Part shown: positions 1 to 64,000 of the stretch, one piece after another | Numbering within the stretch: position 1 is the first letter of the stretch | How the letters are laid out: each line of letters opens with the position of its first letter | Program-made: the position numbers and the translations under genes | The notes under the pieces: model-generated | What the model saw: the letters and a program-made list of their open reading frames with translations, nothing else | Told to the model about the DNA's origin: nothing | The model's database searches: none | Assembly (NCBI GenBank): GCA_020697715.1 | Contig: JAEHCO010000004.1 | Location: 51,665 to 115,664 of the forward strand | Reading direction: 5' to 3' | Length of the DNA: 64,000 bases | Origin: Methanobacteriota archaeon | Lineage (GTDB): Archaea > Thermoplasmatota > Thermoplasmata > SG8-5 > JAGLSY01

Positions 1-1144
1 GGTTCTGGTTGGTCGGGATTATGCAGTTGGCCTTCACGCATACGCCTTTGTCATCGTATGTGTAGTCATGGAATAATATTCCTCTAGGCACATCGACTGC
101 TCCGACGCCTCGGCCAGCCTTCACTTCGTACTTGGGCCTCTCATTGACATTGACACCTTTTTCCAGTAGCTTGTCGATCAGAGCCAGCGTGTCTTCGATG
201 CTGTGCACGATCTCCACCAGCTGGGCCACATTGTTCATGAAAGGATTATGGTTTACTGGTTGAAGTCCGAACTTGCCAGCCCATTCCTTTGCCAGTGGTC
301 CCATCTTTTCATAGTTCAGATTGAACCTGGCGAGTGCGCCGACCATGTATGATTCCCTCTTGTGCTTGGTGTATTTGGCTGTCGAATGCGGCACAACGAA
401 TTCATTTGTTATGCCTTCATACTCTGCAACTGGCCATCGTCCGCCATCCGTAGATCCGATGTCGCCGTCATAGATAGCATATTCATCATCCGCAACAAGA
501 CCGATGAACTCTGTCTCACGTACAAAGTTAGGCAGTTTGTGGGCATGCGCCAGCACGATCTCACCGACCGCGACCACATCAGGTATGGCATCCACCCATT
601 TCTGGCGAATTTCTTTCAATTGCTTTTCCGAAGGTATGTGACTGAAGCCTCCAACTACAAGACTTACTGGATGCACTGTCCTTCCACATATCAGATTGGA
701 GAACTCATTTGCCAATCTGTGTAGTCCGACAATTTTCAGGACCGCATCGGTATGACTGCTTGCTAATGGTACAACACTTGGTGCGCCCAATAGATCAGGA
801 GCTACCAGGTAACCGACATGCAGGACATGGCTTTGCAGGTTCTCCGCATGGATAGCCAGTCGTCTCAATATCTGTGTTTGCTCGGATATCTGAATGTCCA
901 TTGCGGCTTCTGTAGCTTTTAAAGAAGCCAGGCTGTGACCTATCGAGCATATACCGCATATCCTTGAGGTTATGTGGCTCAGCTCATTGTACGGTCTGCC
1001 TCTTACGAATGATTCGAAGAACCTTGGAGCTTCGGATACTTGCCACTGGACGAACTCAACTGTCCCATCCTTTGCGTTCAATACTATATTTCCATGGCCT
1101 TCAACTCTTGTCAAGTGCTCTACATTTATGTTTATCTCAGACAA
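1..1144 (-). CDS. hyhL: Group 3b [NiFe]-hydrogenase large subunit, 3'-truncated by the window edge
   Basis: Not in the ORF track. TTG start at 1144 after GGAGGTGA reads MSEININVEHLTRVEGHG and later RICGICS (L1 motif). Colinear with the paralog at 6439-7764. Confidence 0.92.
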   Translation of the reverse strand, partial: MSEININVEHLTRVEGHGNIVLNAKDGTVEFVQWQVSEAPRFFESFVRGRPYNELSHITSRICGICSIGHSLASLKATEAAMDIQISEQTQILRRLAIHAENLQSHVLHVGYLVAPDLLGAPSVVPLASSHTDAVLKIVGLHRLANEFSNLICGRTVHPVSLVVGGFSHIPSEKQLKEIRQKWVDAIPDVVAVGEIVLAHAHKLPNFVRETEFIGLVADDEYAIYDGDIGSTDGGRWPVAEYEGITNEFVVPHSTAKYTKHKRESYMVGALARFNLNYEKMGPLAKEWAGKFGLQPVNHNPFMNNVAQLVEIVHSIEDTLALIDKLLEKGVNVNERPKYEVKAGRGVGAVDVPRGILFHDYTYDDKGVCVKANCIIPTNQN

Positions 1145-1145
1145 A

Positions 1146-1925
1146 TTAGTCACCTCCTTTATCTTCAAAGTCGCGGTAATTATACATCGTCCTCTTGGTC
1201 ATGATCTCATTCGGACTGAGCCCGTATTTCTTCAAGACCTCGGCATGAGCCTGGGTATGCGGATGGTCCACATATCCTCTGCAAGCCTCGCATTCGCCGC
1301 CATGTGTTGGACATGGCGCTCCACATCCTGCCCGAGCAACTGGACCCATACAGAATCCACCTGTTTCGAACACGCAGATATTCTCATTCTTCTTACACTC
1401 GACACATACCGGGTAGTCTGGTATGGGTAATTTCTTACCTGTTAGAAGTGCCACAAGGACCTTGCCGAACTCATCGGAATCAATGGGGCAGCCAGGTATG
1501 GCAGCGTCCACCTTCACGATCTCGCTCACAGCCCTGTGTTTGATCTGTGCGAAATATGGGTTGGAATCACCCTTGGTTATCTCCGAGCCAGGATGTCTCT
1601 CATAGACCTCGACCTTATTTGCCTCGGCATCCCACTGATTGCCCAGTCTCTGCACACCACCAAGGTGAGCGCATGCTCCGATGGTTATGAGTATGCTGGC
1701 TTGCTCGCGTATCTTCTTTATTCTATCGATATCAATTGGCCTTGCGATGGAACCCTCGATTATGGCTATATCATAATCGTCCGAGTGTTCCTTCATGGCC
1801 TCTCTGAAGGACACTATGTCCACCAGTGCCAATACATCAAGGATGGCCTCCTCCAGGTTCACGACCTGAAGCTGACAACCCTCACAGCTGGCAAAGTCAA
1901 AGAATGCTACTTTGGGTTTACTCAT
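1146..1925 (-). CDS. hyhS: Group 3b [NiFe]-hydrogenase small (delta) subunit
   Basis: FASCEGC, EGS, GACA and GCP proximal-cluster motifs, plus C-terminal PVCxEC...CMGP...C...C...CxxC. Start inferred at MSKPK downstream of GGAGG. Confidence 0.93.
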   Translation of the reverse strand: MSKPKVAFFDFASCEGCQLQVVNLEEAILDVLALVDIVSFREAMKEHSDDYDIAIIEGSIARPIDIDRIKKIREQASILITIGACAHLGGVQRLGNQWDAEANKVEVYERHPGSEITKGDSNPYFAQIKHRAVSEIVKVDAAIPGCPIDSDEFGKVLVALLTGKKLPIPDYPVCVECKKNENICVFETGGFCMGPVARAGCGAPCPTHGGECEACRGYVDHPHTQAHAEVLKKYGLSPNEIMTKRTMYNYRDFEDKGGD

Positions 1926-1979
1926 GTTGGATACCTCCATTTATCATTCCGGTATCTTCAATGAAATCACTTCGCTCTC

Positions 1980-3896
1980 TCATTGAAACGCCTCCGGTTC
2001 ATCTTTAATGTCTTTATAATTGAATACAGGCCCCTCTTTACAGACATATATTCCATTTATCTGGCAGTGACCGCACTTGCCTACACCACATTTCATGCGC
2101 CTTTCCAGAGAGACAATGATATTCTCCTCCGGCATGCCCATGTTAAGCAGATCGCGGTTAACGAACCTGTACATGATCGGTGGGCCAACTACCACAGCGA
2201 TGGTGTTCAATGGATCGAAGGTCACCATAGGCATGATGGTGGTGATAACACCTACCTGTCCATCCCATGACTCGCCCTCTGCACAGGTATCAACGGTCCT
2301 GTGCATTTCGACACCAGGTGTATTCTCCCATTGGGCGATCTCATCCTTGAAGAGAAGCTCACTGGGATCCTTGCAGCCATAGAGGATCATGACCTTGCCA
2401 TAATCAGCACGGTTGTTCAGCACATACTTGATAAGGGAGCGCATTGGAACTATGCCCAATCCACCACCAATGAACAAAATATTCTTTCCCTTCATGTCTT
2501 CCGTGTCAAAGCCAGTACCAAATGGGCCTCTGATCCCGATCTTGTCTCCCTCACTTAGAGAATGAAGCTTATTGGTCAGGTCTCCCACATTCCTCACGAT
2601 GATCTGGAATGTGTTCCCTCCTGGTGGAGAAGATACTGAAATTGGTGCTTCGCCCACACCGTATATGGATACTTCGACGAACTGTCCAGGCACATGACCA
2701 AGGGGCTGGCCGTCATCCAATCCGATCTCGAAGAAGGTCTCGGTCTTGGTGAGTTTCATCATCCGCCTTATGGTCGCGGTCCTTGGTATGTACAATGAAT
2801 CACTGGCAACTATTCCAAGGTCAGATTTCTCTGGCACATGACCCACATTTGCATCAGGTATCGTGTCCATCGTCGCTTCGGCCAGTTTATTGATCAGATT
2901 GACCGGGTCTGCAATGTCAGGAATACATGCACTTGAACATCTTCCACAACCAACACAGGCAACGAAGCCCATGGCATCTGGAAGGTACTTACCCTTCCTG
3001 TTAATCCTGTGGCGATATCTCTCTACGATATCCTCTCTGAATATCTCTCCAGGCGCGACCTTTGTGAAGTCACGGAGCAGGCAGCCATCCCATGTTCTGG
3101 TTCTGACACCAGTGTTGAGATCTAATCCGACCTCGTCATTGACATCATAGCAGAAACATGTTGGACAAACGAGAGTGCAGGAGCCGCATGCCAGACACTG
3201 ATCCGACATCTCCTTCCATACCGAGCTCATGTAATTGTTCGATAGAAGAGAATGCCATGCTTTGGGGCCGACCTTCAAGCCTCTTGTAGCTCTGTCGATC
3301 GCCTCCTGTCGCTTGTTCTTGGCAGCCTCTATCTCCTGAGGCTGTGCATCTCGAGATGTTGCCCTCTGAAGGAGCTCTGCACCTTCAGGAGTTCCCGGAA
3401 GGATAGCATAAAGCACACCCAGGTCTGTAATCATCAGATCGAAGTGCAATTCAGGGGTGCCAGCATCTTTCATCAGGTCCCCATAGAAGGCCTTTTCAGA
3501 GGCCTTCGCGGGCATCACACCTATCAGAAGAGAATTTTTTCTTTTCTGCAAATATATGTCATCAACATTGGTGTCGAAGAAGTATTTGTCCATCTGCTGG
3601 ATCGCTATCAGGTCATATGGATGAACTCCCACAATGACCTTCTTCGTGTCCATAGCTGGAGCAGTGGCCTTCCCAGTCGATATATCGAAATGCATCATTG
3701 TCTCGTACTGAGGCAGATAATACTTCTTGGGTGGAAGAATGGTGACATCATAGTCCAAGCGCAGCTCTGTTGCTGAGTCTAGCGGTCCAAATACGAACTT
3801 ATCTCCTTTGGCCTTCACGCCCTCAACATCCAAAGATTCATCCTGGATCAGGGCATTTATAAAGGCATCGAAATCTTGTTTTGATATTATTTTCAT
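1980..3896 (-). CDS. Fused sulfhydrogenase beta (4Fe-4S, HydB/AsrA-like) and gamma (FAD/NAD(P), HydG/AsrB-like) subunit
   Basis: N-half has CLACGSCTLVCPTCFC and CVGCGRCSSAC. C-half has PGQFV, EAPIS, RGPFG, GGGLG, VVGPP and MKCGVGKCGHC. Confidence 0.9.
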   Translation of the reverse strand: MKIISKQDFDAFINALIQDESLDVEGVKAKGDKFVFGPLDSATELRLDYDVTILPPKKYYLPQYETMMHFDISTGKATAPAMDTKKVIVGVHPYDLIAIQQMDKYFFDTNVDDIYLQKRKNSLLIGVMPAKASEKAFYGDLMKDAGTPELHFDLMITDLGVLYAILPGTPEGAELLQRATSRDAQPQEIEAAKNKRQEAIDRATRGLKVGPKAWHSLLSNNYMSSVWKEMSDQCLACGSCTLVCPTCFCYDVNDEVGLDLNTGVRTRTWDGCLLRDFTKVAPGEIFREDIVERYRHRINRKGKYLPDAMGFVACVGCGRCSSACIPDIADPVNLINKLAEATMDTIPDANVGHVPEKSDLGIVASDSLYIPRTATIRRMMKLTKTETFFEIGLDDGQPLGHVPGQFVEVSIYGVGEAPISVSSPPGGNTFQIIVRNVGDLTNKLHSLSEGDKIGIRGPFGTGFDTEDMKGKNILFIGGGLGIVPMRSLIKYVLNNRADYGKVMILYGCKDPSELLFKDEIAQWENTPGVEMHRTVDTCAEGESWDGQVGVITTIMPMVTFDPLNTIAVVVGPPIMYRFVNRDLLNMGMPEENIIVSLERRMKCGVGKCGHCQINGIYVCKEGPVFNYKDIKDEPEAFQ

Positions 3897-3915
3897 TCTT
3901 ATTCCTCCGCAATTA

Positions 3916-4647
3916 TCAATTAATGACCTTTAGTGCTTCGAACCCATCTGGTGTGTAGCGAAGTTCGAAGGGGTCTGTGGTGTGGTTCACACCTCTCATC
4001 TTGATTATCTGGATCTGTCTCTGGCTCTTGGTGGGATTTATCTGTTCCATTGATAATTTGATTATACCATCAGCAAGGAAATCTATGTCATGCTTGCTGA
4101 ATTTTGGAGAATCCTGGCTCATCTCGGTTATCAAGAATGTTGTTACACCCAGCTTCTTCAGCCATTTGAAGAAGTGGAATAGCTCATCCCTTGGATCATC
4201 CATCTTGAACATCATTTCCACCACGGGTAGAGAATCTATGACCAGAAGGTCAAAACCCATAGCATTCTTCAATGTCTCCAATTGTCTCTTGAAGGTCTCC
4301 ATGTTCACTTTGCCAGTCGGGTCCTCAGGATGTATCCCAGGATCCTGGCTCAGCTTCAACCACTGCTCTCTTGTCGTGGTAAGGTCATAGAGATTCAATC
4401 GCCCCTCCACATTATCGCCCATACCCAGCTTGGTCAGGTGGTACATGAAATTGTCCCGATCCTGCTCAAGTGTTAGATAAAGAGCCTTGGTCTCACCGTC
4501 CTGTGCATTGGCCATCAAAGTACGGTAGGCCAATGTGGACTTCATGGTTCCAGGTGTTCCTGCCAGAAGGACAATGTGTTTATCAGGAATACCTCCGTCC
4601 ATCTTATCATCCAAACCATTAATGTTTAATTTATAGGTTTTTTCCAT
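3916..4647 (-). CDS. KaiC/RAD55-family single-domain ATPase
   Basis: GIP..HIVLLAGTPGTMKST (Walker A variant), LLVIDS (Walker B), ADGII and IIKMRG motifs. Confidence 0.85.
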   Translation of the reverse strand: MEKTYKLNINGLDDKMDGGIPDKHIVLLAGTPGTMKSTLAYRTLMANAQDGETKALYLTLEQDRDNFMYHLTKLGMGDNVEGRLNLYDLTTTREQWLKLSQDPGIHPEDPTGKVNMETFKRQLETLKNAMGFDLLVIDSLPVVEMMFKMDDPRDELFHFFKWLKKLGVTTFLITEMSQDSPKFSKHDIDFLADGIIKLSMEQINPTKSQRQIQIIKMRGVNHTTDPFELRYTPDGFEALKVIN

Positions 4648-4918
4648 TTTATCTACTCCAAAGTTCCTGGTTTTTTGTCTTAAATATTTGATCTAACCAG
4701 TTATTATCAATTGAAAACACCAGATAGGTATTAAAAAACTATGATAACATAAATGCAATAAAATGTCATAAATGATATTATTAATATCAATAAGTGGCAT
4801 TATGTACAAAATATAGCCAGTGTGATAACGTGCATATTATGTATATATTTTTACACCCCAAATAATAAATTATAGCATTATATCATTGAAAATGTATTTA
4901 TATTGACAGTTTATCCGG
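4648..4918. promoter_or_regulatory. Divergent AT-rich promoter region containing a 17-bp palindrome TGATATTA-T-TAATATCA (4773-4789)
   Basis: Intergenic between divergent genes; TATA-like tracts; palindrome read directly. Confidence 0.5.
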
Positions 4919-5974
4919 GTGATAATGACAGAACTGCTAGAAGATGAATTGAATCTCAAAATTCTGGAGAGTATTTGCACGGGCGAAGGAGTGGAAGTGA
5001 ACATAAGTCACCTTGCAAAGACCCTTGATAGACACAGGAACACTATCAAGTCCCAGATAAATGCCTTGTTCAGTCATAATATCATCAATAAACCAGTTTA
5101 TCCATTCAGTTGGTTGTATCATGAATATCCGATGCTCGCGATCGCAAGAGCCGAGCTTCCGAGAAATAATGATACCGAAAGCTGGTTCAAGAGTGATGAG
5201 CACATCTTCGCAGCCTTCCATGTGAGGGATGAGGAATACAATACATTATTGATCGAGTTCCACAAGGACATACATGCCTATGGCCAGTGGAAAAAAGAGA
5301 TAGTCAATACCAATAAGATCCCGCAGAGAGACAGAAGAAATTCAGCCCATGTTCTGGTATTCAGCAATAAGGATATCATAAAGAACAAACCTTACTCTCC
5401 AATATTCATAATGGAGAAGAAGTTCAAGGAAACTGGCAAGCTCAGTCTCAATGAATACAATATCAATAATCTATGTTTCAATATACTCAAGATGCTGGTC
5501 CAGGGAGATGGGATAAGAACCAATGAGAATATGTTGGCCCAGAAGCTGGATGTCCACAGAAAGACCATCGAAAGACGCCTCAGATCATTGAAAGAGGCAG
5601 GCATCATCTCGGATCCTGCATGCAGGTTCCCAAATTTCTTCGTACCACCAGACCAGATACTTGTTTATTATCTGATGGAGGTCAAGAGGACCAAGTCAAA
5701 GATATTAAAGGCAATTGAGAATGATGATCATATACCGATGGCGTGGGAAGCTGGCATAGGCAGATATAATTTCCTTCTCTTTGGTGTGTTCCCCAGCGTG
5801 GAGGACCATTTCGATTGGGAAGACAAGTACGACCACAGATTCAAGGAATGTATAGGGGCCATGAAGAAGATATACCTCTCACCCAGGATGGCCACTCATA
5901 TCGATCAGCAGAAGATATCTCACGGCATTATAAAGAATATGAAGAAGAAAAATGAAAAGGGATCGGATGAGTGA
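4919..5974 (+). CDS. Internally duplicated wHTH/Lrp-AsnC-like transcriptional regulator (paralog of 14186-15238)
   Basis: Two HTH-like segments (LAKTLDRHRNTIKSQINAL; LAQKLDVHRKTIERRLRSL), each followed by a RAM-like alpha/beta region. Confidence 0.7.
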   Translation: MIMTELLEDELNLKILESICTGEGVEVNISHLAKTLDRHRNTIKSQINALFSHNIINKPVYPFSWLYHEYPMLAIARAELPRNNDTESWFKSDEHIFAAFHVRDEEYNTLLIEFHKDIHAYGQWKKEIVNTNKIPQRDRRNSAHVLVFSNKDIIKNKPYSPIFIMEKKFKETGKLSLNEYNINNLCFNILKMLVQGDGIRTNENMLAQKLDVHRKTIERRLRSLKEAGIISDPACRFPNFFVPPDQILVYYLMEVKRTKSKILKAIENDDHIPMAWEAGIGRYNFLLFGVFPSVEDHFDWEDKYDHRFKECIGAMKKIYLSPRMATHIDQQKISHGIIKNMKKKNEKGSDE

Positions 5975-5990
5975 GATATTACTCATCCGA
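5963..5990. terminator. Hairpin between convergent genes
   Basis: TCGGATGAGT-N8-ACTCATCCGA, a perfect 10-bp stem. Confidence 0.5.
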
Positions 5991-6016
5991 CCATTCTATT
6001 TACACTTGGTCTTCCT

Positions 6017-6439
6017 TTATTGCTTACCACGATTATCCTGGATCTCTATCAAAGCATAGCGCAGGTTGCATCGCAGTTCCTTACTGATATTCTTACCATC
6101 CATTTTCGAAGCGATCATTTCCATTGCTGGCTCGCCGATGTCTATCAATGCCTCGATGGACCTCCATTGGACAGACGATTCATCATCCACCAGAGCTTTT
6201 ATCAATGGTTCTATAGCACATGGATCTCCAATATGACCAAGGGCCTCGGCAGATCTGTATCTCACTGTCGCATTCGTGTCATGCAATAGTGCCTCTGCCA
6301 GCGGACCAACAGCTGATCCACCTACCCTCTCAAGAGAATTGCGCGCACTTTGTTGCTCCATGCCAGTTCCTGTTCCGCAGGCCTGGATGAGATCAAGGAT
6401 ATCATTTGCTTCATACGAGTTCTGTGACACACTCTCCAT
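6017..6439 (-). CDS. HEAT/PBS-lyase repeat protein
   Basis: VRYRSAEALGHIGDPCAIEPLIKAL and VQWRSIEALIDIG repeats. ATG overlaps the hyhL stop (TGATG at 6439). Confidence 0.8.
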   Translation of the reverse strand: MESVSQNSYEANDILDLIQACGTGTGMEQQSARNSLERVGGSAVGPLAEALLHDTNATVRYRSAEALGHIGDPCAIEPLIKALVDDESSVQWRSIEALIDIGEPAMEMIASKMDGKNISKELRCNLRYALIEIQDNRGKQ

Positions 6440-7764
6440 CAGTTCCCCTCCTTTTTTGTCTCGGAGCCATTGACCCACTCGACATTCAGGTAGTGGGTGG
6501 AGCAGCTTATGCACGGATCATATGCTCTAACGAGCATCTCGAGGTTCAGCTCGATCTCCTTTTCAGGTCTGTCAAGGAGAGTTGGAGCGAAGGCCGCGAA
6601 ATCCTGGTTGATATTGTTGTGGTTCATATTTGTCGGAATTACACAGTTAGCCTTTACACAGTTCCCCTTGTCATCATATTCGTATTCATGGAAGAGAAGA
6701 CCTCTTGGAACCTCCACAGCACCCACACCGCGTCCTGCCTTTGGCGTGACCTTTGGTGTTGGCTCCTGCTTCATTCCACCGTCCAATAGTTCATCGATTA
6801 TCCTGACTGAATCCTCGATGGAGTGAACGAATTCAACGAATTGAGCCACATTGTTCATGAAAGGATTTGGATTAACTGGCTTGAGTCCGAACTTGTCAGC
6901 CCATTCCTTGGCCAGCGGACTAAGCTTATCGGCATTCAGGTTGAACCGGGCCAATGCTCCAACCATGTATGAGTCGCGTTTATTCTTGGTGAACTTGGCT
7001 GTGGAGTATGGAACTACGAACTCATTCACAATGGTCTTGTAAGCATCCGCATGCTGAGGCTCCTCATCGGTTGATCCGACCATTCCATCATACAGGGCAT
7101 ATTCGTCATCCGTGACCAGAGCGATATATTCCGTATCCCTCTTGAAATCCGGAAGAGCTCCTGCATTGGCAAGTATGACCTCGCCGACCGCATTGCCTGT
7201 TGGAACCATGTCCAGCAAGTTCTGTCTGATATCCTTCAGTGCATATGGAGATGGTGTCTTGTATATACCGCCTGGCACCAGATTGGTAGGATGTGTCGTC
7301 CTGCCGCATATCAGGTCGGACATCAAGTTCGCCTGCCTGTGGAGCTTGACAATAGCCAAAACCTCATCGGGGTTTGAACCGACGAGTGGCACCACGCTTC
7401 CAACTCCAAAGAGATCTGGAGCTACAAGGTATCCGACATGGAGTATGTGGCTCTGAAGATTCTCGGCATGGATAGCCAGCCTTCTAAGTTTCTGGCTCTG
7501 CTCGGATATCTCGATGTCCATCGCGGCTTCAGTGGCTTTCAATGAAGCCAGTGTGTGACCGATTGAACAGATACCACATATCCTGGACGTTATTGGAGCC
7601 AGCTGATTGTATGGCTTACCTCTGACGAAGGATTCAAAGAGACGTGGGGCCTCGGAGACCTGCCACTGTATCTTCTCAATGGTACCGTCCTTCGCATTCA
7701 GGACGATGTTTCCATGTCCCTCCACTCTTGTCAAATGCTCTACATTAATGTTTATTTCACTCAT
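6439..7764 (-). CDS. hyhL: Group 3b-type [NiFe]-hydrogenase large subunit (second copy)
   Basis: TRVEGHG, RICGICS (L1) and DPCISCSTH (L2), followed by a cleavable C-terminal extension. Confidence 0.95.
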   Translation of the reverse strand: MSEININVEHLTRVEGHGNIVLNAKDGTIEKIQWQVSEAPRLFESFVRGKPYNQLAPITSRICGICSIGHTLASLKATEAAMDIEISEQSQKLRRLAIHAENLQSHILHVGYLVAPDLFGVGSVVPLVGSNPDEVLAIVKLHRQANLMSDLICGRTTHPTNLVPGGIYKTPSPYALKDIRQNLLDMVPTGNAVGEVILANAGALPDFKRDTEYIALVTDDEYALYDGMVGSTDEEPQHADAYKTIVNEFVVPYSTAKFTKNKRDSYMVGALARFNLNADKLSPLAKEWADKFGLKPVNPNPFMNNVAQFVEFVHSIEDSVRIIDELLDGGMKQEPTPKVTPKAGRGVGAVEVPRGLLFHEYEYDDKGNCVKANCVIPTNMNHNNINQDFAAFAPTLLDRPEKEIELNLEMLVRAYDPCISCSTHYLNVEWVNGSETKKEGN

Positions 7765-7820
7765 ATTCGACCCCTCCATTTCATTCCGGGCTCTTGAATG
7801 TGCTCAGTTCGTTCGCACAT

Positions 7821-8501
7821 TCAAAATCCCTCCTGAGTCATGATCTTTTCAAGCATCTCCATCGAATCATAGGAGAATACCTTGGCTGCTACAAGTATCT
7901 CTTCTTTTGTGAAGCCAGCATCCTTGTATGCCTTCAATCCGAATCTGAGGATATCCTCATTGGCCATTATCGAATGACAACCCTCACACCTGTATCCTTT
8001 TCTGGTACAGTAAGCATTACAGTTGGCATATGTCAATGGCCCCAGGCAAAGCTCTCCTCTTGTCAGAAGACAACCTTCACCCTGATTCGGGCATTCGGCA
8101 CATACTGGCACTCCATTAATATCATAATCCCTGCATAGCTTGGCGAATTGGCATTCGCCGCTGACTGGGCAATCCCTGCACTTCTGCACATGCTCCGACA
8201 GCAGAAGTTCGACAACTGTCCTTCTTGCCTGATATACAGCATCACTGATAGTAGATACAGACAATCCAGAAGAAACAGGCATCGTACAACTTGGTTGAAG
8301 CCCAGGTCTGCCACCTGCTTTCACCTCGACCAAGCAGAGTCTACAAGATCCGATCCTTTGTTCAGGGAACAGTGGATTGAAGCAAAGAGTTGGTATGTCA
8401 ACCGAGTTCGCTCTTGCCACATCCAGTACTGTCTGGTTCGGCTCTCCAGCATAGTCCTTTCCATCTATCACTATGTTTATTTTGAATGAAGTCGTTGCCA
8501 T
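7821..8501 (-). CDS. Chimeric Fe-S subunit: HydA/NuoG-like N-terminal [2Fe-2S] and His-ligated [4Fe-4S], fused to the C-terminal Fe-S domain of a NiFe small subunit
   Basis: IPTLC...SCRLCLVEV...PSC and HxxxCxxCxxxxxC (HVQKCRDCPVSGEC), then PVCAEC...CLGP...C..YC...CEGC. Confidence 0.8.
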   Translation of the reverse strand: MATTSFKINIVIDGKDYAGEPNQTVLDVARANSVDIPTLCFNPLFPEQRIGSCRLCLVEVKAGGRPGLQPSCTMPVSSGLSVSTISDAVYQARRTVVELLLSEHVQKCRDCPVSGECQFAKLCRDYDINGVPVCAECPNQGEGCLLTRGELCLGPLTYANCNAYCTRKGYRCEGCHSIMANEDILRFGLKAYKDAGFTKEEILVAAKVFSYDSMEMLEKIMTQEGF

Positions 8502-11500
8502 TATTCATCACCTCCTTCGCTTTCCGCACTGAGATCACACCTCAGACACCTGGATGCCTCTTTCTTGGCACATTCAGGGTCCATGCACATGACAACTTCC
8601 TCGAAGCCGCATGTTCTGTCATCAGCGTTTAGTTCTTTCACGCCCTGCCTCTGCATTGGTTCTGCATTGTCTGGTTCGACATTGGAATAGTTGGTATTGT
8701 TCATCTTTTCCAACTGGGCCAATCGGTCATTGCCACCCAAGAACAGATCGATGTTCCTGGCCGCCCTCTTACCATCAGCCACCACGTCGATCACACTTGC
8801 AGGTCCAGTTACCGCATCTCCACCAGCGAATATCTTCGGGAACCAAGCTGAGCTTCCTGTTCCTTCAACAGGTATCCACCTTGAATCGCCCACGATATTC
8901 ATTCCACCAGCGAAGTCAGTATCCAATTGCTGTCCAATGGCATTGACCACACGGTCGGCCCTTATCTCGACAGTCTCATCGGTAGCGACAGGTGATCTGC
9001 GACCCCACTTGGTGAAATCGCCCATGACATTCTTTCTGAAGACAGCTCCAACGACCTTTCCGCCTTCCACGATGAGTTTCTCGGGTGCGACCAGGAAGTG
9101 ATATTCCACACCTTCCTCTCTGCAGTGTTCGATCTCCTCATCATAAGCTGGCATGTCATCCTCTTCTCGTCTGTAGCAGACGGTGACCTTGGTTCCCATT
9201 CGAATTGCAGTTCTGGCAACATCTATGGCAACGTTCCCACCGCCTATCACGAGAATGCTCTGACCCAGATCGACCGACTTGCCACTATTCATTTCCTTGA
9301 GCAGCTGAAGACCTGGAAGCACGCCTGGAAGTTCCTCGCCTTCCAGCCCCAGCTTCGTGTCCTTCTGGGCTCCGATGGCCAGGTATACCGCATCATTATC
9401 ATTGAGCAGTGTTTCCATTGTTATGTCCTTACCCACACTAGTATTTGTTTTGGCCACAACACCCAGGTCGATAATGTCCTGGATCTCTTTGTCGATGATC
9501 TCATGTGGCAGCCTGTACTTTGGAATTCCATATCGTACCCAGCCGCCCATTTTTTCTTGAGCTTCATAGATGGTTGGCTTGTACCCCATCCTTCTCAGGA
9601 AGTAGGCTGCTGAAAGACCAGATGGCCCTCCACCCACAATGGCGATGGTCTTGTCCACATCATCAAGTGTGGATATCTTTCCAACACCTGCTTTGAAAGC
9701 CTCATCTGAAGCATATCTCTTGAGCTCACGAATGGCTATTGGCTCATCCAACTGCGCACGCTGGCATCTTCCTTCACAAGGGTGCTCACAGACCCTTCCA
9801 CAAATGGATGGGAAGGGGTTTGCCTCTCTATTGACATCATATGCCTCTGCGTACCTGCCTTCAGTTATCAATTGTATGTAGCCGGGCACATTGGTACCTG
9901 CTGGGCAAGTGTTCTGACATGGCGATTTGAACATGGCCGCACAAACAGATGCATCACATATCTTGTTCTCAATGTGGTCCACATACTCGTTCATGAAGTA
10001 CTTCATGGTGGTCATGATCGGATTGGGTGCTGTTCCTCCAAGGGCGCAAAGTGCACTCGCACTAACTTGCTCTGAAAGGCTCGTCAGTACCTCAAGGTCT
10101 TCCATCACACCTTCTCCGTGACATATCTTCTCAAGTATCTCCAGCAATCTTCTTGTTCCGATCCTGCAAGGAGTACATTTCCCACATGATTCCTCGGCTG
10201 TGAAAGTGAGGAAGTATCTTGCGACATCCACCATGCAGGTGTCCTCATCGAGAACCACCATTCCACCAGATCCAACAATGGAACCCAGTGTTTTCAGGTT
10301 ATCATAATCCACGGGGATATCCAGGTGTTCCTCGGGTATACAACCTCCAGATGGACCACCGGTCTGAACGGCCTTGAACTTGCGACCATCCATGATACCG
10401 CCGCCGATCTCGTAGATGATGTCCTTCATCGGAATTCCCATTGGAACCTCGATAAGACCTGCGCGGTTCACTTTTCCTACTAAGGAGAAAACCTTGGTTC
10501 CAGTGCTTTTCTCAGTCCCCATGGTGGAGAACCATTCCCCGCCCCTCTGAAGGATCATAGCGATATTGGCCCATGTCTCGACATTGTTGATATTCGTAGG
10601 CTTGCCCCAAAGACCACTGACAGCAGGGAATGGAGGTCTTGGCCTTGGTTCGCCTCTCTTACCCTCGATGGAGTTTATGAGCGCGGTCTCTTCACCACAA
10701 ACGAATACACCAGCTCCCTCACGGATATGTATCCTGAAGCTGTAGTCCATTCCAAAGACACGATCACCAAGTATACCATGTTCCTCTGCAGAAGCAATAG
10801 CTTTCTTCAGTTTTTCGATGGCCAGTGGGTATTCAGCACGGATGTAGATGTATCCGTCCGTTGCTCCCATTGCGTATCCTCCAATTATCATACCTTCGAT
10901 AACACTGTGTGGATCTCCTTCCAGAACTGCACGATCCATGTAAGCACCAGGATCTCCTTCATCAGCATTACAGATGACGTATTTCACGTCACCTGGAGCC
11001 TTGTGACAGAACTCCCATTTCAAACCAGTTGGGAAACCTGCTCCACCTCTTCCGCGGATCCCGGAAGTCTTGACCTCGCCGATTATCTCTTCGGGTGTCA
11101 ATTCGAACAATGATCTGTAAGCAGCTCTGTAACCGCCCCTGGCTATGTATTCCTCAATATCTTCAGGAACAACAATTCCACAGTTCCTCAAGGCCACCCT
11201 TATCTGCTTGGCAAAGAAAGGTAGATCCTGATATTTTGGGATACCATCATAGACATCGGTCTCGGCAATTACACCATGCTCACACTCGGATATCTCGTCT
11301 GTAAGCTGGCACATTGCAAGCTCAGTTACTGGTTCCTCACCAACAAGGTGCTCATCCAGTATCTTCTTCAGTTTGTCAATGTCCATGTCCGAATAGGTAA
11401 CACGTGGCTTTCCAGGTAATTTGATGTCGACCAATGGTTCCGCGTGGCACATACCGATGCAACCAACGGAAACGATGTCCGCATGAACATCGTTCTCATC

Positions 11501-11653
11501 CAGATACATCTCAGCATATTCCTTGAGCGGCATTCCGCCAGCTGCTATTCCACAGGTGGCCAATCCAAATATCACCTGGGGTGTTCCATTATCCATGGAC
11601 TCCTTACCCCTCTGGGCCATGTCCCTGAGGTGGACTATCTTGCTTATTTTCAT
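8501..11653 (-). CDS. HydB/NuoF-like diaphorase subunit with N-terminal thioredoxin-like [2Fe-2S] domain, fused to a GltD/NfnB-like FAD/NADPH domain
   Basis: GRGGAGFPTG, NADEGDPG, CGEET, GGPSGG and ESCGKCTPC; then CQNTCP, CGRVCEHPCE, GGGPSG and GGGNVA...YRR. Confidence 0.9.
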   Translation of the reverse strand: MKISKIVHLRDMAQRGKESMDNGTPQVIFGLATCGIAAGGMPLKEYAEMYLDENDVHADIVSVGCIGMCHAEPLVDIKLPGKPRVTYSDMDIDKLKKILDEHLVGEEPVTELAMCQLTDEISECEHGVIAETDVYDGIPKYQDLPFFAKQIRVALRNCGIVVPEDIEEYIARGGYRAAYRSLFELTPEEIIGEVKTSGIRGRGGAGFPTGLKWEFCHKAPGDVKYVICNADEGDPGAYMDRAVLEGDPHSVIEGMIIGGYAMGATDGYIYIRAEYPLAIEKLKKAIASAEEHGILGDRVFGMDYSFRIHIREGAGVFVCGEETALINSIEGKRGEPRPRPPFPAVSGLWGKPTNINNVETWANIAMILQRGGEWFSTMGTEKSTGTKVFSLVGKVNRAGLIEVPMGIPMKDIIYEIGGGIMDGRKFKAVQTGGPSGGCIPEEHLDIPVDYDNLKTLGSIVGSGGMVVLDEDTCMVDVARYFLTFTAEESCGKCTPCRIGTRRLLEILEKICHGEGVMEDLEVLTSLSEQVSASALCALGGTAPNPIMTTMKYFMNEYVDHIENKICDASVCAAMFKSPCQNTCPAGTNVPGYIQLITEGRYAEAYDVNREANPFPSICGRVCEHPCEGRCQRAQLDEPIAIRELKRYASDEAFKAGVGKISTLDDVDKTIAIVGGGPSGLSAAYFLRRMGYKPTIYEAQEKMGGWVRYGIPKYRLPHEIIDKEIQDIIDLGVVAKTNTSVGKDITMETLLNDNDAVYLAIGAQKDTKLGLEGEELPGVLPGLQLLKEMNSGKSVDLGQSILVIGGGNVAIDVARTAIRMGTKVTVCYRREEDDMPAYDEEIEHCREEGVEYHFLVAPEKLIVEGGKVVGAVFRKNVMGDFTKWGRRSPVATDETVEIRADRVVNAIGQQLDTDFAGGMNIVGDSRWIPVEGTGSSAWFPKIFAGGDAVTGPASVIDVVADGKRAARNIDLFLGGNDRLAQLEKMNNTNYSNVEPDNAEPMQRQGVKELNADDRTCGFEEVVMCMDPECAKKEASRCLRCDLSAESEGGDE

Positions 11654-12129
11654 TCAGCAACCTCCTCGGTCTTGTAAGAATCAAGTATCTTTTGAAGGCC
11701 GCCTTTCTTCACACGACCATATGTCTCTTCATCTATCATGATAACAGGCGAAAGACCACAGCAACCCAGACATCTGACAGACTCTAGTGAAAAGAGTCCA
11801 TCTTTTGTGGTTCCGCCGGGTTTGATCTCCAGAATATCTTCCAATTCCTGTGCGATACCAGAGCCACCTCTGACGTGGCACGCTGTACCACTGCAGACCT
11901 TGATGGTGTGCTTTCCAGGCGGATCAAATCTGAATTGTGGGTAGAAAGATACAACACCATAAAGCTCAGTTAATGAATATTCACTGTTCTCGGAAACATA
12001 TGTGAGATATTCTTCTCCGACATATCCAAGAATTTCCTGAATATTCTGAAGGATAACGAGCTGCGGATCATCTATATTTGAATAAGTATCTAGTATAGTA
12101 TCTATAATGAATTTGTCTTTAGCTTCCAT
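11650..12129 (-). CDS. HydC/NuoE-like [2Fe-2S] subunit
   Basis: VCSGTACH...RCLGCCGLSP motif; ATGA overlap with the downstream gene. Confidence 0.92.
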   Translation of the reverse strand: MEAKDKFIIDTILDTYSNIDDPQLVILQNIQEILGYVGEEYLTYVSENSEYSLTELYGVVSFYPQFRFDPPGKHTIKVCSGTACHVRGGSGIAQELEDILEIKPGGTTKDGLFSLESVRCLGCCGLSPVIMIDEETYGRVKKGGLQKILDSYKTEEVAE

Positions 12130-12185
12130 TCAGAATCCCTCCATTTTCATTACGGGATTTTTAATGAAATCGCTTTGCTCTCTCA

Positions 12186-13967
12186 TTAAAACTCACCTCC
12201 TTTTATCTGCTTGTCATAAGCCTCGATTATCTGCTTGGAGAACCAAACTGGCCCTTTGGACTCGCCCTTGAAATTCCTCAGGTAGTCCCTGCGCTGATCA
12301 ATAATATCTATCGAAGTAGTTGGTATGGTTCCACCACCAGTTAGGCAACCGTGGAAACATGGGTAAAATTCTACCACATTGTATCTTTTAGCGATGTCCT
12401 TTGTCAGGTATTTACTAGCCTTTGCCAGATCCTCGATTATGAGGGCATTGAAGAATCCTTCTTCACTGTCGAAGGCCATTTCGTGAACATAATCCTCAAG
12501 AGTGGTCACAGCCAGCCTGGCATCGAGATTATTGAACTTTCTCATGTAAGCCGTCTGTATTATTGCCAATGAGTAAGCATAGTCACTGCTCGCACCCTTG
12601 ACAAACACACTGGACAAACCAAGCTCGCAATCGAACACACCATCAGCAGGATCATGGAAATCAATGTCCACGCCCTTCTGCTTGAGAAGCCTTGGAAGCT
12701 CTCTGGCGGTCAAGACCGCATCGATCTTCGAATTGCCCTTGTGGACGATACATGGCGACAGAAGGATTATCTTCAAAGTCTTCTCTCCCTTAGTGTATCT
12801 CTCACCCAGAACATCCAACATCATCTGCTCAGGCGATGACACTTTCTGCAGATTCTTCTTGAATTCAGGATGGAATTTTCGGATATACGAATTGGCACTT
12901 GGACACCATGATGTGAAGACCATGTCGTCGTTCTCGCTAACATAGGTTCCCTGCGCTGCCAATGAAAGATAATTGAAGTGGGTGAAATCCACAACCCTGT
13001 CGGCTCCCAGTGATTTTAATGACGCTATGAGACTTCCCAATGCCTCGCCAAAGTCATCTCTGTCTGTTGGTAGGACCTCCATGGCTGCTGCCGCAGCCGT
13101 GAGATCGATGGCGAACACAACAAAATTGTTGGGATCATCAAGTAATCCAATAGCCTTCTCCACATCGGAATGTTCGGAAAAAGCACCGACCGGACAGTTG
13201 ACCAGACACTGTCCGCATGATATGCATTTATTATCATCCAGGCCCTTATTGAAAGGCGTGGATATGATGGATTCATTTCCTTTATTTGTCAATCCAATGG
13301 CATGAATATCCAGGATCTCATTGCACACGATATCGCAATGCCTGCACAGTATGCATTTCTGAGGATCATATTGGATGATGGATCTTGTGTCGGCCTCCAT
13401 TTCCCTTGCGGTAACACCGAATCTCAGATCCAGATTCTTCCTTGGGGCCATCGTGGTAAGACGCCTTATGTAGTACAGGACCTGTTCTTTCCGGACTGGA
13501 CATCCACGGATATAGAAATCAACATCCACGACCTCATTGAGCTTCTTTGTCGGGAAGACGTCGAAATACTCATTGTTCGCAATGTCCGCATCCGCATATA
13601 CTTCTTTAAGATTCTCCGCATCTGGCCATTGGTTCCTCAGTTTATTGACACAACCAGTTGTGGCACAATCACCAAGAGCGATGAGGATCTTGGCATTGGC
13701 CCTGATCTCTTTCAGTCTTTTCTCATCAACTGGCCTGTTTATCGAACCCTCAATGAAGGCTATATCGTAGTCATCGGAATGTTCCTTCATGACCTCACGA
13801 AATGAGACTACCTCCACTGTATCCAAAAGCTCGAGGATATCCTCCTCAAGATTGGCTATCTGCAGTTCACATCCTTCACAGCTTGCAAAATCAAAAATAC
13901 CTACCTTATACTTAGGTGCGGTTTGGGCACTTTTGACACTTTCTACATCAGAAACTACCATAGTCAT
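12186..13967 (-). CDS. Hybrid subunit: NiFe small-subunit N-domain, 2x[4Fe-4S] ferredoxin and [FeFe]-hydrogenase H-cluster-like domain (group F-like)
   Basis: FASCEGC/GDCA/RGCP, then CILCRHC and CISCGQC, then TSWCP, SPCIVHK and EFYPCFHGCLTGGG, which align to the FeFe L1/L2/L3 motifs. Confidence 0.82.
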   Translation of the reverse strand: MTMVVSDVESVKSAQTAPKYKVGIFDFASCEGCELQIANLEEDILELLDTVEVVSFREVMKEHSDDYDIAFIEGSINRPVDEKRLKEIRANAKILIALGDCATTGCVNKLRNQWPDAENLKEVYADADIANNEYFDVFPTKKLNEVVDVDFYIRGCPVRKEQVLYYIRRLTTMAPRKNLDLRFGVTAREMEADTRSIIQYDPQKCILCRHCDIVCNEILDIHAIGLTNKGNESIISTPFNKGLDDNKCISCGQCLVNCPVGAFSEHSDVEKAIGLLDDPNNFVVFAIDLTAAAAAMEVLPTDRDDFGEALGSLIASLKSLGADRVVDFTHFNYLSLAAQGTYVSENDDMVFTSWCPSANSYIRKFHPEFKKNLQKVSSPEQMMLDVLGERYTKGEKTLKIILLSPCIVHKGNSKIDAVLTARELPRLLKQKGVDIDFHDPADGVFDCELGLSSVFVKGASSDYAYSLAIIQTAYMRKFNNLDARLAVTTLEDYVHEMAFDSEEGFFNALIIEDLAKASKYLTKDIAKRYNVVEFYPCFHGCLTGGGTIPTTSIDIIDQRRDYLRNFKGESKGPVWFSKQIIEAYDKQIKGGEF

Positions 13968-14185
13968 ACGTTCATGAAGGAAATTTTAGTATATATTCAC
14001 CCCTCATAAAAAATAACATTAAGATTGTTAAGAATGCTACTGGCAACATATTGAAATTGCCATTGTTGCTATATTTACTAAACAACAATAGTAGTAATGA
14101 TATATAAAATTGTACATATTAGTAGTGCACATTTGATAGTAATCTATACAAAAATTATTAATAATGATAAATTATTGTCCATCGC
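13968..14185. promoter_or_regulatory. Divergent AT-rich promoter region between the hybrid hydrogenase operon and its regulator
   Basis: Intergenic and AT-rich; contains TGGCAA-N10-TTGCCA. Confidence 0.4.
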
Positions 14186-15238
14186 ATGGCCGATATGCTA
14201 GAAGACGAACTTTCTCTCGCAATACTCGAAAAGATATGTGATGGTGTCGGAGTGAGCATCAATGTAAGTGCTCTGGCCAAAAGCCTCGATCGCCACAGAA
14301 ATACAATAAAATCACAGGTGACCGCACTTTTCGAGAATGGAATATTGACAGCCCCCTACTATCCTTTCACCGGACTTTTCAAGGAACGACCACTTTTTTC
14401 CATTGTCAGGGCAGACCTTCCGAGGCAGGCCAGGATCGACAAGTTCTTGGCAGAGGATGATACAATATTCGCCTCTTTCAAATCATGGGATGATGGTTAT
14501 AACACATTGCTCTTCGAATTCCACAAGAGCATGTCCTCATACTTCTACTGGAAAGAGAAAATAGTGGAGGACGATAAGTTACCTCCACTAGAAAACCGAT
14601 TCCCTGCCGATGTAGTATTTGTCAATAATGAACTTTTATTCAAATATGATCCAAATTCCAGCATAGCGTGCATGGATAAGAGATTCGATAAAGATGGAGA
14701 AATAATACTCAATGGCTACAAGTTGAATGAACTTGGATTCAATATCCTGAAAAAATTATTGGTAGGAGAAGGCATCAAGACCAATGAACATCTGCTGTCG
14801 AAGGAACTGGACACCCACAGAAAGACCATTGAGAAAAGGATAGAGGCCTTGACACAGGCGAGACTTATTACACCGCCTGTTTGCAGATTCCCTCAATTCT
14901 GCATACCACCAGGGCATGTGTTTGTCGTGAGCTTCATCAGGATCGATAAGTGCAAGGAACAGATCATCCAGTATATTCGGGATGATCCATGTGTGCCGAT
15001 CGCCTACAGGGGTCATGTGGGCAAATACAACCTACTATATTTCGGAGTCTTCCCCAATGTGGAGGAGCACTTCAACTGGGAGGAGATCCTGCATGCGAAA
15101 TTCAAGGACGAGTGCTTCGGAGTAATGAAGAAAATATACTTGTCTGAGAATATGACGGTTTCTATTGATAGAAAGAAGGTATCATTTGGAGTTCTGAAGG
15201 AGAAAAGAGCAGAACTGGAAGCCACGAAAACAAAGTGA
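14186..15238 (+). CDS. Internally duplicated wHTH/Lrp-AsnC-like regulator (paralog of 4919-5974)
   Basis: LAKSLDRHRNTIKSQV and LSKELDTHRKTIEKRI segments; colinear with 4919-5974. Confidence 0.7.
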   Translation: MADMLEDELSLAILEKICDGVGVSINVSALAKSLDRHRNTIKSQVTALFENGILTAPYYPFTGLFKERPLFSIVRADLPRQARIDKFLAEDDTIFASFKSWDDGYNTLLFEFHKSMSSYFYWKEKIVEDDKLPPLENRFPADVVFVNNELLFKYDPNSSIACMDKRFDKDGEIILNGYKLNELGFNILKKLLVGEGIKTNEHLLSKELDTHRKTIEKRIEALTQARLITPPVCRFPQFCIPPGHVFVVSFIRIDKCKEQIIQYIRDDPCVPIAYRGHVGKYNLLYFGVFPNVEEHFNWEEILHAKFKDECFGVMKKIYLSENMTVSIDRKKVSFGVLKEKRAELEATKTK

Positions 15239-15259
15239 AGCAAATTAGATTTAGATAGA

Positions 15260-15646
15260 TCAAAGCAATTCCTTGTATTTATCAGGAGATAACAGCTTAT
15301 CAGCATCCGCGATATTAACGGGTTTGATAATAGCGATCCATCCTTTTACATAAGGATCCTCATTGATGAGCTCGGGTGTGTCTTCCAAGTCCGAATTCAC
15401 TTCCACGACCTCACCAGCAATTGGTGAAAAGACATCACTGGTAGATTTGACGGATTCAACAATACCAAGCTCCACATCTGGGGAAATATTATCACCAACA
15501 GATGGTAGCTCGACATAGACAATATCGGTCAGTTCACCCTGTGCATGATCTGTTATGCCAATTCGAACAAGATCTCCTTCGACCTTCACCCATTCGTGCT
15601 TCTCTGTGTATTTCAAACCATCTGGAACATTGCTCATTTCGCTCAC
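15260..15646 (-). CDS. gcvH: Glycine cleavage system H protein
   Basis: HEWV, GITDHAQ, ESVKS (lipoyl-Lys) and PY..GWI motifs. Confidence 0.95.
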
Positions 15647-15698
15647 CTATGGAGAGGGGATGTGGAAAAGGAATATTAATATTTTGGATGATAAGTTT

Positions 15699-18404
15699 TT
15701 ATTCTCGATTAAGTATATCAAAGAATTCACTGATTATGGATTGTGCAGAGTGATAAGCAGTATCTGGCTCAAGTTTTCGATTTGTTTTACCATTTTGTTC
15801 AAGAAATGCCACACTCAATGCCTGATCAGAGAGGAAATAATACAATGGCTTTGATTGAATATTTATGCGATTACTTCGTAATTCATTGTAAAACAAAGTA
15901 ATAACATCCGCCTCCATCCTCTTAATCGATATCTTGTTCTTTCCAAAAAAATTAAATTGTTTCTCAGATAATTTTAATTCATCCGATATACAAGTAACAG
16001 CTATTTTAAGAGCCTCCCAAGATGAATTAATCCGATGCTCAGGAGAATTTATTTTATTAGAAGCATCAATTAGATTGGATTCCATCAATAAAGGGCCAGA
16101 AATTTGACCCTCTTCTAATTCTATTTCCACTTCTTTTTTTTCGTCTGTTTTAAGTTTTTTTCCAGGAGGTCTTATCGGATTATGAGAGAAGCCATTGAGA
16201 AATTGTTTTGAATTTATGCTATCATATTCTAAGCCCTCTAAAAAAGATCTTACGTATTTTTTTAATCTGTATTTAGTTACATGAGTATTTTCAAATGAAC
16301 CCATAGTAATTCTTTCATCAATCCTTTCAAATATTATAGCTAGAGACCCAGAATACATTGAAAAAGGAATTTCCATGTCAATAAATTTTAAATTAAAACG
16401 ACCGCCTTTTTTAGCCTGAATTCTTTGAATAGAATTAATTAATATTTCAAAGTAGGGAGATATGTCTTCTTTTTTCCTATCAACATCCCTTTGAAAATCA
16501 TAAATAAGTTGCATCCCTTTGGCTAAGTCAGGGCTAATTTTTGATATTTTAATTGCTGCTCTCGCCCTTGCTGTTTTCAACCCCATCGGAAAAATATTTG
16601 AAACAAAGACCTCATCAATTTTTTTTACTTTACTTTCAGCAGCATGGCAAAATATGTGTTCGGCTTTGCCTAAGATTTCACCAGGTAAGCCCATACTTAC
16701 TTCACGAATATTATCGCTAGCATCTGTAGTTATTAATTCATCGGGATCTTTCCCATTAGCCTCAATTCGTTTTGAAATTAGATCCCATGTTTCTTTATTG
16801 CTAAATGGTTCAAGTTTCATCCCCAATTCAGGCCTTAAGTACCTATAAGGTTCTTCAGATAACATTTCAAGCCAATCAATAGGAATGCAGAGAAGAACCA
16901 TCCAACGTTCCTGAGCATTGTCTGTAAAGTTTTGAAGCAATTTTAAAAAATCTTTAATTATTTTTCTTTCATCTTCATCCTTGTATTTTAATCTATCAAG
17001 ATTATCCAAGAATATTACAACATTCTCGTCCTTAACATTTTCAAAAATTGTATTAAATTCTTTTTTCTCTAAAGATGTTTCTGAGTCACCGGATAGTGAT
17101 TTGGCTATTTTTTTTGCCTCAGTAATTACAAAATTATATAAATCTAATCCACTTAGAATTGGTCTAATTGTGTTTAATGTTTCTATATAAAATATTTTGC
17201 ATCCATTTGATTCTAAAACATCTTTCATAACTCGATGGAGAGTGGTTTTACCAGCTCTTCTTTCTGCAATTATTAGTTTTAACCCACCACTTTGGCTTTG
17301 TGCTACAGATAGAGTTCTAGAAATTATTGAATTCATAGAATCTGTTTTAATAAGTAGTTCTGAACCTTCACCAAGTATACGATCTGACCATGGGTTCCCA
17401 TTGAAACCCCAATAAGACATCCAATTGTCTCTATTTGAAACATCTATGACTTTATCTCTTATTTTTGTATCATCTACATCAACCATTAACTCTAATACAT
17501 CAGGAGGAGGTTTCTGTAAATTCTCCTGCAGTTCTGACGTAATATTATTGTTATCAAAACTAATAACAATTCCATTTTTTTGCAATGGGATTTTTATTAG
17601 GTCAATTTCAGAAGAAATTTTGTTAATAATCATAGCCTTTAATTTTGATGGCACACCTCCAGGCAAATTAGGAATGCGAAGACCCAGTGTAATTATCCCC
17701 TCATTAATATTTAAATATTTAGTATAATAATGAATATACCAATGTAATTTTGAATCTGGAGGGATAGCTATCAAGTCTAATTTGTTGATTATTACTCTCT
17801 CCCACGTTCGATCCAATTCATCCCCAAGACGCAATAAACATAATATTAAACCAACTCTAATCTTACCTCCTGAAATTTTTTTTATCAATGTTAAATCATT
17901 ATCTGTGACAGGCCCACTGTGTTTTTCACATATCCAAGCTATTTCTTTAGCAATATCTGCAAAAACAGTCTTGTTTAAATCAATAGTTAAAGGATTTTCT
18001 CCATTAATCAATCCAGCCGAAAGTTTGATTAAATTCGCTGAACTGATTGCGTGTTTTTTTCTTACTTCAAGAGGTTTCTCTGCTAATTCTGCAATGATTT
18101 GCCTTTTATTTACTACTCCCGAATCTTTTATGTTGAACATCATTCCAATATCATGAAGCAAGCATGAAGATGCTAAACATAGTATTTCATAATCAGAAAG
18201 TTCTTCAAACGTATCCATCTTTGATTCTAATATTTTATCAACGATTGAAATTACTCGCAATGAATGACCAATTGAATGGTCTGTGAATATCTCACTAGAT
18301 GTTCCTAATATATTTCTTAATCGAACTTCAAGATTATCTAATTCGGTTTTTTTATCTTTTTCAAGATCATTAAGAAAATTAGCCATTACCATACATTCAC
18401 CCAC
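15699..18404 (-). CDS. HD-CE-like phosphohydrolase fused to a P-loop (AAA+/STAND-like) ATPase with helical C-terminus; candidate defence gene
   Basis: TDHSIGHSLRV, LLHDIGM, LRLGDELD and HWYIH; then WGFNGNPW, AERRAGKTT (Walker A variant) and IFLDNLD (Walker B). Visibly much more AT-rich than its neighbours. Confidence 0.7.
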   Translation of the reverse strand: MGECMVMANFLNDLEKDKKTELDNLEVRLRNILGTSSEIFTDHSIGHSLRVISIVDKILESKMDTFEELSDYEILCLASSCLLHDIGMMFNIKDSGVVNKRQIIAELAEKPLEVRKKHAISSANLIKLSAGLINGENPLTIDLNKTVFADIAKEIAWICEKHSGPVTDNDLTLIKKISGGKIRVGLILCLLRLGDELDRTWERVIINKLDLIAIPPDSKLHWYIHYYTKYLNINEGIITLGLRIPNLPGGVPSKLKAMIINKISSEIDLIKIPLQKNGIVISFDNNNITSELQENLQKPPPDVLELMVDVDDTKIRDKVIDVSNRDNWMSYWGFNGNPWSDRILGEGSELLIKTDSMNSIISRTLSVAQSQSGGLKLIIAERRAGKTTLHRVMKDVLESNGCKIFYIETLNTIRPILSGLDLYNFVITEAKKIAKSLSGDSETSLEKKEFNTIFENVKDENVVIFLDNLDRLKYKDEDERKIIKDFLKLLQNFTDNAQERWMVLLCIPIDWLEMLSEEPYRYLRPELGMKLEPFSNKETWDLISKRIEANGKDPDELITTDASDNIREVSMGLPGEILGKAEHIFCHAAESKVKKIDEVFVSNIFPMGLKTARARAAIKISKISPDLAKGMQLIYDFQRDVDRKKEDISPYFEILINSIQRIQAKKGGRFNLKFIDMEIPFSMYSGSLAIIFERIDERITMGSFENTHVTKYRLKKYVRSFLEGLEYDSINSKQFLNGFSHNPIRPPGKKLKTDEKKEVEIELEEGQISGPLLMESNLIDASNKINSPEHRINSSWEALKIAVTCISDELKLSEKQFNFFGKNKISIKRMEADVITLFYNELRSNRINIQSKPLYYFLSDQALSVAFLEQNGKTNRKLEPDTAYHSAQSIISEFFDILNRE

Positions 18405-18546
18405 TTCTCCCAGAGATATAAAGCTTTAAGCTTGATAAGTTTAACGGGAACATAATTCAAAATATTATTTTGTATTATCTTTAGTTCAGCATATTATTAT
18501 TATTTTGGATAGAATCACACAACAACCCTCGCACTTACAAAGCCCT

Positions 18547-19215
18547 GTACCAATTCCTTTTTATATTACACAAAAGCACGCACCAGCGTTTTTTTCTTTT
18601 AAAGTTTTCTGCGCTGGTTCGGGCTCATCGAATCAAAACCAAGGTTTTGACAAAATATATGCGCTCGGGAAATATAGCCAGCTCATCTAAAAAAGAAAAA
18701 AATACAGTTAAGAATCAAACCCATTATATGTGTTTGATAAAATAATTGCGTAGGATCAATAGGTAAAAGTCGCAATTAAAAATAAGAAACTCGCCCTCGC
18801 CTGCTCGAAAACCAAGTCGAATACAAAACACCGCACCAGGAAGTTTTTCTTTAACCTCGCTGTGCTCTTAGTTCGAATCGCTATGCTTCTCGAACTAATT
18901 ATTTGCGAAGTTTACGCAAATAAGGGCTCACCTTCCAAAGAAAAAGTTCCATTCAAAAGAAACTCAGGTGAGCCTGCTCGCTCGTCATATGTTGATAATT
19001 GCTCTGAATACAAAACACCGTACCAATTCCTTTTTATATTACACAAAATCGCGCACCAGCGTTTTTTTCTTTCAGGGTTTTCTGCGCTGGTTCGGGCTCA
19101 AAAAGAAAAAAATGCCGTTAAATAAGAAACTCGCCCTCGCCTGCTCGAAAACCAAGTCGAATACAAAACACCGTACCAATTCCTTTATATATTACACAAA
19201 AGCGCGTACCAATTC
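18547..19215 (+). repeat. Three tandem units of a structured non-coding repeat element
   Basis: 53-bp identical repeat at 18781-18833 and 19121-19173. 43-bp repeat with 1 mismatch at 19006-19048 and 19159-19201. Recurrent CACCAG, T-tract, GGCTCA, A-tract, AAGAAACTC and GCCTGCTCG blocks. Confidence 0.85.
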
Positions 19216-19276
19216 AGTTATATACGATTTCTCAAAATATACTCCATTTGAGAAGAATTGGAGGAAGTGGAGCAAA

Positions 19277-19615
19277 ATGATGATCAAGATCTACATAAGT
19301 ACGCATAGTGAAGGACGATTGAACATGCCATCTAATGACCACACAAGGGCCGCACCTCACGGCGGCATGGCCGCGTCGTCGGGCATCCTGGTGGACGATC
19401 CAAATTACATCAATATGGAATGCAAAAAAGCAATAGAGGCAGTCAAGCTCTTTGCAGAAGAGCATGGATTCAATTATAGAATATACGATGTTCGAAATGA
19501 CTGGCCCGCAATGCGAGCCAGGATAGAAGGAATAAAAGTATTGCCCACCACGGTCTTTGGAAAGAAGAAGATCGAAGGAATTCCTTCTTTTGATGAAATG
19601 GCCGCGTGCTTGTAG
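19277..19615 (+). CDS. Small thioredoxin/glutaredoxin-like fold protein lacking CxxC
   Basis: IYDV...LPTTVFG..KIEGIPS resembles a Grx C-terminal half. The listed start at 18968 runs through the repeats and is probably spurious. Confidence 0.5.
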   Translation: MMIKIYISTHSEGRLNMPSNDHTRAAPHGGMAASSGILVDDPNYINMECKKAIEAVKLFAEEHGFNYRIYDVRNDWPAMRARIEGIKVLPTTVFGKKKIEGIPSFDEMAACL

Positions 19616-19707
19616 GTAGCTCGTAGGTGGAGGGAATTTGATATTTCATAAGGACAATGTAGAAATACCATACCCACGGTTTAAGGCGCAGACCGGATGA
19701 GAGATTA

Positions 19708-20583
19708 ATGAAACTGCATAATTTAAAAGCGATCATAATCATTGCAAACATAATAATTGCAAGTATCAGTATAACCAGCATATACACTGTCGCTTCTGGA
19801 AATTTCAATGTCATATTACCAGAACAGGATGATATTGATTGGGAGGTTCGCGATGGTAAGCTGGTCTTCACCACCAATGTCACCATACAGAACAATGGCT
19901 TTTATTCCATAAAGGGATTGAAGATCAATGTGGACCTTCTTGAGAATTCAACTGGCTTCAAATTGATCGAATACCAGCACACAGTGGATATCATCCCCAT
20001 GAGAACAGACCATATTGAACAATTGGAGATACCATTGGACCTTGATCGTTATCAACAATTGTATGCGGAGTTGGATAATTTCATACCTGAGGATTGGTTG
20101 GATGAAGTGGACAAGTTCATGTTCAATGACACAGCCCTGAGCCTTATCATAAGTGTCGAGGCATATTATACAATGAAATTAGTGCGCTTTAATGCGGATT
20201 ACACATTTGATTTCCTCTGGCCAGCAACAATACAGATCTATGATATTGATACATCAAATATCACTCAATATAATAATGGCCCTGGAATTGATCTTGAGCT
20301 TCCTTTCACACTGCACACCTCACAATGGATAACAGGGGATATCAGGGTAGACACACACCTTCAGAACAGCACGATGAATTTCGCTAATTCAATCACCATC
20401 ATACCTCTGGGACAGAATTATTCCGGGAATTTAAGTATTCACTTGAACCCACAAGAGATGGCCAATTTAAAGATAAATACCCAGGCATTGTATTTGGTGG
20501 TTATGATATCGACATCCGACCTGGGGATCATCTATAGAGATATGGTAGAGTTCGCAGCAGATATAGAACTGGAGCAACCATGA
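19708..20583 (+). CDS. Hypothetical N-terminally anchored extracellular beta-rich protein
   Basis: Hydrophobic N-terminus, LEA/Ig-like FTTNVTIQNNG pattern and NxS/T sequons. Confidence 0.6.
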   Translation: MKLHNLKAIIIIANIIIASISITSIYTVASGNFNVILPEQDDIDWEVRDGKLVFTTNVTIQNNGFYSIKGLKINVDLLENSTGFKLIEYQHTVDIIPMRTDHIEQLEIPLDLDRYQQLYAELDNFIPEDWLDEVDKFMFNDTALSLIISVEAYYTMKLVRFNADYTFDFLWPATIQIYDIDTSNITQYNNGPGIDLELPFTLHTSQWITGDIRVDTHLQNSTMNFANSITIIPLGQNYSGNLSIHLNPQEMANLKINTQALYLVVMISTSDLGIIYRDMVEFAADIELEQP

Positions 20584-21125
20584 TGGCAGAAGGAACTGGA
20601 GAACATAATAAAGATATCCTAGGCGAGGAGACCCAGGACGAGGATATCCAGAACGTGGACATCCAAAACAGGGATGTCCCAAGAGGAGATGACATATCAT
20701 CTCAGAATAATGCGAAGAGCCATTATGTATATCCAGTCATCAATTTGCTCATATACGCCATTCTTCCATTCATTGTCATTACATTTATCAGATCGAACTA
20801 TACAGACCTCGATCAGGCCAGATTGAACAATGTGATAATGTGGACTTCGATAATTGGAACGACCATTGCGATAATATCGTATTTCGAGACATATTATCCG
20901 CCAGGGCATAAAGGTCGCCTGGTATCAGGAATTATCAGCACTGGCATGATGTATATCTGGATATACGGATTATTTGGTGGCACAACGATCAGATCCACTT
21001 ATGGAGAATATGAATTCTTTATCGACATCAGTCGCATGCTGGCTCTGATAATTTTTGGAATTAGTTTGAAATTAATATACAGGATCATTGAATTCATCAC
21101 TTGCAGGAAAACACAGGCGCAGTGA
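20580..21125 (+). CDS. Hypothetical membrane protein (about 4 TM) with acidic N-terminal microrepeat
   Basis: Hydrophobic segments; DEDIQN/VDIQN repeat; ATGA overlap with the upstream gene. Confidence 0.65.
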   Translation: MMAEGTGEHNKDILGEETQDEDIQNVDIQNRDVPRGDDISSQNNAKSHYVYPVINLLIYAILPFIVITFIRSNYTDLDQARLNNVIMWTSIIGTTIAIISYFETYYPPGHKGRLVSGIISTGMMYIWIYGLFGGTTIRSTYGEYEFFIDISRMLALIIFGISLKLIYRIIEFITCRKTQAQ

Positions 21126-21545
21126 ATGATTATTGAGGTCGTCCCAAAACTTCCATATACTTCTCCTTCCATTATCCTCCCAATGTCACCCACACTTATC
21201 GAAGCATTCCAGCCCTTATGCACAGATGTTCAGAAAGAGGTTCAGAAGGTTCTTAAAAGTATCCTGCTCGGGCCCATGATAAGCGGATACCTGCCGCAGA
21301 AATGGATCTTTGCAACATCTCAGGAAGTAGTTACATTTTGCCTTGATATAACAGGCGAGGCCAGTGTCATCGAGGGCACTGTGGATGACTCGGATGTGCT
21401 CATCAAGATCAGCCATGATCCTCTTTTACAGATACTGGAAAGCATGGACAAACCAGAAGAGAAGCCAGATATTCTGGATATTAGTTTTCAGACCAGAAAA
21501 GGAGAGGCCGCTTTCGGATATATGCGGAAGAGATTTGGATTATGA
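21126..21545 (+). CDS. Hypothetical protein, possibly SCP2-like fold
   Basis: Pattern of short beta strands followed by DVLIKIS; start uncertain (could be 21183). Confidence 0.45.
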   Translation: MIIEVVPKLPYTSPSIILPMSPTLIEAFQPLCTDVQKEVQKVLKSILLGPMISGYLPQKWIFATSQEVVTFCLDITGEASVIEGTVDDSDVLIKISHDPLLQILESMDKPEEKPDILDISFQTRKGEAAFGYMRKRFGL

Positions 21546-21711
21546 GACAAATACTCAATAAATTCATTGAATGGATATTTATTAGTTCTTCAAATATCTA
21601 TTAGATGCAGATTATAGACAATTAGAAAAAATATCCCGTATGTTAATGTTAACAATCACACGCATTCAATTGTCAAAAACTTATTTATAATATCAGACCT
21701 ATTTTAGGATA

Positions 21712-22476
21712 ATGGCTGATAAGATCAAATTGAATGTGGAACTTAAGTTGATCATGGGATTTTTGTTCTTTTTCATAATATCGGGAATGGTTCCAGGTAT
21801 AGTATCGGTTTTTATCAGCTTATTCGACATTGACATTGAAACTGCCAATCTCATGGTCCTGATTATTACATTCTCAGTCTCTGTTATCTTGTGCGTTATT
21901 ATTGGTCTGTATCTCATAAAATGGATAGCCGAGCCTATCAAGAAGCTTATCACGGCCATGGAAAAGATGTTGGAAGGTGACATGACCGTAGATCCTATCG
22001 TGACAACTGGTGATGAGATCGAGGCTTTCTCCATATCTCTTTTAAGAATGAAATCCAGTTTGATGATAGCCACCCAGATGCTTGGACCTTATGAGGTCGA
22101 GGAGCAGGAGATCCCAGAAGTGAAGGGATTTTCCGTAGGGGAGAAGATGATATTCAGCCTCATCCTGTTCCTTGTATTGAACCCGATCATCACCATTATC
22201 CCCGTAATACTTTCACTGGATCTCCTTTTGGGAGCATCTATTGCTTCATTGTTATTCTCAGTGATCATGCTATTGATATTCGTCACATACCTGAACAGAT
22301 CCATAATGGAGCCATTTATCGCACTGACAGAAGCTGCTGACAAGATAAGCAAGGGGGATTTTGGAACCAGTATAGAGATCAAGAGCTCCGGCGACATAGG
22401 AAGATTGGAACTGAACTTCAAGAGGATATCAGATAGAGTGGAAAGAGCCATAAAGGAGATGGAAAATGGTCAATGA
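21712..22476 (+). CDS. Membrane protein with two tandem (2TM + HAMP) modules and no output domain
   Basis: EPIKKLITAMEKMLEGD...DEIEAF and EPFIALTEAADKISKGDF...DIGRL HAMP patterns. Confidence 0.8.
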   Translation: MADKIKLNVELKLIMGFLFFFIISGMVPGIVSVFISLFDIDIETANLMVLIITFSVSVILCVIIGLYLIKWIAEPIKKLITAMEKMLEGDMTVDPIVTTGDEIEAFSISLLRMKSSLMIATQMLGPYEVEEQEIPEVKGFSVGEKMIFSLILFLVLNPIITIIPVILSLDLLLGASIASLLFSVIMLLIFVTYLNRSIMEPFIALTEAADKISKGDFGTSIEIKSSGDIGRLELNFKRISDRVERAIKEMENGQ

Positions 22477-22696
22477 TGCAGATATCCAGGCAATGGAGAA
22501 TATAATAATCGAGCATGCAGGACCTATGGGTAAATTTGTAATAAAGAAAGCAATCGCGGATATCGGGATAGATCCCAATAGTTATGGTAGGGATTCAGCC
22601 AATAAGCTCATCAATATGGTTCTGGAAAGATCCATATTCGACACTGCGAAATGGGATCCCCTCAGAAAACAGATACTTTCGGCCTGGACTCAGTGA
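22466..22696 (+). CDS. Small helical protein coupled to the HAMP gene
   Basis: Overlaps the upstream stop; GPMGKFVIKKAI motif. Confidence 0.7.
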   Translation: MVNDADIQAMENIIIEHAGPMGKFVIKKAIADIGIDPNSYGRDSANKLINMVLERSIFDTAKWDPLRKQILSAWTQ

Positions 22697-22705
22697 CCGA
22701 GATCT

Positions 22706-24034
22706 TCAAACCTTGACTTCCTTCCACTTGCCAGACCGGAATCTCCACAATATTATAATAGATCTTACATAATATTCTACTATGAAGGCTATCCAGGCTC
22801 CCATTATTCCCAGTCCCATGTAGAATCCGAGGAGTGCCGCGAAGGGCAATCGAATTGCATAGATACCAAAGGAGGACGCATAGAGAGGCCAACGCGTGTC
22901 GCCGGCTCCTCTCAATCCTCCAGACAAAGTGAAGAAAAGGCCAATGGCGGGCATACTGAAGGCCAGAAGGCGGATCCACAGAGCCGTGTATGTCAGAGTA
23001 TCCGGGTCGCTGATGAAGAGTCTGGCCATTGGATCTGCGAGGAAGAATAATACCACACCTATGGCGGTCATGACCAATGCGGAAAGCTTGGCAGATTCCA
23101 CTGCTGACCTTTCGGAGGTCTTTGGTTTTTTGGCTCCCAGGTATTGGCCAACGAGAGCTGTTGCGGCCATGGAGAACCCTATGCCAGGCATGAAAGCCAA
23201 TCCCTGGATCCTCATACCGATCTGATGGGCGGCAAGAGCCTCAGTTCCGAAATACACGATTATGAAAGTATATACCAAAAATCCAGTTTGGATAAGTATC
23301 TGTTCCGCGGCGGCAGGAGTGCCGACCTTCAATATACGACGCATGATGGATCTATCAAATATCACGTGATTGCGTTCCAACTTAAGCCTAAGCTTACCCC
23401 GTGAGAGAAGGAGGATATAACATACACCTCCGATCATGAAAGATATGACATTGCCGATAGCCGCTCCCTTGACCCCCATTTCTGGGAATCCAAGCTCACC
23501 GAATATGAGCACATATCCGAAGAATATGTTCACCACATTGTTCAGAATGCCAATGGCGAGCGGGGTCTTCATATCTCCCGAACCCCTGAGTGCGGCAGCC
23601 GAAAGAAATTCAATGAATTGGAAAGTAGTTCCCAGGAAGGTGATCTTAACATAAATGGAGCCGAACCCAAGAACATCTGGCTCCGAACCGAACATGGCAA
23701 GAAAATCTGTCCCGAAGAACCAGCCCAAGATGGTTATGGGAATGGAAAGTATCAGACCAAGAAGTAGTGATTGTTTGAGGGCACGGTTTGCCATCTTGGG
23801 TTTTTTGGCTCCCGTGTATCTGGCAACTAGGGCTATGGTTCCCGTGCTCACGGCCATCATGACCATGAAGGATATTTGAACCACCTGGCCTCCCAGACCA
23901 ACGCCCGCAACAGCCGCAGGACCCAGTTTGCCCACCATTATCATGTTCACGGTCATCATGATGGTAGCGAAAAGATTGGTCAATATTATCGGCCAGGCGA
24001 AACTGAATATCTTCTTTCTTAATTTCTTGTTCAT
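22706..24034 (-). CDS. MATE family efflux transporter
   Basis: AWPIIL, LRGSGDMKTP, LRGAGDTRWP motifs; about 12 TM. Confidence 0.93.
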   Translation of the reverse strand: MNKKLRKKIFSFAWPIILTNLFATIMMTVNMIMVGKLGPAAVAGVGLGGQVVQISFMVMMAVSTGTIALVARYTGAKKPKMANRALKQSLLLGLILSIPITILGWFFGTDFLAMFGSEPDVLGFGSIYVKITFLGTTFQFIEFLSAAALRGSGDMKTPLAIGILNNVVNIFFGYVLIFGELGFPEMGVKGAAIGNVISFMIGGVCYILLLSRGKLRLKLERNHVIFDRSIMRRILKVGTPAAAEQILIQTGFLVYTFIIVYFGTEALAAHQIGMRIQGLAFMPGIGFSMAATALVGQYLGAKKPKTSERSAVESAKLSALVMTAIGVVLFFLADPMARLFISDPDTLTYTALWIRLLAFSMPAIGLFFTLSGGLRGAGDTRWPLYASSFGIYAIRLPFAALLGFYMGLGIMGAWIAFIVEYYVRSIIILWRFRSGKWKEVKV

Positions 24035-24080
24035 ACGGGACACTTGCATGCATATGCATATATGAAAATGAGTTATATAA

Positions 24081-24104
24081 ACATTTGCATGATTGTGCAA
24101 ATGT
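24081..24104. promoter_or_regulatory. Candidate operator ACATTTGCA-N6-TGCAAATGT between the divergent MATE and ArsR genes
   Basis: Perfect 9-bp inverted repeat flanked by TTATATAA and ATATAAATA boxes. Confidence 0.55.
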
Positions 24105-24142
24105 ACAAAGATATAAATATTCCAAGTTCTATATTAGGGGCA

Positions 24143-24718
24143 ATGGTAGATGAGATAAGAATAGTGGATGACCCCGCAACAATTAAGCTCATGATAGATG
24201 AGACAAGAAGGACCATCCTGGAGCTATTGAGGCTCAATGATCTCACAATTGAGCAGATGGCCAGCATACTTGAGAAAGACCAGTCCACCATCTATCGTCA
24301 TGTGGAAAAACTGGTGAATGCGGGCATCATCGAGCAGACCGGCGAGAAGAAGGACCATCACATTCCCAAGAAGCTGTATGGCCGGACAGCCAAGATATTC
24401 TTTATGGCCCCCAGTATCGATGCGGTCCCTGAGAAGGATGAGCTTCTGAAGATGTGGGAGAAGAGCAGCGGGACCATCGCCACCCTGCTTGAACAGATAG
24501 GCTATGAGGGAAAGGACGACCCAGAACAAAATGTAAAAGCCGCATTCCTGGATATTCAGAAAGTGGTCTCGGAAAGAATGAAAGCCCTTCCACCAGATGC
24601 AAACCTAAATTTCTATACCATCTGGAAGCTTCAAATGGCCATCATGATCCTGGAGATGGAGAATGATCCTAAGCTCAAGAAGAAGGTCAAGAAATTCGTG
24701 GATTCTTATAAAGTTTAA
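24143..24718 (+). CDS. ArsR/wHTH family transcriptional regulator
   Basis: DETRRTILELL...TIEQMASIL...STIYRHVEKL...GII. Confidence 0.85.
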   Translation: MVDEIRIVDDPATIKLMIDETRRTILELLRLNDLTIEQMASILEKDQSTIYRHVEKLVNAGIIEQTGEKKDHHIPKKLYGRTAKIFFMAPSIDAVPEKDELLKMWEKSSGTIATLLEQIGYEGKDDPEQNVKAAFLDIQKVVSERMKALPPDANLNFYTIWKLQMAIMILEMENDPKLKKKVKKFVDSYKV

Positions 24719-24809
24719 GACCAGGTTATTTCATTATGATCATTTTAGTATTTTTCATTTTACTATTTTGCCAAAACAATTCTATAGTTACTGATAATTG
24801 TATAAGTGC

Positions 24810-27062
24810 ATGAAACTTCAGATCCACGGCGTAGTTCAAGGCGTAGGTTTTCGTCCAGCAGTTGTAAAGCTGGCCGTCAGCATGAACCTTGAAGGCCACG
24901 TTCGGAATAATGGTTCGAACGTGGAAGTTCTGCTTTCCGGTAGCGAGGCAGAAGCAGATAAGTTCATCCAGATATTAAAGGATGAACTTCCCCCACTTGC
25001 CAGGATAGACCTTGTTGAGAAGTTGGAGGGGCAACCAGATCCATCAATATCTGGCTTTGTCATATTACCCAGCCAAAAGGGCAGCCGTTCCTCACCAATA
25101 CCTCCTGACACTTCGATATGCGACCCATGCCTTTCCGAACTGCTGGATGATGCAGATAGAAGACATGGATTTCCTTTCACTAACTGTACTGATTGCGGTG
25201 CACGATTTTCAATCATCCAGGATCTGCCATATGATCGCCCATTTACCACGATGGGCGATTTTCCATTGTGCCAGTCATGTCAGAACGAGTATGATAGGAT
25301 GGGCGATAGACGATTCCACGCGCAGACAATATCATGCCCGGATTGTGGGCCCAATTTTACATTACATGATGCATCTGGCCAGGCAGTCAAGGGCGGCATT
25401 GAAGGATTTGCCACCATTATCTCATCTGGCCAGTTGGGCATAATGAAGGGCTGGGGAGGCTCTCATATCGTGTGCACGTTGAAAGCTGGCATAACCCTTA
25501 GAAAATGGTATGGCAGAGAAGAAAAACCCTTTGCCATCATGGCCAGGGATATCGGAGCCGTGGGAAGATATGCAGAGGCCAGTGAGGAAGAACTGGCCTT
25601 ATTGACATCCCGCGAAAGACCCATTGTGCTGATGAGAAAGCGAGACCGCCCGGATCTAAATATTGTGTCCCCTGGGCTGGACAATATCGGCATCATGCTT
25701 CCTTATTCAGCAGTTCATCATTTATTATTCAAACATCTTGATAAAAATATAGGCGCAGTGATAATGACATCCGCAAATCCACAAGGAGAACCTATGGCGA
25801 TCACCGAGCCAGATATACTCGAGCTCGGTGCTTCCAAGTCTGCTGGTGATACGACTGCACCAGGAATAGGGAGCTATCTCCTTCATAACAGGGAGATAGC
25901 CAACCGTTGTGATGATTCGCTCATCATCCGGCATGCTGGCCACAATTATTTCATCAGAAGATCAAGAGGATTCGTACCAGTTCCTCTTGAGATAGGCCAG
26001 ACGGGCAGTTTCATCGGATTGGGAGCACATGAGAACCTTACTTCAGCCATTGGATCTGCGGGCTTCATCTACCCCAGCCAGTACATTGGAAAGTCCAGTA
26101 AATATGGAGTTCTTGATTTCTTGGAGAGCGCGACAAGGCACATGATGAATCTTCGCGGGATCTGGGAGGTCAATGGCATCGGTATCGATATGCACCCGGG
26201 CTATGGGAATCGAAAACTGGCCAAGAGAATGGCTAGCGAGTTCGATTGCGAAATAATGGAGATACAGCATCATTGGGCACATGCGGCCAGCCTGCTTGTG
26301 GATGCGGGCATTGATGAGGCTGTCGTCATGACACTGGATGGAACAGGCTATGGCGCGGATGGGAATGCATGGGGCGGGGAAATACTGGCCGCAACTCTTT
26401 CAGACTATGAAAGAGTTGGTCATCTTGCCGAATTCCCACTGCTTGGCGGAGAGGCCGCTGTGAAAGAGCCGATGAGACTGGCCTTTGCGATGGCCAGTCA
26501 ATCCAATAGACCATTCCACAATGCCACCAGGGAAGAACATGATATCTTCGGAAAGATGATGGATAATGCGCCCAGAACAACAAGCGCGGGGCGAGTTCTT
26601 GATGCCATCTCATACACGCTTGGAGTGTGCGATTCTCGAACATATGATGGCGAGCCAGCAATGAAATTAGAGAGACTTATTAATTCCAATATAAATATTA
26701 ATAAAGATTTATTTAATTCATTCAATATTAAAGACAATGTTATAGACCACATCACGCCCTTTGGAGAGATGCTTGACATCGTATCCAAGCCCACATACAG
26801 TGGCAAACGTGAGAAGCTGGCCAGTGCTTATGTTTCCAAGCTTGTGAAGGCCCTATGTGATGTGGCCGTGCAGGCTGCCGAAGATAAAGACATCAAGCGC
26901 ATTGGACTGACAGGCGGTGTCAGCTACAATATTCCAATTACTGATATGATCATGAAGGAGCTGGCCGCACAAGGATATGAACTTGTGCGCCATGATCGAG
27001 TACCCAATGGAGACGGGGGGATATCAATTGGCCAGTGTGCGATCATCGCATCTTCAATATAA
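24810..27062 (+). CDS. hypF: [NiFe]-hydrogenase maturation carbamoyltransferase HypF
   Basis: GVVQGVGFRP, CDPC/CTDC/CQSC/CPDC zinc fingers, QHHWAH and PNGDGGISIGQ. Confidence 0.96.
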   Translation: MKLQIHGVVQGVGFRPAVVKLAVSMNLEGHVRNNGSNVEVLLSGSEAEADKFIQILKDELPPLARIDLVEKLEGQPDPSISGFVILPSQKGSRSSPIPPDTSICDPCLSELLDDADRRHGFPFTNCTDCGARFSIIQDLPYDRPFTTMGDFPLCQSCQNEYDRMGDRRFHAQTISCPDCGPNFTLHDASGQAVKGGIEGFATIISSGQLGIMKGWGGSHIVCTLKAGITLRKWYGREEKPFAIMARDIGAVGRYAEASEEELALLTSRERPIVLMRKRDRPDLNIVSPGLDNIGIMLPYSAVHHLLFKHLDKNIGAVIMTSANPQGEPMAITEPDILELGASKSAGDTTAPGIGSYLLHNREIANRCDDSLIIRHAGHNYFIRRSRGFVPVPLEIGQTGSFIGLGAHENLTSAIGSAGFIYPSQYIGKSSKYGVLDFLESATRHMMNLRGIWEVNGIGIDMHPGYGNRKLAKRMASEFDCEIMEIQHHWAHAASLLVDAGIDEAVVMTLDGTGYGADGNAWGGEILAATLSDYERVGHLAEFPLLGGEAAVKEPMRLAFAMASQSNRPFHNATREEHDIFGKMMDNAPRTTSAGRVLDAISYTLGVCDSRTYDGEPAMKLERLINSNININKDLFNSFNIKDNVIDHITPFGEMLDIVSKPTYSGKREKLASAYVSKLVKALCDVAVQAAEDKDIKRIGLTGGVSYNIPITDMIMKELAAQGYELVRHDRVPNGDGGISIGQCAIIASSI

Positions 27063-27151
27063 CTCGTTGGAATTGTGTAATGAAAGTTGTGTTTTTTAGT
27101 GATTAGCTTTATTAGTTTGACATTTATTATCCAGAGACATATAGTGGAAGT

Positions 27152-28813
27152 GTGAAAATGTCAATCAAGGTCCTTATAGTCGGTGGAGTGGCCGGCGGAG
27201 CAAGTGCAGCGACAAGAGCCAGGCGGCTGAGCGAGGAAGCCGAGATAATTCTTTTCGAGAGAGGCGAGTATGTCTCTTTTGCCAATTGCGGATTACCGTA
27301 TTTCATAGGTAATGAGATCAAAGATCGCAATGCCCTTATCGTCACCCAGCCAGAACTTCTGCGCGATCGCTTCAATATAGACGTCAGAACAATGGCCGAG
27401 GTCATCGATATTGACAGGGAAGCAAAGCAAGCGACCATATTGGATCACACCACCGGCCAGGAATATGAAGAAGGATATGACAAGCTCATTCTCAGCCCAG
27501 GTGGCCAGCCTATAAAGCCGCCTTTCAAAGGGATCGACCTCGATACGGTATTCACACTCTGGACCATTCCGGATTCGGATAAGATCAAGGCTTATATCGA
27601 AACAAAGCAACCAAGATCCGCCGTAGTAATTGGAGGCGGATTCATCGGCCTGGAGATGGCCGAGAATTTAAAAGAACTTGGCCTGGAGGTCACCATAGTC
27701 GAGATGCTGGATCAAGTTCTTCCACCACTGGACTACGAGATGGTGTCACTTGTCCAGTTAAATCTTAAAAGACATGGCATCAAACTCCATCTTTCAGATG
27801 CTGTGGATTCATTTGAAAAGATTGATGGCCAGACCATCGTCCGAACCAAAAGTGGAGCAGAACTAGCCACCGATATGGTGATACTTTCTATCGGTGTGAG
27901 ACCGAACAATGAGCTGGCAAAAAAAGCCGGGTTGGAATTGGGACAACGCGGTGGAGTTATCACTGACGAGACAATGATGACATCCGACCCAAATATCTAC
28001 GCGGCAGGAGATGTTATCGAAGTTACGGATTATGTCAATGAACAGCCCGCCATGATACCACTGGCTGGCCCTGCCAATAAGCAAGGTCGTATCGCGGCCG
28101 ACAATGTATTCGGCAAAAATTCAGTTTACAAGGGAACACAGGGTTCTGCCATCGTGAAGGTATTTGATCAAACGGTCGCGATGACTGGCAATAGCGAAAA
28201 AACACTCCAGCGCCTTGAGATTCCTTATCTAACCGCTTACACGAACAATGGCTCACACGCCTCTTACTATCCAGGCGCACAGCACATGGATATCAAACTT
28301 CTTTTCGCTCCTGGAGATGGTAAAATACTCGGAGCCCAGATAGTGGGTATGGATGGCGCGGACAAGCGCATTGACGTGCTGGCGACCGCCATTCGGGCAA
28401 AGATGACGGTCTTCGACCTTGAGGAATTGGAGCTGGCATATGCACCTCCATTCTCTTCAGCAAAGGATCCGGTCAATATGGCGGGATTTGTTGCCAGTAA
28501 TATGCTCAAGGGCGATCTGGATACCATCAACTGGAACCAGGTGGATGATATCGATCCAGCTTCACAAGTTCTGCTGGATGTTCGTGACGGCTTCGAAGTC
28601 AATGTGCAGGGCGTGATAGCAGAAGGCATGCACATACCACTTAACCAGCTCAGAAGTAGGTTAAATGAGCTGGACAAATCAAAGACATACATCATATATT
28701 GTGTGGTCGGCCAGCGTGGTTATATCGCATACAGGATGCTTGTGCAAAATGGATTCAAAGCAAAGAACCTCAATGGCGGCTATAATATTTACTTCGCGGC
28801 TAAGAATGGATGA
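27152..28813 (+). CDS. CoA-disulfide/persulfide reductase with C-terminal rhodanese domain (CoADR-RHD/Npsr-like)
   Basis: GGVAGG, SFANCG, GGGFIG and YAPPFS motifs; rhodanese YCVVGQR. Confidence 0.9.
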   Translation: MKMSIKVLIVGGVAGGASAATRARRLSEEAEIILFERGEYVSFANCGLPYFIGNEIKDRNALIVTQPELLRDRFNIDVRTMAEVIDIDREAKQATILDHTTGQEYEEGYDKLILSPGGQPIKPPFKGIDLDTVFTLWTIPDSDKIKAYIETKQPRSAVVIGGGFIGLEMAENLKELGLEVTIVEMLDQVLPPLDYEMVSLVQLNLKRHGIKLHLSDAVDSFEKIDGQTIVRTKSGAELATDMVILSIGVRPNNELAKKAGLELGQRGGVITDETMMTSDPNIYAAGDVIEVTDYVNEQPAMIPLAGPANKQGRIAADNVFGKNSVYKGTQGSAIVKVFDQTVAMTGNSEKTLQRLEIPYLTAYTNNGSHASYYPGAQHMDIKLLFAPGDGKILGAQIVGMDGADKRIDVLATAIRAKMTVFDLEELELAYAPPFSSAKDPVNMAGFVASNMLKGDLDTINWNQVDDIDPASQVLLDVRDGFEVNVQGVIAEGMHIPLNQLRSRLNELDKSKTYIIYCVVGQRGYIAYRMLVQNGFKAKNLNGGYNIYFAAKNG

Positions 28814-28831
28814 TCCATCAGTATAAGGATA

Positions 28832-28925
28832 TCAAAACCATTGGTCAAGATCAATCTGTTAGTGTTTTAGAACCATTGGTCCAGATCAATCTACCAGTGT
28901 CTCAAAACCATTGATCCAAGCTCTG
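28832..28925 (-). repeat. 35-bp-period tandem copies of the FEN1 3' end (LDQWF-stop)
   Basis: Units start at 28832, 28867 and 28902, each containing AACCATTG(G/A)TC(A/C)AG. Confidence 0.8.
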
Positions 28926-29921
28926 CTGGCTCCTCGCTTTCTTCGCAGTCCGCATCTTGCCAAGTATCGATTCGATCCTGGAGTTTGAAAAACCATAATC
29001 CTCGCACATGAACTCCATTATCTTGTCAAGGTCTGGATCATCCCATTTCATTTCATAATCATCGGTTACTTCTGGCTCGAGGAATATCTTGCGAACCGCA
29101 TCGAAGCTGGGCACATCGAACTTCTTCTGTTTGATGACCTCCTCGCCGCTTCCGAACTCCTTCACCAGCTTCAGCCCCTTCTTTGGCCCGATGCCCTTGA
29201 TACCTTCATTGAAGTCAGTCCCCATGAGAACACCGATGTCCACCAATTGTTCCCTGGTTATCTCAAGGGCATCCAGGCTTGCCTGCAGATCGATGGTCTC
29301 TGGCTCGACCGTGACATACACCTGGCGGCGCGGCATCTTCCGCCTTCCGCTAAGGGTGAGGTTCCTGACCAAGAGAGGAGTACCAAACAACAATGAATCA
29401 AAATCCTGGGAGCCAGCCGCGTACACATCTCCTTTCATGGCCATGTAACTGGCCTGCGCCTCCCCCTCCTGAGGGGCCTTGAGGCATGGAACTCCCATGT
29501 ATCCCAGTAGTTTGATGGCCTCGTCCACCATATCGCGCGTCAACTTGGAGGTCTGCTGTGCCTTTGTCCTGGCCTTTTCCATATCACCATCGGCCAGGGC
29601 TTCATCCCACTCGATCTTGGCTTTTTCCTTACGAGCCCGCCTCTCTGCCAGCGTGCTCTTTTTCAGATAATGCGGCTTTCCATCAAAGACGTAGATTGGT
29701 TTTATCCCCATCTCCAAAAGGTTAGCGGTCCGATACAATGCTCCAGACAAATGAGAAGTAACACGCCCCTTCTCGTCCATGAGGGGCGTTCCATCAGGTC
29801 CCCGAATGCTTGATAAGAACTGATAGAGCACATTGTAGCCATCGAGAGCCATCGCTCTGCCCTTGAAGTCGTCCAGCTTGACCTTATTGGCCACAAGTAT
29901 TCCGGAAATATCCAGGCCCAT
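28902..29921 (-). CDS. fen: Flap endonuclease 1
   Basis: DGYNVLYQFL, GRVTSHL, EGEAQA, SQDFDSLLFG, GTDFN, GIGPK motifs; C-terminal PIP box QQSLDQWF. Confidence 0.97.
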   Translation of the reverse strand: MGLDISGILVANKVKLDDFKGRAMALDGYNVLYQFLSSIRGPDGTPLMDEKGRVTSHLSGALYRTANLLEMGIKPIYVFDGKPHYLKKSTLAERRARKEKAKIEWDEALADGDMEKARTKAQQTSKLTRDMVDEAIKLLGYMGVPCLKAPQEGEAQASYMAMKGDVYAAGSQDFDSLLFGTPLLVRNLTLSGRRKMPRRQVYVTVEPETIDLQASLDALEITREQLVDIGVLMGTDFNEGIKGIGPKKGLKLVKEFGSGEEVIKQKKFDVPSFDAVRKIFLEPEVTDDYEMKWDDPDLDKIMEFMCEDYGFSNSRIESILGKMRTAKKARSQQSLDQWF

Positions 29922-30036
29922 AGGGGGTGGAATGTAGTGATGAGATAAGGCTTTTCTGATGATCAACTGATATATGATAAATATTTGAGAAAAGGAAAGT
30001 TTGGATTGTAAAAGAAAGCCTAAAATGTAAAAGGAA

Positions 30037-30060
30037 AGCCTGGCATTTTTCAGCCAGGCT
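30037..30060 (-). terminator. Hairpin followed by U-rich tracts on the minus strand
   Basis: AGCCTGGC-N8-GCCAGGCT downstream of the 30087-31961 gene. Confidence 0.5.
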
Positions 30061-30086
30061 CATTAGTTTCAATTTCGTGTCGGATA

Positions 30087-31961
30087 TCAGTTGTTCTTGA
30101 AATACCAGACAATACCGATCCCTGCCACGGCTATGATGGCCACCACGATCAATATCCACATGATAGGAAGGCTGTCATCTTGTGGGCCAGCGATATCCGA
30201 GTTGTAGGATGAGACACCTGTGTCCCCATCCGTATAACCAGCTATTACGGTCACCTCACTTGTGTCAATGAAGGATGGTAGCATGAATGTTCCTGTGTAT
30301 GTTCCATCACTGGCCTTCACGAGGTGTATCTGCTGTCCGCCAACCCAGCTCTGCCATACAGATTCATCTTCGCCAATATCTTCTGCATCGAGGTCGATCT
30401 CTCCTACGAAGAGCATTGCTATAACAGCATCATTGTAATCTGCTGGCATATCGACAGTCACCGTCACTTCTTCTCCAGGTATCAGATCACTGGCCTGGAC
30501 ATCTATGTTCTCATTGGCCATCTGGTCGGCAGCCAATACATATGCGCTCTGCCCATCATTACGGCCATAATCCGGCCATTCTTCGTATACTCTGTTATTG
30601 TCAAGGTCATAGGGATCATTATTGGATTGAGCTCCCTGAATATCTATGACAAAAGCAGATTCAAAGTAGAAATCGAGTACACATTGAATAGAAGGTGCTG
30701 TGAGATCCAGAGTGAAAACACCATTGTCATCAGTCTCCTTCACACCCGCGTCCACTACAGTATAAGGTGCATCTACATGGTCTGGACCGACCAGACCAGA
30801 GTTCACCGCAGTTGCTGTTATGACATAGTATATCTCACGGCTCTCAAGGGGGTAAGCATCATAGTACGCGGTATACTGGCGAGAGATGGTCTCGGACAGA
30901 TCATATGTAGATTCTTCATCATCATATATCGCATCAAAACCATCCCTAGATGGTTCATCCATTTCCTCATTGTACACGGTTCCAAATATGGATTGATTGA
31001 ATAATCCATGTACGACATAGCCTTCTACGTATTGATCACCCCAAACATCAACAAGGGACAATTCTGCAATACCGTCCTCTCCGGTCATTCCGATATCATC
31101 GACCTCTCCACCACGAACAATGGCGACGGTCGCTCCTTCTACAGCCAGACCTTCAAGGTCAGCTACACCAATATCAAAGGACACTGTATTTCCAGCTACT
31201 TTGGTCTGTCTGAACCAGACATCCAATACTTTGAGATTGATATAAGCACTAGCGTGCTGGCCAGTTTCTAATTCTACAAATAATTCATATCGACCACTCT
31301 TGTCGGTATCTGGGAGGGTGTAATCCACCTCATATACACCAACTTCAACTCTATTGTAGTCCGTGAAATTGGTTATATCTCCATCAGGATCCTCCACATA
31401 GAGATGGTCGAAATCATTCACATCCAGAAGGGCAGTTGCATGAACTGTCGAGCTGTATACTTCGATAGTGGCTTTGACCGTATCGCCAGGGTGAGCGTTT
31501 ATGGAATTCTGTCCATCAAAACTTATCTCCACACTGTCTTGATAATTCATAATATTGATACGTATGATGTCATGATCATTGTCCTCATTGTCAGTGCCTA
31601 TAATGACATTGTAATAGAAGTATAGAGCATGATCATTATCCCCAACCTCATATTCCGCACTGTATCTACCTACTGACACATAGGTAATATCCAGAACATC
31701 CGCATTGTTCATGTTATAATGTGTACTTACCGTGATGTTCAGAGTATCATTTGCAGAAGTGTCAATATCTGTAAGGACACCCTTCTGGTATATCCAAAGA
31801 TCGACCTTGACAATGTCTCCGGCGGAGTATTCTTTATCCTCGATGGTCATAACGACCTGCAAAGAATCACTTACTCCAGAGACTACTGGCAAAATACTCA
31901 CTACTAGCATCGCGATCACTGAAATAGCGATCAAACTGTTCCATCCCTTCATGTGAATCAT
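30087..31961 (-). CDS. Acidic cell-surface protein (signal peptide, Ig-like beta domains, C-terminal TM anchor)
   Basis: N-terminal hydrophobic signal; D/E/V/T-rich; C-terminal WILIVVAIIAVAGIGIVWYFK. Confidence 0.75.
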   Translation of the reverse strand: MIHMKGWNSLIAISVIAMLVVSILPVVSGVSDSLQVVMTIEDKEYSAGDIVKVDLWIYQKGVLTDIDTSANDTLNITVSTHYNMNNADVLDITYVSVGRYSAEYEVGDNDHALYFYYNVIIGTDNEDNDHDIIRINIMNYQDSVEISFDGQNSINAHPGDTVKATIEVYSSTVHATALLDVNDFDHLYVEDPDGDITNFTDYNRVEVGVYEVDYTLPDTDKSGRYELFVELETGQHASAYINLKVLDVWFRQTKVAGNTVSFDIGVADLEGLAVEGATVAIVRGGEVDDIGMTGEDGIAELSLVDVWGDQYVEGYVVHGLFNQSIFGTVYNEEMDEPSRDGFDAIYDDEESTYDLSETISRQYTAYYDAYPLESREIYYVITATAVNSGLVGPDHVDAPYTVVDAGVKETDDNGVFTLDLTAPSIQCVLDFYFESAFVIDIQGAQSNNDPYDLDNNRVYEEWPDYGRNDGQSAYVLAADQMANENIDVQASDLIPGEEVTVTVDMPADYNDAVIAMLFVGEIDLDAEDIGEDESVWQSWVGGQQIHLVKASDGTYTGTFMLPSFIDTSEVTVIAGYTDGDTGVSSYNSDIAGPQDDSLPIMWILIVVAIIAVAGIGIVWYFKNN

Positions 31962-32124
31962 CCCACGCTAATATATTCTTACAGGTATATAATAGTTAGG
32001 CTATTTATTTATGCGCGGGCACAGGTGATCCAGGCATGAGTTACACATAAAATCCGACATGTTTTTTTATCAAAATGTTAAGAAATTATGCAATATTTAA
32101 CAAATATTATTAACTCCCAGCTCC

Positions 32125-32982
32125 ATGCCCAAGCAGATGGATATCAAAGAATTATGCAAGAATATCATCGATGATCCATTCGGAGAATTGCCAGACACAG
32201 CGGACATTATCCAGCTCCTCAAAGAAGCAACGGATATATTGGCAAATGAGGAGGTCGTCGAGCACAGATCGGGCTATGGGCTTTTTATCGGCGACATCCA
32301 CGGCGATCTGTCCAGTATGCTGAAGGCATTGGACATTGCCGAACAGAGAAATGCTCTTCCGATCTTCATGGGCGATTATGTGGATAGAGGAACACATCAG
32401 ATGCAGGTGGTCAATCACCTACTGGCTCGCAAGATCCTCGAGCCAGATTCCCTCGTCCTGCTTCGCGGTAACCATGAATTCAAAGAGATAAATCTGAAAT
32501 ATGGATTCTCGGATATTGTAATGGAAAAATATCCGGAAACCGTGTACTGGCTTTACAATATCGCCTTCTCTGAATTGCCTCTTGCGGCTGTCTTGAACCG
32601 CAAGGTCATCGGGCTTCATGGTGGAGTTTCTCAAAATATTAAATATCTCAAGGAGCTGGAAGACCTGCCACTTACTGAAATGAGTGGCAGGGATGACCGC
32701 CTGGGCAATCTGTGGAATGATCCCAGCGAGGAGCATGATGGCTTTGAAAAGAATGTGAAGCGAAAGGTCTTTCAAACTTTCGGCAGGGATGTGTTCGACG
32801 AGTTCATGCGGAATAATGAACTTGACATGATGATACGCGGCCACCAGGAGATAGAGGCAGGCTTCAGATATTCATTTGATAATAAATTACTATCAATATT
32901 CTCATCCAAAGGTAATGAGAAGGTCGTGGAGCCAAAGGTGGCCTTTATTGGTGGCGGAGATATAGAGATATTATCGCTCTGA
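32125..32982 (+). CDS. PPP-family Ser/Thr protein phosphatase (metallophosphoesterase)
   Basis: GDIHG, GDYVDRG, LRGNHE, HGG, WNDP and RGHQ motifs. Confidence 0.92.
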   Translation: MPKQMDIKELCKNIIDDPFGELPDTADIIQLLKEATDILANEEVVEHRSGYGLFIGDIHGDLSSMLKALDIAEQRNALPIFMGDYVDRGTHQMQVVNHLLARKILEPDSLVLLRGNHEFKEINLKYGFSDIVMEKYPETVYWLYNIAFSELPLAAVLNRKVIGLHGGVSQNIKYLKELEDLPLTEMSGRDDRLGNLWNDPSEEHDGFEKNVKRKVFQTFGRDVFDEFMRNNELDMMIRGHQEIEAGFRYSFDNKLLSIFSSKGNEKVVEPKVAFIGGGDIEILSL

Positions 32983-35829
32983 CCTGGAGAAACTGAGAAC
33001 GACAATTGCAATTATCACCACGGTCGATATCATCAGGATACCAAGGAACCAGCCAACATCCTGCGAGTCTATGTCCGAAGAGGAGCTATCGGTATCAGTC
33101 CCATCAGTGTCATCTGTTCCATCTGTATTGTTGACATCTGTCGTATTGTCAAGTGGTGGTTCACCAATGATATCACCGATAATATTGCCATTGATGACAT
33201 CCAGCCATATCGATTGAGTGCCGTTCTGATATCCTAGCATTGTCGCTTTGGCGACCACCACCACGATCTCATCCTCTTCAATATCCATATTCGCAGACAA
33301 TCTGGCAACTGCCTCGCCTTGATCATTCGTGACATTATCTATCTGAGTGATATTCGCACCTTCGGGAATGGTCTCAAAGGATACTGCACAGTTCTTCACT
33401 GGCACATCCTTATTATCCCTGGCAGTCACTGTGATATAGGTTATTCCTTCCTGGCCCTGCGTATCAACATCCTCGATGACATCGGGATCCAGCTCCATTT
33501 CCAGGTTCAGGAAGGGCGTTATTGTCTTGTATATCCCGACAATGTGAACTCGCGACCTGGCATCATCATAACCTTCCTTGCTGGCAGTGCTTATCTCGAT
33601 GAAGGAAAATAGACCTTCATCGGCCAATGGATTATCTGGATCGACATGAGGAGCAGTGAATTTCAATTTCACCTTCCCATAGGCATCGGATGTGCAATTA
33701 TACTGGTCCAGCGTCCCATTCGATACAGAGAATTGCACTTCGGCCCCTTCAAGAGTAGCTCTGGTCAGTGTACCATCATCATTCTTCGTGATGGATGTCA
33801 CAAGAACCTCCACATCCAGTTCTCCCTCGGAATACATTGACAATGCAGTATTCACGAACCTTGCATTGATGTAGCTATTCGATGGTGGTCGGAGATTGAT
33901 AATGGATCCCCAATTATAGATAGAACCCGATGATCCTGTCTGCCAGCCAGTGAATCTGTCTGCGCGGAAGACCTCGATGTTCGTTTTGAAATAAAGGACA
34001 TCATAGGGCAGGTCATAAGCGATCGCAGCCTGGGCTTCCTTGATAAGCTCTTCCCTGTATGATTCATTATCTGTTATCCTTGCCTCGTAGATCAAATTAT
34101 CAAATGTGATATTACGGTATCCGGGATAGTTATCTCCTATCTCGCCATTGCTGGAGTGGAAAAAGGAGTACATATAATCCATTGGCTGAGCACCAATCCT
34201 CCATCCTAGAATGTACATATCAAAATCTCTGGCGTCTATACGGTTCACGATCGTCCCAAAATCCAAAGCGATATGCTCCGCATAAAGGCCGATATCCTGC
34301 ATCTGACGTGCGATCATCAGTCCAGCGTGACACCTGATAGGATCATAATCCATTGGTGGAGTTAGGATCTCGATCAGACCGCCTTCACCATTACCGATCG
34401 GAGAGCCATCCGGATTGAGCCACCAGTTGTCCACTCCAGGTTCTGCTCCTGGATCGGTCAGCTTATAGCCTGCATTTGCAAGTATGTTCTTTGCCTCCTC
34501 AGGATCAAAGGCATATTTTTGTATTGAAATATTGTACATCGGATCCAGATTGCTCAATATGCCATCACCAGGTATGCCGAAATTCTGAAGAAGTCTCTGA
34601 ACAATGGTCTGCTTGTCTATACAGTGAGCTATTGTCTTCCTCAGAGGCTTGCCAACATCGGTTCCATTCTCATCATAACCGAAGGATCGTCTTGATGGCC
34701 TCATATTATATGCCATGTAGAAAAAACCTCTCTCAGCAGATTGCTTCACACCAAGGGCTGGATCATTAGCAATCTCATGAATGAAGGTCGGCGGGATAGA
34801 CCATGCAATATAATCTATTTCATTATTCTTAAGAGCCAGAACTGCCTGCTCAGCTGTTCTGTATATCTTGAATTGAATGGCCTCGATGGTGGGTTGCTTT
34901 GCAATTTCATCCGGGTCGTACAGAGGGTTCCATCCAGGCTTGTAAAAATGATCTGTGTTCTTGATTATCTTAGAATTTGAGCCAACAGTCCATGAATCAA
35001 ATTTGAACACACCACTACCGATGGGGCCCGGGTTGTCCCAGGCCATGGCCTTTGAGGAGTTCCATGCATTCGGACCTCCCTTGACATACCCGTCATCACA
35101 CCATATGAGCATATCATTAGAGGCCTGGCCAGAGACCGTCGTGCCCCATATGTGATAAGGCAGAAGGAAAGTGGACAATGTATTCTTGAAGAAATCTATG
35201 AAGGGCACCTGCAGCTCGAACTTTAGTGCGGCTTGCAATCCATCCGCACTCTCGTACACCTTCTGTATGTGCAGATAATGCGTGTCTGTGAAATTAGAGC
35301 CAGGTTCTCCACCCTCATCCATCAGACATTTGATACCAGATACCCAATGAGGCATCTGTGACTGCACATAATGAGAGAACATGACATCGCGGATGTCCAT
35401 CTGTTCCCCATCATGCCATGTCACTCCAGTAAAATCATAGAATATAGTGGCTTCAGGTCTTTCTGAATTGTTCCACGTGCCCTGTGGAGAATAGTCGAAA
35501 ATGCCTATCGTGCAATCTTCCCAGGCCATAGAACCCTGGCTTGCGGTTCCATTGGCAGAGCCAACTGCAATGTAAGGGATCAGTTCATCGGTCTCAGGAT
35601 CCGTGATCATGGGGCTTTCATAAAGATATCCAACTAAATTCCATGTCCAGACATCCCCTGCGACAAGCGGGTTGAGGGTCCTGACATCATCCTGCATAGC
35701 CACGCGCAGGGTGTATGTATCATCCTCAGCCACAGGCACCTGGCCAGTTGTCAAGCTGATAGATGAAGCTAACAGAACAATGCATACTAACATTGAGATC
35801 AAACTCGTCTTACTTCCCACATTTCTCAT
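32971..35829 (-). CDS. Peptide/nickel ABC transporter substrate-binding protein (family 5) with C-terminal Ig-like domains and TM anchor
   Basis: LNPL, TWHDG, IGSGVFK and FDPEEAKNILANAG motifs; Asp/Thr linker plus TM helix. Confidence 0.85.
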   Translation of the reverse strand: MRNVGSKTSLISMLVCIVLLASSISLTTGQVPVAEDDTYTLRVAMQDDVRTLNPLVAGDVWTWNLVGYLYESPMITDPETDELIPYIAVGSANGTASQGSMAWEDCTIGIFDYSPQGTWNNSERPEATIFYDFTGVTWHDGEQMDIRDVMFSHYVQSQMPHWVSGIKCLMDEGGEPGSNFTDTHYLHIQKVYESADGLQAALKFELQVPFIDFFKNTLSTFLLPYHIWGTTVSGQASNDMLIWCDDGYVKGGPNAWNSSKAMAWDNPGPIGSGVFKFDSWTVGSNSKIIKNTDHFYKPGWNPLYDPDEIAKQPTIEAIQFKIYRTAEQAVLALKNNEIDYIAWSIPPTFIHEIANDPALGVKQSAERGFFYMAYNMRPSRRSFGYDENGTDVGKPLRKTIAHCIDKQTIVQRLLQNFGIPGDGILSNLDPMYNISIQKYAFDPEEAKNILANAGYKLTDPGAEPGVDNWWLNPDGSPIGNGEGGLIEILTPPMDYDPIRCHAGLMIARQMQDIGLYAEHIALDFGTIVNRIDARDFDMYILGWRIGAQPMDYMYSFFHSSNGEIGDNYPGYRNITFDNLIYEARITDNESYREELIKEAQAAIAYDLPYDVLYFKTNIEVFRADRFTGWQTGSSGSIYNWGSIINLRPPSNSYINARFVNTALSMYSEGELDVEVLVTSITKNDDGTLTRATLEGAEVQFSVSNGTLDQYNCTSDAYGKVKLKFTAPHVDPDNPLADEGLFSFIEISTASKEGYDDARSRVHIVGIYKTITPFLNLEMELDPDVIEDVDTQGQEGITYITVTARDNKDVPVKNCAVSFETIPEGANITQIDNVTNDQGEAVARLSANMDIEEDEIVVVVAKATMLGYQNGTQSIWLDVINGNIIGDIIGEPPLDNTTDVNNTDGTDDTDGTDTDSSSSDIDSQDVGWFLGILMISTVVIIAIVVLSFSRSER

Positions 35830-35921
35830 AATTCCTAAAACCCTTTCGGGTTATAAAGGGTTGTTGGTACGGGCTTTTGTATAATATATAAAGAAGTTGG
35901 TACGGAGGTTTGTGAAAGGGT

Positions 35922-36482
35922 TTACGGTTTGAATTTTATCACGCACCGCTCATCGCCCTTGCCAACACACTCAGTCTCCTCTCCCTTGTAGGGGCGACCA
36001 TGCATCTCGCTGAGAAAACCTTCCAGGTATCCTAAGAAATAAGAATCGATGGCCCAGGGGCTGGCCTTGCCTTTATTCTTGTGGCACCTACCAACTGGGA
36101 AACCCTTTTCGCATGTGAATGTAATAACATCGCCCACGGTCTCCATAAACATTTCACCCCAACCGATGGCCATCGTCTCGGATACAAGATATTTGTAGAT
36201 ATTATCATGATTCTGTAGCCTCTCCACCTGTCCCTGCTCCTTCATCATCTTGTAAAAATTGATGCCATAGGGTTTTCCGATCCGCTTTAGAACACCCAAT
36301 GCGGATTCGGACATGAGGCTTTCCAGTTCCGAGTATATGTGGTAGAGAAGCTCCGCACGTGCCCAAATTATCGGCACGTCGTCATACTTCAACTCACCAG
36401 TGCTAAAATCCACACTGGTGCTTCTCTTGTACTTTTCCAGTACACTGGTCACATATTCCACGGATGGCTCTATCCTCATCAT
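35922..36482 (-). CDS. V4R-domain protein
   Basis: MAIGWG, YFLGYLEG and ETECVGKGDERC motifs. Confidence 0.8.
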   Translation of the reverse strand: MMRIEPSVEYVTSVLEKYKRSTSVDFSTGELKYDDVPIIWARAELLYHIYSELESLMSESALGVLKRIGKPYGINFYKMMKEQGQVERLQNHDNIYKYLVSETMAIGWGEMFMETVGDVITFTCEKGFPVGRCHKNKGKASPWAIDSYFLGYLEGFLSEMHGRPYKGEETECVGKGDERCVIKFKP

Positions 36483-36508
36483 TAACTCCTATGGTCCAAC
36501 TAATTTAT

Positions 36509-37339
36509 CTATTTTTCCTTGAAATCAGCTGGTCTTTTCTCGACAAAGGCCTTCATTCCTTCTTTTTGATCCTCAGTGGCAAAGAGATTGGCAAATGTGC
36601 TGGCTTCGACCTTCAATCCTGCCGCGAGGCTCAGATCAAGACCTGTGTCGATAGAGGTCTTGGCAACCTGTACCGCGAGCGGACCTTTGGCCGCTATCTT
36701 GGCAGCCATTTCCTTTGCCGCAGCCACAACTGGCTCATTGTCCTGGATCGGCTTGCCCTTCTCATTGAGCACTTTATCACCGTTCTCGTCAACCTTGAAA
36801 CCTGGCACAACTGCCTGAACAAGACCGATATCACAGGCGGTCTTGGCATTGATCATGTCACCAGTGAAGACAAGCTCCTTGGCCTTGCCCGGTCCAATTA
36901 AACGGGCAAGTCTCTGAGTTCCTCCGAATCCTGGAATGACACCCAGGCCTACCTCTGGCAGACCCATTTTGGCAGCCTCGGATGCGATCCTTATATCACA
37001 GCAAATAGCCAGTTCGGTTCCGCCTCCAAGTGCGAAACCATTGACAGCCGCAATTACGGGCACTTTCAATGCCTGGATCCTATCGAATGCACCTTGGCCA
37101 GCCTCTGCAAATTTGGCGGCTTGTTCCGGGTTCATGTCCATCATCTCGCTGATGTCCGCTCCTGCGACAAATGCCCTTCCTTCTCCTGTGATTATGACAG
37201 CAGCCAGTCCTTGCTCTGCCTCTATTTTTTGAATGGCTTGGTAAAGCTCATGCAAGACCTGCGTGTTGAGAACATTCATTGGCGGATTGTTCATCTTGAT
37301 CATACCGACATTTCCATCTCTTGTGTATTCAACAGCCAT
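36509..37339 (-). CDS. crt: Enoyl-CoA hydratase/crotonase
   Basis: FVAGADI, ALGGGTE and PEVGLGVIPGFGGTQRL motifs. Confidence 0.92.
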   Translation of the reverse strand: MAVEYTRDGNVGMIKMNNPPMNVLNTQVLHELYQAIQKIEAEQGLAAVIITGEGRAFVAGADISEMMDMNPEQAAKFAEAGQGAFDRIQALKVPVIAAVNGFALGGGTELAICCDIRIASEAAKMGLPEVGLGVIPGFGGTQRLARLIGPGKAKELVFTGDMINAKTACDIGLVQAVVPGFKVDENGDKVLNEKGKPIQDNEPVVAAAKEMAAKIAAKGPLAVQVAKTSIDTGLDLSLAAGLKVEASTFANLFATEDQKEGMKAFVEKRPADFKEK

Positions 37340-37343
37340 TTTC

Positions 37344-38198
37344 TCACCTCGAATAATCGTAGAATCCGCGACCGGATTTTCTTCCCATGAGTCCAGCATC
37401 CACCATCTTCACGAGCAGTGGGCATGGTCTGTATTTGGAATCTCCAAGACCTTCATGCAGAACTTCCATGATGTGCAGGCAGGTATCCAGACCTATCAGA
37501 TCGGCCAATGCCAGTGGTCCCATCGGGTGGTTCATTCCCAGCTTCATTATCTGGTCGATGTTCTCTGGCTCTCCAACTCCTTCCATCACACAGTACATTG
37601 CCTCGTTCAGCATTGGCAAAAGTAGGCGGTTAGCCACAAAGCCAGGGTAATCATTGCACTCCACAGGTATCTTGCCCATCTTCTCACTTGCCTGGGTAAT
37701 TGCCTGTGCAGTCTCATCATCTGTAAGGATACCACGAATGACCTCGACCAGCTTCATTAATGGAACTGGGTTCATGAAATGCATTCCGATAAATTTCTGT
37801 GGGCGGCTTGTGCAAGCTGCCAATTTTGTAATGGATATGGATGATGTATTGCTGGCCAATATAGCATGTGGCGGGCAGATACCATCCAATGTTTTGAATA
37901 TCTGGCTCTTCAATCCGAAATCCTCTATGATGGCTTCGACAACCAGGTCGACATCCGACATATCCTTAAGATCGAGGGTGGTCTTTATCCTGGCCAGTGC
38001 GCCGTCCATTACAGACTGCTCCATCTTGCCCTTCTCCACACCCTTTGCCATGGACTTGTTTATGGTCGCCATTCCGCGATCCACAAATTCCTGCTTGATA
38101 TCATTCAATACAACTTCATATCCTGCGATCGCAGCGACCTGGGCGATACCTGCGCCCATCTGGCCAGCTCCGATGACTCCTATCTTCTTTATTTCCAA
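37344..38198 (-). CDS. hbd: 3-hydroxybutyryl-CoA dehydrogenase
   Basis: [19 protein letters not shown] and NHPMGP motifs. Confidence 0.94.
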
Positions 38199-38248
38199 TT
38201 ATATCCCTCCAATTATATATTATAAGTTTAATTATATATTATCCTTCA

Positions 38249-39427
38249 TTATCTCTCCAGTACCATCGTGACTGCATTTCCACCGCCAAGACAGATGGTG
38301 GCCAAACCGCGCTTGGCATCCCTGTCCTTCATGGCATATACCATGGTCGTCAGAACTCGTGTACCACTGGCTCCAATTGGATGACCCAGTGCGACCGCAC
38401 CTCCGTGAACATTGAACTTGTCCAGAGGTATGTCCAGTTCCTTCACAACAGCGCAAGAAGCAGATGCAAAGGCCTCATTGTGTTCCCAGATATCGATGTC
38501 ATTGACACCAAGTCCAGCCTTTTCCATCACATACCTTGTTGCTGGTATCGGAGCTTCCATCACAAGCTCCGGAATGAGACCTCTTGTTCCATAGTCCCGG
38601 ATGGTTGCCAGTGGTTTTATTCCCTTCTCATCAGCATAATCCTTGCTCATGATCACCATGGCAGATCCGCCATCACTTATCTGTGATGCATTTCCAGCGG
38701 TTACGAGGCCATCCTTTCTGAAAGCTGGCCTTAGTCGAGCCAAAGATTCCATGGTTGTCTCGGCTCTCACACCCTCATCAGTATCGAAGATGATGGGGTC
38801 GCCCTTTCTCTGCGGTATCTCAACTGGTATGATCTCATCTTTGAACTTGCCAGCTGCTATCGCAGCAGCTGCCTTTTGATTACTGGCCATCGCCATCTCA
38901 TCCGCATCTTCACGTGTGACATTGAATTTCTCTGCAACTATCTCGCCAGTATTTCCCATATGATAGTTATTGTAGATATCCCACAGGCCATCATTGACCA
39001 TGGAATCCACGATCTTGTCATCGCCAAGGCGGTATCCGTTCCTTGCTTTGTACAATAGATATGGAGCCATATCCATGTTCTCCATGCCACCTGCGACTAT
39101 GGCCTTGGCATCTCCAGCCTTAATGGCCTGTGCAGCCAGAACGACAGCTTTCATTCCAGATCCACACACTTTATTGACGGTGAATGCGCCGATCTCGACG
39201 GGCATTTCAGCGGCAATCATAGCCTGCCTGGCCGGATTCTGGCCAAGGCCTGCACCGACCACATTGCCCATTATCACTTCATCAATGTCGGTTTTTTCAA
39301 GCCCTGAGCGAGTCACTGCATCCCTTATGCAAATACCACCAAGCTCTGGTGCTCTGATGTTCTTCAACGATCCTCCGAATTTGCCTATGGCGGTCCTGAC
39401 CGCACTGGCTATAACAATATCTGTCAT
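38249..39427 (-). CDS. thl: Acetyl-CoA acetyltransferase (thiolase)
   Basis: [21 protein letters not shown] and CLGGG motifs. Confidence 0.95.
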
Positions 39428-39699
39428 TTACTCCCTCCTTTCTCGAATCATTCCCAAGCCATAGGTATTGGATCGGGGGTAATTCTATAGATAGTCATTA
39501 CAGATAACTGGAAAATATATAATGATTATGCGAACATTATAAAGAATAATTGGCGCAAACGATACTTTGCGCTCTCTGTATTATTATGTTAGATATATAT
39601 AATTGATTTTAATATAATATTAATTAATAAAATGACCAAAATAATAGAAACATTTATATTCTCTGATTTATATATAGGTGTTGCTCGTAAGAGTATGGA

Positions 39700-40011
39700 A
39701 TGGGATGCCATATGTGTAAATATTATTATCGCGGAGGACTGTGTGCTAACAGCTCGATCCAGAGCCCACTTTGCATGGGCGAGGGTTCTTGCCCCACCAA
39801 TGACGGGGCCAAGATGAAAGAGTTTGAACTACCGAATACAATGGTTTTAGATGAAGGATCTAAAAGTGATACGGAAAAATGGCTCGGACTCTATTGCAGC
39901 ACATACAAGAGATTTCACTGCACTGGTGAAGGCGAATGCCTCACAGGCAATTGCGCCAATGCGGATGAATACATGAGACACCTGGCAGTACGCAAGGGTG
40001 GTATGGCATGA
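39700..40011 (+). CDS. Cys-rich microprotein 1
   Basis: Downstream of TTTATATATA; C-x8-C-x9-C-x5-C module plus a partial second module. Confidence 0.6.
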   Translation: MGCHMCKYYYRGGLCANSSIQSPLCMGEGSCPTNDGAKMKEFELPNTMVLDEGSKSDTEKWLGLYCSTYKRFHCTGEGECLTGNCANADEYMRHLAVRKGGMA

Positions 40012-40241
40012 CCGAGATACAACACCACAGCCAGCAGATGACCATCGAATGTGATTATGTCGATAATGATGGAAGATGCGAGGGTCTTTACAAGGGTTTT
40101 GGATGTATCAAAGACAAGTGCCAGCAGCCTTCAAAGAGTAAACCCAATGCATGCACACATTTGCGACATGATGGATTCTGTCTCAAGCTTGGTAAACTTT
40201 CCTGCATAGGCGAAGAGAACTGTAATAGCTTCGACATGTAA
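40008..40241 (+). CDS. Cys-rich microprotein 2
   Basis: ATGA overlap with the upstream gene; two C-x8-C-x7/8-C-x4/5-C modules. Confidence 0.65.
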   Translation: MTEIQHHSQQMTIECDYVDNDGRCEGLYKGFGCIKDKCQQPSKSKPNACTHLRHDGFCLKLGKLSCIGEENCNSFDM

Positions 40242-40268
40242 TATTGAATATGCTTTATTCATTTATTC

Positions 40269-40288
40269 GAGGGGCAGGGATGCCCCTC
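40269..40288. terminator. GC-rich hairpin between convergent genes
   Basis: GAGGGGCA-GGGA-TGCCCCTC. Confidence 0.55.
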
Positions 40289-40344
40289 ACTTACATTCAT
40301 TTATTATCAATTATTATTATCAAAATTAATATCAATTATTAATA

Positions 40345-41715
40345 TCAATTAGAGCTTATTTGATATCCACAATGCGGGCAGAAGTTCAGCTTCTCTGACA
40401 TTTCCTTTTTACAGCTTGGACAGCTATGTGGTGTATTGTCATCATCATCTTCGAATGACTCTCCGCATTTGCCGCATTTCACATCATCGACATAAGCATC
40501 AGCCCCACAGCTGGTGCAGGTGAAATCTGCTTTATCCTCACCCTCAATTGGCTCACCGCATTCCCTGCATTTCGTATCAGAATCATACACATCGGCTCCG
40601 CAACTGGAACATGTGAATTCGGCCTTTTCCTCAACAGGGTCAGCATCGACGATTATTATATCTTGATCATCATCAGATATTTCGACTTTTTCCTCATCAT
40701 CATCATCAAAGGATTCACCACATTTAGGACATTTATCGTCACTGTCCTTCACATCAGCCCCGCATTTCGTGCAGGAGAACATGGCATCCGGTGTTTTTGC
40801 CAGAGGTTTATCATCATCCACATCCAGGTTCCATTTGCTTCTCTGCTCCTTTGCCTTGTTCACCCACCAATAAAGTAAAACAACTATGAAGAAGAGCATA
40901 CCAGTATTACAAAAGGTGTTCATCGCTCCTACACCAGCATATGTACCATAAAGGCTGGACTCTTCACCAACAAGAGGACCGCGAACAAAAGTGCTGTTTA
41001 TGCTGTACACCTCATTTCCAGTCTCGAACACCATGCAATACCAGTGATGATAAATAGCATTCGTATCGATATCCACGATCGCCCGGAATTCCTTTCCATC
41101 CGAGTAATTAAGATCTGTAATATCAACAGGCCCCATAGTGACCTCCTGTGAGTCCCACCATAGCTCTCTGGCATATGACACTCTTATGTCTGCAGGTTCC
41201 AGGTAAGCATCATCAGTAGATGGTGAATTGGAATATACCGTTACAAGGAAGGTATATGAATTAGTTCCAAGACCTTTATAGGGATCTACCGCGCCCTCTC
41301 CTATGGAATACCAATATGGAGAGTCAAGCGGAGAATATCTTCCATCTTCGCCCAGTTCTTCAGAAGAGCTATCATCCCAATCCCAAACCAATTCAGAATA
41401 GCCGTAGCCAGGCTCTTCCAGTTGATAGGTCTCATGAAGCACCACGACATAGACAACTGATCCAACTATCAGGAATATGGCTATGCCGAATACCATGAGA
41501 TACTTGATGTCCCGTATCCCGAACACGAAGAAGATCGAAAAAGTGGAAATAACAGTGAGTATGAGTATCGCAAAGGGCGCTATGGCACTTTGACCCAGAT
41601 CGGTCAGGAATACCAGGGAAAGTAGGAACATATCCAGCACAAGGGCTATTAAGACACCTATTGGCATGGAATATTTCATCTTACTGAATTTATCAAGCTG
41701 AGGTGGAAGCTCCAT
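40345..41715 (-). CDS. Membrane protein with extracellular domain and four C-terminal zinc-ribbon repeats
   Basis: N-terminal TMs; (F/H)xCxxC...CxxCG repeated four times in an acidic tail. Confidence 0.8.
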   Translation of the reverse strand: MELPPQLDKFSKMKYSMPIGVLIALVLDMFLLSLVFLTDLGQSAIAPFAILILTVISTFSIFFVFGIRDIKYLMVFGIAIFLIVGSVVYVVVLHETYQLEEPGYGYSELVWDWDDSSSEELGEDGRYSPLDSPYWYSIGEGAVDPYKGLGTNSYTFLVTVYSNSPSTDDAYLEPADIRVSYARELWWDSQEVTMGPVDITDLNYSDGKEFRAIVDIDTNAIYHHWYCMVFETGNEVYSINSTFVRGPLVGEESSLYGTYAGVGAMNTFCNTGMLFFIVVLLYWWVNKAKEQRSKWNLDVDDDKPLAKTPDAMFSCTKCGADVKDSDDKCPKCGESFDDDDEEKVEISDDDQDIIIVDADPVEEKAEFTCSSCGADVYDSDTKCRECGEPIEGEDKADFTCTSCGADAYVDDVKCGKCGESFEDDDDNTPHSCPSCKKEMSEKLNFCPHCGYQISSN

Positions 41716-41794
41716 AAGACCCTCGATACACTGCTTATAGATAAGAATTATGGGTGATCTAGCATCATACTTACAAAGCACCGATCCAGAGACA

Positions 41795-44275
41795 TCACCA
41801 ATTAACAGTCCAAATTGTCTGAGATGGCACTCTAATCCAATACGCCTCGCCCTTCTTCAGCACATACGCATTGCTCATTTCCTGCAGTAGATATGTGCCG
41901 CCCTTGTCATAGCTCTCGACAATGGTCGCGCCAGTATCCAGCTTCAGGTCACCAACATCATAGCCCGCATCATCATCATTGGCAGGATATCCAATAAGGT
42001 TCCATCCCGCCCTCAGTGTGATGGCAGTGGATGTCGGTCTCGTACCCGTGAATGTCAGGTTACCATCACCTGTATTCGTGATATGTATCCATAGACCATC
42101 CTCATGGTCTATGTTCGCCAGATCGCTCAGGGTCGGGGCTGCTGCAATATTGATCTTCCATTGATCATCCGCGTCAGCTGCATCGTATTTGTAAACAATA
42201 TCCCAGGTAGTGAGACCATCGCCAGCGCTGTCATCAAGAACATTCGCGGTCGTGGTGTCCAAAGGTACCAGAGGTACTGAAATAAAATTCCAGCCAGCAT
42301 AAACCTTGACATTTGCAGTTATCTGGGTGAAGTAAGCGGTGATCACCTTATTGGTATTCATCGTTATAGATACGGGATTGGTTGAGCCAGTTAGGCTACC
42401 TTCCCAGTGATCGAACTCGTATCCGGGAATTGGATTTGCGGTCAACTGAACTATCGTGCCAGAATTGTAAGATGATTGGTTCGGGTTCTTTGTAACCGAA
42501 CCAGTTCCACCGGGTGATACCGAGACAGACAAAGTGTAAGTGATCGGTACAAAATGGGCCACAATGTTCTTGTCAGCACTCATTTTTATGACCACGGGGT
42601 TTGCGTCGCTATTAAGAGAGCCGGTCCATGATACGAATTTCCAGCCATCCGAAGGAATAGCTGTCAGGGTAACTGGATCATCAAAATTGTAGTTACTGGA
42701 ATTTGGATCCTTGGTGACCGAACCACTACCATCTACGGAAACTGATAATGTGAATTTTTCAGGAATGTAATGTATCTCATGATTATCCGCGGCATTAGGA
42801 TGACCAGATGTGGAGTATCCAGTTGCAGATTGGACATTGGGCTCCTCCCATACAATATGTGTCTTCCACACACCATCTATATTAGGACCCATGACCACGG
42901 TCACATTGCTGACATCAGCTTTAGCTTCTGGATCTGGCCAGCTGACGACATTATCCTTTTCCATGCCAGTCCAGTATTCTGGGAGCGAGCCTTCTTCTGC
43001 CGAGGACATATGAACTTCCTTTGACAGGGTCTTGCTTTCATCATCCAATTCAGACCATACCACATTCACATCTCTGTGGCTCCCGACAGCGATGGACACA
43101 TCACTTACAGGATTACCATCTGCGAAACTTACAGGCCAGTCATTTTCCACACCAAGCCATGATCCCGGATCACCATTCTTGCCTATGGATCCCGAATAGT
43201 ATATCTCAAGTGCCAGGCCGTCCTTGACCGTCCCCTGGCTCCATACAACATGAACATCATCACCATAGGCCGTCATATCAATTGACCTGATCACAGGCAT
43301 TTCTTCTCCACGACGACTTATGAAAGATTCATATTCCCAGCCCTCCTGACCAAAGGATGGAGAACGTGCGTACATGATCTCATTGGCTCCAGTTGCCTCA
43401 TCGACCTGAAACCATGCCACATGGACAAAGCGACCATCTACTCCACTGGTCGCTATAACAGGATCATAGGCAAAGTCCCTTGAATCCGAACTGCTGATCA
43501 TCATATCACCTTGAGCAGCTCCAGACCAGGTATTGCCACCATCTACAGATTGTGAATAAAAGATCTCCTGTCCATCGCCTTTGTTATTCATCTCGGACCA
43601 TGTCGCGTGGATAATATCGCTTTTGCCATCTTCAGATAGACTCATGGCTATAGTTGGTTCGGACACAGCAGGTGCATCTCCCTCGCCCCTTCTATCACTA
43701 ACTGGGATGTCAATAGGTATCCATGACAGGCCATTGTCCTCTGAACGTGTGTAAAGAACTTCCCAGGTATTGTCCTGATACAGCTCGGACCAGATAACAT
43801 GAATATGGCCATTAGAATCAATGGTCAAACTGGGATCCACTGCATCTCCAGCCATAGCCTCAAAGGGCATATCTCCGCCAGATGAACCCGATTTATCTAT
43901 CTGGCTAATAATGCGATCATCTTCGAAGTCCTCATCATTCGACCATTCCGATCCATGAGATTCGGGCAATGACATCGAATAGTGGATCTCGCTCAAGCCA
44001 GTATCTCGATTGATCTCATACCACACTGCATGGACCGAGCCAGCAAATTTATTATCTCTGGTCGCGGGAGTTTCAGGTGTTATCTCAATGTCGGGGTTGA
44101 TAGCATAATAATTATCATCGAAGGATATGATGAAATCCCCATCCACCTGAACATTGATCTCATCAGAAGGAGCGGATCCCCACACAAGGCCAATACCAGA
44201 AATAAGCATTATGGACAAAGCTAAAGTTACCAATTTCCTACTACTGATTCCCATCGTATTATCTTCATCCCACAT
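41795..44275 (-). CDS. Secreted BNR/Asp-box beta-propeller-like protein with two InlB-B-like repeats and a conserved GWN-motif C-terminal domain
   Basis: HVxWxE...EIxYxxSxDxGxxW repeats; LTA.P..G..F..W.G repeats; GWNFISVP/GWNLIGYP/GEAYWI. Confidence 0.78.
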   Translation of the reverse strand: MWDEDNTMGISSRKLVTLALSIMLISGIGLVWGSAPSDEINVQVDGDFIISFDDNYYAINPDIEITPETPATRDNKFAGSVHAVWYEINRDTGLSEIHYSMSLPESHGSEWSNDEDFEDDRIISQIDKSGSSGGDMPFEAMAGDAVDPSLTIDSNGHIHVIWSELYQDNTWEVLYTRSEDNGLSWIPIDIPVSDRRGEGDAPAVSEPTIAMSLSEDGKSDIIHATWSEMNNKGDGQEIFYSQSVDGGNTWSGAAQGDMMISSSDSRDFAYDPVIATSGVDGRFVHVAWFQVDEATGANEIMYARSPSFGQEGWEYESFISRRGEEMPVIRSIDMTAYGDDVHVVWSQGTVKDGLALEIYYSGSIGKNGDPGSWLGVENDWPVSFADGNPVSDVSIAVGSHRDVNVVWSELDDESKTLSKEVHMSSAEEGSLPEYWTGMEKDNVVSWPDPEAKADVSNVTVVMGPNIDGVWKTHIVWEEPNVQSATGYSTSGHPNAADNHEIHYIPEKFTLSVSVDGSGSVTKDPNSSNYNFDDPVTLTAIPSDGWKFVSWTGSLNSDANPVVIKMSADKNIVAHFVPITYTLSVSVSPGGTGSVTKNPNQSSYNSGTIVQLTANPIPGYEFDHWEGSLTGSTNPVSITMNTNKVITAYFTQITANVKVYAGWNFISVPLVPLDTTTANVLDDSAGDGLTTWDIVYKYDAADADDQWKINIAAAPTLSDLANIDHEDGLWIHITNTGDGNLTFTGTRPTSTAITLRAGWNLIGYPANDDDAGYDVGDLKLDTGATIVESYDKGGTYLLQEMSNAYVLKKGEAYWIRVPSQTIWTVNW

Positions 44276-44374
44276 TTGACCGACCTCAAATCCGATAAAA
44301 CACATCAGTTCTCAAAGGTTATAAACCTTTGCGCGTAAAGGCTGATAATTTGTTAATGTTCACTATGGCTTTGA

Positions 44375-46474
44375 TTACCAATCAATAGTCCATGAAACAT
44401 CAGAACTGACCTTGATCCAATATGCTTCACCACGTTTCATGACATATGAGTCTGCCAGACTCTGGAGCAAGTATGTACCTCCAGAGTCGTATCCCTCAAC
44501 TGTCTGAACACCTGTTACATTGGCCTTAAGGTCAGCAATGTTGTAGGCTGAATCATTCTGGGCAGGATAACCGACCAGATTCCAACCAGCTTTCAAGTTG
44601 ATGATAGTTGATGTTGGATAGTCCCCCGCAAAGGACAGATTGCCATCACCCAGGCTAGTTATCTTTATCCAAAAGCCCATGGAATGGTCGATCGTGGAAA
44701 GATCGGCCAGACCGGATATCGCATTATTGTAGAATTTCCAGGGGTCCGCCGCATCAGTTGCATCATACCAGTACACGTCGCTCCAGGTTGTCGCACTGTC
44801 ACCCCAAGAATCGTCCAGTACTGTGGTTATGGTCTCATCGTTCTGAACAAGAGGCACTGAAATAAAATTCCAACCAGTACTGGCTATCGGAATATTGTAT
44901 GTTGTCTCGGGAATATAATGTATCTCATGATTATCGGCAGCCATGGTGGTGGTTCCACCCCGGGTATTATCAACAGTCGATAGGACATTCAACTCATTCC
45001 ATATCACCTGAGTTTTCCATTCTCCATCGATATTGGCCATACTGATCGAAGGAGAATAGGCATTGGCAAGCTCCAATGGGTCTGGAAAACTTATCACATT
45101 ATCCTCCATAACTCCTGTCCACGGACTGGCACCAAATGCATCAGGGGTCATGGAATAATGTATCTCCGTAGAGCCTAAAGGACTGAGGTCATCAGTCTCG
45201 GTCCATACAACATGAACTTCGGTTCCTCCAGAGCCCGGAGAGGTTGTTATCACTGGATCCATGACCGGGTTGCCATCAGGAGAGCTTATCATACGCTGTT
45301 CCAACTGACTGGTCCATGATCCACCATTATCCTCCGAGCCTCCATAATATATCTCGGATTGCATGGTCGTGCTATCCATATCCCATACTGCGTGTACATT
45401 ATCACCATAGGCATCGACCCTGGCAGTGAAGGCATAATGGTCCAGAGCAGGCATATTGATCAAACGCGGTGGTTCCCAATTATCACCACTATCCATTGAC
45501 CTTACATAGAAGATGCCAGTTCCCCAGCCAGGTAATATTTCGACATCCTGGGTCCAGATAACATGTAATATTTTATTATCCTGACCTCCCGAAGCCAGAT
45601 CGACCATATTGGCGCTTTCCATGGAGAAGGGGTCACTGATGACACGATCCCCGTCCATCGCTCCAGACCAGGTCTGGCCATCGTCCAGGGAACGAGAGTA
45701 CATGGCCCTCATCGCTTCTCCATTAACTAGCTCACTCCATGTTACATGAATGATCGTAGGATTACTGCTGACTACCACTCTTGGCGAATTTATCCAGAAT
45801 GAATCCAATCCAAAGCCGGCCCTGTAACTTACCAAGGTCTCGCTCTCACCATCATAACCAGACCAGGTCTGGCCATTGTCAGTGGATCGAGAATAATGCA
45901 CTTCCCATGTGAAATCAGGATAGCTCTGGGACCAGACGACGTGGATAGTGCCCTGAGCATCAATTGTAATGGATGGATAGTATGCATCTCCCTCTATAGA
46001 AGTGCTCTCTGCAGAATTACTGAGAATTGTATCATTCTCACTGGCCTCATCATTACTCCACTCAATGCCTTTCTGGTTTGCATCGGACATTGAATAATGG
46101 ATCTCGGAATAAGGAATATCACCGACCTCATTATTGAGTTCCATCCAAACACAGTGAATGGACCCCTCCCAGGGACTTCCTGGTGGTGCCACAGCGATAT
46201 CCGGCATCTCTGCATCTTGTGTTCCTGGCTCATCATAGCTGATTACGAAATCACCATAACCAGACCAATCTGCTGGCGGAATTGGTACGGGTTCGGATGT
46301 GGGTTCAGGGATCGGTGTATTGGCAAGAAGCTCATTGGTATCAGACACCTCGAATGTGGTCGATGGCCCAACTACACTCAGGCACAAAGCCAGTACTGTA
46401 AATATTATCAATAATGGACTGGTATTTTTTGATATTGTTTTTATCAGATCACCTAATATCATCTTCTCACCCAA
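44375..46474 (-). CDS. Paralogous secreted BNR-repeat protein with GWN-motif C-terminal domain, lacking B-repeats
   Basis: SRSTDNGQTW and SRSLDDGQTW Asp-boxes; same C-terminal domain as 41795-44275. Confidence 0.78.
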   Translation of the reverse strand: MGEKMILGDLIKTISKNTSPLLIIFTVLALCLSVVGPSTTFEVSDTNELLANTPIPEPTSEPVPIPPADWSGYGDFVISYDEPGTQDAEMPDIAVAPPGSPWEGSIHCVWMELNNEVGDIPYSEIHYSMSDANQKGIEWSNDEASENDTILSNSAESTSIEGDAYYPSITIDAQGTIHVVWSQSYPDFTWEVHYSRSTDNGQTWSGYDGESETLVSYRAGFGLDSFWINSPRVVVSSNPTIIHVTWSELVNGEAMRAMYSRSLDDGQTWSGAMDGDRVISDPFSMESANMVDLASGGQDNKILHVIWTQDVEILPGWGTGIFYVRSMDSGDNWEPPRLINMPALDHYAFTARVDAYGDNVHAVWDMDSTTMQSEIYYGGSEDNGGSWTSQLEQRMISSPDGNPVMDPVITTSPGSGGTEVHVVWTETDDLSPLGSTEIHYSMTPDAFGASPWTGVMEDNVISFPDPLELANAYSPSISMANIDGEWKTQVIWNELNVLSTVDNTRGGTTTMAADNHEIHYIPETTYNIPIASTGWNFISVPLVQNDETITTVLDDSWGDSATTWSDVYWYDATDAADPWKFYNNAISGLADLSTIDHSMGFWIKITSLGDGNLSFAGDYPTSTIINLKAGWNLVGYPAQNDSAYNIADLKANVTGVQTVEGYDSGGTYLLQSLADSYVMKRGEAYWIKVSSDVSWTIDW

Positions 46475-46562
46475 CTATAATGTTAATGCATAACAAGTCA
46501 TAAATAATTTGTTACATCGAATATGAAAATGAATCATGTGACAGGTATATAGATGCTGGATT

Positions 46563-49532
46563 TCATAGTTCATCAAGCTTCTGAACTATCTTATCTATCA
46601 TATTGGCCGTACCCAATTCCTTGAAAATGGAAAGAGCCAGCTCAAGTCGCTCTCTGGCTGCGGTATTATCTCCTTTGCTCATCTGCGCTATTCCATAGGC
46701 ATAATATGCCTCAGCCTGCCTGATAGGGTCGTCGATCTCACTGCTTACGCCTATTCCCTTGTCAAAGAGCTCGAAAGCGACATCCCATTGACCTTTTCTT
46801 GACATGACATTGCCTTTTATCCAAAATACATGGGCCAGGATATCCTTGAACTCATGCTCTTCTGCCAATTCTATGGCATTATCACAATGGGCAAGCGCCT
46901 CCTCAAGTTGCCCAAGCTCGATCTCGCTTTCTCCCAGGTTGCTGAAGGCCCTGGCAATTCCCCAGGTATCACCTATCGCTTTCACAACTCCAAGGTATTT
47001 GACAAAATATTCCTTCGCAGTCTCATAATCGCCCATCTGGACATAGATAGAGCCCAGATTATTGTAGGCATTGGCAATTCCACTCAAGTCTCCGATCTTC
47101 AATCGGATCTCCAGACTCTTTTTGTAACTCGATATGGAAGTCTCCATATCGCCCTTCACTTTCTGAATTATACCAATATTATTGTAGGCCATGGCCATTC
47201 CGCGAATGTCACCCAGCTTCTTTTTTATTCCAAGGCATCTCTCATAATGCTCCATTGCCTCGGTCGTCTTCCCCATCTTATCATGCGCGACACCGAGATT
47301 GTTCAATGCATACGCAATGCCCTGCTCATCCTCGGCCAATTCCATATTTAGAAGTGATGATAACCACATGTCCACGGTCTTGGAATAATCGCTCTTGTGA
47401 TAATAGACCCCTCCAAGATTGAGATAGGCCTGGCCGATCTCCTTATGATCGTCCATTTCTTTGCTGACATTGAGATAATTCTCCTGATATTCTAGAGAAA
47501 GGTCGTATTCCCCCTTTCTCAAATACACCTTGCCGAGACCACCATATGAACCAGCCAGCAAGAGTTCATCCCCGGCCTCTTTGGCCTGCTGGATCGCACT
47601 CTCAAAACTCTCGATGGACAGGTCATATTCGCCCTTGCTGAGATATATGGACCCCAATCCTTTATCGATGCTGGCAATCATAGAGCACTCGGTACAGGCT
47701 TCGCGTGCTTTTTGGGACGACATTATCGCCTCATCATACATGCCATTCAATTCATAAAGGCTGGTAAGAGTGATATTGACATCCAGTAATCGGTTATTTC
47801 TCATTCCGCTAATACTTATCAAGCGGGATGCGTCCTCATAAAAGACAGCCGCTTCCTTCGGAGCATAGTTATTCGCAGCCTTTTCTCCGGCCTCGATCGA
47901 ATAATCAATGCCTTTTTCATACTCGCTAGTTCGGGCAAAATGCCTGGCTAACTTGAATAAAACGCTGTCAATATCATATTCATACAGGAATTCGATGGTA
48001 TGTCCAGCTGTCCTATGCAGGACATTATGCCATCTCTGGCTCAGGCCGGAATATATGGCTTCCTGGACCATCCCATGCCGGAAGTTGTATTCTCCATCCT
48101 CATTGGTGGAAAGTAGCTCTTTCTCGCACAGCATGTCGAGGATAACTTTGACCCTCTGGGCATCCATTTCCACGCCCATGCTTATCACCTGAGGATCGAA
48201 TACAGTTCCCAGCACCGAAGCGAATTCGATCACATGGATGGTATCCAGGCTCATGGATTCCAATTGCCTGGAAACAATATCTGCGGCTGATGAGGGGATC
48301 AATTCCGCCTGCTCGCTCTTGAATATCCAAAGGCCATCTTCCTCGAATATTATCTTCTGTGCCAGCATTGTTCTTAGAACCTCTATCGTGAAGAAAGGAT
48401 TGCCACCGATCTCTTTGTGGACCATCTCTACCAGGCCATCTGGAATATCAGATCCACCGAGAATTCCAGATATAAGAGAACGAGTATCATCAAAAGATAG
48501 ACTATCCAATATGATCTCCTCGATGATAGATTCTGTCTTCATGGCATCGATGACTTCGGCGAGCATATCGGGCATATTATCTGGCTCATAGGTACAGCAT
48601 ATCATGATCCGGTCATCACGGAGATTTCTCGAGAGATAGGGAATTGCCTGTAAAGTTGTCTCGTCAGCAAGATGAATGTCCTCCAGTACAAGCAGAAGAC
48701 CATTCTCCGCCTTGCTTTCCAGAACCTCCTGTATCTTCATCTGGGTTGCCAATCGTTCTGCCTCTATGTTCATGGATTCCAGGGTCTTCCGAACAGGATA
48801 TTTATTCTTCATCAGCCTGCCCAGCACTTCACCTGTACCACTCACACTATCCAGATCGCCATCCCAATCGCGCAGGATGTCACTGAACTCGGATTCCACA
48901 GCATCCAGTATCCTGTTCAGATCGCCCTTCATACGAGGATGTTCCTCCCCAGAGACAACACCTGCAAGGAACACGAAATCACCGTGTTCCAGCAATACTT
49001 TTTTATTCCTGTATTCCAGCCTACCCAGACCACCATCGATGGTCGGCATTTCACCATCACCAAAAGAGTCTTTGACAAAATCCTGAACAGCTGTCAGCAT
49101 GGAGCTGAGAATGTCCTCATCAACACTTTCATCCTCGGAACTGGATAGATGAGTTATGAGAAGTCCCACTCGGCTTATCAAGAAAAGCTCATCGAAAGAA
49201 GTATGATCCTCAAGGCTGAGAGCTTGAGTATCACCAAGCGAGGCCAGTGCTTTCCTGAAGGGATTGTAAGGTTCGGAGCCTTCAGTTGAGGTCGCATGGC
49301 CGATGGAAATGACAGCATTTGCGGAACTGGCCTCATCCAAGATGATCTGCGCCAGGGTCGATTTACCAGACCCTGCTTCGCCTCCAATAAGAACAGTCTG
49401 GCCGCTACCTTTCAATGACTGTTCCAGGCTTGAGCGAAGACTGGCCAGCTCCTTTTCTCTTCCAATTATATCTATGGTAGCTTCCACCATTGTACCTGAA
49501 TATACTTCGTGATATTTAGGTTTGTACATCAT
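46563..49532 (-). CDS. STAND-like (AAA_16-type) ATPase with inserted roadblock/longin-like domain and C-terminal TPR array
   Basis: IIGREKEL, GEAGSGKST, LEDIHLAD and GGNPFF motifs; multiple AxAYNNLG-type TPRs. Confidence 0.85.
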   Translation of the reverse strand: MMYKPKYHEVYSGTMVEATIDIIGREKELASLRSSLEQSLKGSGQTVLIGGEAGSGKSTLAQIILDEASSANAVISIGHATSTEGSEPYNPFRKALASLGDTQALSLEDHTSFDELFLISRVGLLITHLSSSEDESVDEDILSSMLTAVQDFVKDSFGDGEMPTIDGGLGRLEYRNKKVLLEHGDFVFLAGVVSGEEHPRMKGDLNRILDAVESEFSDILRDWDGDLDSVSGTGEVLGRLMKNKYPVRKTLESMNIEAERLATQMKIQEVLESKAENGLLLVLEDIHLADETTLQAIPYLSRNLRDDRIMICCTYEPDNMPDMLAEVIDAMKTESIIEEIILDSLSFDDTRSLISGILGGSDIPDGLVEMVHKEIGGNPFFTIEVLRTMLAQKIIFEEDGLWIFKSEQAELIPSSAADIVSRQLESMSLDTIHVIEFASVLGTVFDPQVISMGVEMDAQRVKVILDMLCEKELLSTNEDGEYNFRHGMVQEAIYSGLSQRWHNVLHRTAGHTIEFLYEYDIDSVLFKLARHFARTSEYEKGIDYSIEAGEKAANNYAPKEAAVFYEDASRLISISGMRNNRLLDVNITLTSLYELNGMYDEAIMSSQKAREACTECSMIASIDKGLGSIYLSKGEYDLSIESFESAIQQAKEAGDELLLAGSYGGLGKVYLRKGEYDLSLEYQENYLNVSKEMDDHKEIGQAYLNLGGVYYHKSDYSKTVDMWLSSLLNMELAEDEQGIAYALNNLGVAHDKMGKTTEAMEHYERCLGIKKKLGDIRGMAMAYNNIGIIQKVKGDMETSISSYKKSLEIRLKIGDLSGIANAYNNLGSIYVQMGDYETAKEYFVKYLGVVKAIGDTWGIARAFSNLGESEIELGQLEEALAHCDNAIELAEEHEFKDILAHVFWIKGNVMSRKGQWDVAFELFDKGIGVSSEIDDPIRQAEAYYAYGIAQMSKGDNTAARERLELALSIFKELGTANMIDKIVQKLDEL

Positions 49533-49613
49533 TATACATACACTATTCCCGACATTCTTTCACAAAAAAGTGTACAACAATGCATATATACACGAAATTA
49601 CAATTGAGTTAAT

Positions 49614-49937
49614 GTGGTGAAGATGAGAGAATCCAAGAAATATTTGATGTTGATACCTTTGAAATTCGGACTGGCACTTGGGATGGTGTCAATGTTCTGG
49701 TTTGTGTTCTTCAGCTATCTGGAATACGGGTCTGGCATGACCAGTGTGATCCATAATGAGCTGCCTTATTTTTCAGTCCTGATGGGGATTATACTAAGTC
49801 TGAACTGTCTCGTGGAGATGGTATTTAATTATCTGGACAAGAGCTCGTCAGAGATATCATTGGAAAGGTATACTATCAGGCGTGGAGGACTGGCATTGAC
49901 AAGCCATGCCCCAGTGCCGATACTCATTGATGAATAA
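49614..49937 (+). CDS. Small hypothetical membrane protein (2 TM)
   Basis: Two hydrophobic segments; no recognised motif. Confidence 0.5.
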   Translation: MVKMRESKKYLMLIPLKFGLALGMVSMFWFVFFSYLEYGSGMTSVIHNELPYFSVLMGIILSLNCLVEMVFNYLDKSSSEISLERYTIRRGGLALTSHAPVPILIDE

Positions 49938-50053
49938 GTTATTTCAAAAACATAGCATCTGTGTTGTTCCAGCTTTAGCCAGAGTTCATCCAGTCCAATA
50001 TGTTTCGGCACACCAAATCGCAAAGCTTTATCTTATGGCAATGGATTCCAGAT

Positions 50054-50998
50054 ATGATGTCTGAAGGACCCTGCATATCTGATGAAGCTCTGGAGGAGAA
50101 GGATAAGTGCAATCGCACATCCATTATCCTGAATGCTCTTCTTTTCATATCAAAGTTCATCATCGGCATATTATCCATGTCAATGTCGATCCTATCAGAT
50201 GCGATTGACAGTGGTATCGATGTCATCACCTCGGCGATGGCCAGATATTCAGTTCAGAAGGCGCATGAACCCGCGGACGAGGATCATAGTTATGGCCATG
50301 GGAAATACGAGAATTTATCTGGTCTCATTCAGGCGATCATCATTGTATTGATCGCCATTGGCATCATCCTGGAAGCCATAAGGAGGATCATCACTGGCGT
50401 GGTCCTTGAAAGCCTTGATCTTGGCATAGTGATCATGCTGGTCTCTATCGTGGTCAAGTTCGGCCTGTCGGGAAAGATGCTGGGTATCGCCAAAAAGCAT
50501 GATTCTGTGGCCATGGAGGCAAATGCATACAATCTGAGAGCGGATGTATGGATGTCATTCGGTGTATTGGCATCACTGGCCATCATCAAGTTCGGTGAAC
50601 CCTATTTGAACAATATCGAGTATATCGATCCAGTATTGGCGATCATCATCGGCATCATGATAATGAGATCTGCCTTTGACATAGGGAAGAGGTCCAGCCA
50701 GGATCTTTTAGATGCTCAACTTCCAGAAGATGAATTGAAGGTCGTCAAGGAGATCATGACAAAGCATGAGACTGACCTGCTGGACTATCACAGGTTCAGA
50801 GCCAGGAAGTCTGGCAATGAGAGACATATAGACATGCACATCGTTGTTCCGAAAGATATCAGCATACTGGATGCCCATAAGATAACAGATGACATTGAGG
50901 CCGAGATAAAAGAAAAGGTGGAGAATGTCTCCGTGGTCATCCATGTCGACCCATGCGAAGGGAATTGCACAGCATGCGATAAGAAGGATGATAAATAA
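50054..50998 (+). CDS. Cation diffusion facilitator (FieF-like)
   Basis: SDAIDS, PADEDHSYGHGKYE, NLRAD and HKITDDIE motifs. Confidence 0.92.
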   Translation: MMSEGPCISDEALEEKDKCNRTSIILNALLFISKFIIGILSMSMSILSDAIDSGIDVITSAMARYSVQKAHEPADEDHSYGHGKYENLSGLIQAIIIVLIAIGIILEAIRRIITGVVLESLDLGIVIMLVSIVVKFGLSGKMLGIAKKHDSVAMEANAYNLRADVWMSFGVLASLAIIKFGEPYLNNIEYIDPVLAIIIGIMIMRSAFDIGKRSSQDLLDAQLPEDELKVVKEIMTKHETDLLDYHRFRARKSGNERHIDMHIVVPKDISILDAHKITDDIEAEIKEKVENVSVVIHVDPCEGNCTACDKKDDK

Positions 50999-51015
50999 GC
51001 ATTAAAATTAAAGGG

Positions 51016-51600
51016 TTAATTCACAGCCTGGCTCGATCTATCTCTCACCCTGCCATTTATACAAACAAATCTCATATCGGATCTTGGTCTGGAATCAACT
51101 GGCGGAGATATTGCAGGCGCAGCTGAAGCCTCGGGACCCGGTTTTTCACACGCCCCATAGCTACCATCGGGTATGATGACGCGGATCTTTCTCTTCACAT
51201 ACACTGGCCTCACCCGGATAATTTTCTTTGCAGAACTCTTTCTGACCCGGTGGTCCACATTTATCGAAGGGCGTATCTTCGATATGGTGATCTTCAGAAG
51301 CAGCATGATCCCGATAAAGATCATGCTGGCAATAAGTACCGCACGCCAGTCATTGGCGATCTGGGGTATGTCCATCTTCTGTTTTTCAAGGTCCAGAAGA
51401 TTTCCATCGGTCTGTGTGGCTGTGGCATCATCACTTGTTTCGGATATACCAGTATCCGGAACTGATCCGGTATCACTTGTATCCATACCTATGCGTGTGG
51501 ATGAATCGGCCTCCTCAGCACCTGTGCCAGAAATTAATAAAGTGAATAATATAATTAAGGTACATATATAAATGACATTCTTTTTTGATGATCGCACCAT
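51016..51600 (-). CDS. Hypothetical membrane protein
   Basis: Signal-like N-terminus, S/T/D-rich linker, TM helix and basic tail. Confidence 0.55.
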   Translation of the reverse strand: MVRSSKKNVIYICTLIILFTLLISGTGAEEADSSTRIGMDTSDTGSVPDTGISETSDDATATQTDGNLLDLEKQKMDIPQIANDWRAVLIASMIFIGIMLLLKITISKIRPSINVDHRVRKSSAKKIIRVRPVYVKRKIRVIIPDGSYGACEKPGPEASAAPAISPPVDSRPRSDMRFVCINGRVRDRSSQAVN

Positions 51601-51729
51601 GTAATAAATGATATGGCCAGGAGCCTATAAATAATTTGTCCAATCATTATCATAATTTATAAAATTATAATGAAATGAACTTGAAAGTATTATGAAAAAC
51701 TAGAGACCAGACCGATTTCAACGGCCTGG

Positions 51730-52140
51730 TTAAGCTACGAAAAGCTTGACCTCCACCACCTTCTTTGCAGAGCCCATCTCGAAGACCATTTCCTTGACCT
51801 TCTCCGCCATGCCAGCAAATATCAGTATATCACAACAACTTTCCGAACTTTCGCGAAAATCCGTGTGCATGAAAGATTTGATGATATCCATGTTCTTGTG
51901 GCGGATCTCGGAGACCTCTGGCTCGGCCGCGTGATCATACAGGGCGATGATGATGCCTTCCACTCTACCGGACATCTTATCGGTATCCATCTTGGATCTC
52001 GTGAAAAGATGGATCGCATCCCGTATCAACTCAGAACGATTGGAATAGCCCATGTCCACAACAAGATCCTCAATATCGCGAGCTTGCTGGCCAGGTACAC
52101 TGAATGATAATATCTCGGTATCCTTGCCCTTGGCGGTCAT
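51730..52140 (-). CDS. nikR: NikR-like ribbon-helix-helix metalloregulator
   Basis: SFSVP...GYSNRSELIRDAI plus ACT-like C-domain with YDH...RH...MH...CC. Confidence 0.8.
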   Translation of the reverse strand: MTAKGKDTEILSFSVPGQQARDIEDLVVDMGYSNRSELIRDAIHLFTRSKMDTDKMSGRVEGIIIALYDHAAEPEVSEIRHKNMDIIKSFMHTDFRESSESCCDILIFAGMAEKVKEMVFEMGSAKKVVEVKLFVA

Positions 52141-52901
52141 TAATGCATCCCACCATGAGACATGAACTTAACCAGCCACATGAGGAAAATACCCAGTAGG
52201 AAAGTGATGAAAGCCATGATGGTCCTCCATTTCCTATGCTCCTTGTGAAGCTCGGGTACGAGATCACTGGCTGCGATGTAAATGAAACCTCCAGCGGCTA
52301 TTGGAAGAATATAATGCTGGAATTCACCCATCTCCGGTATCAGGAAATAACCAAGAACTCCGCCCAGCAATGCTGTAAGGGCGGATATGAAATTGAACAA
52401 GAGAGCTTTTTTCTTGGCTAGACCTCCATATACCAGCACACCAAAATCTCCGATCTCTTGCGGTATTTCGTGAACAGATACCGCAATGGTCGCGATAATA
52501 CCCAATTCCACGCTTGTGAGAAAGCTGGCTGCTATTATCAACCCATCAATGAAATTATGAATACCATCACCGAAAAGATTGATATAGGCGAAGGTGTGGA
52601 TCTTGCAATCCTTCTCATGGCAGTGCCTCCAGAGAAGTTTTTCCAGAATGAAGAATACCACAAAACCTACGAGGACCATCAGGAACATATTGTCCACACC
52701 CAGACCTTCTTCGAATTCATGAAGGGCCTCGGGAATCAGATGAAGGAATGCACCACCCAATAGTGTTCCAGCAGATAATCCTACAAGACCCAGCAGGATC
52801 TTTTTCAATAATTTATCAGATAATGAGATGGTCAGTACTCCGACAAGAGAGAACAGGCTCATCAAGAAGGTGGCCAGCAGGATCCATGATAGAACAGACA
52901 T
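52140..52901 (-). CDS. ZIP family metal transporter
   Basis: GDGIHNFIDG and HEIPQEIGD motifs; HCHE loop; TAATG overlap with nikR. Confidence 0.92.
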   Translation of the reverse strand: MSVLSWILLATFLMSLFSLVGVLTISLSDKLLKKILLGLVGLSAGTLLGGAFLHLIPEALHEFEEGLGVDNMFLMVLVGFVVFFILEKLLWRHCHEKDCKIHTFAYINLFGDGIHNFIDGLIIAASFLTSVELGIIATIAVSVHEIPQEIGDFGVLVYGGLAKKKALLFNFISALTALLGGVLGYFLIPEMGEFQHYILPIAAGGFIYIAASDLVPELHKEHRKWRTIMAFITFLLGIFLMWLVKFMSHGGMH

Positions 52902-52952
52902 TTTTATTCCTCATACAGTCTAAGGAAGACAGAGTATTAATAATTATTCACT

Positions 52953-52969
52953 GAAAGTTATTAACTTTC
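52953..52969. promoter_or_regulatory. Palindrome GAAAGTTA-T-TAACTTTC upstream of the ZIP-nikR operon
   Basis: Perfect 8-bp arms, about 50 bp upstream of the ZIP start. Confidence 0.5.
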
Positions 52970-53071
52970 TGCAAAATAGTAGTGAATGTTATTAATTCCA
53001 TTATAATTATAGAAAATCAAAAGAGCAACACTGCTCATCAAATAAGCAGTGTCGCACACGTTTCCAGAGTC

Positions 53072-53220
53072 CTACATGCCCCAGAATTTATCCTCGCGTT
53101 TTTTTCTTTTTACTCTCACTGCGCTGGCCAGGCTCACAAAAGAAAAAAATGCCGTTAAATAAGAAAACTCGCCTGGCATGCTCGTTCGAGGAGTCTTATC
53201 TACATGCCCCAGAATTTATC
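53072..53220 (+). mobile_element. Solo copy (53093-53199) of the 18.5-19.2 kb structured element, flanked by 21-bp direct repeats of the infB 3' end
   Basis: CTACATGCCCCAGAATTTATC at 53072-53092 and 53200-53220. The interior shares AAAAGAAAAAAATGCCGTTAAATAAGAAA with 19101-19129. Confidence 0.7.
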
Positions 53221-54996
53221 TTCTTTTCTCTTTATCGTGCATACCTGTTCCATCACATCCAGCTCATCCGGATTGAGGTCAGAACCTTTCCTCAATTCTT
53301 TGCAATGGGATGACAGGATATCAACGTACAGAACATCATCCTCATCTATCTGGCGACCGCAAGTTGCACCATCTATCGCTACAGCCACCTCGGCACCAGC
53401 TATGGCTTCCTTCAGAGATTCATCCCCATCTCTGATGCTCTTGATCTTACCGATAACACGTCCATCCTCTCTCATGAGGCGCTGGCCGATCCTTATCCGG
53501 CCAGCAAGTATCCTTACGCCGACTATCGCGGGCTTGCTCAATCGGAACAGACAATCTGGCAATAGTAGTATCTTGCCAGGATAGACCATGTCCAGACGAC
53601 TTTCAGCATCCAGCTCTCGTTTTCTAATTTCCAGCCATTCATCATATTCCTCTATCAATCGATAAACGATATCAGCCTGGATGAATTTTAGATCGGAATT
53701 GAGAAGCTCTTCCTTCGCATCTGGAAGAAGATTGACATTGAAACCGAACATCACACGCTTCAATGGGTCATTCGTAGCTGCGGCCTCTATGATATCCCTT
53801 CGGGAAACATCTCCAACCGCGGCCTTCTTTATCGGTATGCTGGCATTCTTCGCTTCGTATGCCATAGCCTCCAAGGAGCCAATGGCATCCGCCTTTATCA
53901 TGATGCCATCCTCCACAGTCTCGATGGCCAGTTGTGAGCGGAGGCTTATCTCCTCTATCAGATCATCTAAGGTATCCTTGCTCGCAACCCGTAGTGGTCC
54001 GCCAGCTATGACCCCTGTGATATCCTGGGCCACTAGTTTGACACCTGCCGCGGCAGTTACACAATCCTGAGGGTTGAACCTCTCGCGCGGATCACGTATC
54101 TCATCCAGTGCCTTTGGCTTCAGGATAGCCTTGGCCTTGGTGACCATCGGCTTGCCGGATGTACCCAATACAAGAGTGTCGCCCTTTTTGATCTGGCCTT
54201 TGTAAAGGATAACATCCATTGTTGGTCCGAGACCTTTCTCCTCCTTGATCTCCAGTATAGTACCCTCGCCAAGGCCAGTCTCGTCAGTCCATAGCTTTTT
54301 CTCAAGGAATCTCTGGGCCAGTCCGACCAACATAAGCAGGATGTCTGGAACCCCTTCGCCAGTCTTGGCACTCATCGGGATAAGTGCCAGATTTTTGGAG
54401 AAGTCCTCGATCTTATCATAACGATCTGCTGAGAATCCTTTATCATAAAGATGCCCGACAATGTTATAGAACCTCGTCTCCAGCAGAGCCTTGACATCCT
54501 TGTTCTGCTTCTTCAATGAGACAAGGAATGGCTCATTCTCATGATTGCGCCATCCAGGCATTAGATCTATCTTATTGAGGGCGATTATGAAAGGTGTTTT
54601 CAATTGCTTGAGGATATTTATGGATTCGATGGTCTGGGGCTTCAGTCCCTCATTGATATCAATGACCAGAACAGCCAGATCGGCCAGTGATCCGCCTCTT
54701 GACCTCAATGTTGTGAAAGAATGGTGACCTGGGGTGTCGATGAAAAGCAAGCCAGGAACACTGAACTTCTTTTCCCCGATAAGTGGCTTGCATATCTTGT
54801 ACACGACATCTATGGGAACCTCTGTGGCCCCGATATGCTGGGTAATGGCTCCAGCCTCTCGCGATACTACAGTGGAACCTCGGATATAATCCAGCAAGCT
54901 GGTCTTACCATGATCTACATGACCCAGCACACTGACTATGGGCTGGCGGATGATACCGCAGTCTACAATTTCTGCTTCAGATTTGGGCTTTGCCAT
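53200..54996 (-). CDS. infB: Translation initiation factor aIF5B (IF-2)
   Basis: GHVDHGKTS, DTPGH, NKID and SAKTGEG motifs; ends KFWGM. Confidence 0.97.
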   Translation of the reverse strand: MAKPKSEAEIVDCGIIRQPIVSVLGHVDHGKTSLLDYIRGSTVVSREAGAITQHIGATEVPIDVVYKICKPLIGEKKFSVPGLLFIDTPGHHSFTTLRSRGGSLADLAVLVIDINEGLKPQTIESINILKQLKTPFIIALNKIDLMPGWRNHENEPFLVSLKKQNKDVKALLETRFYNIVGHLYDKGFSADRYDKIEDFSKNLALIPMSAKTGEGVPDILLMLVGLAQRFLEKKLWTDETGLGEGTILEIKEEKGLGPTMDVILYKGQIKKGDTLVLGTSGKPMVTKAKAILKPKALDEIRDPRERFNPQDCVTAAAGVKLVAQDITGVIAGGPLRVASKDTLDDLIEEISLRSQLAIETVEDGIMIKADAIGSLEAMAYEAKNASIPIKKAAVGDVSRRDIIEAAATNDPLKRVMFGFNVNLLPDAKEELLNSDLKFIQADIVYRLIEEYDEWLEIRKRELDAESRLDMVYPGKILLLPDCLFRLSKPAIVGVRILAGRIRIGQRLMREDGRVIGKIKSIRDGDESLKEAIAGAEVAVAIDGATCGRQIDEDDVLYVDILSSHCKELRKGSDLNPDELDVMEQVCTIKRKEDKFWGM

Positions 54997-55077
54997 TGAA
55001 CCACCTAATCTAAAATGATATTAAAAGATTTCATAAGGGAGATAAAGGCAGATAGCGACCTTGTTCACAGAGATTCA

Positions 55078-55443
55078 TTAATGGCAGCCATGTCCAGCGC
55101 ATGCCTGTCCTGGTGTCATCTCTGTCAATCTGCCATCGATGATATTCTGAACAGCATCCTTCACGGTCTCGCCATCCAGCATGAAGACCTTGATACCGCC
55201 AGTGTTCAATTTCATGATCGCTCCGCGGCCCATACCACCAGTTATCACAATGTCCACATTATGACCTTCCAACTGGCCAATTGGATTGCACGTACCATGC
55301 TCATGATGTTGATTTGAATTATCAACAGCTTCAAATTTCTCTGTTTCAGTATCATAGAAACCAAAGAAAGGCGCACTTCCAAAGTGAGCATAGACCTTCG
55401 ATCCCATTCCATCATCATTCATTATCGGCATGCAGATTTTCAT
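55078..55443 (-). CDS. NifB/NifX (dinitrogenase FeMo-cofactor biosynthesis-like) family protein
   Basis: HFGSAPFF and VITGGMG motifs; C-terminal CAGHGCH. Confidence 0.85.
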   Translation of the reverse strand: MKICMPIMNDDGMGSKVYAHFGSAPFFGFYDTETEKFEAVDNSNQHHEHGTCNPIGQLEGHNVDIVITGGMGRGAIMKLNTGGIKVFMLDGETVKDAVQNIIDGRLTEMTPGQACAGHGCH

Positions 55444-55541
55444 TGATACACATCCTAATGTTAACGGCGTTGAGGATACTTGACCAGTATATATAAATCT
55501 GCTTAACAATTGTAACTGTCTGTTCTCGTGATCCTGCCAAT

Positions 55542-55859
55542 TTATGCCTTTATCATGATAAGCGACATCTTGAATCTTGTTATGGATTCAAGCGCATGTG
55601 GCTTGTTAGCCGGCATCAGCAACATCTCATCTTTCTTCACAATGAACTTTTCTCCATCAATAGTGATCTGCACTTCCCCATCGAGTATGTGCGCCAGCGC
55701 ATCATAAGGCGAAGTGTGCTCGCTCAGCCCTTGCCCCATGTCGAAAGCAAAGAGGGTGACCATACCCTGATCCTTCTCGACCAGCGTCCTGCTGACTATC
55801 GCGCCTTCCTGATACTTCAACATCTTTTCCAAATTCCAAACTTCTGTATTCTCACCCAT
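55542..55859 (-). CDS. Cupin domain protein
   Basis: GQGLSEHT...DG...MPANKPHAL. Confidence 0.88.
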   Translation of the reverse strand: MGENTEVWNLEKMLKYQEGAIVSRTLVEKDQGMVTLFAFDMGQGLSEHTSPYDALAHILDGEVQITIDGEKFIVKKDEMLLMPANKPHALESITRFKMSLIMIKA

Positions 55860-55874
55860 GATTTTTTTCCCTCC

Positions 55875-56108
55875 TTAAATCACTGAAGCCTCATAGCCAG
55901 CTTCCTTAACTGTCTCGATGAGAGCCTCATTGGAAACTGCTCCTTCCTTCTTCAGTGTCACCACTGCTTTTTTCTCATCAAGGCTGACCTCGGCCTTCTT
56001 GACACCAGAAGCCTTTTCCAGGGCTTCTGTGACATGTTGAACACAATGTCCACATGTCATTCCCTCTACCTTCAATTCAATTACTGGTTTCTTCCCGAAC
56101 ATACCCAT
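55875..56108 (-). CDS. Heavy-metal-associated (CopZ-like) chaperone
   Basis: VEGMTCGHC...AGY. Confidence 0.88.
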   Translation of the reverse strand: MGMFGKKPVIELKVEGMTCGHCVQHVTEALEKASGVKKAEVSLDEKKAVVTLKKEGAVSNEALIETVKEAGYEASVI

Positions 56109-56201
56109 ATTCTCACCAAATGAAGATATGCAAGGCTGTGGTTTAAAGATATTCCCATTTTTGATAAGGAGATGAGGCGGAATTGGATGAGTTTAGATTA
56201 T

Positions 56202-57869
56202 CTAGCTCAACCCAACAATATTCCCTGCGTCATCCATATCAATGAATTCAGCTGCTGGCTTTCTCGGCAGACCTGGCATCGTCATAATTTCTCCAGCTAT
56301 CGGAATAACAAAGCCAGCTCCGGCACTTAGGCGAACCTGTCTGATGTATAGCTCGAAGCCTTCAGGTGCTCCCAGGAGCTTTTTATTGTCAGAGAAAGAA
56401 TACTGGGTCTTGGCAACGCATAATGGCAGGTCGCGGTATCCCATGGCCTCCCATTTTTTGATGTCCTTCTTGGCCTCGGGCGAGAAAACAACTGATTCTG
56501 CTCGATAGATCTTCTTGGCCAGGATATTCATTTTTTCTTTAATACCCATCTCCAGAGGATATGCATAGGCTGGCTTCTTTTCGCCACCTTTGGTCTTTGC
56601 CGTAATGGCTTCTGCAAGGGCCAGTCCACCCTCCGAACCATCCGCATGAACGCGGGTCGGAACGCATTCCGCCCCCATGGTTTGGCAGAGTTCCACGGCT
56701 CTTTTGATCTCAGCATCCGTATCATTGGCGGAGTTCACATTAAGACTGACCACTGGCTCATAGCCAAAAGACCTGATATTCTCAATATGACGCTGGAGAT
56801 TGGGGAAACCTGCTTCGACTGCCTCCACGTTCTCACTGGCCAGGTTCTTCTTCTTCACATTGCCATGATATTTGAGCGCCTTGATGGTGGCGACCAGCAC
56901 AACTCCAGCAACTGGCAAGTCGGAAGTTCTACAGAATATATCCATGAATTTTTCACCGCCCAGATCTGAACCGAAGCCCGCCTCTGTGATGTAGTAATCG
57001 GCCAGGTTAAGTCCCAGCCTGGCCGCTATCAGTGACGACGTGCCGTGGGCGATGTTCGCGAAAGGCCCGCCATGTATCAGAGCGGGGGTATTGTCAATTG
57101 TCTGGACAAGGTTCGGACGGATTGCATCGTTCAGCAGAACCGTCATAGCCCCAGCAGCCTTCATATCGGATGCAAAGCGGGGTGTGCCATCAGTGCTGAG
57201 TCCTATCATTATTCCATCGATCCTCGACCTCAGGTCCTGGTGATCTTCTGCAAGGCAGAGGCAGGCCATCACTTCGCTAGCTGCAGTGATGTCGAAATGA
57301 TCTTCATCGACCATGCCGCCAGTTTTTCCACCGAGGCCAACCACAATGTCGCGAAGTGAACGATCGTTCATATCGATCACCCTTGGCCAGGTGATCTTTC
57401 GAGAATCAAGATGAAGTTCATTATCGAAATGCATACTGTTGTTTATGAGTGCGGAAAGAAGATTGTGGGCTGTTGATATCGCGTGCATATCGCCCGTGAA
57501 ATGTAAATTGATGTCCTCCATCGGAAGCACCTGGCTGTACCCACCGCCAGCAGCTCCGCCCTTTATTCCAAACACAGGTCCGAGAGATGGCTGGCGTATT
57601 CCGACTATCGTATTGTGACCCAGCTTGTTCATCGCCATTGAAAGCCCTATTGCCACCGTGGTCTTTCCCTCTCCAGCCGGGGTCGGGCTCATGGCAGTAA
57701 CCAATATCATCTTTCCCTTGCGTTTCTTGAGGTCGATACCATCTACCATTATCTTGGCCTTATTGTCACCACAATGCAAAATTTGATCACTTGCCAGACC
57801 TGCTTTTTCCGCAATTACATTGATAGGTTCTGGCTTTGCTTCCCTCGCGATCTCGATGTCCGGTTTCAT
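56202..57869 (-). CDS. fhs: Formate--tetrahydrofolate ligase
   Basis: PTPAGEGKTT, GIKGGAAGGGY, HGGPFANIAHG, TEAGFG and MTMPGL motifs. Confidence 0.97.
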   Translation of the reverse strand: MKPDIEIAREAKPEPINVIAEKAGLASDQILHCGDNKAKIMVDGIDLKKRKGKMILVTAMSPTPAGEGKTTVAIGLSMAMNKLGHNTIVGIRQPSLGPVFGIKGGAAGGGYSQVLPMEDINLHFTGDMHAISTAHNLLSALINNSMHFDNELHLDSRKITWPRVIDMNDRSLRDIVVGLGGKTGGMVDEDHFDITAASEVMACLCLAEDHQDLRSRIDGIMIGLSTDGTPRFASDMKAAGAMTVLLNDAIRPNLVQTIDNTPALIHGGPFANIAHGTSSLIAARLGLNLADYYITEAGFGSDLGGEKFMDIFCRTSDLPVAGVVLVATIKALKYHGNVKKKNLASENVEAVEAGFPNLQRHIENIRSFGYEPVVSLNVNSANDTDAEIKRAVELCQTMGAECVPTRVHADGSEGGLALAEAITAKTKGGEKKPAYAYPLEMGIKEKMNILAKKIYRAESVVFSPEAKKDIKKWEAMGYRDLPLCVAKTQYSFSDNKKLLGAPEGFELYIRQVRLSAGAGFVIPIAGEIMTMPGLPRKPAAEFIDMDDAGNIVGLS

Positions 57870-58008
57870 GGTCTGTGTAAAGTGATTTGAATTAATAAGG
57901 TTTGAGATAGATCATTTAGATAGGTGTCACATTTATAACAAATGAAAGAATTATCCAATTCGTGGTGTGGAAATGAAAGAATTGGATGACAAAGGAGGAA
58001 ATGCTAAC

Positions 58009-59487
58009 ATGCTCATCTATGACGTTATTGCAATCGGATCTGGCTCTTCAATGAACATTATCGGAGCCATGACGAATAAGAACAAGGATCTGAAGGTAGC
58101 TCTTATTGAAAAGGACGAGCCAGGTGGTATCTGCCTGACGCGTGGTTGTATTCCATCCAAGCTTCTGCTCTATCCAGCTGAACTACGCCGAATGGTCGAG
58201 AAGGGACCTGAAATGGGCGTGAACATCCAGATCAAGAGCATGGACTTCGGCAAGGTGATGAAACGGATGCGCGACCACATAGATCCGACAATTGCCAGCA
58301 TCCGGAAAGGACTGACTGCCAGCCCGAATATTGACTATTACACGGATACCGCGGAGTTCATCGCGCCCTACACCCTAAAGGTAGGCGACCAGACCATTCG
58401 TTCCAAGCTCATTTTCCTCTGTATCGGCTCGGAGATCGGCATTCCCCCAATTGAAGGACTGGATGAGGTTGGATATCTGACCAGTGATAGTGTAATAAAA
58501 ATGACAAAACTGCCCGACAGTATCACGATAGTCGGCGGCGGATACATAGCCGCCGAGTACGGTCATTTCTTTTCCGCAATGGGAGCTAAAGTCACCATAC
58601 TGGGTCGTAATGTGCAGTTCATTCCTCAAGAAGAACCCGAGGTAAGCTGGCTTGCCAAGAAGCAGATGTCCGAGCATATGAAGATAATCACAAATCATGA
58701 GGTCTTAAAAGCCGAGAAAGGCGGAGGATTTGGCAGTGGTGGGAAGAAGATACTTGTCGCTAAAAATAGAAAAACTGGCGAACTGATCAAGATCGCCAGC
58801 GATGAAATAATAATCGCCACTGGCCGGGTTCCAAATACCGACCTGCTTCATCCGGAGAAAGCAGGTATCGAGCTGGATAAACATGGCTGGGTCAAAGTAA
58901 ATGAATTCATGGAAACCAACCAGCCAGGCATCTGGGCCTTCGGGGATGCGACTGGAAAACATCTTTTCAAGCATGTGGCGAATTACGAATCAATAATCGT
59001 TTATCGAAATGCCATTTTGAATAAGAGATTCGAGGCAGATTACCATGCGGTTCCCAGCGCGGTCTTCACTTATCCGGAGATAGCCAGTGTCGGAATGAGG
59101 CAGAAGGAAGCGATAGCCAAATACGGCAAGAATATGATATCCATCGGCTTCCAGAAGTTCGAAGATACTGCCAAAGGCCAGGCAATGGGCTCCAAAGGTC
59201 ACTTTGTCAAGGTCATTGTGGAAAACAAGGAAATGAGAATACTGGGGGCGCATATTATCGGCCCCCATGCTTCAATTCTTATTCAAGAAATTATCAATTT
59301 AATGTACACCGAGAGCCAGGATGTTTATCCTATCTACGAGGGCATGCATATTCATCCAGCACTTAACGAGGTAGTCGAGCGAGCCTTCGGTGGCATGATG
59401 CCAGTGGATCAGTATATGCATATGTTGCAGCACTTCATGGGAATTAAACATGAAGAACCTGGCGGGCATCACGGGCACGGGCATTGA
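58009..59487 (+). CDS. Class I pyridine nucleotide-disulfide reductase (lipoamide dehydrogenase superfamily, mycothione reductase-like subfamily)
   Basis: IGSGSS, CLTRGC, GGGYIA, KHVAN and HIHPALNE motifs; start follows AGGAGG. Confidence 0.85.
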   Translation: MLIYDVIAIGSGSSMNIIGAMTNKNKDLKVALIEKDEPGGICLTRGCIPSKLLLYPAELRRMVEKGPEMGVNIQIKSMDFGKVMKRMRDHIDPTIASIRKGLTASPNIDYYTDTAEFIAPYTLKVGDQTIRSKLIFLCIGSEIGIPPIEGLDEVGYLTSDSVIKMTKLPDSITIVGGGYIAAEYGHFFSAMGAKVTILGRNVQFIPQEEPEVSWLAKKQMSEHMKIITNHEVLKAEKGGGFGSGGKKILVAKNRKTGELIKIASDEIIIATGRVPNTDLLHPEKAGIELDKHGWVKVNEFMETNQPGIWAFGDATGKHLFKHVANYESIIVYRNAILNKRFEADYHAVPSAVFTYPEIASVGMRQKEAIAKYGKNMISIGFQKFEDTAKGQAMGSKGHFVKVIVENKEMRILGAHIIGPHASILIQEIINLMYTESQDVYPIYEGMHIHPALNEVVERAFGGMMPVDQYMHMLQHFMGIKHEEPGGHHGHGH

Positions 59488-59536
59488 TCAAGTGTAAGAT
59501 GGTATCGAATCCTTGTACATATAGAAAGATTGAAAA

Positions 59537-59893
59537 CTACTTATTTTCAAGAATGAAAAGTATGAAGTTATAAAGAATATAAAGCATCAAGAGACACCCC
59601 AGCACCGCCATGACCAGTAAGATTGTGTATGAACCGGTGAAGTACAAGCCTGGTTCGCTTGCCCCCAATGCCATTCCCATATAGAAATAATTCCCGATGA
59701 ACCAGATCATGAACACAATAAATGCAATAGCCAGTGATGATCCAATGATAATGGTTTTATTAGAATATTTAACAGGGATCTCATTGCCACGCCTGAAATT
59801 TAGTGCCACCATATTAGGACTTGATCCAATATATCGATCTTTCATGTTGGGCTTTGCTCTCATCTTCACCACATTACACAATCGATATCGCAT
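59537..59893 (-). CDS. Small hypothetical membrane protein (2 TM)
   Basis: Two hydrophobic helices; start uncertain. Confidence 0.5.
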   Translation of the reverse strand: MRYRLCNVVKMRAKPNMKDRYIGSSPNMVALNFRRGNEIPVKYSNKTIIIGSSLAIAFIVFMIWFIGNYFYMGMALGASEPGLYFTGSYTILLVMAVLGCLLMLYILYNFILFILENK

Positions 59894-59944
59894 TATTTAG
59901 ACTTTGTTGTACAGGATTTTGTGAATGGCCTTATTATATAATCT

Positions 59945-60484
59945 CTATTTTATATATGTGTGTGAATTTAATAATAAGACATCCGCGAACAGATCCGCCG
60001 CATCCTGGAGGAATTTCTCATCCTCCTGAGTGAAGGGATCAATGAGGTGGGAATCGATATCCAGCTCACCGAGGAACTTATCGCCTTTCATGATGGGAAC
60101 AACGATCTCGGACTGGACTTTAGGGCTGCATGATAGATAATTTGTTACTTCGCACACATTGGGAACAACATATATTTTCTTTGTTTCCGCACTCTGTCCG
60201 CATATACCCTCGCCAAATTGGATGTTCACATGCTCGGTGGGGTCGCCCACATAGGGGCCGAGATAGAGACATCTGTCCTTGTCCGGGCACACGAGATAGA
60301 AGCCCACCCAATCATAATATCCGATCTTATTCATGATGAGCTGGCATGTATCCTGCATCTTGTCCCTGACATCTTCAGGACTATCGACAATAGCGGCAAT
60401 ATCATCCAGTAGTCTCTTGAAAAGGATACGTTTATCCTCGGGTTCCATCCTGTGCACTTCTGTATCTGTTCTATTCTCTTTCAT
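59945..60484 (-). CDS. msrC: GAF-domain free methionine-(R)-sulfoxide reductase
   Basis: DWVGFY, LGPYVG, GEGICG, YLSC, SEIVVP and LDIDS motifs. Confidence 0.85.
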   Translation of the reverse strand: MKENRTDTEVHRMEPEDKRILFKRLLDDIAAIVDSPEDVRDKMQDTCQLIMNKIGYYDWVGFYLVCPDKDRCLYLGPYVGDPTEHVNIQFGEGICGQSAETKKIYVVPNVCEVTNYLSCSPKVQSEIVVPIMKGDKFLGELDIDSHLIDPFTQEDEKFLQDAADLFADVLLLNSHTYIK

Positions 60485-60839
60485 ATTTTTCTCCTCCTTC
60501 TGTGATATTATCCCATGTCTCCATCGCCCTTCTAAGGTGGGGGATGGTTATTGTCCCGCCGACTATCACACCGATAGCCAGTGCCTCCTCCATCTCCTCG
60601 GATGACAGGCCTTCCTCATGGCATCTGATGATATGATATTTTATGCAGTCATCACATCTCAGAACAAGAGATGCGACCAAACCAAGCATCTCTTTTGTTT
60701 TGGCATCGAGCGCACCTTCTTGGTATACCTGATTATCAAGGCTGTAGAATCTTTTCAGAGGCTGGCCAGCATATTTCATGACTATCTCATTTAATCGATC
60801 TCGCTCCTTGCTGAACTCATCCGCCTTGTCCGAAACCAT
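60471..60839 (-). CDS. Carboxymuconolactone decarboxylase/AhpD-like protein
   Basis: GALDAKTKEMLGL...RCDDCIKYH. Confidence 0.88.
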   Translation of the reverse strand: MVSDKADEFSKERDRLNEIVMKYAGQPLKRFYSLDNQVYQEGALDAKTKEMLGLVASLVLRCDDCIKYHIIRCHEEGLSSEEMEEALAIGVIVGGTITIPHLRRAMETWDNITEGGEKYERE

Positions 60840-61120
60840 GAATGGTGAAAGGCGTGGGATTTAGAAATAGTTTTGGTATTTTGATGTAATTTGTCAGATT
60901 TTTTGATATTCTAAAGATTTTTAAGGCGCATTGAGGCTATATTTACCATAATTCATCCACAATCCTTTTATACAGTATCTATATTGGAGGCTTTCCTACA
61001 GAGGTATATGGATGCGAGAACGAAGTGATTGCATTCGGAACTTCGAAAGGATTCGAAGTTTCAAATGTGTGAAACAAGTTCACTCATTCGAAATCTCAAC
61101 ATGAAATGGAGAGATTAAAC

Positions 61121-61501
61121 ATGGCATTGTGGCAAGGACGATCCTCAAGAAAGCAGTCAGGTGGCAAATACAGACCACACAGAAGCAAGAAGAAGCATGA
61201 GATATCCACGGAATTTCAGTTCTCAGTAATTGGCGATAGGTCATCCAAGAAATACAGAACCCTGGGTGGTAACTCCAAGAACAAGGTCTTGTCTGCTCAG
61301 AAGGTGAATGTATTCGACCCAAAGAAGGGAAAGGTCACCAGAACCGAGATATTGACTGTGACAGAAAACCATGCCAACCCAAATTACGTTCAGAGGAACA
61401 TCATCAATAAGGGTGCTGTTATCCAGACAGAATTGGGAGATGCAAAGATCACTTCAAGAATGGGACAGGACGGCGTTGTCAATGCAGTCCTTATAGAGTA
61501 A
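61121..61501 (+). CDS. rps8e: 30S ribosomal protein S8e
   Basis: WQGRS.RK.SGG, RTLGGN, RNIINKGAVI and GQDGVVNAVL motifs. Confidence 0.96.
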   Translation: MALWQGRSSRKQSGGKYRPHRSKKKHEISTEFQFSVIGDRSSKKYRTLGGNSKNKVLSAQKVNVFDPKKGKVTRTEILTVTENHANPNYVQRNIINKGAVIQTELGDAKITSRMGQDGVVNAVLIE

Positions 61502-61511
61502 GGGTGCGGAC

Positions 61512-61802
61512 ATGGTCAGTACCAGGTCAAAGAACATAATACTCTGGCCCACATATTTTGATATAAAGAAAAGTAGAGATGAGGGACGCCGAGTTCCTAA
61601 AAAACTTGGCGTAGATACCCCATCAATAGAAGATATTCATAAAGCAGTTAAGAAGCTTGGCCACAAGGCAAGGATGGAAGCTGATAAATCCCATCCTGGC
61701 TCACCCACAGAGCATGAAGGACGGGTGCTTGTGGAAAAGGAAAAGGACGGCATCAAGAAAACAGAGCTCATACATCTTGTCGCTGCTGAACTGGCTAAAT
61801 GA
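61512..61802 (+). CDS. srp19: Signal recognition particle protein SRP19
   Basis: ILWPTYFD.KKSR.EGRRVP...KSHP...GRV. Confidence 0.93.
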   Translation: MVSTRSKNIILWPTYFDIKKSRDEGRRVPKKLGVDTPSIEDIHKAVKKLGHKARMEADKSHPGSPTEHEGRVLVEKEKDGIKKTELIHLVAAELAK

Positions 61803-61996
61803 TATCTGAGATTTATTAGTAGTATCTGGCACATATAATTGAGATCTTAGAAGATCATTGATCATATTGTATACAATTTCAATTATGAATAACGGATAAT
61901 ATCGTATAAGCCACAGATCATATCATAATTTATGATATTCGCATTAAGTTTATCACTAGGCTCAAAATGAATAAACTATCCAATCATCTGTTTTGA

Positions 61997-62287
61997 TCAT
62001 CGGTCCTGGGGTGTTTCTACCTCTTCAACCAGCTTCTTTCCAGATGATACACTGTCAATAGAATGTACGACTGCACCGCAATCCTTTATGACTGAATTTA
62101 CCTGGTCGAAATCGATCTTTGGTCCATCAATAGTTATCTTAATGCTCTCGGTCTCCTGATCCACCTCATCAAGGGCGCAGTTAACACCTGCAATACCCTC
62201 GAGCGCGCTCAGGCGACGAGATACTTCTATTATCGACGGACTATGTGGTTTCAACACATCCAATACCAAACGTTTTATGTCTGACAA
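61997..62287 (-). CDS. DUF211-family protein
   Basis: [13 protein letters not shown]...HSID motif. Confidence 0.85.
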
Positions 62288-62444
62288 TACTATTCACTCC
62301 CGACACAATGGTCGATATTATTCAGATAGTGGAACTGGTATTTTAAGGTTTTGAAATAATAACAGAGTGACCAAGGGCGATATTTTGATCACATTATAAA
62401 AAATTAGGAATGTAAACTATATACCATCAGAGAGTGATGATGTA

Positions 62445-63452
62445 TTGATGAAAGAAGATCACAAGCATGATCATGGAGATGACGATCCAAATAACCATGA
62501 CCATTCTGAGAGTCATGGTCATTCCCACAGTCATAACCACAACCATGGAATTGGTGGTAGTGGCAATATTGAGAAAGGGCTGAAGTTCGCAATAGTCCTG
62601 ACCTTCGTTTTCTTCGTGGTCGAGATAATTGGCGGATTCATGTCCAGTTCTCTTTCATTGCTTGGAGATGCTGGGCACATGCTTCGCGATGTTTTCGCGC
62701 TAATGCTTTCCCTGGGCGCAGTGGGACTCGCCAGAAAGCTCCCGTCCAAAACAAAGACCTTTGGCTATCACAGAATAGAGGTCTTCGCGGCCTTTATCAA
62801 TGGTATATTTCTGATAATCATCAGCTTCTGGATATTCATCGAGGCCTTTCAGAGATACTTCGACCCAGAGCCCATCGAGAGCGGGATAATGTTCATTGTC
62901 GCCGTTATTGGGCTTATCGTCAATATCATCATCGCCTTCAGCCTACATGGCAGTGATGACCTGAATGTCAGAAGTGCTTTCATTCATGTTCTGACCGATC
63001 TTATTTCTTCAGTAGGCGTGATAATCGCCTCGGTCTGGATATACTTCACTGGCCAGACCATCGTGGACCCCATAGTGGGGTTTGCCATAGCGATCTTCAT
63101 CCTGGTATCCTCGATAAAGATAATTCGCGAATCCGTTCATATTCTACTGGAATTCACACCACCTGGTATTGATTTCGATGATGTCGTGAAGGACATCCAG
63201 TCCGTCAAAGGAGTTGAGGATGTGAACAATGTTCATTTGTGGAGCCTGTGTTCGCATATCAATGTCGTGGACGCGCATGTTCTGACCAATGCCAGTGATC
63301 TGCATGAGGTGGAGCAGATCAGTAAAGACATCAAGGCTAAACTTCAAAAATACAATGTCAAGCACGCGACCCTGGAATTCGAATGCGAGGCATGCGATGA
63401 ATGCCAGAATGGCTGTGTCATCGATAGTAAAGTAAAGGTAATGGAACATTAA
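62445..63452 (+). CDS. CzcD-like cation diffusion facilitator with His-rich N-terminus
   Basis: SLSLLGDAGHM, TFGYHR.E, HVLTD and HLWSL motifs; HDHSESHGHSHSHNHNH. Confidence 0.93.
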   Translation: MMKEDHKHDHGDDDPNNHDHSESHGHSHSHNHNHGIGGSGNIEKGLKFAIVLTFVFFVVEIIGGFMSSSLSLLGDAGHMLRDVFALMLSLGAVGLARKLPSKTKTFGYHRIEVFAAFINGIFLIIISFWIFIEAFQRYFDPEPIESGIMFIVAVIGLIVNIIIAFSLHGSDDLNVRSAFIHVLTDLISSVGVIIASVWIYFTGQTIVDPIVGFAIAIFILVSSIKIIRESVHILLEFTPPGIDFDDVVKDIQSVKGVEDVNNVHLWSLCSHINVVDAHVLTNASDLHEVEQISKDIKAKLQKYNVKHATLEFECEACDECQNGCVIDSKVKVMEH

Positions 63453-63458
63453 GGTTCG

Positions 63459-63968
63459 ATGACAGAAAAGATTATCAGACCATATCAGCCCGATGATCTG
63501 CTAGCATGCAGGGAATTATGGGTGGTACTCACCCAAAAGCATCGCGACATCTATGACGACCAGACCATTGGAGGAGACGATCCAGGCAATTATTTTGACG
63601 AGCACCTAAAGGAAGCCGGAGCGGAGAATATCTGGCTATGCGAGGTCGATGGCTTGGCAGTAGGCATGACAAGCCTTATCAAGACACCTTATGAAGGATG
63701 GGAGATCGAGCCAGTTGTGGTCAAGCCAGAGTATCGCGGCCAGGGGATCGGAAGAAAGCTCATAGAGTATGTCATCGATGAGGCAAGAAGCAGAGGTCTC
63801 AAATCATTATCTATAAGGCCAGTGTTCAGGAACAAGGAGGCCATTGCCACATTCCACAAGATAGGTTTTGATAAGATCGGAGCCATCGAGCTCTTCATGG
63901 AATTGGGTGAAAAGCCAGGGAACTGGAAGCCTGGCGCAAAGATACATGACCTAGATCTAGAGTATTGA
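63459..63968 (+). CDS. GNAT family N-acetyltransferase
   Basis: VVKPEYRGQGIGRKLI motif A. Confidence 0.9.
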   Translation: MTEKIIRPYQPDDLLACRELWVVLTQKHRDIYDDQTIGGDDPGNYFDEHLKEAGAENIWLCEVDGLAVGMTSLIKTPYEGWEIEPVVVKPEYRGQGIGRKLIEYVIDEARSRGLKSLSIRPVFRNKEAIATFHKIGFDKIGAIELFMELGEKPGNWKPGAKIHDLDLEY

Positions 63969-64000
63969 GCATATTTTTATATCCAAAATACCTTGACCAT

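Follow-up and report, generated by a model that had tools for sequence, protein, structure and literature searches.

Cross-joined halves of HydA and a [NiFe] small subunit in two chimeric proteins of an archaeal hybrid hydrogenase operon

The hybrid operon

The window analyzed here, a 64-kb (64,000 nucleotide) stretch of an archaeal contig, carries on its minus strand five adjacent genes that encode parts of both a [NiFe] and an [FeFe] hydrogenase. The first (12186..13967) encodes a 593 aa HydA-HyhS fusion, in which Pfam and phmmer matches to PDB chains identify a [NiFe] small-subunit N-domain (SN), a 2x[4Fe-4S] domain, and an H-domain. It is followed by hydC (11650..12129), which encodes a NuoE-like, thioredoxin-like [2Fe-2S] protein (PF01257, 4e-43), by hydB (8501..11653), which encodes a 1050 aa protein with NuoF-like and GltD/NfnB-like parts (Pfam, PDB matches), by hydD (7821..8501), which encodes a 226 aa chimera of a HydA N-terminus and a HyhS C-domain with four Fe-S clusters (Pfam, BLASTP, phmmer), and by hyhL (6439..7779), which encodes a group 3 [NiFe] large subunit with a C-terminal extension (PF00374, motifs). 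hydC overlaps the start of hydB by 4 nt, and the start and stop of hydD and hydB overlap too. An earlier, sequence-only reading of this DNA had proposed that two chimeras bracket nuoE-like and nuoF-like genes, with hyhL next; both chimeric ORFs have exactly the coordinates and strand it gave, and Pfam confirms the genes between and beyond them. The [NiFe] ligand motifs of HyhL (RICGICSIGH ... DPCISCSTH) are intact in the translation.

A conventional hyhBG-hyhS-hyhL operon is encoded apart from these genes (2-3896, minus strand), and the hybrid operon contains neither hyhB nor hyhG. The conventional hyhL (2-1147, minus strand) and the HyhL of the hybrid operon share 71% identity, and hypF is also present in the window. 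Divergently transcribed from the hybrid operon is a gene for an HTH protein (14186..15238, plus strand), a putative operon regulator judging from weak HTH Pfam matches. An HTH gene occupies the same position in three related loci (L001, L002, and L005), and the conventional hydrogenase operon has a paralogue with 47% identity on its upstream side (4919-5974).

The same five-gene cluster is found in the published group F enzymes (Greening et al. 2024, Cell, PMC11216029), and the enzyme type is thus not new. The fusion polypeptide, with Oxidored_q6 (residues 30-169, 8e-25) and Fe_hyd_lg_C (residues 308-545, 1e-25) in one 593 aa ORF, the contiguous hydC, hydB with a glutamate-synthase-like domain, four-cluster hydD, and hyhL, and the H-cluster Cys ligands (the Cys of SWC, SPC, and PCxxGC) all agree with a group F [FeFe]/group 3f [NiFe] hybrid. 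We consider it very probable that the operon encodes such a hybrid, as a five-subunit soluble complex built on a HydBC (Bfu-type) flavin core. The sequence-only reading had brought up group F in this context, and the architecture and gene order bear it out. Its suggestion that the reciprocal split of two subunits might be novel did not survive, as published group F has the identical split and all 17 complete loci share it. These five genes are present in this order in 17 of the 17 complete related loci examined; the chimeric arrangement is kept in every one, which is far beyond chance. The same hybrid operon also occurs in Balneolales bacteria, which widens the host range and may provide hosts more amenable to culture than the MAG lineages of archaea. 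A homologue search run with a neighboring gene makes it unlikely that the Balneolales loci are mis-binned archaeal contigs.

The HydA-HyhS fusion and its H-domain

SN (residues 19-170; 13458..13913, minus strand) was delimited by alignment to HyhS and to the delta subunit of Pyrococcus furiosus sulfhydrogenase I (SHI). The N-terminus of the fusion is 53% identical to residues 8-157 of the HyhS encoded in the window (E 2e-46) and aligns to residues 2-147 of SHI delta (phmmer, PDB). The ligands of its proximal [4Fe-4S] cluster are C30, C33, C101, and C156, of which three are kept in 23/23 family members and the second is Asp in L018-L021. The ferredoxin-type 2x[4Fe-4S] domain (residues ~195-265; 13173..13385, minus strand) matches Fer4 families (dicluster at 197-263) and contains the motifs CILCRHCDIVC and CISCGQCLVNCP, whose Cys are conserved. 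The H-domain follows (residues ~285-593; 12189..13115, minus strand; Fe_hyd_lg_C). The ferredoxin and H-domains form one continuous alignment to bifurcating HydA1 (8a6t), with residues 180-558 of the fusion matching residues 121-517 (E 8e-45). The AF2 model of the fusion has a mean pLDDT of 81.6, and its top Foldseek matches are T. maritima HydA, T. kivui HydA, and CpI, over ~440-500 columns. Pfam and the PDB alignments thus agree with the three-part composition that had been read from the sequence.

Sequence change is much faster in the H-domain than elsewhere in the complex: identity between subclades is only ~25%, as compared to 60-79% for SN and 57-76% for HyhL. Furthermore, Fe_hyd_lg_C goes undetected by Pfam in a subfamily of short (~494 aa) fusions, and a Trp occupies the position of the CpI proton-relay Cys, C299, in 23/23 fusions. 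Substitution of this Cys is known to cause loss of activity in group A enzymes. These features are consistent with a Bfu-type enzyme that effectively works through its [NiFe] site alone. In the native host, the H-domain would then lack the [2Fe] subsite and hold only the [4Fe-4S] subcluster, and its task would be to transfer electrons at the end of the chain, to dock ferredoxin, or to act as a sensor. A precedent is the degenerate C-terminal domain of A. mobile HydA, with its A5 cluster (PMC8880783), and some relatives, on Planctomycetota-labelled contigs, are joined to sensor-kinase domains (a receiver and a histidine-kinase ATPase). An NCBIfam scan that covered 20 large ORFs in the 15.7-59.5 kb part of the window found no hydE, hydF, or hydG, and of the 130 archaeal genomes that encode [FeFe] hydrogenases, just 5 have full maturase sets (PMC11216029); the window, however, is only 64 kb of the genome. 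Against a noncatalytic H-domain, all four H-cluster Cys, located in the motifs FTSWCP, SPCIVHK, and PCFHGCLTGGG, are invariant in 23 fusions and in A2, as is the GGG loop, and the domain is predicted to adopt the HydA fold with pLDDT >90. Moreover, H2 evolution has been published for two artificially matured group F fusions (Th1 and Th2), one of which reached ~5% of CrHydA1 once a synthetic [2Fe] cofactor had been inserted (PMC11216029). On balance, a [NiFe]-only enzyme is a serious but somewhat doubtful alternative to a hybrid with two working catalysts.

The flavin core and HydD

HydB consists of a NuoF-like FMN/NADH module (residues 1-560; 9974-11653, minus strand; Pfam) and a GltD/NfnB-like 2x[4Fe-4S]+FAD/NAD(P)H module (residues 561-1050; 8504-9973, minus strand; Pfam, PDB matches). 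The GltD-type FAD/NADP(H) module on this nuoF-like gene had been overlooked in the sequence-only reading. The best PDB matches of HydB are bifurcating HydB/BfuB chains, led by A. mobile NiFe-HydB (7t2r_B; residues 43-578, 2e-212), and its C-terminal half (residues 576-1040) is most similar to the NADP(H)-binding, GltD-like module of Nfn-Bfu/Stn, as found in 9bov_A (Nfn-Bfu) and 8oh5_C. Together with HydC, HydB provides the FMN/NADH site and NuoF-type [4Fe-4S] cluster of BfuB and the [2Fe-2S] cluster of BfuC that characterize Bfu/HydABC enzymes (Complex1_51K 2e-48, NADH_4Fe-4S 1e-31, 2Fe-2S_thioredx 4e-43). The match to 7t2r_B ends at residue 543 of 597, after which comes a GltD-type Fer4_20 dicluster (562-655). 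HydB therefore has no canonical C-terminal ferredoxin-type 2x[4Fe-4S] (B3/B4) domain of the kind found in bifurcating HydB. On BfuB, this domain is needed for the low-potential branch, and true bifurcation is thus not assured.

HydD is the second chimera. Its N-terminal part, AN (residues 1-130; 8112..8501, minus strand; phmmer, Foldseek), holds a HydA/NuoG-type [2Fe-2S] and a His-ligated [4Fe-4S] cluster, with Fer2_4 at residues 7-85 (8e-18) and NADH-G_4Fe-4S_3 at 93-130 (6e-10). Residues 8-136 align to residues 4-128 of HydA1 (7q4v; phmmer E 1e-22). The AF2 model of HydD (mean pLDDT 86) has a confident HydA-N-like fold for residues 1-125, which superimposes on 7t30_A, 8a6t_A, and CpI with an rmsd of ~2 Å over ~122 columns. 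The remainder, SC (residues 131-226; 7824..8111, minus strand; phmmer, BLASTP), is a [NiFe] small-subunit C-domain with eight Cys for the medial and distal [4Fe-4S] clusters. HydD 111-215 aligns to residues 151-259 of the intact HyhS in the window (1146-1940) with all eight Cys in register (BLASTP E 3e-11; SC is 26% identical), and the C-terminus aligns to residues 160-250 of SHI delta (phmmer E 7e-16). The 50 best Foldseek matches of the full-length HydD model covered only the N-terminal ~122 residues and left the SC half unmatched, so the SC assignment rests on sequence. An alignment of 40 sequences shows invariant C40/C53/C56/C72, H104/C108/C111/C117, and eight C-terminal Cys. C-terminal fragments carry the JGI label 'F420-reducing hydrogenase gamma subunit'.

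These results uphold the sequence-only reading of HydD as a [2Fe-2S], a His-ligated [4Fe-4S], and a small-subunit C-domain, which it had made dependent on this C-terminus being related to that of HyhS. The Cys motifs it quoted occur as written in the translations, and the HMMs it named for a check match as follows: Oxidored_q6 and Fe_hyd_lg_C on the fusion, and Fer2_4 and NADH-G_4Fe-4S_3 on HydD.

Origin of the crossed subunits

The segments matched by the two chimeras are complementary. SHI delta is represented by residues 2-147 in the fusion and 160-250 in HydD, and HydA1 by residues 4-128 in HydD and 121-517 in the fusion. The breakpoints are clean, at most about 10-20 residues wide in either parent. 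One HydA and one group-3b-like small subunit have been split at their inter-domain linkers and rejoined crosswise as two polypeptides, and the claim that the chimeras jointly comprise exactly these two proteins is borne out by the complementary alignments to solved structures.

No part is missing or doubled, each parent is cut at a single linker with the four pieces summing exactly, and both chimeras occur together in all complete loci. In addition, the adjacencies hydB to AN and SC to hyhL fit the hydC-hydB-hydA-hydS-hydL order of neighboring A. mobile-type operons, so that one excision and re-insertion would explain both genes. The competing explanation is that the chimeras arose independently and stepwise, for example if hyhS-N was joined to an M2-type HydA in one lineage and, in a separate step, a HoxU/NuoG-like protein acquired a small-subunit C-domain. 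SN and SC have diverged unequally from the in-window HyhS (53% versus 26% identity), and their similarities to 57 intact HyhS genes are uncorrelated (rho 0.17, p 0.21), a result that says little because SC is short and diverged. None of 80 loci showed an intermediate or parental architecture that would fix the order of events; each was a complete hybrid, a conventional hyhBG-hyhS-hyhL operon, or an operon of the A. mobile type. We regard the stepwise route as rather unlikely. The last alternative, that the HydD C-terminal domain is an ordinary NuoG/HoxU-type ferredoxin dicluster and hence that there was no swap, starts from the facts that HoxU, NuoG, and HydA normally have 2x[4Fe-4S] after the His-ligated cluster and that the group F authors term HydD 'NuoG-like' (PMC11216029), but it is refuted by Pfam, BLASTP, and phmmer and is extremely improbable: residues 131-226 have no Pfam match, Fer4 families included, the Cys spacing is CxxCx6Cx7Cx8Cx3Cx6CxxC and not CxxCxxCxxxCP, the matches to small-subunit C-domains are specific, and the alignments of HydD to HydA, NuoG, and HoxU end at ~120-136.

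A reciprocal exchange and a noncatalytic H-domain can be combined into a broader conjecture, which we consider quite improbable as it stands. A single recombination in an ancestral hydC-hydB-hydA-hyhS-hyhL operon would have left hydD as a deletion scar, and the fusion would be the excised circle re-inserted upstream. It is similarly speculative that the enzyme, with its fast-evolving and Trp-substituted H-domain, is not a two-catalyst hydrogenase in vivo, and that this domain holds only [4Fe-4S] and serves for electron exit or sensing. The conjecture also takes in the reach of the family beyond archaea, to the Balneolales bacteria and to the sensor-kinase fusions on Planctomycetota-labelled contigs.

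Discussion

Apart from the Asp in L018-L021, the cluster ligands are conserved across ~40 HydD and 23-39 fusion homologues, and the parts suggest how the complex may be wired. The fusion combines a proximal-cluster domain, which must sit on HyhL, with two ferredoxin-type clusters and the H-domain. HydD combines the [2Fe-2S] and His-ligated [4Fe-4S] clusters, which are linked to HydB in HydABC and NiFe-HydABCSL, with the medial/distal cluster domain. Electrons from the [NiFe] site could then pass via the proximal cluster and HydD to the FMN of HydB, the site of NAD(H) binding, and those from the H-domain via the two ferredoxin clusters and HydD to the same FMN; the GltD-type FAD module may add another branch, serving NADP(H) or a carrier of low potential. 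With a part of each arm on each polypeptide, neither catalytic module would be expected to reach the flavin core unless both chimeras are present. SC may dock on SN and so rebuild a small subunit that interlocks the two arms, as the sequence-only reading supposed, or the fused ferredoxin domain may occupy the 'medial' position, an arrangement known from A. mobile and Hox enzymes. Direct electron transfer from the proximal cluster to a ferredoxin-type cluster of HydA is described for A. mobile NiFe-HydABCSL (PMC8880783). The likely role of the complex is that of a reversible redox valve which couples H2 to pyridine nucleotides and ferredoxin (Greening et al. 2024, PMC11216029).

Comparison with known systems

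Both HydA pieces are closest, in sequence and in fold, to the trimeric bifurcating FeFe-HydABC enzymes (T. maritima 7P5H, T. kivui 8A6T, A. woodii 7Q4V). Their order of [2Fe-2S], His-ligated [4Fe-4S], 2x[4Fe-4S], and H-domain is that of HydD 1-130 joined to fusion 180-593. The hybrid differs in that a cut behind the His-ligated cluster divides HydA, the proton-relay Cys has given way to Trp, and there is an additional [NiFe] module. Relative to group 3b sulfhydrogenase (P. furiosus SHI, 9E1J/9NEZ), SN and SC amount to the whole delta subunit (2-147 and 160-250), but the small subunit is spread over two genes, and HydBCD take the place of the HyhB and HyhG partners.

The electron-bifurcating NiFe-HydABCSL of Acetomicrobium mobile (7T2R/7T30; Feng et al. 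2022, PMC8880783) shares HydB, HydC, the N-terminal clusters of HydA, a small-subunit N-domain with the proximal cluster, a group 3 large subunit, and the Y-shaped cluster junction. Its HydA, however, is one chain (AN-Fd-CTD) whose CTD has no H-cluster ligands, its HydS is free-standing with the proximal cluster only and no SC anywhere, and its HydB has no GltD module. The hybrid operon encodes neither such a HydA nor a free HydS; HydA is split with its H-cluster ligands kept, SN is fused, SC is present, and HydB has the GltD module. This GltD-like 2x[4Fe-4S]+FAD NADP(H) module on a Bfu core is shared with Nfn-Bfu and Stn (9BOV, 9N5U, 8OH5), where it resides in BfuA; in the hybrid it is at the C-terminus of HydB, replacing the usual ferredoxin-type domain.

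To our knowledge, the hybrid hydrogenases are the only complex shared by the [NiFe] and [FeFe] classes, two unrelated classes of H2-activating enzymes. The published group F/3f hybrid (Thermoplasmatota UBA147 model; SG8-5 Th1/Th2 proteins) has the same fusion, HydC, HydB with a glutamate-synthase-like domain, four-cluster HydD, and HyhL, H-cluster Cys are present, and the host class (Thermoplasmata-related archaea) is also shared; we find no architectural difference. An AF2-multimer model of the complex has been published, and the main text of that paper describes HydD as a NuoG-like conduit with four clusters, whose cofactors were placed from 7T2R chain A and 5ODC chain E, a [NiFe] small subunit (PMC11216029). 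Since these templates are a HydA chain and a small-subunit chain, the cross-over is implicit in the paper but not spelled out in its main text. Where HydD was called NuoG-like, we find a genuine small-subunit C-domain, and where the three [4Fe-4S] clusters of the fusion were credited to 'the [NiFe] component', two belong to a HydA-type ferredoxin domain adjoining the H-domain. The present analysis adds an explicit parts map, in which a single cut at a linker divides HydA and likewise the small subunit, with the halves joined crosswise, an arrangement fixed across the family. The map corrects the attribution of the two clusters, raises a testable doubt about H-domain catalysis in vivo, and points structural biologists to the interface of SN with either SC or the ferredoxin domain.

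The hybrid operon and its crossed subunits

The minus strand of the window carries five consecutive head-to-tail ORFs, which encode a HyhS-HydA fusion (12186-13967(-), 593 aa), HydC (11650-12129(-), 159 aa), HydB (8501-11653(-), 1050 aa), HydD (7821-8501(-), 226 aa), and the large subunit HyhL (6439-7779(-), 446 aa). The overlap is 4 nt between hydC and hydB and 1 nt between hydB and hydD. This operon is the group F [FeFe]/group 3f [NiFe] hybrid hydrogenase of Greening et al. 2024, defined by a HyhS-HydA fusion with contiguous HydC, HydB, HydD, and HyhL (PMC11216029). Pfam mapping placed Oxidored_q6 at residues 30-169, a ferredoxin-type dicluster at 197-263, and Fe_hyd_lg_C at 308-545 of the fusion. 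HydD contains Fer2_4 and NADH-G_4Fe-4S_3, followed by ~95 residues without a Pfam match. HydC has a NuoE-type thioredoxin-like [2Fe-2S] fold, HydB consists of NuoF FMN and [4Fe-4S] domains and then Fer4_20 and Pyr_redox_2 (a GltD/NfnB-like module), and HyhL is a [NiFe] large subunit with complete RICGICSIGH and DPCISCSTH motifs and a C-terminal extension. Immediately 3' of hyhL lies a small HEAT/PBS-lyase-repeat protein gene (6017-6514(-)), which also follows hyhL in the related locus L001 and is close to the operon in L005; the listed ORF runs into the end of hyhL, and the true start codon therefore probably lies further in.

The sequence-only reading had proposed a reciprocal swap, with the N-domain of HyhS joined to the C-terminal part of HydA in the fusion and the N-terminal part of HydA joined to the C-domain of HyhS in HydD. 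Alignments to the intact HyhS of the window and to independent references confirmed this architecture in full. The C-terminus of HydD is related to HyhS: residues 111-215 align with HyhS 151-259 (E 3e-11) with all eight Cys in register, and residues 131-220 align with 160-250 of the P. furiosus sulfhydrogenase I delta subunit (E 7e-16). The N-terminus of the fusion is 53% identical to HyhS residues 8-157 (E 2e-46), and fusion 19-168 matches delta 2-147 (E 5e-21). The other halves belong to bifurcating HydA1, with HydD 8-136 aligning with 4-128 (7q4v, E 1e-22) and fusion 180-558 with 121-517 (8a6t, E 8e-45). By the complementarity of these alignments each parent is cut once, at a linker, and the pieces show no loss and no duplication. 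Other genomes supplied 57 intact hyhS genes, and in these the stretches corresponding to the two small-subunit domains are separated by only 28-70 nt (median 34). Both AF2 models are of high confidence. That of HydD has a mean pLDDT of 86, and its residues 1 to ~122 superpose at about 2 A on HydA/NuoG N-termini. The fusion model (mean pLDDT 81.6, H-domain above 90) finds its best fold matches in T. maritima HydA, T. kivui HydA, and CpI. As anatomy, the earlier interpretation is right.

Conservation and distribution

Scanning one genome per species gave 80 loci, of which 22 encode a full-length fusion; the remaining 58 hold conventional hyhBG-hyhS-hyhL operons, in which the small subunit is undivided. 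The identical five genes, order, and split recur in all 17 loci long enough to span the whole operon. The ligands of all four HydD clusters are invariant (40 sequences). In all 23 fusion sequences the Cys residues of the ferredoxin domain and the four of the H-cluster are conserved, and three of the four proximal-cluster Cys are retained. In the fusions of one subclade (L018-L021) Asp takes the place of the second Cys in the CxxC motif of the proximal cluster (CEGD), which recalls the Asp-ligated proximal cluster of F420-reducing hydrogenase. In a large protein collection each chimera forms roughly 85-90 clusters at 90% identity, which carry no more than generic annotations such as '2Fe-2S binding protein', 'YjgC', or 'F420-reducing hydrogenase gamma subunit'.

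At the hybrid locus, the window shares 96% identity with the public MAG JAEHCQ01 ('Methanobacteriota archaeon SF.bin11'), and the flap endonuclease and aIF-2 encoded in the window mark it as archaeal. A complete group F-type operon was also observed in about ten species-representative MAGs from soda-lake sediments labelled Balneolales, Balneolaceae, or Cyclonatronaceae (L007-L014, L016, and L017; e.g., L016:9713-16805). The named sequences nearest to an FNR-like gene in the flank of one such operon (L016:2917-3870) come from cultured Balneolaceae (67% to strain ANBcel3, ~58% to Fodinibius/Aliifodinibius), and thus the contigs look genuinely bacterial. The 2024 survey was confined to archaeal genomes (PMC11216029).

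Another hydrogenase operon, at 2-4647(-), is of the conventional group 3b type. It comprises genes for a KaiC-like ATPase (3916-4647(-)) and a HyhB-HyhG fusion (1980-3896(-), 638 aa), the undivided hyhS (1146-1940(-)), and a hyhL truncated at the start of the window (2-1147(-)). The two operons are paired likewise in L001, L003, L004, and L061. Two paralogous HTH proteins of ~350 aa (47% identical) are encoded at 14186-15238(+) and 4919-5974(+), each divergent from one of the hydrogenase operons, and the position of the former is conserved in L001, L002, and L005. These paralogues may be operon-specific regulators.

Predicted wiring of the complex

HydB best matches NiFe-HydB of the bifurcating A. 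mobile enzyme, which has a solved structure (2e-212), and its C-terminal half best matches the GltD-like module with which Nfn-Bfu and Stn enzymes bind NADP(H); by homology, the complex has a HydBC core. The small-subunit N-domain of the fusion would bind HyhL, the H-domain would be wired via the two ferredoxin-type clusters of the fusion, and both routes would arrive at the His-ligated [4Fe-4S] and [2Fe-2S] clusters of HydD, which in HydABC and NiFe-HydABCSL lead to the HydB flavin (PMC8880783). With part of each arm on each chimera, the two hydrogenase modules would not be independently wirable. The covalent interlock proposed earlier is sound to that extent, as structural logic; an obligate interlock stays a hypothesis. 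In the A. mobile and Hox enzymes, a ferredoxin-type cluster of HydA/HoxU occupies the place of a medial cluster. By analogy, the small-subunit C-domain of HydD and the fused ferredoxin domain may compete for the site beside the proximal cluster. The canonical ferredoxin-type B3/B4 domain is missing from HydB of the window, which leaves true bifurcation uncertain.

Is the H-domain a second catalyst?

A substantive alternative, though less likely than not, is that the H-domain is no second catalyst in vivo. All 23 fusions carry Trp (motif FTSWCP, residues ~351-356 of the window's fusion) at the position of CpI C299, the proton-relay Cys next to the H-cluster of group A enzymes. Identity of the H-domain between subclades is only about 25%, compared with 60-79% for the small-subunit N-domain, 50-70% for HydD, and 57-76% for HyhL. 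The fusion family divides into a long subfamily (569-593 aa), which includes the window protein and has a Pfam-detectable H-domain, and a short one (~494-512 aa) in which Pfam does not recognise it. An NCBIfam scan of 20 large ORFs at 15.7-59.5 kb of the window found no hydE/F/G; hypF, the [NiFe] maturation carbamoyltransferase, is present at 24798-27062(+), about 11 kb from the operon (TIGR00143, 1e-208). Maturases are absent from most archaeal genomes with [FeFe] hydrogenases (PMC11216029), and the equivalent A. mobile domain retains only a [4Fe-4S] cluster (PMC8880783). Against this alternative stand the invariance of the four H-cluster Cys and the GGG loop, and the activity of the published fusion protein Th1 once artificially matured (PMC11216029).

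Two fusion homologues, P0316 (869 aa) and P0295 (859 aa), one of them labelled Planctomycetota, carry an N-terminal response-regulator receiver and histidine-kinase ATPase domain before the small-subunit N-domain, two [4Fe-4S] clusters, and a short H-like domain. Such fusions suggest that the module may also serve in sensing.

Origin of the two chimeras

The hybrid HyhL is 71% identical to the partly present conventional HyhL (2-1147(-)); identity to the conventional HyhS is 53% for the N-domain and 26% for the C-domain. Operons of the A. mobile type (hydC-hydB-hydA-hydS-hydL) adjoin group F operons in eight loci, upstream and divergent in L018-L021 and downstream in L007, L009, L011, and L017, so that both kinds of Bfu-type [NiFe] hydrogenase occur in one genome. 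From a supposed ancestor, hydC-hydB-hydA-hyhS-hyhL, one recombination between the hydA and hyhS linkers could yield both chimeras: the HydA-N/HyhS-C gene would be left in place between hydB and hyhL, and a released circle, its junction joining the HyhS N-domain to the ferredoxin domain, would re-insert upstream of hydC to give the fusion. Such a scheme would account for the existence of both chimeras as well as for their clean breakpoints and the kept adjacencies. In a crude congruence test, the similarities of the two small-subunit domains to 57 intact HyhS genes did not correlate (rho 0.17, p 0.21), which, the C-domain being short and diverged, weighs neither for nor against a common origin. 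No intermediate architectures were found among the 80 loci, and the single-event origin stays a hypothesis that we infer.

Comparison with the published hybrid

Because the system has already been published, the interest of the locus is modest, and the bacterial hosts, sensor fusions, invariant Trp, and paired regulators are most worth pursuing. The hybrid was found in 21 archaeal genomes, Thermoplasmata among them; two fusion proteins made H2 once a synthetic [2Fe] cofactor was inserted, and the five-subunit complex was predicted to be stable by AF2-multimer (PMC11216029). The published HydB has a glutamate-synthase-like domain, and HydD is described as a 'NuoG-like conduit' with four clusters (PMC11216029). 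In the main text, three [4Fe-4S] clusters that the fusion carries are counted with the [NiFe] component, and a small-subunit C-domain on HydD goes unmentioned (PMC11216029). According to the methods, HydD cofactors were placed from 7T2R chain A and 5ODC chain E, the latter a [NiFe] small subunit (PMC11216029), so that the published model already contains the cross-over implicitly. The sequence-only reading had left undecided whether this exact reciprocal split was new: the architecture stands, and the novelty does not, as the published group F enzymes have the same gene set and implicitly the same cross-over (PMC11216029).

Follow-up and report, generated by a model that had tools for sequence, protein, structure and literature searches.

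The 64,000-nucleotide stretch of DNA analysed here (the window) carries a five-gene hydrogenase operon. Its first gene joins a [NiFe] small-subunit domain, two [4Fe-4S] motifs and an [FeFe]-hydrogenase H-domain in one open reading frame (ORF). As judged from architecture, a Thermoplasmata-type host and a GltD-bearing HydB, this fusion adds a member to the group F [FeFe]/group 3f [NiFe] hybrid hydrogenase family described by Greening et al. (Cell 2024; PMC11216029). The H-domain keeps all four cysteines that ligate the cluster (C355, C406, C537 and C541) but, as an earlier note on this DNA had claimed, has lost the second-shell residues of group A; the group-A proton path is missing altogether as well. 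According to the alignments, the missing residues are not simply lost but are replaced by a tryptophan and an aspartate, W354 and D288, that are invariant in the clade. The iron-only half may not be a working hydrogenase. We favour, with about even confidence, a [NiFe]-driven, bifurcating-type enzyme in which the H-domain would hold a cubane only. The features are listed below in window coordinates.

12186-13967, minus strand: HyhS-HydA fusion gene, 593 aa (ORF; Pfam; PDB matches; AlphaFold2)
13461-13880, minus strand: [NiFe] small-subunit (HyhS/HydS-like) domain (PF01058, E 8e-25)
13179-13379, minus strand: ferredoxin-like domain with two [4Fe-4S] motifs (Pfam; family alignment)
12288-13130, minus strand: [FeFe]-hydrogenase H-domain, aa ~280-560, with a remodelled [2Fe] pocket (Pfam; PDB alignments; AlphaFold2; Foldseek)
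13104-13106, minus strand: codon of D288, at the position of CpI A230, in the AP(S/A) loop adjoining the proximal cyanide (alignments)
12894-12914, minus strand: L1, TSWCPSA, aa 352-358 (motif positions; HMMER)
12738-12758, minus strand: L2, SPCIVHK, aa 404-410 (motif positions; HMMER)
12330-12371, minus strand: L3, EFYPCFHGCLTGGG, aa 533-546 (motif positions; HMMER)
11650-12129, minus strand: HydC, NuoE-like thioredoxin-like [2Fe-2S] subunit (PF01257, E 4e-43; position kept in all related loci)
8501-11653, minus strand: HydB, 1050 aa, NuoF-like FMN/NADH module plus GltD/NfnB-like domain (PF01512, PF10589, PF14691, PF07992)
7821-8501, minus strand: HydD, [2Fe-2S] domain plus NuoG N-terminal [4Fe-4S] domain (PF13510, PF10588; conserved in related loci)
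6439-7779, minus strand: HyhL, group-3 [NiFe] large subunit (PF00374; both CxxC pairs)
6017-6514, minus strand: HEAT-repeat ORF overlapping the 3' end of hyhL, where relatives have the HycI protease
24798-27062, plus strand: HypF, [NiFe] maturation carbamoyltransferase (Pfam HypF_C_2, zf-HYPF, Sua5 and acylphosphatase)

The three parts of the fusion are delimited by Pfam matches to PF01058 (aa 30-169), Fer4 families (aa 197-263) and PF02906 (aa 308-545). In the small-subunit domain, only a proximal [4Fe-4S] cluster is provided for (C30, C33, C101 and C156), and the domain aligns with sulfhydrogenase delta, MvhG and the Acetomicrobium mobile NiFe small subunit (7t2r_E; aa 19-170). The ferredoxin-like domain has eight invariant cysteines (205, 208, 211, 215, 248, 251, 254 and 258) and aligns contiguously to both the HydA F-domain (8a6t) and FrhG (3zfs_B). 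The cysteine sets of the protein thus correspond to four cubanes: the proximal cluster, two of ferredoxin type and the [4Fe-4S] cluster of the H-domain. The H-domain matches Pfam Fe_hyd_lg_C with E 1e-25, and its fold is predicted confidently by AlphaFold2 (pLDDT 90-98, compared with 87 for the whole fusion). Top Foldseek matches of the model were HydA of TmHydABC (E 1.7e-26) and CpI (~3e-24). By sequence and by fold, the nearest relatives of the H-domain are bifurcating group-A HydA proteins. The fusion falls far below the NCBIfam cut-offs for [FeFe] hydrogenases (TIGR02512 and NF040763), with 146 versus 406 bits and 170 versus 765. Neither a PAS domain nor an extra C-terminal cluster was found in it by Pfam.

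Downstream of the fusion, the operon (6439-13967, minus strand) continues with HydC, HydB, HydD and the [NiFe] large subunit. HydD is the N-terminal part of a split HydA/BfuA. HydB is conserved in the related loci; its GltD/NfnB-like domain contains two [4Fe-4S] motifs and an FAD/NAD(P)H-binding part. The large subunit is intact, with the motifs RICGICSIGH and DPCISCSTH and a C-terminal extension. An identical gene order occurs at 22 related genome loci and in further contigs, and hypF or hycI adjoin several related loci. The window likewise contains hypF, as the earlier note had stated. Its companion statement, that hydE, hydF and hydG are missing, also held: Pfam found none among window ORFs of at least 140 aa, and a scan for their motifs over 477 kb, comprising the window and 31 related loci, was likewise negative, although maturase genes need not be linked. 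The sole match of that scan, a radical-SAM-like ORF in one related locus (L019), was rejected, its N-terminal sequence looking AmmeMemoRadiSam-type and not like HydE or HydG. No candidate maturase or conserved accessory gene lies beside the operon in the loci examined. Searches for expression gave word matches of only 4-5% in cold-seep DNA runs and none in RNA runs.

Several hallmarks of the published hybrids are present. An N-terminal group-3 small-subunit domain and a C-terminal HydA H-domain share one ORF; the genes for HyhL, HydB, HydC and the conduit subunit HydD are contiguous with it; and the CxxxC motif and H-cluster cysteine ligands, which served Greening et al. as a screening filter, are found. 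Common to both are also the Thermoplasmata-type host, the lack of hydEFG and the glutamate-synthase-like domain of HydB; in the published UBA147 model, HydB was built partly on glutamate synthase 7MFM (PMC11216029).

The three H-cluster motifs lie exactly where the earlier note had located them in the minus-strand ORF. HMMER aligned L1, L2 and L3 onto TSCCPS, MPCIGKK and EVMACPGGCMSGGG of T. kivui HydA1 (E 8e-45) and onto the same three motifs of CpI (E ~1e-28), and MAFFT alignments concur. Alignment to CpI, which the earlier note had proposed as a check, placed the motifs and conserved residues as it had claimed, with the four cluster ligands present. We mapped CpI residues to the window protein by hand from the HMMER alignment coordinates. 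In L1, the cluster ligand C300 is kept as C355, whereas the proton-relay cysteine C299 is W354 (codon 12906-12908), a replacement already read from the letters and found by both HMMER and MAFFT; the group-A signature TSCCP is accordingly TSWCP. In L3, C499 and C503 correspond to C537 and C541, followed by GGG, but the group-A pattern ExMACxxGCxxGGG is broken by Tyr at M497 (Y535, as first reported) and Pro at A498 (P536).

The L2 motif requires a correction. Here the window protein has SPCIVHKGN in place of the group-A MPCxxKxxE: the ligand C355 is kept as C406, M353 is S404, the cyanide-binding K358 is H409, K359 is K410 and E361, the salt-bridge partner, is N412. The earlier note had rightly seen a histidine at the lysine position, but it took the lysine to be shifted by one. 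Canonical enzymes have KK in L2, and K410 is the retained second lysine, K359; on this alignment the change is a loss of K358, the cyanide contact, and not a one-residue shift. For K228, the equivalent residue of CrHydA1, extreme conservation is reported, and enzymes with a variant residue there do not build the H-cluster (PMC9516953). Of the five residues that make up the group-A proton path in PMC11803613, not one is retained: E279, E282 and S319 are Q339, Y342 and Q374, and R286 lies inside a CpI insertion that has no window counterpart in the HMMER alignment. The placement of D288 near the proximal cyanide follows the role of the AP(S/A) loop given in PMC9516953.

Across the family these changes are fixed. 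We aligned 78 homologues from archaeal and bacterial assemblies, which share ~40% overall identity. The Trp at C299 and the Asp at A230 occur in 78/78, as does the L1 ligand C355, whereas no sequence (0/78) has Lys at the K358 position, which holds H, Y or Q, or else L or M. Further substitutions are S or T for M353, Y or F for M497 (73/78), P for A498 and F or Y for I268; E361, E279, E282 and S319 are not kept. Invariant throughout are the four cysteines, the GGG motif, W354, D288 and P379, and P324 and GGG around the cluster are retained. As the alignment stands, the substitutions are fixed and do not represent decay. They enlarge the side chains of the pocket: summed by hand over 11 robustly aligned positions, side-chain volume is ~260 cubic angstroms above that of group A, a measure of filling based on residue sizes and on lining positions of the CpI structure and not on a measured cavity. 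CpI F417, G418 and V423 were left out of this comparison, as HMMER and MAFFT differ there by ~5 residues.

In a subclass of ~500 aa, one lobe of the H-domain is missing a helix and strands (aa ~459-520), yet the operon, the invariant residues and a confidently predicted fold are retained; all members of this subclass carry W at Q325 (53/53). The H-domain is the fastest-evolving part of the complex, with 26-53% identity to the window protein among homologues, compared with 68-69% for the small-subunit domain and 57-82% for HyhL. The clade is also present in assemblies labelled bacterial (Balneolales, Cyclonatronaceae and Planctomycetota). In a Planctomycetota variant, placed behind a two-component cascade, the protein additionally carries fused receiver and histidine-kinase ATPase domains. 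Fusions of a second, distinct clade either keep Cys-Cys in L1 or have lost the L1 Cys altogether.

We propose that the fusion is the HyhS-HydA subunit of a cytoplasmic five-subunit hydrogenase of the group F/3f hybrid type, in which H2 chemistry could take place at the intact [NiFe] large subunit. HydD, HydC and HydB make up a NuoG/E/F-type module that also has a GltD-like NAD(P)H domain. Electrons from the NiFe site would reach HydD by way of the proximal cluster and then both ferredoxin clusters, and pass on to the flavin centre of HydB, as in NiFe-HydABCSL; the H-domain cubane would lie on a side branch, as cluster A5 does there. The di-iron pocket appears to have been rebuilt with the invariant Trp and Asp and with aromatics at three further lining positions, and to have neither the cyanide-anchoring Lys nor a proton path. 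Because the pocket seems so altered, the H-domain in the cell would most likely contain a cubane only and serve as a structural, electron-storage or partner-docking module; it would then not be a second group-A-like hydrogenase. The reading in the earlier note is supported in part: its suggestion of a NiFe enzyme using a repurposed FeFe scaffold agrees with the intact [NiFe] large subunit, the nearby hypF, the match to the hybrids of Greening et al. and the parallel with NiFe-HydABCSL.

Several observations fit less easily with a cubane-only domain. TamHydS uses another proton route, and D288 could likewise be a substitute relay; the strict invariance of W354 and D288, which signifies selection, is as consistent with a functioning active site as with a filled pocket. 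The main alternative, which we consider less probable, is a genuine [2Fe] subsite in an unusual setting. It would act as a second site of H2 turnover, slow, biased or sensory, as in the group C/D HydS proteins, with protons taking a clade-specific route, for example through D288, and the Trp shaping the pocket. Part of the evidence for it is biochemical. Greening et al. observed that E. coli lysates with either of two Thermoplasmata SG8-5 HydA-HyhS fusions evolved H2 when [2Fe]adt was supplied, Th1 with 5% of the activity of CrHydA1 and Th2 with low activity, and called both bona fide hydrogenases (PMC11216029). Both very probably carry the Trp too, because every Thermoplasmata-type fusion that we found has it. 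These activities come from lysates only, without spectroscopy, and one of the two proteins is barely active. The Trp at C299 and the loss of K358 are not discussed in the main text of that study, which treats the module as a bona fide hydrogenase; for group F biochemistry published since, our literature search returned only citations.

The invariance of the four Cys, P324 and GGG, and an H-domain fold confidently predicted in both length classes, are likewise compatible with a bound subsite, as is the kinase/receiver fusion of the Planctomycetota with a regulatory link. TamHydS provides a precedent, as it binds the H-cluster without C299, M353, M497 or most of the proton path. However, K358 is missing in 78/78 sequences, and its group-A variants cannot assemble the H-cluster; an invariant acidic residue sits in the loop facing the proximal cyanide; bulky aromatics occupy C299, I268 and M497; and the short class lacks part of one lobe. 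The H-domain also evolves fast for a catalytic core. Maturase genes were not found nearby (window and 31 loci), although archaea may assemble the cluster by an unknown route, as Greening et al. suggest (PMC11216029).

The Trp/Asp pocket might instead bind another cofactor made without HydEFG, or a non-H2 substrate, and support a reaction that is not H2 turnover; candidates would be a metal or organometallic unit of another kind, or a small substrate on a site-differentiated cubane. Strict invariance of W354 and D288 in archaea and bacteria, at only ~40% overall identity, would be in keeping with this. The loci examined contain no candidate maturase or conserved accessory gene, though, and in the short class the pocket has lost much of one side. 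We know of no precedent, and we consider this reading unlikely. Less credible still is an evolutionary relic, a folding or assembly scaffold without any functional cluster: the evolution of the domain, faster than that of any other part of the complex, and the large internal deletion of the short class would suit it, but invariance of the four Cys, GGG, W354, D288 and P379 in 78 archaeal and bacterial sequences is unexpected for a cluster-free protein, and we regard this as highly improbable. A chance match or pseudogene was ruled out, given an intact ORF, a confident model and unusual residues that do not vary within the clade.

The choice between a cubane-only domain, which we prefer, and a bound subsite affects how the whole family is understood. 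The hybrid hydrogenases were presented as two joined hydrogenases and as evidence for an ancient link between both superfamilies; two hydrogenase modules in one complex were termed 'peculiar' (PMC11216029), and that description did not settle what purpose two H2 sites would serve in the cell. If there is no di-iron subsite, the complexes would be [NiFe] bifurcating-type enzymes with a fossil H-domain, would look intermediate between FeFe-HydABC and NiFe-HydABCSL, and counts of '[FeFe] hydrogenases in archaea' that use Cys motifs only would need revising. If the subsite is bound, its surroundings would be the most deviant H-cluster environment known, with Trp for the relay Cys and no anchoring Lys, and a useful natural test of the contribution of the protein shell. 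Were the pocket to serve other chemistry, archaeal and some bacterial hybrids would link a [NiFe] site with an additional reaction of a kind not known so far. The family itself was already published; what is new here are the fixed substitutions in 78 homologues, the ~500-aa subclass, the fast evolution of the H-domain and the parallel drawn with the solved NiFe-HydABCSL enzyme.

Three known systems offer points of comparison. Nar1/NARF has the H-domain fold and keeps the four Cys, with a [4Fe-4S] cluster only and no di-iron subsite; these proteins are eukaryotic cytosolic Fe-S assembly factors with no tie to hydrogenase subunits. The description 'Nar1-like' in the earlier note is therefore an analogy of function only, and membership of the Nar1 family was ruled out, the closest relatives being the bifurcating HydA proteins named above. 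The putatively sensory groups C and D (TmHydS, TamHydS) resemble the window protein in that the relay Cys, both active-site Met and most of the proton path are replaced, M353 being Ser in both cases. TamHydS of group D, which lacks C299, M353, M497 and 4/5 proton-path residues, still binds the H-cluster and has an alternative proton route (PMC11803613). In these groups, however, the residue at C299 is small (Ala in TamHydS) and not Trp, and H-cluster binding has been shown by spectroscopy. According to a passage of PMC13104023, groups C and D have an atypical [4Fe-4S] cluster at the C-terminus, alongside a Per- (PAS-type) domain. Pfam finds neither in the window protein, which, unlike them, is fused to a [NiFe] small subunit.

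A precedent for a cubane-only domain is NiFe-HydABCSL of A. mobile (Feng et al., 2022; PDB 7T2R), where the small subunit has one cluster and a plain terminal [4Fe-4S] cluster, A5, occupies the H-cluster position off the main electron path. Both systems wire a [NiFe] large subunit and a single-cluster small subunit into a NuoE/F/G-like HydABC module, and the window encodes both CxxC pairs of the large subunit and the flavin core of NuoF-like HydB and NuoE-like HydC (PF01512, PF10589 and PF01257). They differ in layout. A. mobile has one HydA, whose C-terminus is without an H-cluster motif, and a separate HydS, whereas in the window HydS and the C-terminal half of HydA form one chain, and HydD represents the N-terminal half. 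[quoted passage not shown] By predicted composition, the complex as a whole resembles the electron-bifurcating Bfu and HydABC(SL) enzymes.

The HyhS-HydA fusion of the window is a new member of the published family in which group F [FeFe] hydrogenases are joined to group 3f [NiFe] hydrogenases, in exactly the arrangement found here (Greening et al., Cell 2024, PMC11216029). Its gene is the first of a minus-strand operon; Pfam assigns the operon genes and a further maturation gene as follows.

12186–13967, minus strand: HyhS-HydA fusion ORF, 593 aa, with a [NiFe] small-subunit domain at aa 30–169 (PF01058, E 8e-25), a ferredoxin domain with two [4Fe-4S] motifs at aa ~197–263 and a [FeFe] H-domain at aa 308–545 (PF02906)
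11650–12129, minus strand: HydC, NuoE-like
8501–11653, minus strand: HydB, 1050 aa, NuoF-like module and GltD/NfnB-like domain
7821–8501, minus strand: HydD, [2Fe-2S] domain and NuoG N-terminal domain
6439–7779, minus strand: HyhL, group-3 [NiFe] large subunit
24798–27062, plus strand: HypF

HyhL has RICGICSIGH and DPCISCSTH, its two metal-binding motifs, and beyond them a C-terminal extension. The published structural model is of Thermoplasmatota UBA147; glutamate synthase served as a partial template for its HydB, which agrees with the GltD-bearing HydB of the window (PMC11216029).

In a search against solved structures, aa 180–558 of the fusion matched HydA of the electron-bifurcating HydABC hydrogenases from T. 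kivui (8a6t, E 8e-45) and T. maritima (7p5h, E 2e-37) as well as the reference [FeFe] hydrogenase CpI (E ~1e-28). An AlphaFold2 model built with 78 homologues as input (mean pLDDT 87; 90–98 in the H-domain) likewise has HydABC HydA and CpI as its best PDB structural matches. The positions that the earlier note gave for the H-cluster motifs L1 (12894–12914), L2 (12738–12758) and L3 (12330–12371) are borne out on the minus-strand ORF, and all three fall on the canonical motifs in the HMMER alignment to CpI and in three MAFFT alignments. CpI numbering was worked out by hand from the HMMER alignment coordinates.

Residues of the H-domain pocket, CpI first and window protein second
C299: W354
C300: C355
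M353: S404
C355: C406
K358: H409
K359: K410
E361: N412
M497: Y535
A498: P536
C499: C537
C503: C541

The four cluster cysteines (C355, C406, C537 and C541) are present as the earlier note had claimed, and the alignment confirms its Trp in place of the proton-transfer Cys and its Tyr in place of the L3 Met. Its description of L2 needs amending: His does stand at K358, but no Lys is shifted by one, since the canonical motif has Lys-Lys, of which the first is gone and the second (K359) is kept. In canonical enzymes the first of these lysines touches the cyanide. The group-A proton path consists of C299, E279, S319, E282 and R286 (PMC11803613). Four of these positions hold W354, Q339, Q374 and Y342, respectively, and R286 lies inside a CpI insertion without a window counterpart; none of the five residues is retained in the alignment to CpI. 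L289 (codon 13101–13103) stands at CpI P231; of the 25 members of the long class described below, 23 have Pro at this position and the window protein alone has Leu.

A word-indexed search found about 86 homologues of the fusion, complete or partial, and an exhaustive HMM search over 1.84 billion representatives brought in further, more divergent members. Closest among the genome loci, at 96% amino-acid identity, is one in a MAG labelled Methanobacteriota; other close ones carry the label Thermoplasmata or Methanomassiliicoccales. All 22 fusion loci found in GTDB species representatives have S-W-C in L1 and (Y/F/V)PCxxxCxxGGG in L3, with identical gene order wherever the contig reaches far enough. 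Across a 78-sequence alignment the H-domain residues D288 (CpI A230), W354 (C299), C355, P379 (P324), C406, C537, C541, G544 and G545 are invariant, and K410 (K359) and P536 almost so. M353 is replaced by Ser or Thr, I268 by Phe or Tyr, and M497 by Tyr or Phe in 73 of the 78; E361 is not retained. Lys never occurs at K358 (0/78), which is His, Tyr or Gln (one Leu) in the long class of ~570–590 aa, to which the window protein belongs, and Leu or Met (one His) in the short class of ~495–510 aa. E279 becomes Gln in the long class and Asp in the short one, whose 53 members all have Trp at Q325. With the substitutes fixed across the 78 homologues, the second shell has not decayed but has been swapped for another fixed residue set, rich in aromatics and including an acidic residue.

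The short class lacks aa ~459–520 (a helix and strands of one H-domain lobe) and the C-terminal helices, and is without part of the pocket's second lobe; its model still reaches pLDDT 88–97 across most of the H-domain, again with HydA and CpI as best structural matches. Of the parts compared, the H-domain is conserved least, with 53% (long class) and 26% (short class) identity to the window protein, against 68–69% for the small-subunit domain and 57% to 82% for HyhL. Against the NCBIfam [FeFe] models the window protein stays far below the cut-offs (170 bits for a cut-off of 765; 146 for 406), which agrees with names like '4Fe-4S binding protein' in the source records. In a neighbour-joining tree all fusions with the Trp fall together, one Phe variant nested among them, and a second clade of small-subunit/H-domain fusions of 430–500 aa (proteins P0113, P0116 and P0119–P0165) stands apart. 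Within the latter, P0113 (loci L081 and L082) retains the L1 Cys-Cys and has the order HydC, HydB (558 aa, without the GltD domain), HydD, HyhL, fusion; other members have no L1 Cys at all, leaving three of four cluster ligands. On Planctomycetota-type contigs (L087–L089) the fusion is extended at its N-terminus by receiver and histidine-kinase ATPase domains and lies downstream of a two-component cascade. The exhaustive search also returned P0112, a predicted protein of 4122 aa in which the canonical L1 motif occurs seven times (TSCCASW six times at intervals of exactly 444 aa, then TSCCAGW further on); it represents a tandem multi-hydrogenase polyprotein or else an artefact of assembly.

With medium confidence, we favour an H-domain that holds only a cubane. 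K228 of the reference enzyme CrHydA1 (K358 in CpI) is described as extremely conserved; its variants fail to assemble the H-cluster, and maturation was blocked when E231, with which it forms a salt bridge, was disturbed (PMC9516953). Both equivalents are absent from the window protein. At 11 securely aligned pocket positions, side-chain volume summed by hand exceeds that of group A by ~260 cubic angstroms, which we take by rough estimate to be about the size of the di-iron subsite; bulky side chains may thus fill the pocket. Together with the loss of K358 and E361 and this bulk, the partly missing lobe of the short class, the fast evolution of the H-domain and the lack of nearby maturases favour the cubane-only site. 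As the earlier note stated, the window has hypF and no hydE, hydF or hydG, either among scanned ORFs of at least 140 aa or by motif scan; a motif scan found no maturase gene near any of 32 fusion loci. Unlike [FeFe] maturase genes, hypF or hycI often adjoin these loci.

The site of a HEAT-repeat ORF in the window (6017–6514, minus strand), which overlaps the hyhL 3' end by 76 nt, holds a HycI maturation endopeptidase gene in loci L005, L007, L009, L014, L016, L084 and L087; no HycI-like sequence occurs across the whole 64-kb window, although HyhL retains its C-terminal extension. Two paralogous ~350-aa proteins (14186–15238 and 4919–5974, both plus strand; 47% identical, with weak helix-turn-helix matches) flank the operon. 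As their homologues adjoin it in L001, L002 and L005, they may be its regulators. Directly beside the upstream one is a 901-aa protein (15699–18404, minus strand) that combines an HD-CE domain at the N-terminus with an ATPase domain of archaeal type. Between its gene and the following ORFs, non-coding 18530–19210 contains overlapping direct-repeat families (24–92 nt, 2–3 copies each, 71–100% identity, ~150–470 nt spacing). The window has no tRNA genes. Positions 1–3896 (minus strand) encode a second [NiFe] hydrogenase, composed like a sulfhydrogenase (3b-like). It comprises a large subunit extending beyond the window start (71% amino-acid identity to the hybrid HyhL), a 264-aa small subunit (1146–1940) and a 638-aa protein (1980–3896) with a ferredoxin-type 4Fe-4S dicluster domain (Fer4_22) and FAD/NAD-binding domains. 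The two large subunits are close paralogues with wholly different partner subunits.

An atypical H-cluster is a possible but doubtful alternative. The group D enzyme TamHydS is without C299, M353, M497 and all but one of the five proton-path residues, yet still binds an H-cluster and uses another proton route (PMC11803613); the invariant D288 could serve as a comparable route. Moreover, of two fusions from lineage Thermoplasmata SG8-5 assayed in E. coli lysates after addition of [2Fe]adt, Th1 produced H2 at 5% of CrHydA1 activity and Th2 was low; both resisted purification, and group F is without reported spectroscopy (PMC11216029). Both fusions are very probably members of the Trp clade, given the shared lineage label and HydB type; our searches never found a Thermoplasmata-type fusion without Trp. 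Candidates in that study were screened by HMM score and CxxxC motif only, and its main text mentions neither Trp at C299 nor the absent K358; its authors left a distinct native cluster possible, HydEFG being absent from most of these archaea (PMC11216029). That W354 and D288 are strictly conserved proves that the site is under selection and is silent on its role. That the pocket serves a different cofactor or chemistry is unlikely, and a cluster-free relic is very improbable.

The cubane-only reading has a parallel in NiFe-HydABCSL of Acetomicrobium mobile (PDB 7T2R), where electrons leave the NiFe site by way of the only small-subunit cluster and reach the HydB flavin centre through the HydA clusters, and the terminal [4Fe-4S] cluster of HydA, A5, fills the H-cluster position off the main path (Feng et al., 2022). 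The fusion has Cys sets for four cubanes, to which the complex adds an intact [NiFe] site and a NuoE/F/G-type module with an extra GltD-like domain; the earlier note's proposal of a NiFe enzyme on a repurposed [FeFe] scaffold is partly supported by that [NiFe] site. Compared with A. mobile, HydA is split: the N-terminal clusters reside in HydD, the H-domain and both ferredoxin clusters in the fusion, which has HydS joined at its front. Electrons would follow the A. mobile route, and the H-domain would be the counterpart of A5, a cubane without the di-iron subsite. Greening et al. found two hydrogenase modules within one complex 'peculiar' (PMC11216029), and the clade-wide picture makes the question of why there are two experimentally simple to address. 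New here are the clade-wide fixed residues, the short class, the bacterial assemblies and the parallel with A5 of a solved enzyme. Whereas the published account places the hybrid family in archaea, the short Trp-type fusion (~495 aa) and its entire operon also occur in bacterial MAGs (L007–L014 and L016–L018) that carry the labels Balneolales, Cyclonatronaceae, Gammaproteobacteria and Nealsonbacteria, labels that may include binning errors.

Follow-up and report, generated by a model that had tools for sequence, protein, structure and literature searches.

A multi-copy, folded repeat element of Thermoplasmata associated with displaced ends of host genes

The 64-kb window (the whole stretch of DNA that we analyzed) contains at 18.5 to 19.2 kb a tandem array of three noncoding units that share an ordered core and differ in length, and the question raised by this locus is what kind of element these units are. 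The initial annotation had proposed a structured RNA or single-stranded DNA family outside known classes. We located four copies in the window, U1, U2, and U3 in the array (18586-19158) and one at 53096-53195, named U53. The exact sequence GAATACAAAACACCG, which had been described as following every unit, does occur three times, at 18819, 19006, and 19159, but it is not a part of the element. It is the first 15 nt of a host segment of 48 to 53 nt that has been duplicated from the promoter region of the downstream gene, a thioredoxin-like gene with its ATG at 19277. The features are as follows.

18533-18585, plus strand: host segment copy S0, 85% identical to the reference copy, a diverged version of the 48- to 53-nt duplicated promoter-region segment
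18586-18818, plus strand: unit U1, long form, read from the sequence and a covariance model
18819-18838, plus strand: partial host segment in the gap between U1 and U2, the first 15 nt of the duplicated segment plus CACCA
18839-19005, plus strand: unit U2, with a type-B P1 helix; core 42.7 bits (covariance model)
19006-19058, plus strand: host segment copy S1, the reference copy of the 53-nt direct repeat
19059-19158, plus strand: unit U3, canonical short form; 102 bits, E value 4e-26 (covariance model)
19159-19211, plus strand: host segment copy S2, 94% identity, running into the promoter and 5' region of the thioredoxin-like gene
53066-53095, plus strand: left direct repeat of U53, a displaced copy of the last 8 codons of the aIF5B gene, its stop codon, and the first bases of its 3' flank
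53096-53195, plus strand: solitary copy U53; 81.5 bits, E value 2.4e-20 (covariance model)
53190-53223, plus strand: right direct repeat of U53, the functional aIF5B 3' end, with the stop codon at 53200-53202 on the minus strand

The array and its family

The shared order of the core was borne out, since AAGAAACTC-N9-GCCTGCTCG occurs three times with none expected, and the inverted repeats of the T tract and A tract are present with the sequences first quoted. From its 5' end, U1 reads X (GCG), T tract, P1-5' (GTTTTC), TGCGCTGG, P2-5', optional module 1, and A tract, followed by optional module 2, AAGAAACTC, P2-3', CTGCTCG, and P1-3' (GAAAAC). Module 1 consists of the hairpins TCAAAAC/GTTTTGA and ATGCGC../..GCTCAT and is also kept in other genomes at loci L015, L062, L072, L087, L091, and L025; module 2 consists of the hairpins ATCAAAC/GTTTGAT and AATTGCG/CGCAATT. 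U2 has a P2 of GGCTCACC/GGTGAGCC, a 3' tail that extends to 19005, and two inserted hairpins (TTAGTTCGA/TCGAACTAA and TTATTTGCG/CGCAAATAA) placed 3' of CTGTGCTC, and an insert homologous to that of U2 was found in L015. These small hairpins of U1 and U2 agree on direct reading with the earlier description, and such modular inserts account for the length differences, as had been suggested. In U3, positions 19059-19072 pair with 19102-19115 to form P3, P1 is GGTTTTC/GAAAACC, and P2 is GGTTCGGGC/GCCCTCGCC. U53 has a type-B P1 with an AC/GT pair and a P2 of GGCCAGGC/GCCTGGC(A), confirming the GCCAGGC/GCCTGGC pairing reported for the fourth copy. At the position of an attC-type core, U3 and U53 read GTTAAAT; other copies read CAGTAAA, GGGGGAA, GGAAA, and others.

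S0 includes TTTTTATATT, a TATA-like box about 25 nt ahead of the U1 start, and from its sequence S0 would be a promoter. The TATA-like box is duplicated with the host segment and precedes each array unit at promoter distance.

The element is not confined to the window. Scanning with one exact pattern returned about 70 further copies in at least 15 Thermoplasmata/Methanomassiliicoccales genomes, and the covariance model gave 94 matches in 73 sources. The absence of other copies, which the initial annotation had named as a ground for refutation, is thereby contradicted. The element measures about 100 nt, or 150 to 240 nt with optional hairpin modules, and copies lie in both orientations relative to neighboring genes, at promoters, 5' ends, 3' ends, and tRNA ends. 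The proposal that the family lies outside known classes was supported by an Rfam (release 15) scan of the whole window at gathering thresholds, which gave no matches. A permissive Rfam scan of 18450-19280 returned only chance microRNA and lncRNA matches (E values of 2 to 7), Rfam scans of related loci returned only a tRNA, and a tRNA/tmRNA scan of the window found none. A literature search found no description of the family, and a comparative genomics paper on Methanomassiliicoccales did not mention it. Judged from these sequence comparisons, the family is a previously undescribed, multi-copy, Thermoplasmata-specific repeat element.

Viral contigs gave three chance pattern matches, none confirmed by the covariance model. 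The window array was absent from the sequencing runs searched, and runs with related loci had only the repeat itself in common with it; an exact look-up of three window proteins returned no record. We considered a tRNA-like origin on the basis of weak 77-nt model matches with 60 to 70% GC and rejected it, as these matches proved to be a separate, GC-rich hairpin family. This sister family has the same internal loop (CTGCGCTGG/CCTGCTCG), and copies of the element were found nested in each other and inside the sister repeat. One clade, associated with mvhD, is conserved among genomes and among paralogues, and an upstream ORF reads through it. These copies have no stop codons in the frame of the upstream ORF, which ends on the start of the main gene, and the main start is CTG in two genes. 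The clade looks domesticated more than recently mobile.

Covarying helices and the strand question

We computed covariation on an unbiased alignment of 58 copies, with shuffled and slid controls. The stems covary as first described: 81.6% of alignment cells were paired, versus 68.6 ± 0.7% in shuffles and 44 to 62% in slid controls, and 252 cells were altered on both sides, versus 91 ± 9 in shuffles. Compensatory pairs are present in every helix, with changes on both sides in 9 of the 14 pairs of P3 (the T tract with the A tract; columns 8-21 with 52-65), 7 of 9 in P2 (columns 39-47 with 84-92), and 6 of 7 in P1 (columns 26-32 with 98-108). The lengths of the T run and the A run agree copy by copy. 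P3 crosses the nested P1 and P2, and the pseudoknot that had been postulated was thus upheld as a topology, with interleaved helices of the H type that each show covariation. Nested folding predicted either P3 or P1 plus P2 as the minimum-energy structure, depending on the copy.

An A-rich loop of 18 nt is long enough to span the U-A helix of 14 bp on its minor-groove side, and a U/A triple helix is a topological possibility only. The crossing helices, the long U-A helix, and the A-rich strand of crossing length resemble H-type RNA pseudoknots and ENE-type U-A triple helices. Unlike in those structures, a U-rich internal loop that clamps an A tail is missing, the complementary strand pairs equally well, and the simultaneous formation of the helices is putative. 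No known ribozyme family matched, and a conserved cleavage core was not seen. We also considered a guide-like role for X', which is complementary to the adjacent tRNA 3' end in L020, L090, L054, and L094. This was rejected, and X' was read as an ordinary extension of P3 because X belongs to the element in the direct-repeat subfamilies.

A G-T pair had been taken to favor a plus-strand RNA. This argument failed when both strands were counted, with 81.6% of cells paired on the plus strand and 81.1% on the minus strand, and since pairing is equally good on both strands, a plus-strand RNA is not established. By helix, P3 favors the plus strand (82.6 versus 77.3%), and P1 and P2 favor the minus strand. 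Evidence at the RNA level consists only of unstranded contigs with family sequences from one metagenomic library, possibly with DNA. Judging from the T runs on both strands, the element would terminate archaeal transcription in either direction, and the host could then tolerate its insertion at gene ends.

These observations bear on the explanation that the units are a functional plus-strand RNA, such as a pseudoknotted cis-acting terminator or insulator, a stability or exonuclease-blocking knot, or a translational leader, that was duplicated with gene ends and kept for regulation of the neighboring gene. The three covarying helices with the A-rich loop over the U-A helix, the plus-strand preference of P3, the TATA-like boxes ahead of the array units, the stop-free mvhD clade with its CTG starts, and the contigs from the RNA library are all consistent with such an RNA. 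However, the minus strand gives the better pairing in P1 and P2, the library is unstranded and in contig form, and copies lie in both orientations at all four kinds of site. In addition, the T7CT4 run at the extreme 5' end should stop archaeal transcription arriving from upstream, presence or absence varies among related genomes at otherwise conserved loci, and copies are nested in each other and in the sister repeat. We consider a functional RNA of this kind rather unlikely.

Flanking host repeats and element ends

The most informative feature, which the initial annotation missed, is the duplication of flanking host sequence. Direct repeats of host sequence, 16 to 95 bp long, flank about half of the copies, and wherever the arrangement could be read, in 15 cases of 15, the intact gene lies 3' of the element. 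The displaced copy of the gene end keeps its reading frame and stop codon, and its differences are almost only synonymous. In L081, there are 14 nucleotide differences over 13 codons, all of them synonymous; in both L077 and L081, synonymous sites are near saturation, yet the displaced copies have almost no nonsynonymous change. L051 has three copies that each still have a stop codon, TAA or TGA, and in L074 and L056 protein-level divergence is limited to poorly conserved tails. In these respects the displaced copies resemble the ends of orthologous genes. An intact gene continuous with one copy and an in-frame displaced copy with mainly synonymous divergence are the marks of a surrogate gene end, and they were found at L081, L077, L051, L060, L074, and U53 in the window.

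U53 lies directly downstream of and antisense to the aIF5B gene. Two differences separate the displaced aIF5B end from the functional one, a synonymous change (GAG versus GAA) and an indel of 4 nt past the stop codon. The aIF5B 3' site is without the element in the relatives L102 to L105, in which aIF5B is 84 to 87% identical, and a metagenome scan for near relatives of aIF5B found only genes with 45 to 58% identity, each without the element. At another site, L102 has the element between ..CACATCA and GTAAATTATAAG, and the empty L105 reads ..CATATCA|AGTAAATTATAAAT. This filled/empty comparison, of one locus pair, indicates a duplication of 0 to 1 bp upon insertion. Together with the lineage-specific presence at the aIF5B site, it directly supports the small mobile element that had been listed among the options.

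The 5' end of the element is the base of P3 (X plus the T tract with the A tract plus X'), and the 3' end is the base of P1. In 34 of 70 copies, the left repeat stops 2 to 8 nt short of the T tract and scores higher than the 95th percentile of controls with mismatched flanks. The genomes of L077 and L081 have elements of two different subfamilies inserted at one identical nucleotide position of a shared gene, and serial arrays with nested repeats are found in the window and in L051 and L060. The left flanks are weakly biased toward ends that are C rich or similar to CTGCTC, and we saw no conserved target tetranucleotide. A preference for T-rich targets was dropped, as no more than about 5 of 26 right repeats had a T-rich tract beyond them.

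An ordinary cut-or-copy DNA transposon derivative, similar to a MITE, with long and variable target-site duplications that later decayed, would also give a small, noncoding, multi-copy element whose two ends adjoin direct repeats of host DNA in roughly half of the copies. Among the long repeats are identical (L012, 61/61) and near-identical (L019, 71/74) pairs, as expected of fresh duplications; identical repeats fit in situ duplication as well as reintegration within a clone. Against a MITE-like origin, the element has no terminal inverted repeats, since its ends (X plus the T tract and the P1-3' strand) are not mutually complementary and the inverted repeats are internal and interleaved. The host repeats are polar and of no fixed length, and the single clean filled/empty comparison gives the 0- to 1-bp duplication. 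Symmetric duplication would place the intact gene 3' of the element about half of the time, versus the 15 of 15 cases seen, and the near lack of nonsynonymous change in displaced copies, even near synonymous saturation in L077/L081, also argues against it. A derivative of this type is improbable. We also rejected a diversity-generating retroelement. By hand count in L081 and L077, the differences are third-position synonymous changes of all kinds and are not adenine specific, the targets are housekeeping genes, and a reverse transcriptase was not seen.

Likeness to known systems and a possible route of movement

When phage 21 or e14 integrates into icd, the insert brings a replacement gene end, and the displaced original is left as an imperfect direct repeat with mainly synonymous differences. 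In integrations of this type, identity peaks beside the crossover, and tandem integrations stack displaced ends. The dusA-type islands are presented in one published account as integrative elements carrying a surrogate end of the target gene (PMC4482086). The present family resembles these systems in the intact gene, the displaced end, the synonymous divergence, the peak of identity beside the crossover, and the stacked ends. It differs from them in that they are kilobases long with their own tyrosine integrase, whereas the present element is noncoding, has about 100 to 250 nt and a covarying folded core, and is found in each genome beside dozens of different genes. No gene for a transposase, an integrase, a reverse transcriptase, or another recombinase is present in the window, the inspected copies have no integrase nearby, and inverted element pairs in L006 and L086 inspected for cargo contain no transposase-like ORF. 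No circular or excised intermediate was seen.

A known recombination system, with the host segments as cargo of integron attC-like cassettes or as spacers of a CRISPR-like array, would explain structured repeats that alternate in tandem with short unique segments (the window, L012, L051, and L060) and that keep their structure while the stem sequences vary, as attC sites do. As in integron cassettes, the mobile unit would be mostly a structured recombination site folded from a single strand with little or no cargo, and the enzyme would act in trans. But the R" (RYYYAAC)/R' (GTTRRRY) core sites and the R/L boxes are not conserved across copies, and the helices are interleaved, unlike the single imperfect hairpin of attC. 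There is no integron platform or nearby IntI, and no integron integrase or cas genes are nearby in the 64-kb window. Copies are scattered over dozens of loci on many contigs, the targets are gene ends chromosome-wide, and the hosts are archaea. Unlike CRISPR repeats, which are identical and 23 to 50 nt long, the units are 100 to 240 nt long and mutually different, and the "spacers" match the adjacent host gene. This explanation is largely refuted, and we regard it as highly improbable.

The lack of a target duplication and the fixed 5' end are shared with transposons of the rolling-circle and single-strand types (IS91/ISCR, Helitrons, and IS200/IS605), their miniatures, and REP/BIME elements with RAYT transposases. 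In single-strand transposons, a hairpin-defined 3' end is open to overrun that carries 3'-flanking host DNA, and here too the ends are set by subterminal hairpins, the bases of P3 and P1. Further likenesses to REP/BIME and single-strand transposons are recognition features in the form of imperfect hairpins whose mismatches are conserved, many copies per genome, and positions in intergenic DNA and near terminators. Unlike in those systems, no HUH transposase is encoded in the window, the captured flank lies beside its own homologue rather than at unrelated sites, and the three-helix interleaved fold has no counterpart.

We infer that the units are copies of a nonautonomous, structure-dependent mobile element able to carry a captured gene end, a reading to which we give roughly even standing. 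A recombinase or transposase supplied in trans would recognize the folded single strand, with the invariant internal loop TGCGCT/TGCTC between P1 and P2 as the likely protein site, and would join the fixed 5' end to targets. The element may depart with a stretch of its 3' flank, the captured gene end, which upon integration inside the homologous gene of another cell would become the surrogate end. The resulting order would be host end, element, carried end, and gene body. A carried gene end would account for the long imperfect direct repeats, the constant polarity, the synonymous-only divergence, and the serial arrays. More tentatively, and with considerable doubt, the family may represent mobile DNA of a new kind, a noncoding element of about 100 nt in which the interleaved fold of three helices is all that the recombination machinery acts on. 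The captured gene end would then be both a homing address and a spare part that keeps the target intact, the element would move between related archaeal genomes and stack in arrays, and the GC-rich sister family would be a minimal form of the same recombination site. Several observations count against the mobile-element reading, namely that no mobilizing enzyme is encoded in the window, that no circular or excised form was seen, that some long repeats are identical, that the mvhD clade looks domesticated, and that, to our knowledge, archaea offer no direct precedent for a transferable unit of 150 to 300 bp.

The mobile DNA of archaea has been charted only poorly, and nearly all knowledge of the Thermoplasmata that live in sediments and cold seeps comes from metagenomes. 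The family is abundant enough to break assemblies and to lead annotation to spurious short ORFs and duplicate ends of genes, and a covariance model for it is immediately useful. The covariation-backed fold, in which a long U-A helix interleaves with two nested helices, is a defined structural target, as single-stranded DNA or as RNA. The lack of target duplication, the constant polarity, and the surrogate gene ends point to a mobilization mechanism undescribed for such small elements, and the enzyme, once found, could prove to be a recombinase guided by structure that is new to the known repertoire. For the host lineages, the family would be a natural system for swapping the 5' ends of genes (promoter, ribosome-binding site, and first codons) and their 3' ends between lineages.

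Element copies in the window and their anatomy

We searched the window with the family covariance model with filters off and found four copies of the element, U1 to U3 and U53, and no others in the 64 kb. From 18533 to 19211, plus-strand units are interspersed with copies of a duplicated host segment. The features are as follows.

18533-18585, host segment S0 (48- to 53-nt segment copy)
18586-18818, plus strand, element U1
18819-18833, 15-nt stub of the host segment
18839-19005, plus strand, element U2
19006-19058, host segment S1 (48- to 53-nt segment copy)
19059-19158, plus strand, element U3
19159-19211, host segment S2 (48- to 53-nt segment copy)
53096-53195, fourth unit, U53

The 15-mer GAATACAAAACACCG, which the initial annotation had taken as the part following each unit, is instead the start of the host segment. 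This segment is promoter DNA, and a TATA-like box has been retained in each copy, some 25 nt ahead of the unit that follows; these boxes are putative promoters. Beyond the last host segment, TACCAATTC recurs at 19207, followed by TTATATAC. The recurrence (window 19174-19240) resembles the beginning of a 33-nt TACCAATTCC...TATATTAC unit and may stem from an older duplication or mark where an element was lost.

The host is archaeal. Genes in the window encode aIF5B, an archaeal-type ATPase, HypF, hydrogenase subunits, and FEN-1. The nearest aIF5B proteins on record, 87% and 84% identical, carry the label Thermoplasmata archaeon, and that of Methanomassiliicoccus luminyensis is 62% identical. A low-GC island (0.32-0.40 versus about 0.46 elsewhere; window 16000-22000) adjoins the array. 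It encodes a 901-amino-acid protein (15699-18404, minus strand) that combines an HD-CE domain at the N terminus with an AAA/archaeal ATPase domain; on the other side are three ORFs without a Pfam match (19708-21545). The island looks like horizontally acquired DNA that is possibly defence related.

Segments of the element, in order (P1 and P2, nested helices; P3, T-tract/A-tract helix; X and X', short segments extending P3)
1. X: 3-7 nt, subfamily-specific (GCG, GAGTA, CCAC, CCGCC, AAG, GAAGC)
2. T tract: T5-7 C T3-5
3. P1-5': variable
4. Junction: TGCGCT
5. P2-5': variable
6. Linker: CTCC
7. A tract: A3-5 G A5-7, then X'
8. Loop: A-rich, ends AAGAAAACTC
9. P2-3': variable
10. Junction: (C/A)TGCTC
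11. P1-3': variable

P1 has two forms. In type A it is a simple helix of 7-9 bp (for example GATTTTC/GAAAATC, GGCCTTC/GAAGGCC, GAAAGCCC/GGGCTTTC, CAAAATTC/GAATTTTG, and GTAAAAATC/GATTTTTAC). In type B a conserved TC/TC internal loop separates a variable outer helix from a GC/GC step, and this step becomes AC/GT in U53 and in L038 and L045 (L handles denote loci from other genomes). Optional hairpin modules lie at three sites: after TGYGCT (U2, L015), past P2-5' but ahead of the A tract (U1 plus six or more further copies), and within the A-rich loop (U1, L051). The modules, too, are conserved from one genome to another and show compensatory changes.

Family spread, crossing helices, and a GC-rich sister family

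Searching a collection of species-representative genomes with one exact pattern, drawn from the conserved 3' half, gave 94 matching stretches. About 70 lie in Thermoplasmata/Methanomassiliicoccales assemblies, and a single draft genome has as many as about 18. Matches outside the Thermoplasmata were scattered bacterial chance matches that miss the rest of the element, and none of three viral-contig matches belonged to the family. The covariance model gave 94 matches in 73 sources, among them additional copies and local clusters. Clustering is a further sign of mobility: L060 has three elements at a hypF-like 5' end, L051 has two at the 3' end of one gene, and the window has three. Rfam had no match at gathering or permissive thresholds, and the family is not described in the literature searched or in the Methanomassiliicoccales comparative genomics paper.

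Inverted element pairs bracket 2 kb that includes a nitroreductase-like ORF in L006 (1132-1237, plus; 3293-3398, minus) and 0.46 kb in L086 (3870-3972, plus; 4432-4534, minus). Marine-sediment and cold-seep metagenomes hold many variants (L051:4100-4750 against sequencing runs X1-X3 and X15), some of which are without optional modules, their joints skipping 91-146 nt. Family contigs also occur in one library labelled RNA-Seq, at a depth similar to that in DNA runs.

We measured covariation on a MAFFT alignment of 58 short-form copies that was not fitted to any structure. Standard pairs filled 81.6% of cells versus 68.6 ± 0.7% after shuffling, and 252 cells were changed on both sides versus 91 ± 9; none of 500 shuffles reached either observed value. 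Sliding the partner columns by 1-3 positions gave 44-62% pairing. Compensatory pairs are present in each helix: at one P2 position 27 copies have GC and 25 have AU, two further P2 positions are CG/GC in 30/26 and 26/22, and the outer P3 pair is GC in 17 and CG in 15. Copy by copy, the T-run lengths around the single C equal the A-run lengths around the single G. P3 pairs alignment columns 8-21 with 52-65 and crosses P1 and P2, which supports the pseudoknot-type interleaving proposed initially; nested folding yields P3 or else P1 plus P2, depending on the copy. These results confirm a structured element with a conserved core, variable hairpins, and covarying stems and extend it to a multi-genome family.

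The initial annotation had also read a G-T pair as favouring plus-strand RNA. When we repeated the pair count on the reverse-complement alignment, overall pairing was 81.1%, nearly that of the plus strand, and the helices disagreed. P3 pairs better on the plus strand (82.6% versus 77.3%) because several subfamilies have a G-T pair beside the T tract, and P2 on the minus strand (83.7% versus 80.4%) since in 17 copies a C-A mismatch turns into T-G there; P1 also favours minus (82.8% versus 78.2%), a comparison confounded by the type-B register. The G-T argument is therefore not robust. Speculatively, P3 and P1/P2 could form on opposite DNA strands.

Weak covariance-model matches led to a GC-rich hairpin family of about 55 nt, with the order GCCCRCCCCA, N12, CCCCCCACC, P1, CTGCGCTGG, P2, CCCNTCCCCC, P2', CCTGCTCG, P1'. 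Its P1 and P2 covary, its loop CCCNTCCCCC is C-rich, and C-rich boxes lie upstream. It occurs 13 times, spread over 10 of the loci, and is absent from the window; the family has no Rfam match.

Copies of the GC-rich sister family
L034:4009-4085
L019:817-893, minus strand
L054:1938-2016, minus strand
L036:1806-1882 and 2898-2974, minus strand
Other loci: L010, L001, L015, L052, L073, L090

The G-rich complement of this repeat suggests G-quadruplex potential. The internal loop CTGCGCTGG/CCTGCTCG is shared with the AT-rich family and invariant there, and it is therefore the best candidate for a protein-recognition site. AT-type copies are inserted in the sister repeat right after CTGCGCTG (L053, L073, L036), and the extra hairpins of U2 and L015 sit at the equivalent point.

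Insertion sites and displaced gene ends

The aIF5B 3' site is without an element in four loci, three with the 87% relative and one with the 84% relative; in all four, the C terminus ...EDK(F/L)WGM* is followed at once by unrelated spacer. L102 and L105 have conserved promoter-proximal sequence in common. The empty L105 reads ..CATATCA|AGTAAATTATAAAT, and in L102 the sequences ..CACATCA and GTAAATTATAAG enclose a complete element. Insertion therefore adds everything from X to the final nucleotide of P1-3' and duplicates no more than one base; the two termini lie at the foot of helix P3 and the foot of helix P1.

In L020 (5766-5880, minus) and L090 (4590-4690), tRNA genes lie directly upstream of elements. 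These genes, missed by ARAGORN, hold introns, one after the anticodon loop and one in the D region. The T tract begins at the discriminator base, and the element may replace the tRNA terminator. In L020, L090, L054, and L094, X' complements the 3' end of the adjoining tRNA, which we read as an extension of P3 with a possible part in target choice.

For 34 of the 70 copies, the best local alignment of left with right flank scored beyond the 95th percentile of controls with mismatched flanks. These repeats, of 16-95 bp, always end 2-8 nt before the T tract on the left and start 0-58 nt past TGCTCG on the right; identity usually peaks by the element's 5' junction and falls off leftwards. The intact gene was continuous with the right repeat in 15/15 readable cases, where a symmetric target duplication would place it on either side equally often.

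Genes at the right repeat
Sense 5' end, mvhD-like: L029, L031, L063 (twice), L080, L048
Sense 5' end, hypF-like: L060
Sense 5' end, membrane proteins: L056, L070
Antisense 3' end, aIF5B: window (U53)
Antisense 3' end, TopoVI-A-like: L077, L081
Antisense 3' end, L051 gene: L051
Antisense 3' end, tsr3-like: L074
Antisense 3' end, tRNA: L092

Just past the displaced aIF5B end, an inverted repeat GCAGTGTCGC ... GCAACACTGC (53041-53065), reading GCGACACTGCTTATTTGATGAGCAGTGTTGC on the aIF5B strand, may be the gene's original 3' hairpin.

We counted copy differences by hand from the sequences. The two L081 copies differ by 14 nucleotides in 13 codons, all synonymous. L077, in another genome and with another element subfamily, has an insertion nucleotide identical to that of L081 and 13 synonymous differences out of 15; the four copies are roughly equidistant (14-21 differences in 83 nt). 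L051 has three copies of the last 19-29 codons with frame and stop kept (TAA, TAA, TGA), and L060 has three of the first 16 codons, each with about eight synonymous changes and one non-synonymous. Protein-level divergence in L074 and L056 is confined to poorly conserved terminal residues, as in orthologues. With mostly synonymous changes and kept frame and stop, the displaced copies are unlike decaying pseudogene fragments. Phage 21 and e14 in icd, and dusA islands, carry a surrogate end of the target gene, and their displaced-copy signature is the same as the one here. Some long flanking repeats are identical; in situ duplication would account for these just as well as re-integration within one clone.

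Four genomes and three paralogues share the conserved mvhD-associated clade, in which the element follows codon 17-20 (L029, L031, both L063 sites, L080, L048, L005). Stop codons are gone from the frame of an upstream ORF, which begins at the displaced ATG, spans the whole element, and ends on the main gene's start, which is CTG, not ATG, in L031 and L063a. This clade resembles a domesticated leader more than a recent insertion, and the CTG starts and read-through ORF suggest translational coupling via the element.

Proposed route of movement

Simple insertions lack duplication, and duplications occur solely where a gene end lies on the element's 3' side; the paired copies there behave like orthologous ends that have diverged. 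The most economical reading, in which we infer every mechanistic step, is that both gene-end copies were functional ends in different lineages until recently. The element's 5' end would be the fixed recombination point, and the unit could leave carrying a variable stretch of 3' flank. One that carries a gene end could enter the homologous gene in another cell without lethal effect, giving the order host end, element, carried end, gene body; repeated events would pile up displaced ends (L051, L060, and the window array). Candidate enzymes are a rolling-circle/single-strand transposase overrunning a hairpin terminator or, alternatively, a site-specific recombinase acting on the folded site.

The initial interpretation holds in part: the family is structured and unclassified, its helices cross, and it is probably a small mobile element. 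RNA identity, strand, catalysis, and a triple helix are unsupported. The element lies outside every known family tested. Miniature structure-dependent mobile elements and surrogate-gene-end integrative elements are nearest in behavior, and a new mobilization mechanism is a real prospect, though one that we rate below even. Both strands carry T runs (T7CT4, GATTTTC, and GAGTTTTCTTATTT, and T7CT4 on the complement). Oligo-T runs terminate archaeal transcription, a rule by which the element should terminate it in both directions; if so, that would account for the tolerance of insertions just past stop codons and tRNA 3' ends.

Follow-up and report, generated by a model that had tools for sequence, protein, structure and literature searches.

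The 64,000-nt stretch of archaeal DNA analysed here (referred to as the window) contains at 53096-53199 a copy of a previously undescribed family of structured, non-coding and interspersed elements of ~90-110 nt from Thermoplasmatota. Both the structure and the insertion footprint set this family apart from known small prokaryotic repeats. Judged from sequence comparison, the family-wide evidence suggests that the elements are mobile and generate long target duplications of variable length. The features are summarized in Table 1.

The solo copy lies between two exact copies (T and T') of the 21-mer CTACATGCCCCAGAATTTATC. No third copy occurs in the window at ≤3 mismatches, and 0 matches are expected in a shuffled window. 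T had been taken for the true end of aIF5B (infB) in the initial annotation, and this is borne out by the sequence as well as by the minus-strand ORF ending in KEDKFWGM-TAG. Homologs of the encoded protein from Thermoplasmata and Methanomassiliicoccales MAGs, with GTP_EFTU and IF-2 domains, confirm the identity of the gene. T' adjoins the 5' edge of the element with a gap of 2 nt. The repeat can be extended to 24 nt with one mismatch (53072-95 vs 53200-23). Moreover, GAGTC is found left of both copies (53067-71 and 53191-95), in the second case followed by an extra TTAT. Counting GAGTC, the duplication may comprise 26 nt plus a 4-nt indel.

Based on this arrangement, the element would have inserted at the extreme 3' end of aIF5B, between this gene and a ZIP zinc-transporter gene, and would have duplicated 21-24 bp of target (possibly 26 bp with an indel). 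The copy on the 3' side of the element would keep aIF5B intact, and the one next to the 5' T-rich box would represent a dead duplicate. The empty site is then expected to read ...GGCATGTAG joined straight to GACTCTGGAAAC.

Table 1. Coordinates of the solo element, the array and the regions used for comparison. The + orientation of the element (T-rich box first) is a convention and implies no functional strand.
Feature	Position	Strand	Basis
Solo structured element	53096..53199	+ (T-rich box first, by definition)	covariance-model match 89.6 bits, E 8e-22
Core common to other copies	53096-53184	+	covariance model, metagenome contigs
Copy-specific tail of the solo element	53185-53199	+	
Box A, GCGTTTTTTTCTTTTT; 5' strand of the pseudoknot-like helix, oligo-T on the + strand	53096..53111	+	complementary to 53138-53151, covariation
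P1 5' strand (ACTCTC)	53112..53117	+	pairs with 53188-53194
Box B, CTGCGCTGG, family-invariant	53119..53127	+	invariant alignment columns
P2 5' strand (GGCCAGGC)	53126..53133	+	pairs with 53171-53178; ≤4 pair types per position in the family
Box C, AAAAGAAAAAAATG; 3' strand of the pseudoknot-like helix, inside the P2 loop	53138..53151	+	
Box D, AAATAAGAAAACTC; purine tract mirroring box C	53157..53170	+	run lengths match boxes A and C family-wide
P2 3' strand and box E (GCCTGGCATGCTCG; family consensus CCTGCTCG)	53171..53184	+	
P1 3' strand (GAGGAGT)	53188..53194	+	contains GAGTC 53191-95, read from sequence
Distal repeat T', non-coding duplicate of the gene end	53072..53092	.	to 53095 with one mismatch
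Proximal repeat T, last six aIF5B codons and stop	53200..53220	.	to 53223 with one mismatch
aIF5B (archaeal IF-2) gene, 598 aa	53200..54996	-	ORF; homologs; GTP_EFTU/IF-2 Pfam domains
Array unit 1, two extra hairpin modules in the loop	18586..18818	+	same module in L004, L005, L047
Array unit 2, divergent, with a different, perfectly paired P2 (GGCTCACCT/AGGTGAGCC)	18839..18992	+	34 bits, P2 and loop part
Array unit 3, compact copy	19059..19158	+	model match 88 bits
Array spacer, 53 nt	19159..19211	.	also 18533-85, 19006-58; 20-nt version 18819-38
etfB leader comparison	L035 2700-2960 (minus strand) vs L039 3640-3900		
Conserved operator-like repeat	window 52925-53005; L001 7800-7875; L004 8375-8445		

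Sites lacking the element are found in related genomes, where the initial annotation had proposed to look for them. The nearest relatives, L001-L003 (87% aIF5B identity) and L004 (84%), show a single gene end followed by unrelated sequence, and the covariance model described below gives no match past aIF5B in any of the four. These empty sites stem from relatives at 84-87% aIF5B identity and are not strictly identical alleles. An exact-protein look-up for aIF5B and a read search for an empty allele of the same species yielded no protein record and no run close to the locus. In L001-L004 an element is present about 2 kb away, between the FTHFS and HMA genes (one copy in L004). In the window the HMA gene follows FTHFS within 100 nt, with no element there. 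Presence and absence are thereby reciprocal at the aIF5B and FTHFS gene ends, two loci 3 kb apart. In the FTHFS region of L001, a truncated element comes first, then a diverged second copy of the FTHFS 3' end with the stop codon, and last a full element.

The relatives also carry, between FTHFS and the element, a gene for a 513-aa protein with a weak match to the FokI cleavage domain, together with its promoter (L001 2617-4158, L004 2734-4278). It is absent from the window between 56109 and 56201, and a SAP domain is seen only in more distant homologs. We considered this SAP/FokI-like nuclease as an autonomous partner of the element and rejected it, as homologs of 87-88% identity (L163, L164) have different neighbours and no element beside them. 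The gene thus represents a mobile cassette of its own, with a possible role in restriction or defence. On the other side of the solo element, the window and both relatives share an operator-like repeat TTAATAACTTTCAGTGAAWAATTATTAATA with a second half TTAATAAC nearby, upstream of the ZIP/ZnuA zinc-transporter genes; it probably represents the binding site of a metal regulator. A gene for a NikR-type regulator is located downstream (51730-52140).

Age is not easily read from the flanks. A 268-nt contig from a seawater metagenome comprises part of the ZIP promoter region, matches 53071-53184 (T' and element) and has a tail starting with CTACAT. Its changes relative to the window are concentrated in P1 and P2. 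If this contig represents the same locus, the insertion would be older than the separation of two populations that differ by about 14%, and youth could not be deduced from the perfect 21-mer. Otherwise, metagenome contigs at the locus contributed only foreign copies of the element. A further locus is informative with respect to the similarity of flank repeats. In the etfB leaders of two species (L035 and L039) the dead copy differs at 2/39 positions and the live gene start at 9/39, and the live etfB copy of L039 contains a patch identical to its dead copy. This pattern indicates gene conversion between the flank repeats at etfB. The same process may keep the two 21-mers of the window identical.

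Two independent patterns and a covariance model delineated the family, which has about 90 members outside the window, in MAGs of Thermoplasmata/Methanomassiliicoccales and in metagenomes. The first pattern used 20 bases from three similar window copies (TTTTTTTCTTT-N7-11-CTGCGCTGG) and was searched in one genome per GTDB species. It matched at 45 places, 13 of which lie in Thermoplasmata or Methanomassiliicoccales MAGs, all 13 with a whole element; the bacterial matches inspected were without one. The second pattern combined boxes B, C and E and gave 117 matches in 113 metagenome stretches, about 70 of them true members. The covariance model, built from 55 copies, has 94 matches in 79 sources, 4 of them in the window. 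The family is hence small, non-coding and multi-copy in varied contexts, as MITEs are. In the window no Rfam family reached its gathering score, and only chance-level matches came up when 52950-53300 was scanned permissively (E up to 10). Collections of viral contigs, plasmids and phages contained no match to the family.

In 5' to 3' direction the element consists of box A (YT3-7CT3-5), the P1 5' strand, box B (CTGCGCTGG), the P2 5' strand, CTC and box C (A3-6GA3-7). The 3' half continues with box D (purine-rich, ...AAGAAA.CTC), the P2 3' strand, box E (CCTGCTCG) and the P1 3' strand. Some subfamilies have only T3CT3 in box A, and we thus rejected a function as mere terminator as insufficient. 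The edges of the element are set by unrelated contigs from metagenomes, whose similarity to the window begins at 53095/6 and stops at 53171-84. Between the solo copy and L006, box A is identical at 14/14 positions and the core at 63/66; only 2/9 positions of the P1 5' strand and 1/15 of the tail are common. P1 is wholly different between the two, with changes on both strands. One possibility for this fast yet compensated stem change is recombination between copies. Optional hairpin modules of ~60 nt (GTCAAAYCAAGRTTTGAC...GATGCRC...GCATC) are located in the P2 loop of some members (window 18628-18686 and 18721-18777; L004 4415-4478; L005; L047), and another type of loop module occurs in L029 and L030. 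The ~60-nt modules look like nested small elements or expansion segments. Within one genome the stems of the copies differ much, unlike in a recent MITE burst. Many copies are orthologous across MAGs, e.g. those upstream of the SRP RNA or of etfB, so that the number of independent insertions is far below 94. A role as cis-regulatory leader or riboswitch was discarded: copies occur behind stop codons, ahead of start codons and beside functionally unrelated RNA genes, and in either orientation relative to the genes.

Three helices covary among the copies, namely P1, P2 and the pairing of box A with box C. The third is pseudoknot-like and joins the T-rich 5' box with the A-rich box in the loop. 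It crosses P1 and P2, i.e. it represents either a pseudoknot topology or an alternative hairpin. In the model-fitted alignment, which leans towards structure, 87.5% of cells are paired vs 63% after shuffling, 14/19 pairs show double-sided changes, and the covariation score amounts to 0.552. Shuffling the partners lowers it to 0.133, with none of 500 shuffles as high, and sliding them leaves 0.195 at most. The alignment-free comparison of duplex energies between own and foreign partners points in the same direction for P2 (-16.6 vs -7.3 kcal/mol), box A:box C (-12.8 vs -8.3 kcal/mol) and P1 (-3.9 vs -1.95 kcal/mol). When the helix of box A and box C is anchored on its C:G pair, a fraction of 0.761 of the variable positions is paired, compared to 0.545 for shuffled partners (0/2000). 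Minimum-free-energy folding gave z-scores near 0 for either strand; the structure emerged only from the comparison between copies.

Three runs in the T- and A-rich boxes tend to be equal in length: the Ts that follow the C of box A, the As that precede the G of box C and the As that follow the G of box D. Combinations of 3/3, 4/4, 5/5 and 6/6 are observed, with rho of 0.61-0.76, correlations which subfamily kinship may inflate. Boxes C and D constitute a purine mirror repeat (53138-53167 in the solo copy, and family-wide) whose arm lengths follow box A. The mirror symmetry would fit the layout of a purine-motif triplex or H-DNA, or also an RNA triple helix, and is taken as a lead only. In P2, G:T pairs are rarer than A:C (3 vs 11), unlike in RNA helices. 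As G:T is not enriched over A:C and oligo-T runs are found on both strands, we do not assert that RNA is what folds. A folded single-stranded DNA is no less likely.

Flank repeats were evaluated against a null of mismatched flanks. A direct repeat above the 99th percentile of this null is present at 28/77 usable copies (null 1%) and none is detectable in the other 49. In 25 of the 28 cases the upstream repeat ends ≤12 nt from the 5' edge of the element, vs 10% in the null. The repeats are 15-96 nt long, and no sequence relationship links those of different loci. Taken together, the observations are most simply read as insertion accompanied by a long duplication whose length varies. The initial annotation had suggested to catalogue the flanks of other copies and had set its case against short fixed duplications as in typical MITEs; length and diversity of the repeats agree with that view. 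It had also named the lack of any empty allele together with missing duplications elsewhere as the outcome that would speak for local tandem duplication, and neither is what we find. Its proposal of a mobile core with long variable duplications thus gains family-level evidence (empty sites, 28/77), apart from its second example, which turns out to be an array period (see below). The claimed site specificity is not borne out by the targets, which have no common sequence except for a tendency to end with CC/CCC at the junction with the element's 5' edge, seemingly a weak preference or microhomology.

The duplicated sequences include functional parts of genes. In L032, L035, L039 and L086 they comprise the ribosome binding site, the ATG and the first 33 nt of an etfB-like gene, and in L027, L037 and L102 a ribC gene junction. 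The 5' 15-28 nt of the SRP RNA gene (confirmed by Rfam) and the 3' part of a tRNA-Arg gene are duplicated as well. At some loci the SRP RNA promoter is included, resulting in repeats of 65-72 nt (L157 and L105). In L112, two positions of the SRP RNA gene are occupied by members of different subfamilies, and a separate duplication accompanies each. Upstream of this gene lies a hot spot (L112 1-835 in minus-strand view; L157 4890-5400; L105; L116; L041), where one subfamily is conserved across many MAGs. A second SRP subfamily, distinguished by an additional hairpin on the 3' side (CACTGGCAT...ATGCCAGT), has its insertion point 25-28 nt inside the gene and a duplication of its own. A convergent gene ends ~≤12 nt from the 3' edge of the element in 14/67 copies, as in the window, and a co-directional gene ends at box A in 8/67. 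In the insertion reading, surviving copies would accumulate at gene boundaries, where the duplication makes the gene whole again. The stricter rule that the 3' end of the element always faces the intact gene was dropped: at least 10 events fit, and the tRNA-Arg locus of L029/L030 looks opposite.

The other copies in the window form an array at 18.5-19.2 kb with non-coding spacers of 20-53 nt. Within its unit 3, the part at 19082-19147 is 77% identical to the solo segment over 66 nt and shares an identical block of 29 nt. A 43-bp target duplication had been reported around this unit. It is really a 53-nt repeat (19006-58 vs 19159-211, 94%) with a third copy at 18533-85, and it therefore represents a tandem-array spacer and not a clean two-copy target duplication. 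The observation that both cores start with TCGCG goes back to a misalignment. GCG of the solo copy (53096-98) aligns with GCG of CCAGCG in unit 3, which directly precedes the T-run, and TCGCG of unit 3 belongs to the repeated spacer. Within the spacers at 19006-19058 and 19159-19211, a 20-nt direct repeat (ACAAAACACCGTACCAATTC / ACAAAAGCGCGTACCAATTC) surrounds CTTTWTATATTAC, which could be the trace of an older insertion or excision. Divergent from the array, a 901-aa HD-CE and AAA/ATPase_2 protein with defence-like architecture is encoded (15699-18404, minus strand).

With respect to the mechanism, we lean towards a non-autonomous element that depends on an enzyme acting in trans. This enzyme would be encoded at some distance, recognise the folded or invariant core and open the target by widely staggered nicks 15-90 bp apart, and filling of the gaps would produce the duplication. 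Such long duplications would let insertions at gene ends, gene starts, SRP RNA and tRNA genes survive. In agreement with the initial annotation, no mobilising enzyme is visible in the window: the 31 largest ORFs include no transposase, reverse transcriptase, integrase or Cas1 and encode hydrogenase/Nuo-like subunits, KaiC, HypF, FEN1, beta-oxidation enzymes, transporters, FTHFS and similar proteins. Next to other copies no mobilising gene was found either, the one candidate neighbour being the SAP/FokI-like nuclease. We further asked if the target might be guided by the variable stems. Complementarity or identity of the target to its own stems is no better than to those of foreign copies, and this idea was rejected. 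A search for the 3' tail as diverged copy of the sequence left of the target revealed no resemblance.

A more far-reaching version, which we judge unlikely, assumes that a folded single strand (hairpin and pseudoknot, or a purine triplex of boxes A, C and D) is recognised and inserted by a host or unlinked enzyme on a route of transposition not described in prokaryotes so far. Here too the nicks would be 15-90 bp apart, and essential genes (aIF5B, SRP RNA, tRNA) would survive an element placed at their very ends. A variant would be a true archaeal SINE.

Insertion might also proceed without a dedicated enzyme, by template switching at stalled replication forks, an explanation to which we assign a rather low probability. 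Hairpin, polypurine mirror repeat and T/A tracts would stall replication, and the nascent strand would switch to a copy of the element elsewhere. Copying up to the 5' edge and re-annealing 15-90 nt behind the point of departure would result in the order target-element-target. Such a process has no fixed ruler, in line with the variable duplication lengths; terminal inverted repeats are absent, and no enzyme is seen among the 31 largest ORFs of the window. The CC/CCC ends of the targets meet the C/G-rich 5' end of the element as possible microhomology, boxes C and D constitute a purine mirror repeat, a sequence type known for H-DNA formation, and copies cluster at highly transcribed genes (SRP RNA, tRNA, translation factor). 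However, the element has equal edges in many independent contexts, which sloppy copy-choice should not give. The 3' junction moreover is without microhomology, and boxes and pairing are under strong purifying selection, which points to a substrate that is recognised.

That the element is not mobile at all has a slim chance in our view. It would then be a functional element, i.e. a bidirectional terminator or insulator or an ncRNA, inherited vertically, and the flank repeats would have arisen by local duplication or unequal crossing-over. Arrays of element and spacer do exist (window 18.5-19.2 kb, L012, L016, L152, L160), different species share copies at orthologous sites (etfB, SRP RNA), oligo-T runs are located on both strands, and stop codons often adjoin the copies (the 14 and 8 of 67 mentioned above). 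This does not account for the solo locus with two targets and one element, given relatives with neither element nor second target copy. The reciprocal presence and absence at the two loci 3 kb apart and the two subfamily members in one SRP RNA gene, each with its own duplication, are likewise difficult to reconcile with strictly vertical inheritance, and the T3CT3 of some subfamilies would be a weak terminator.

Even less credit is given to an archaeal SINE-like retroposon, in which a structured minus-strand RNA ending in an A-rich tract would be reverse-transcribed at a nicked target. One expects from this model a fixed A-rich junction, a variable junction on the other side and variable duplications. 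Indeed the fixed junction carries AAAGAAAAAAA(CGC) on the minus strand, the opposite one varies (0-150 nt after box E), the duplications are variable in length and the body is strongly structured. However, either strand has a T7CT4-type run, at which archaeal RNA polymerase should stop within the element or right at its beginning. Instead of forming a tail, the A-tract is fixed in sequence and paired, the G:T and A:C counts of P2 are unlike those of RNA helices, and a reverse transcriptase is missing among the 31 largest ORFs of the window. In metatranscriptome contigs only the neighbouring SRP RNA is covered, with no copy of the element.

Finally, we give hardly any weight to an integrase scar as brought up in the initial annotation, with the 21-mers as attL and attR of a larger integrated element reduced to 107 bp. 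In its favour, integrases often target 3' ends of tRNA or protein genes, restoring them with a carried copy, and the element of L001 is separated from the real FTHFS end by a nuclease gene of 1.6 kb. Against it, the flank repeats differ from copy to copy with no common att core, and a ~100-nt unit with equal edges recurs, which is not expected of random deletion. An integrase is missing among the 31 largest ORFs of the window, and the nuclease gene occurs elsewhere without the element.

To our knowledge, IS1634 and IS1549 are the only documented prokaryotic elements with long duplications of variable length. Their direct repeats comprise 8-514 bp and lack a mechanistic explanation, and members of the family are over-represented in Euryarchaeota (PMC2266710). 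They represent the closest precedent for the present family as regards the long, variable direct repeats and the occurrence in Euryarchaeota. In contrast, they are 1.5-2 kb in size and have a (DDE) transposase gene and terminal inverted repeats, and the element described here is a non-coding unit of 100 nt without terminal inverted repeats. Its inverted repeat is internal (P1-box B-P2 with P2'-box E-P1'), with the ~16 nt of the conserved box A outside on the left, resulting in asymmetric ends.

Other small prokaryotic repeats (MITEs, Correia, RUP, ERIC, REP/BIME, PATE) resemble the family in being small, non-coding, multi-copy and intergenic with a predicted fold; often they have terminator or promoter activity and are moved in trans. 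MITEs differ by terminal inverted repeats and short fixed duplications, neither of which is found here, and REP and PATE by having no duplication, compared to 15-96 nt in the present case. The asymmetric ends and the stems covarying around invariant boxes are further differences to this group. With target-primed retroposition of SINEs and LINEs the family shares variable duplications, one fixed A-rich and one variable junction and a structured non-coding body; it differs in that no reverse transcriptase is seen among the 31 largest ORFs of the window, the oligo-T runs are internal and the A-tract is a conserved paired box instead of a tail. Integron attC sites likewise combine short conserved boxes with variable, compensating stems, whereby structure is kept as in a substrate of folded single-strand recombination. 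The present family has no GTTRRRY/RYYYAAC cores, cassette ORFs or integrase, its invariant boxes are CTGCGCTGG and CCTGCTCG, and attC recombination does not lead to a target duplication. Casposons and Cas1 produce a long target duplication by staggered attack as well. Casposon targets in archaea include the 3' ends of translation-factor and tRNA genes, and the duplication has a fixed length of 14-15 bp. CRISPR integration duplicates one repeat length, unlike the variable lengths observed here, and the terminal inverted repeats and the Cas1 and PolB genes of casposons are not seen here.

Locally, the element probably affects transcription. Archaeal RNA polymerase terminates at oligo-T. In the direction of aIF5B, 50 nt of element separate the stop codon from TTTTTTTCTTTT, the oligo-T run on the minus strand given by the complement of box C. 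The aIF5B transcript hence probably ends there, about 50 nt past the stop codon. As oligo-T is found on both strands (box A on plus, box C complement on minus), the element probably stops the polymerase from either side. It probably also insulates aIF5B from the ZIP promoter region, whose conserved operator-like repeats remain.

If the elements move as proposed, they would constitute a new class of small archaeal mobile DNA with long duplications of variable length. A substrate of 100 nt with sharply defined invariant boxes would offer an easier route to study the chemistry of such duplications, which also illustrate how an element can land inside the ends of essential genes and survive. The leftover gene starts, promoters and terminator-like T-runs would be raw material for regulation. 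The strongly covarying three-helix fold, which has no counterpart in Rfam, is a candidate motif for structural work on RNA or single-stranded DNA.

As a minor observation at the other end of the window, 192-1066 and 6812-7686 are 76% identical at a distance of 6.6 kb and belong to paralogous hydrogenase/NADH-dehydrogenase-like clusters (Oxidored_q6, NiFeSe_Hases, Complex1_51K).
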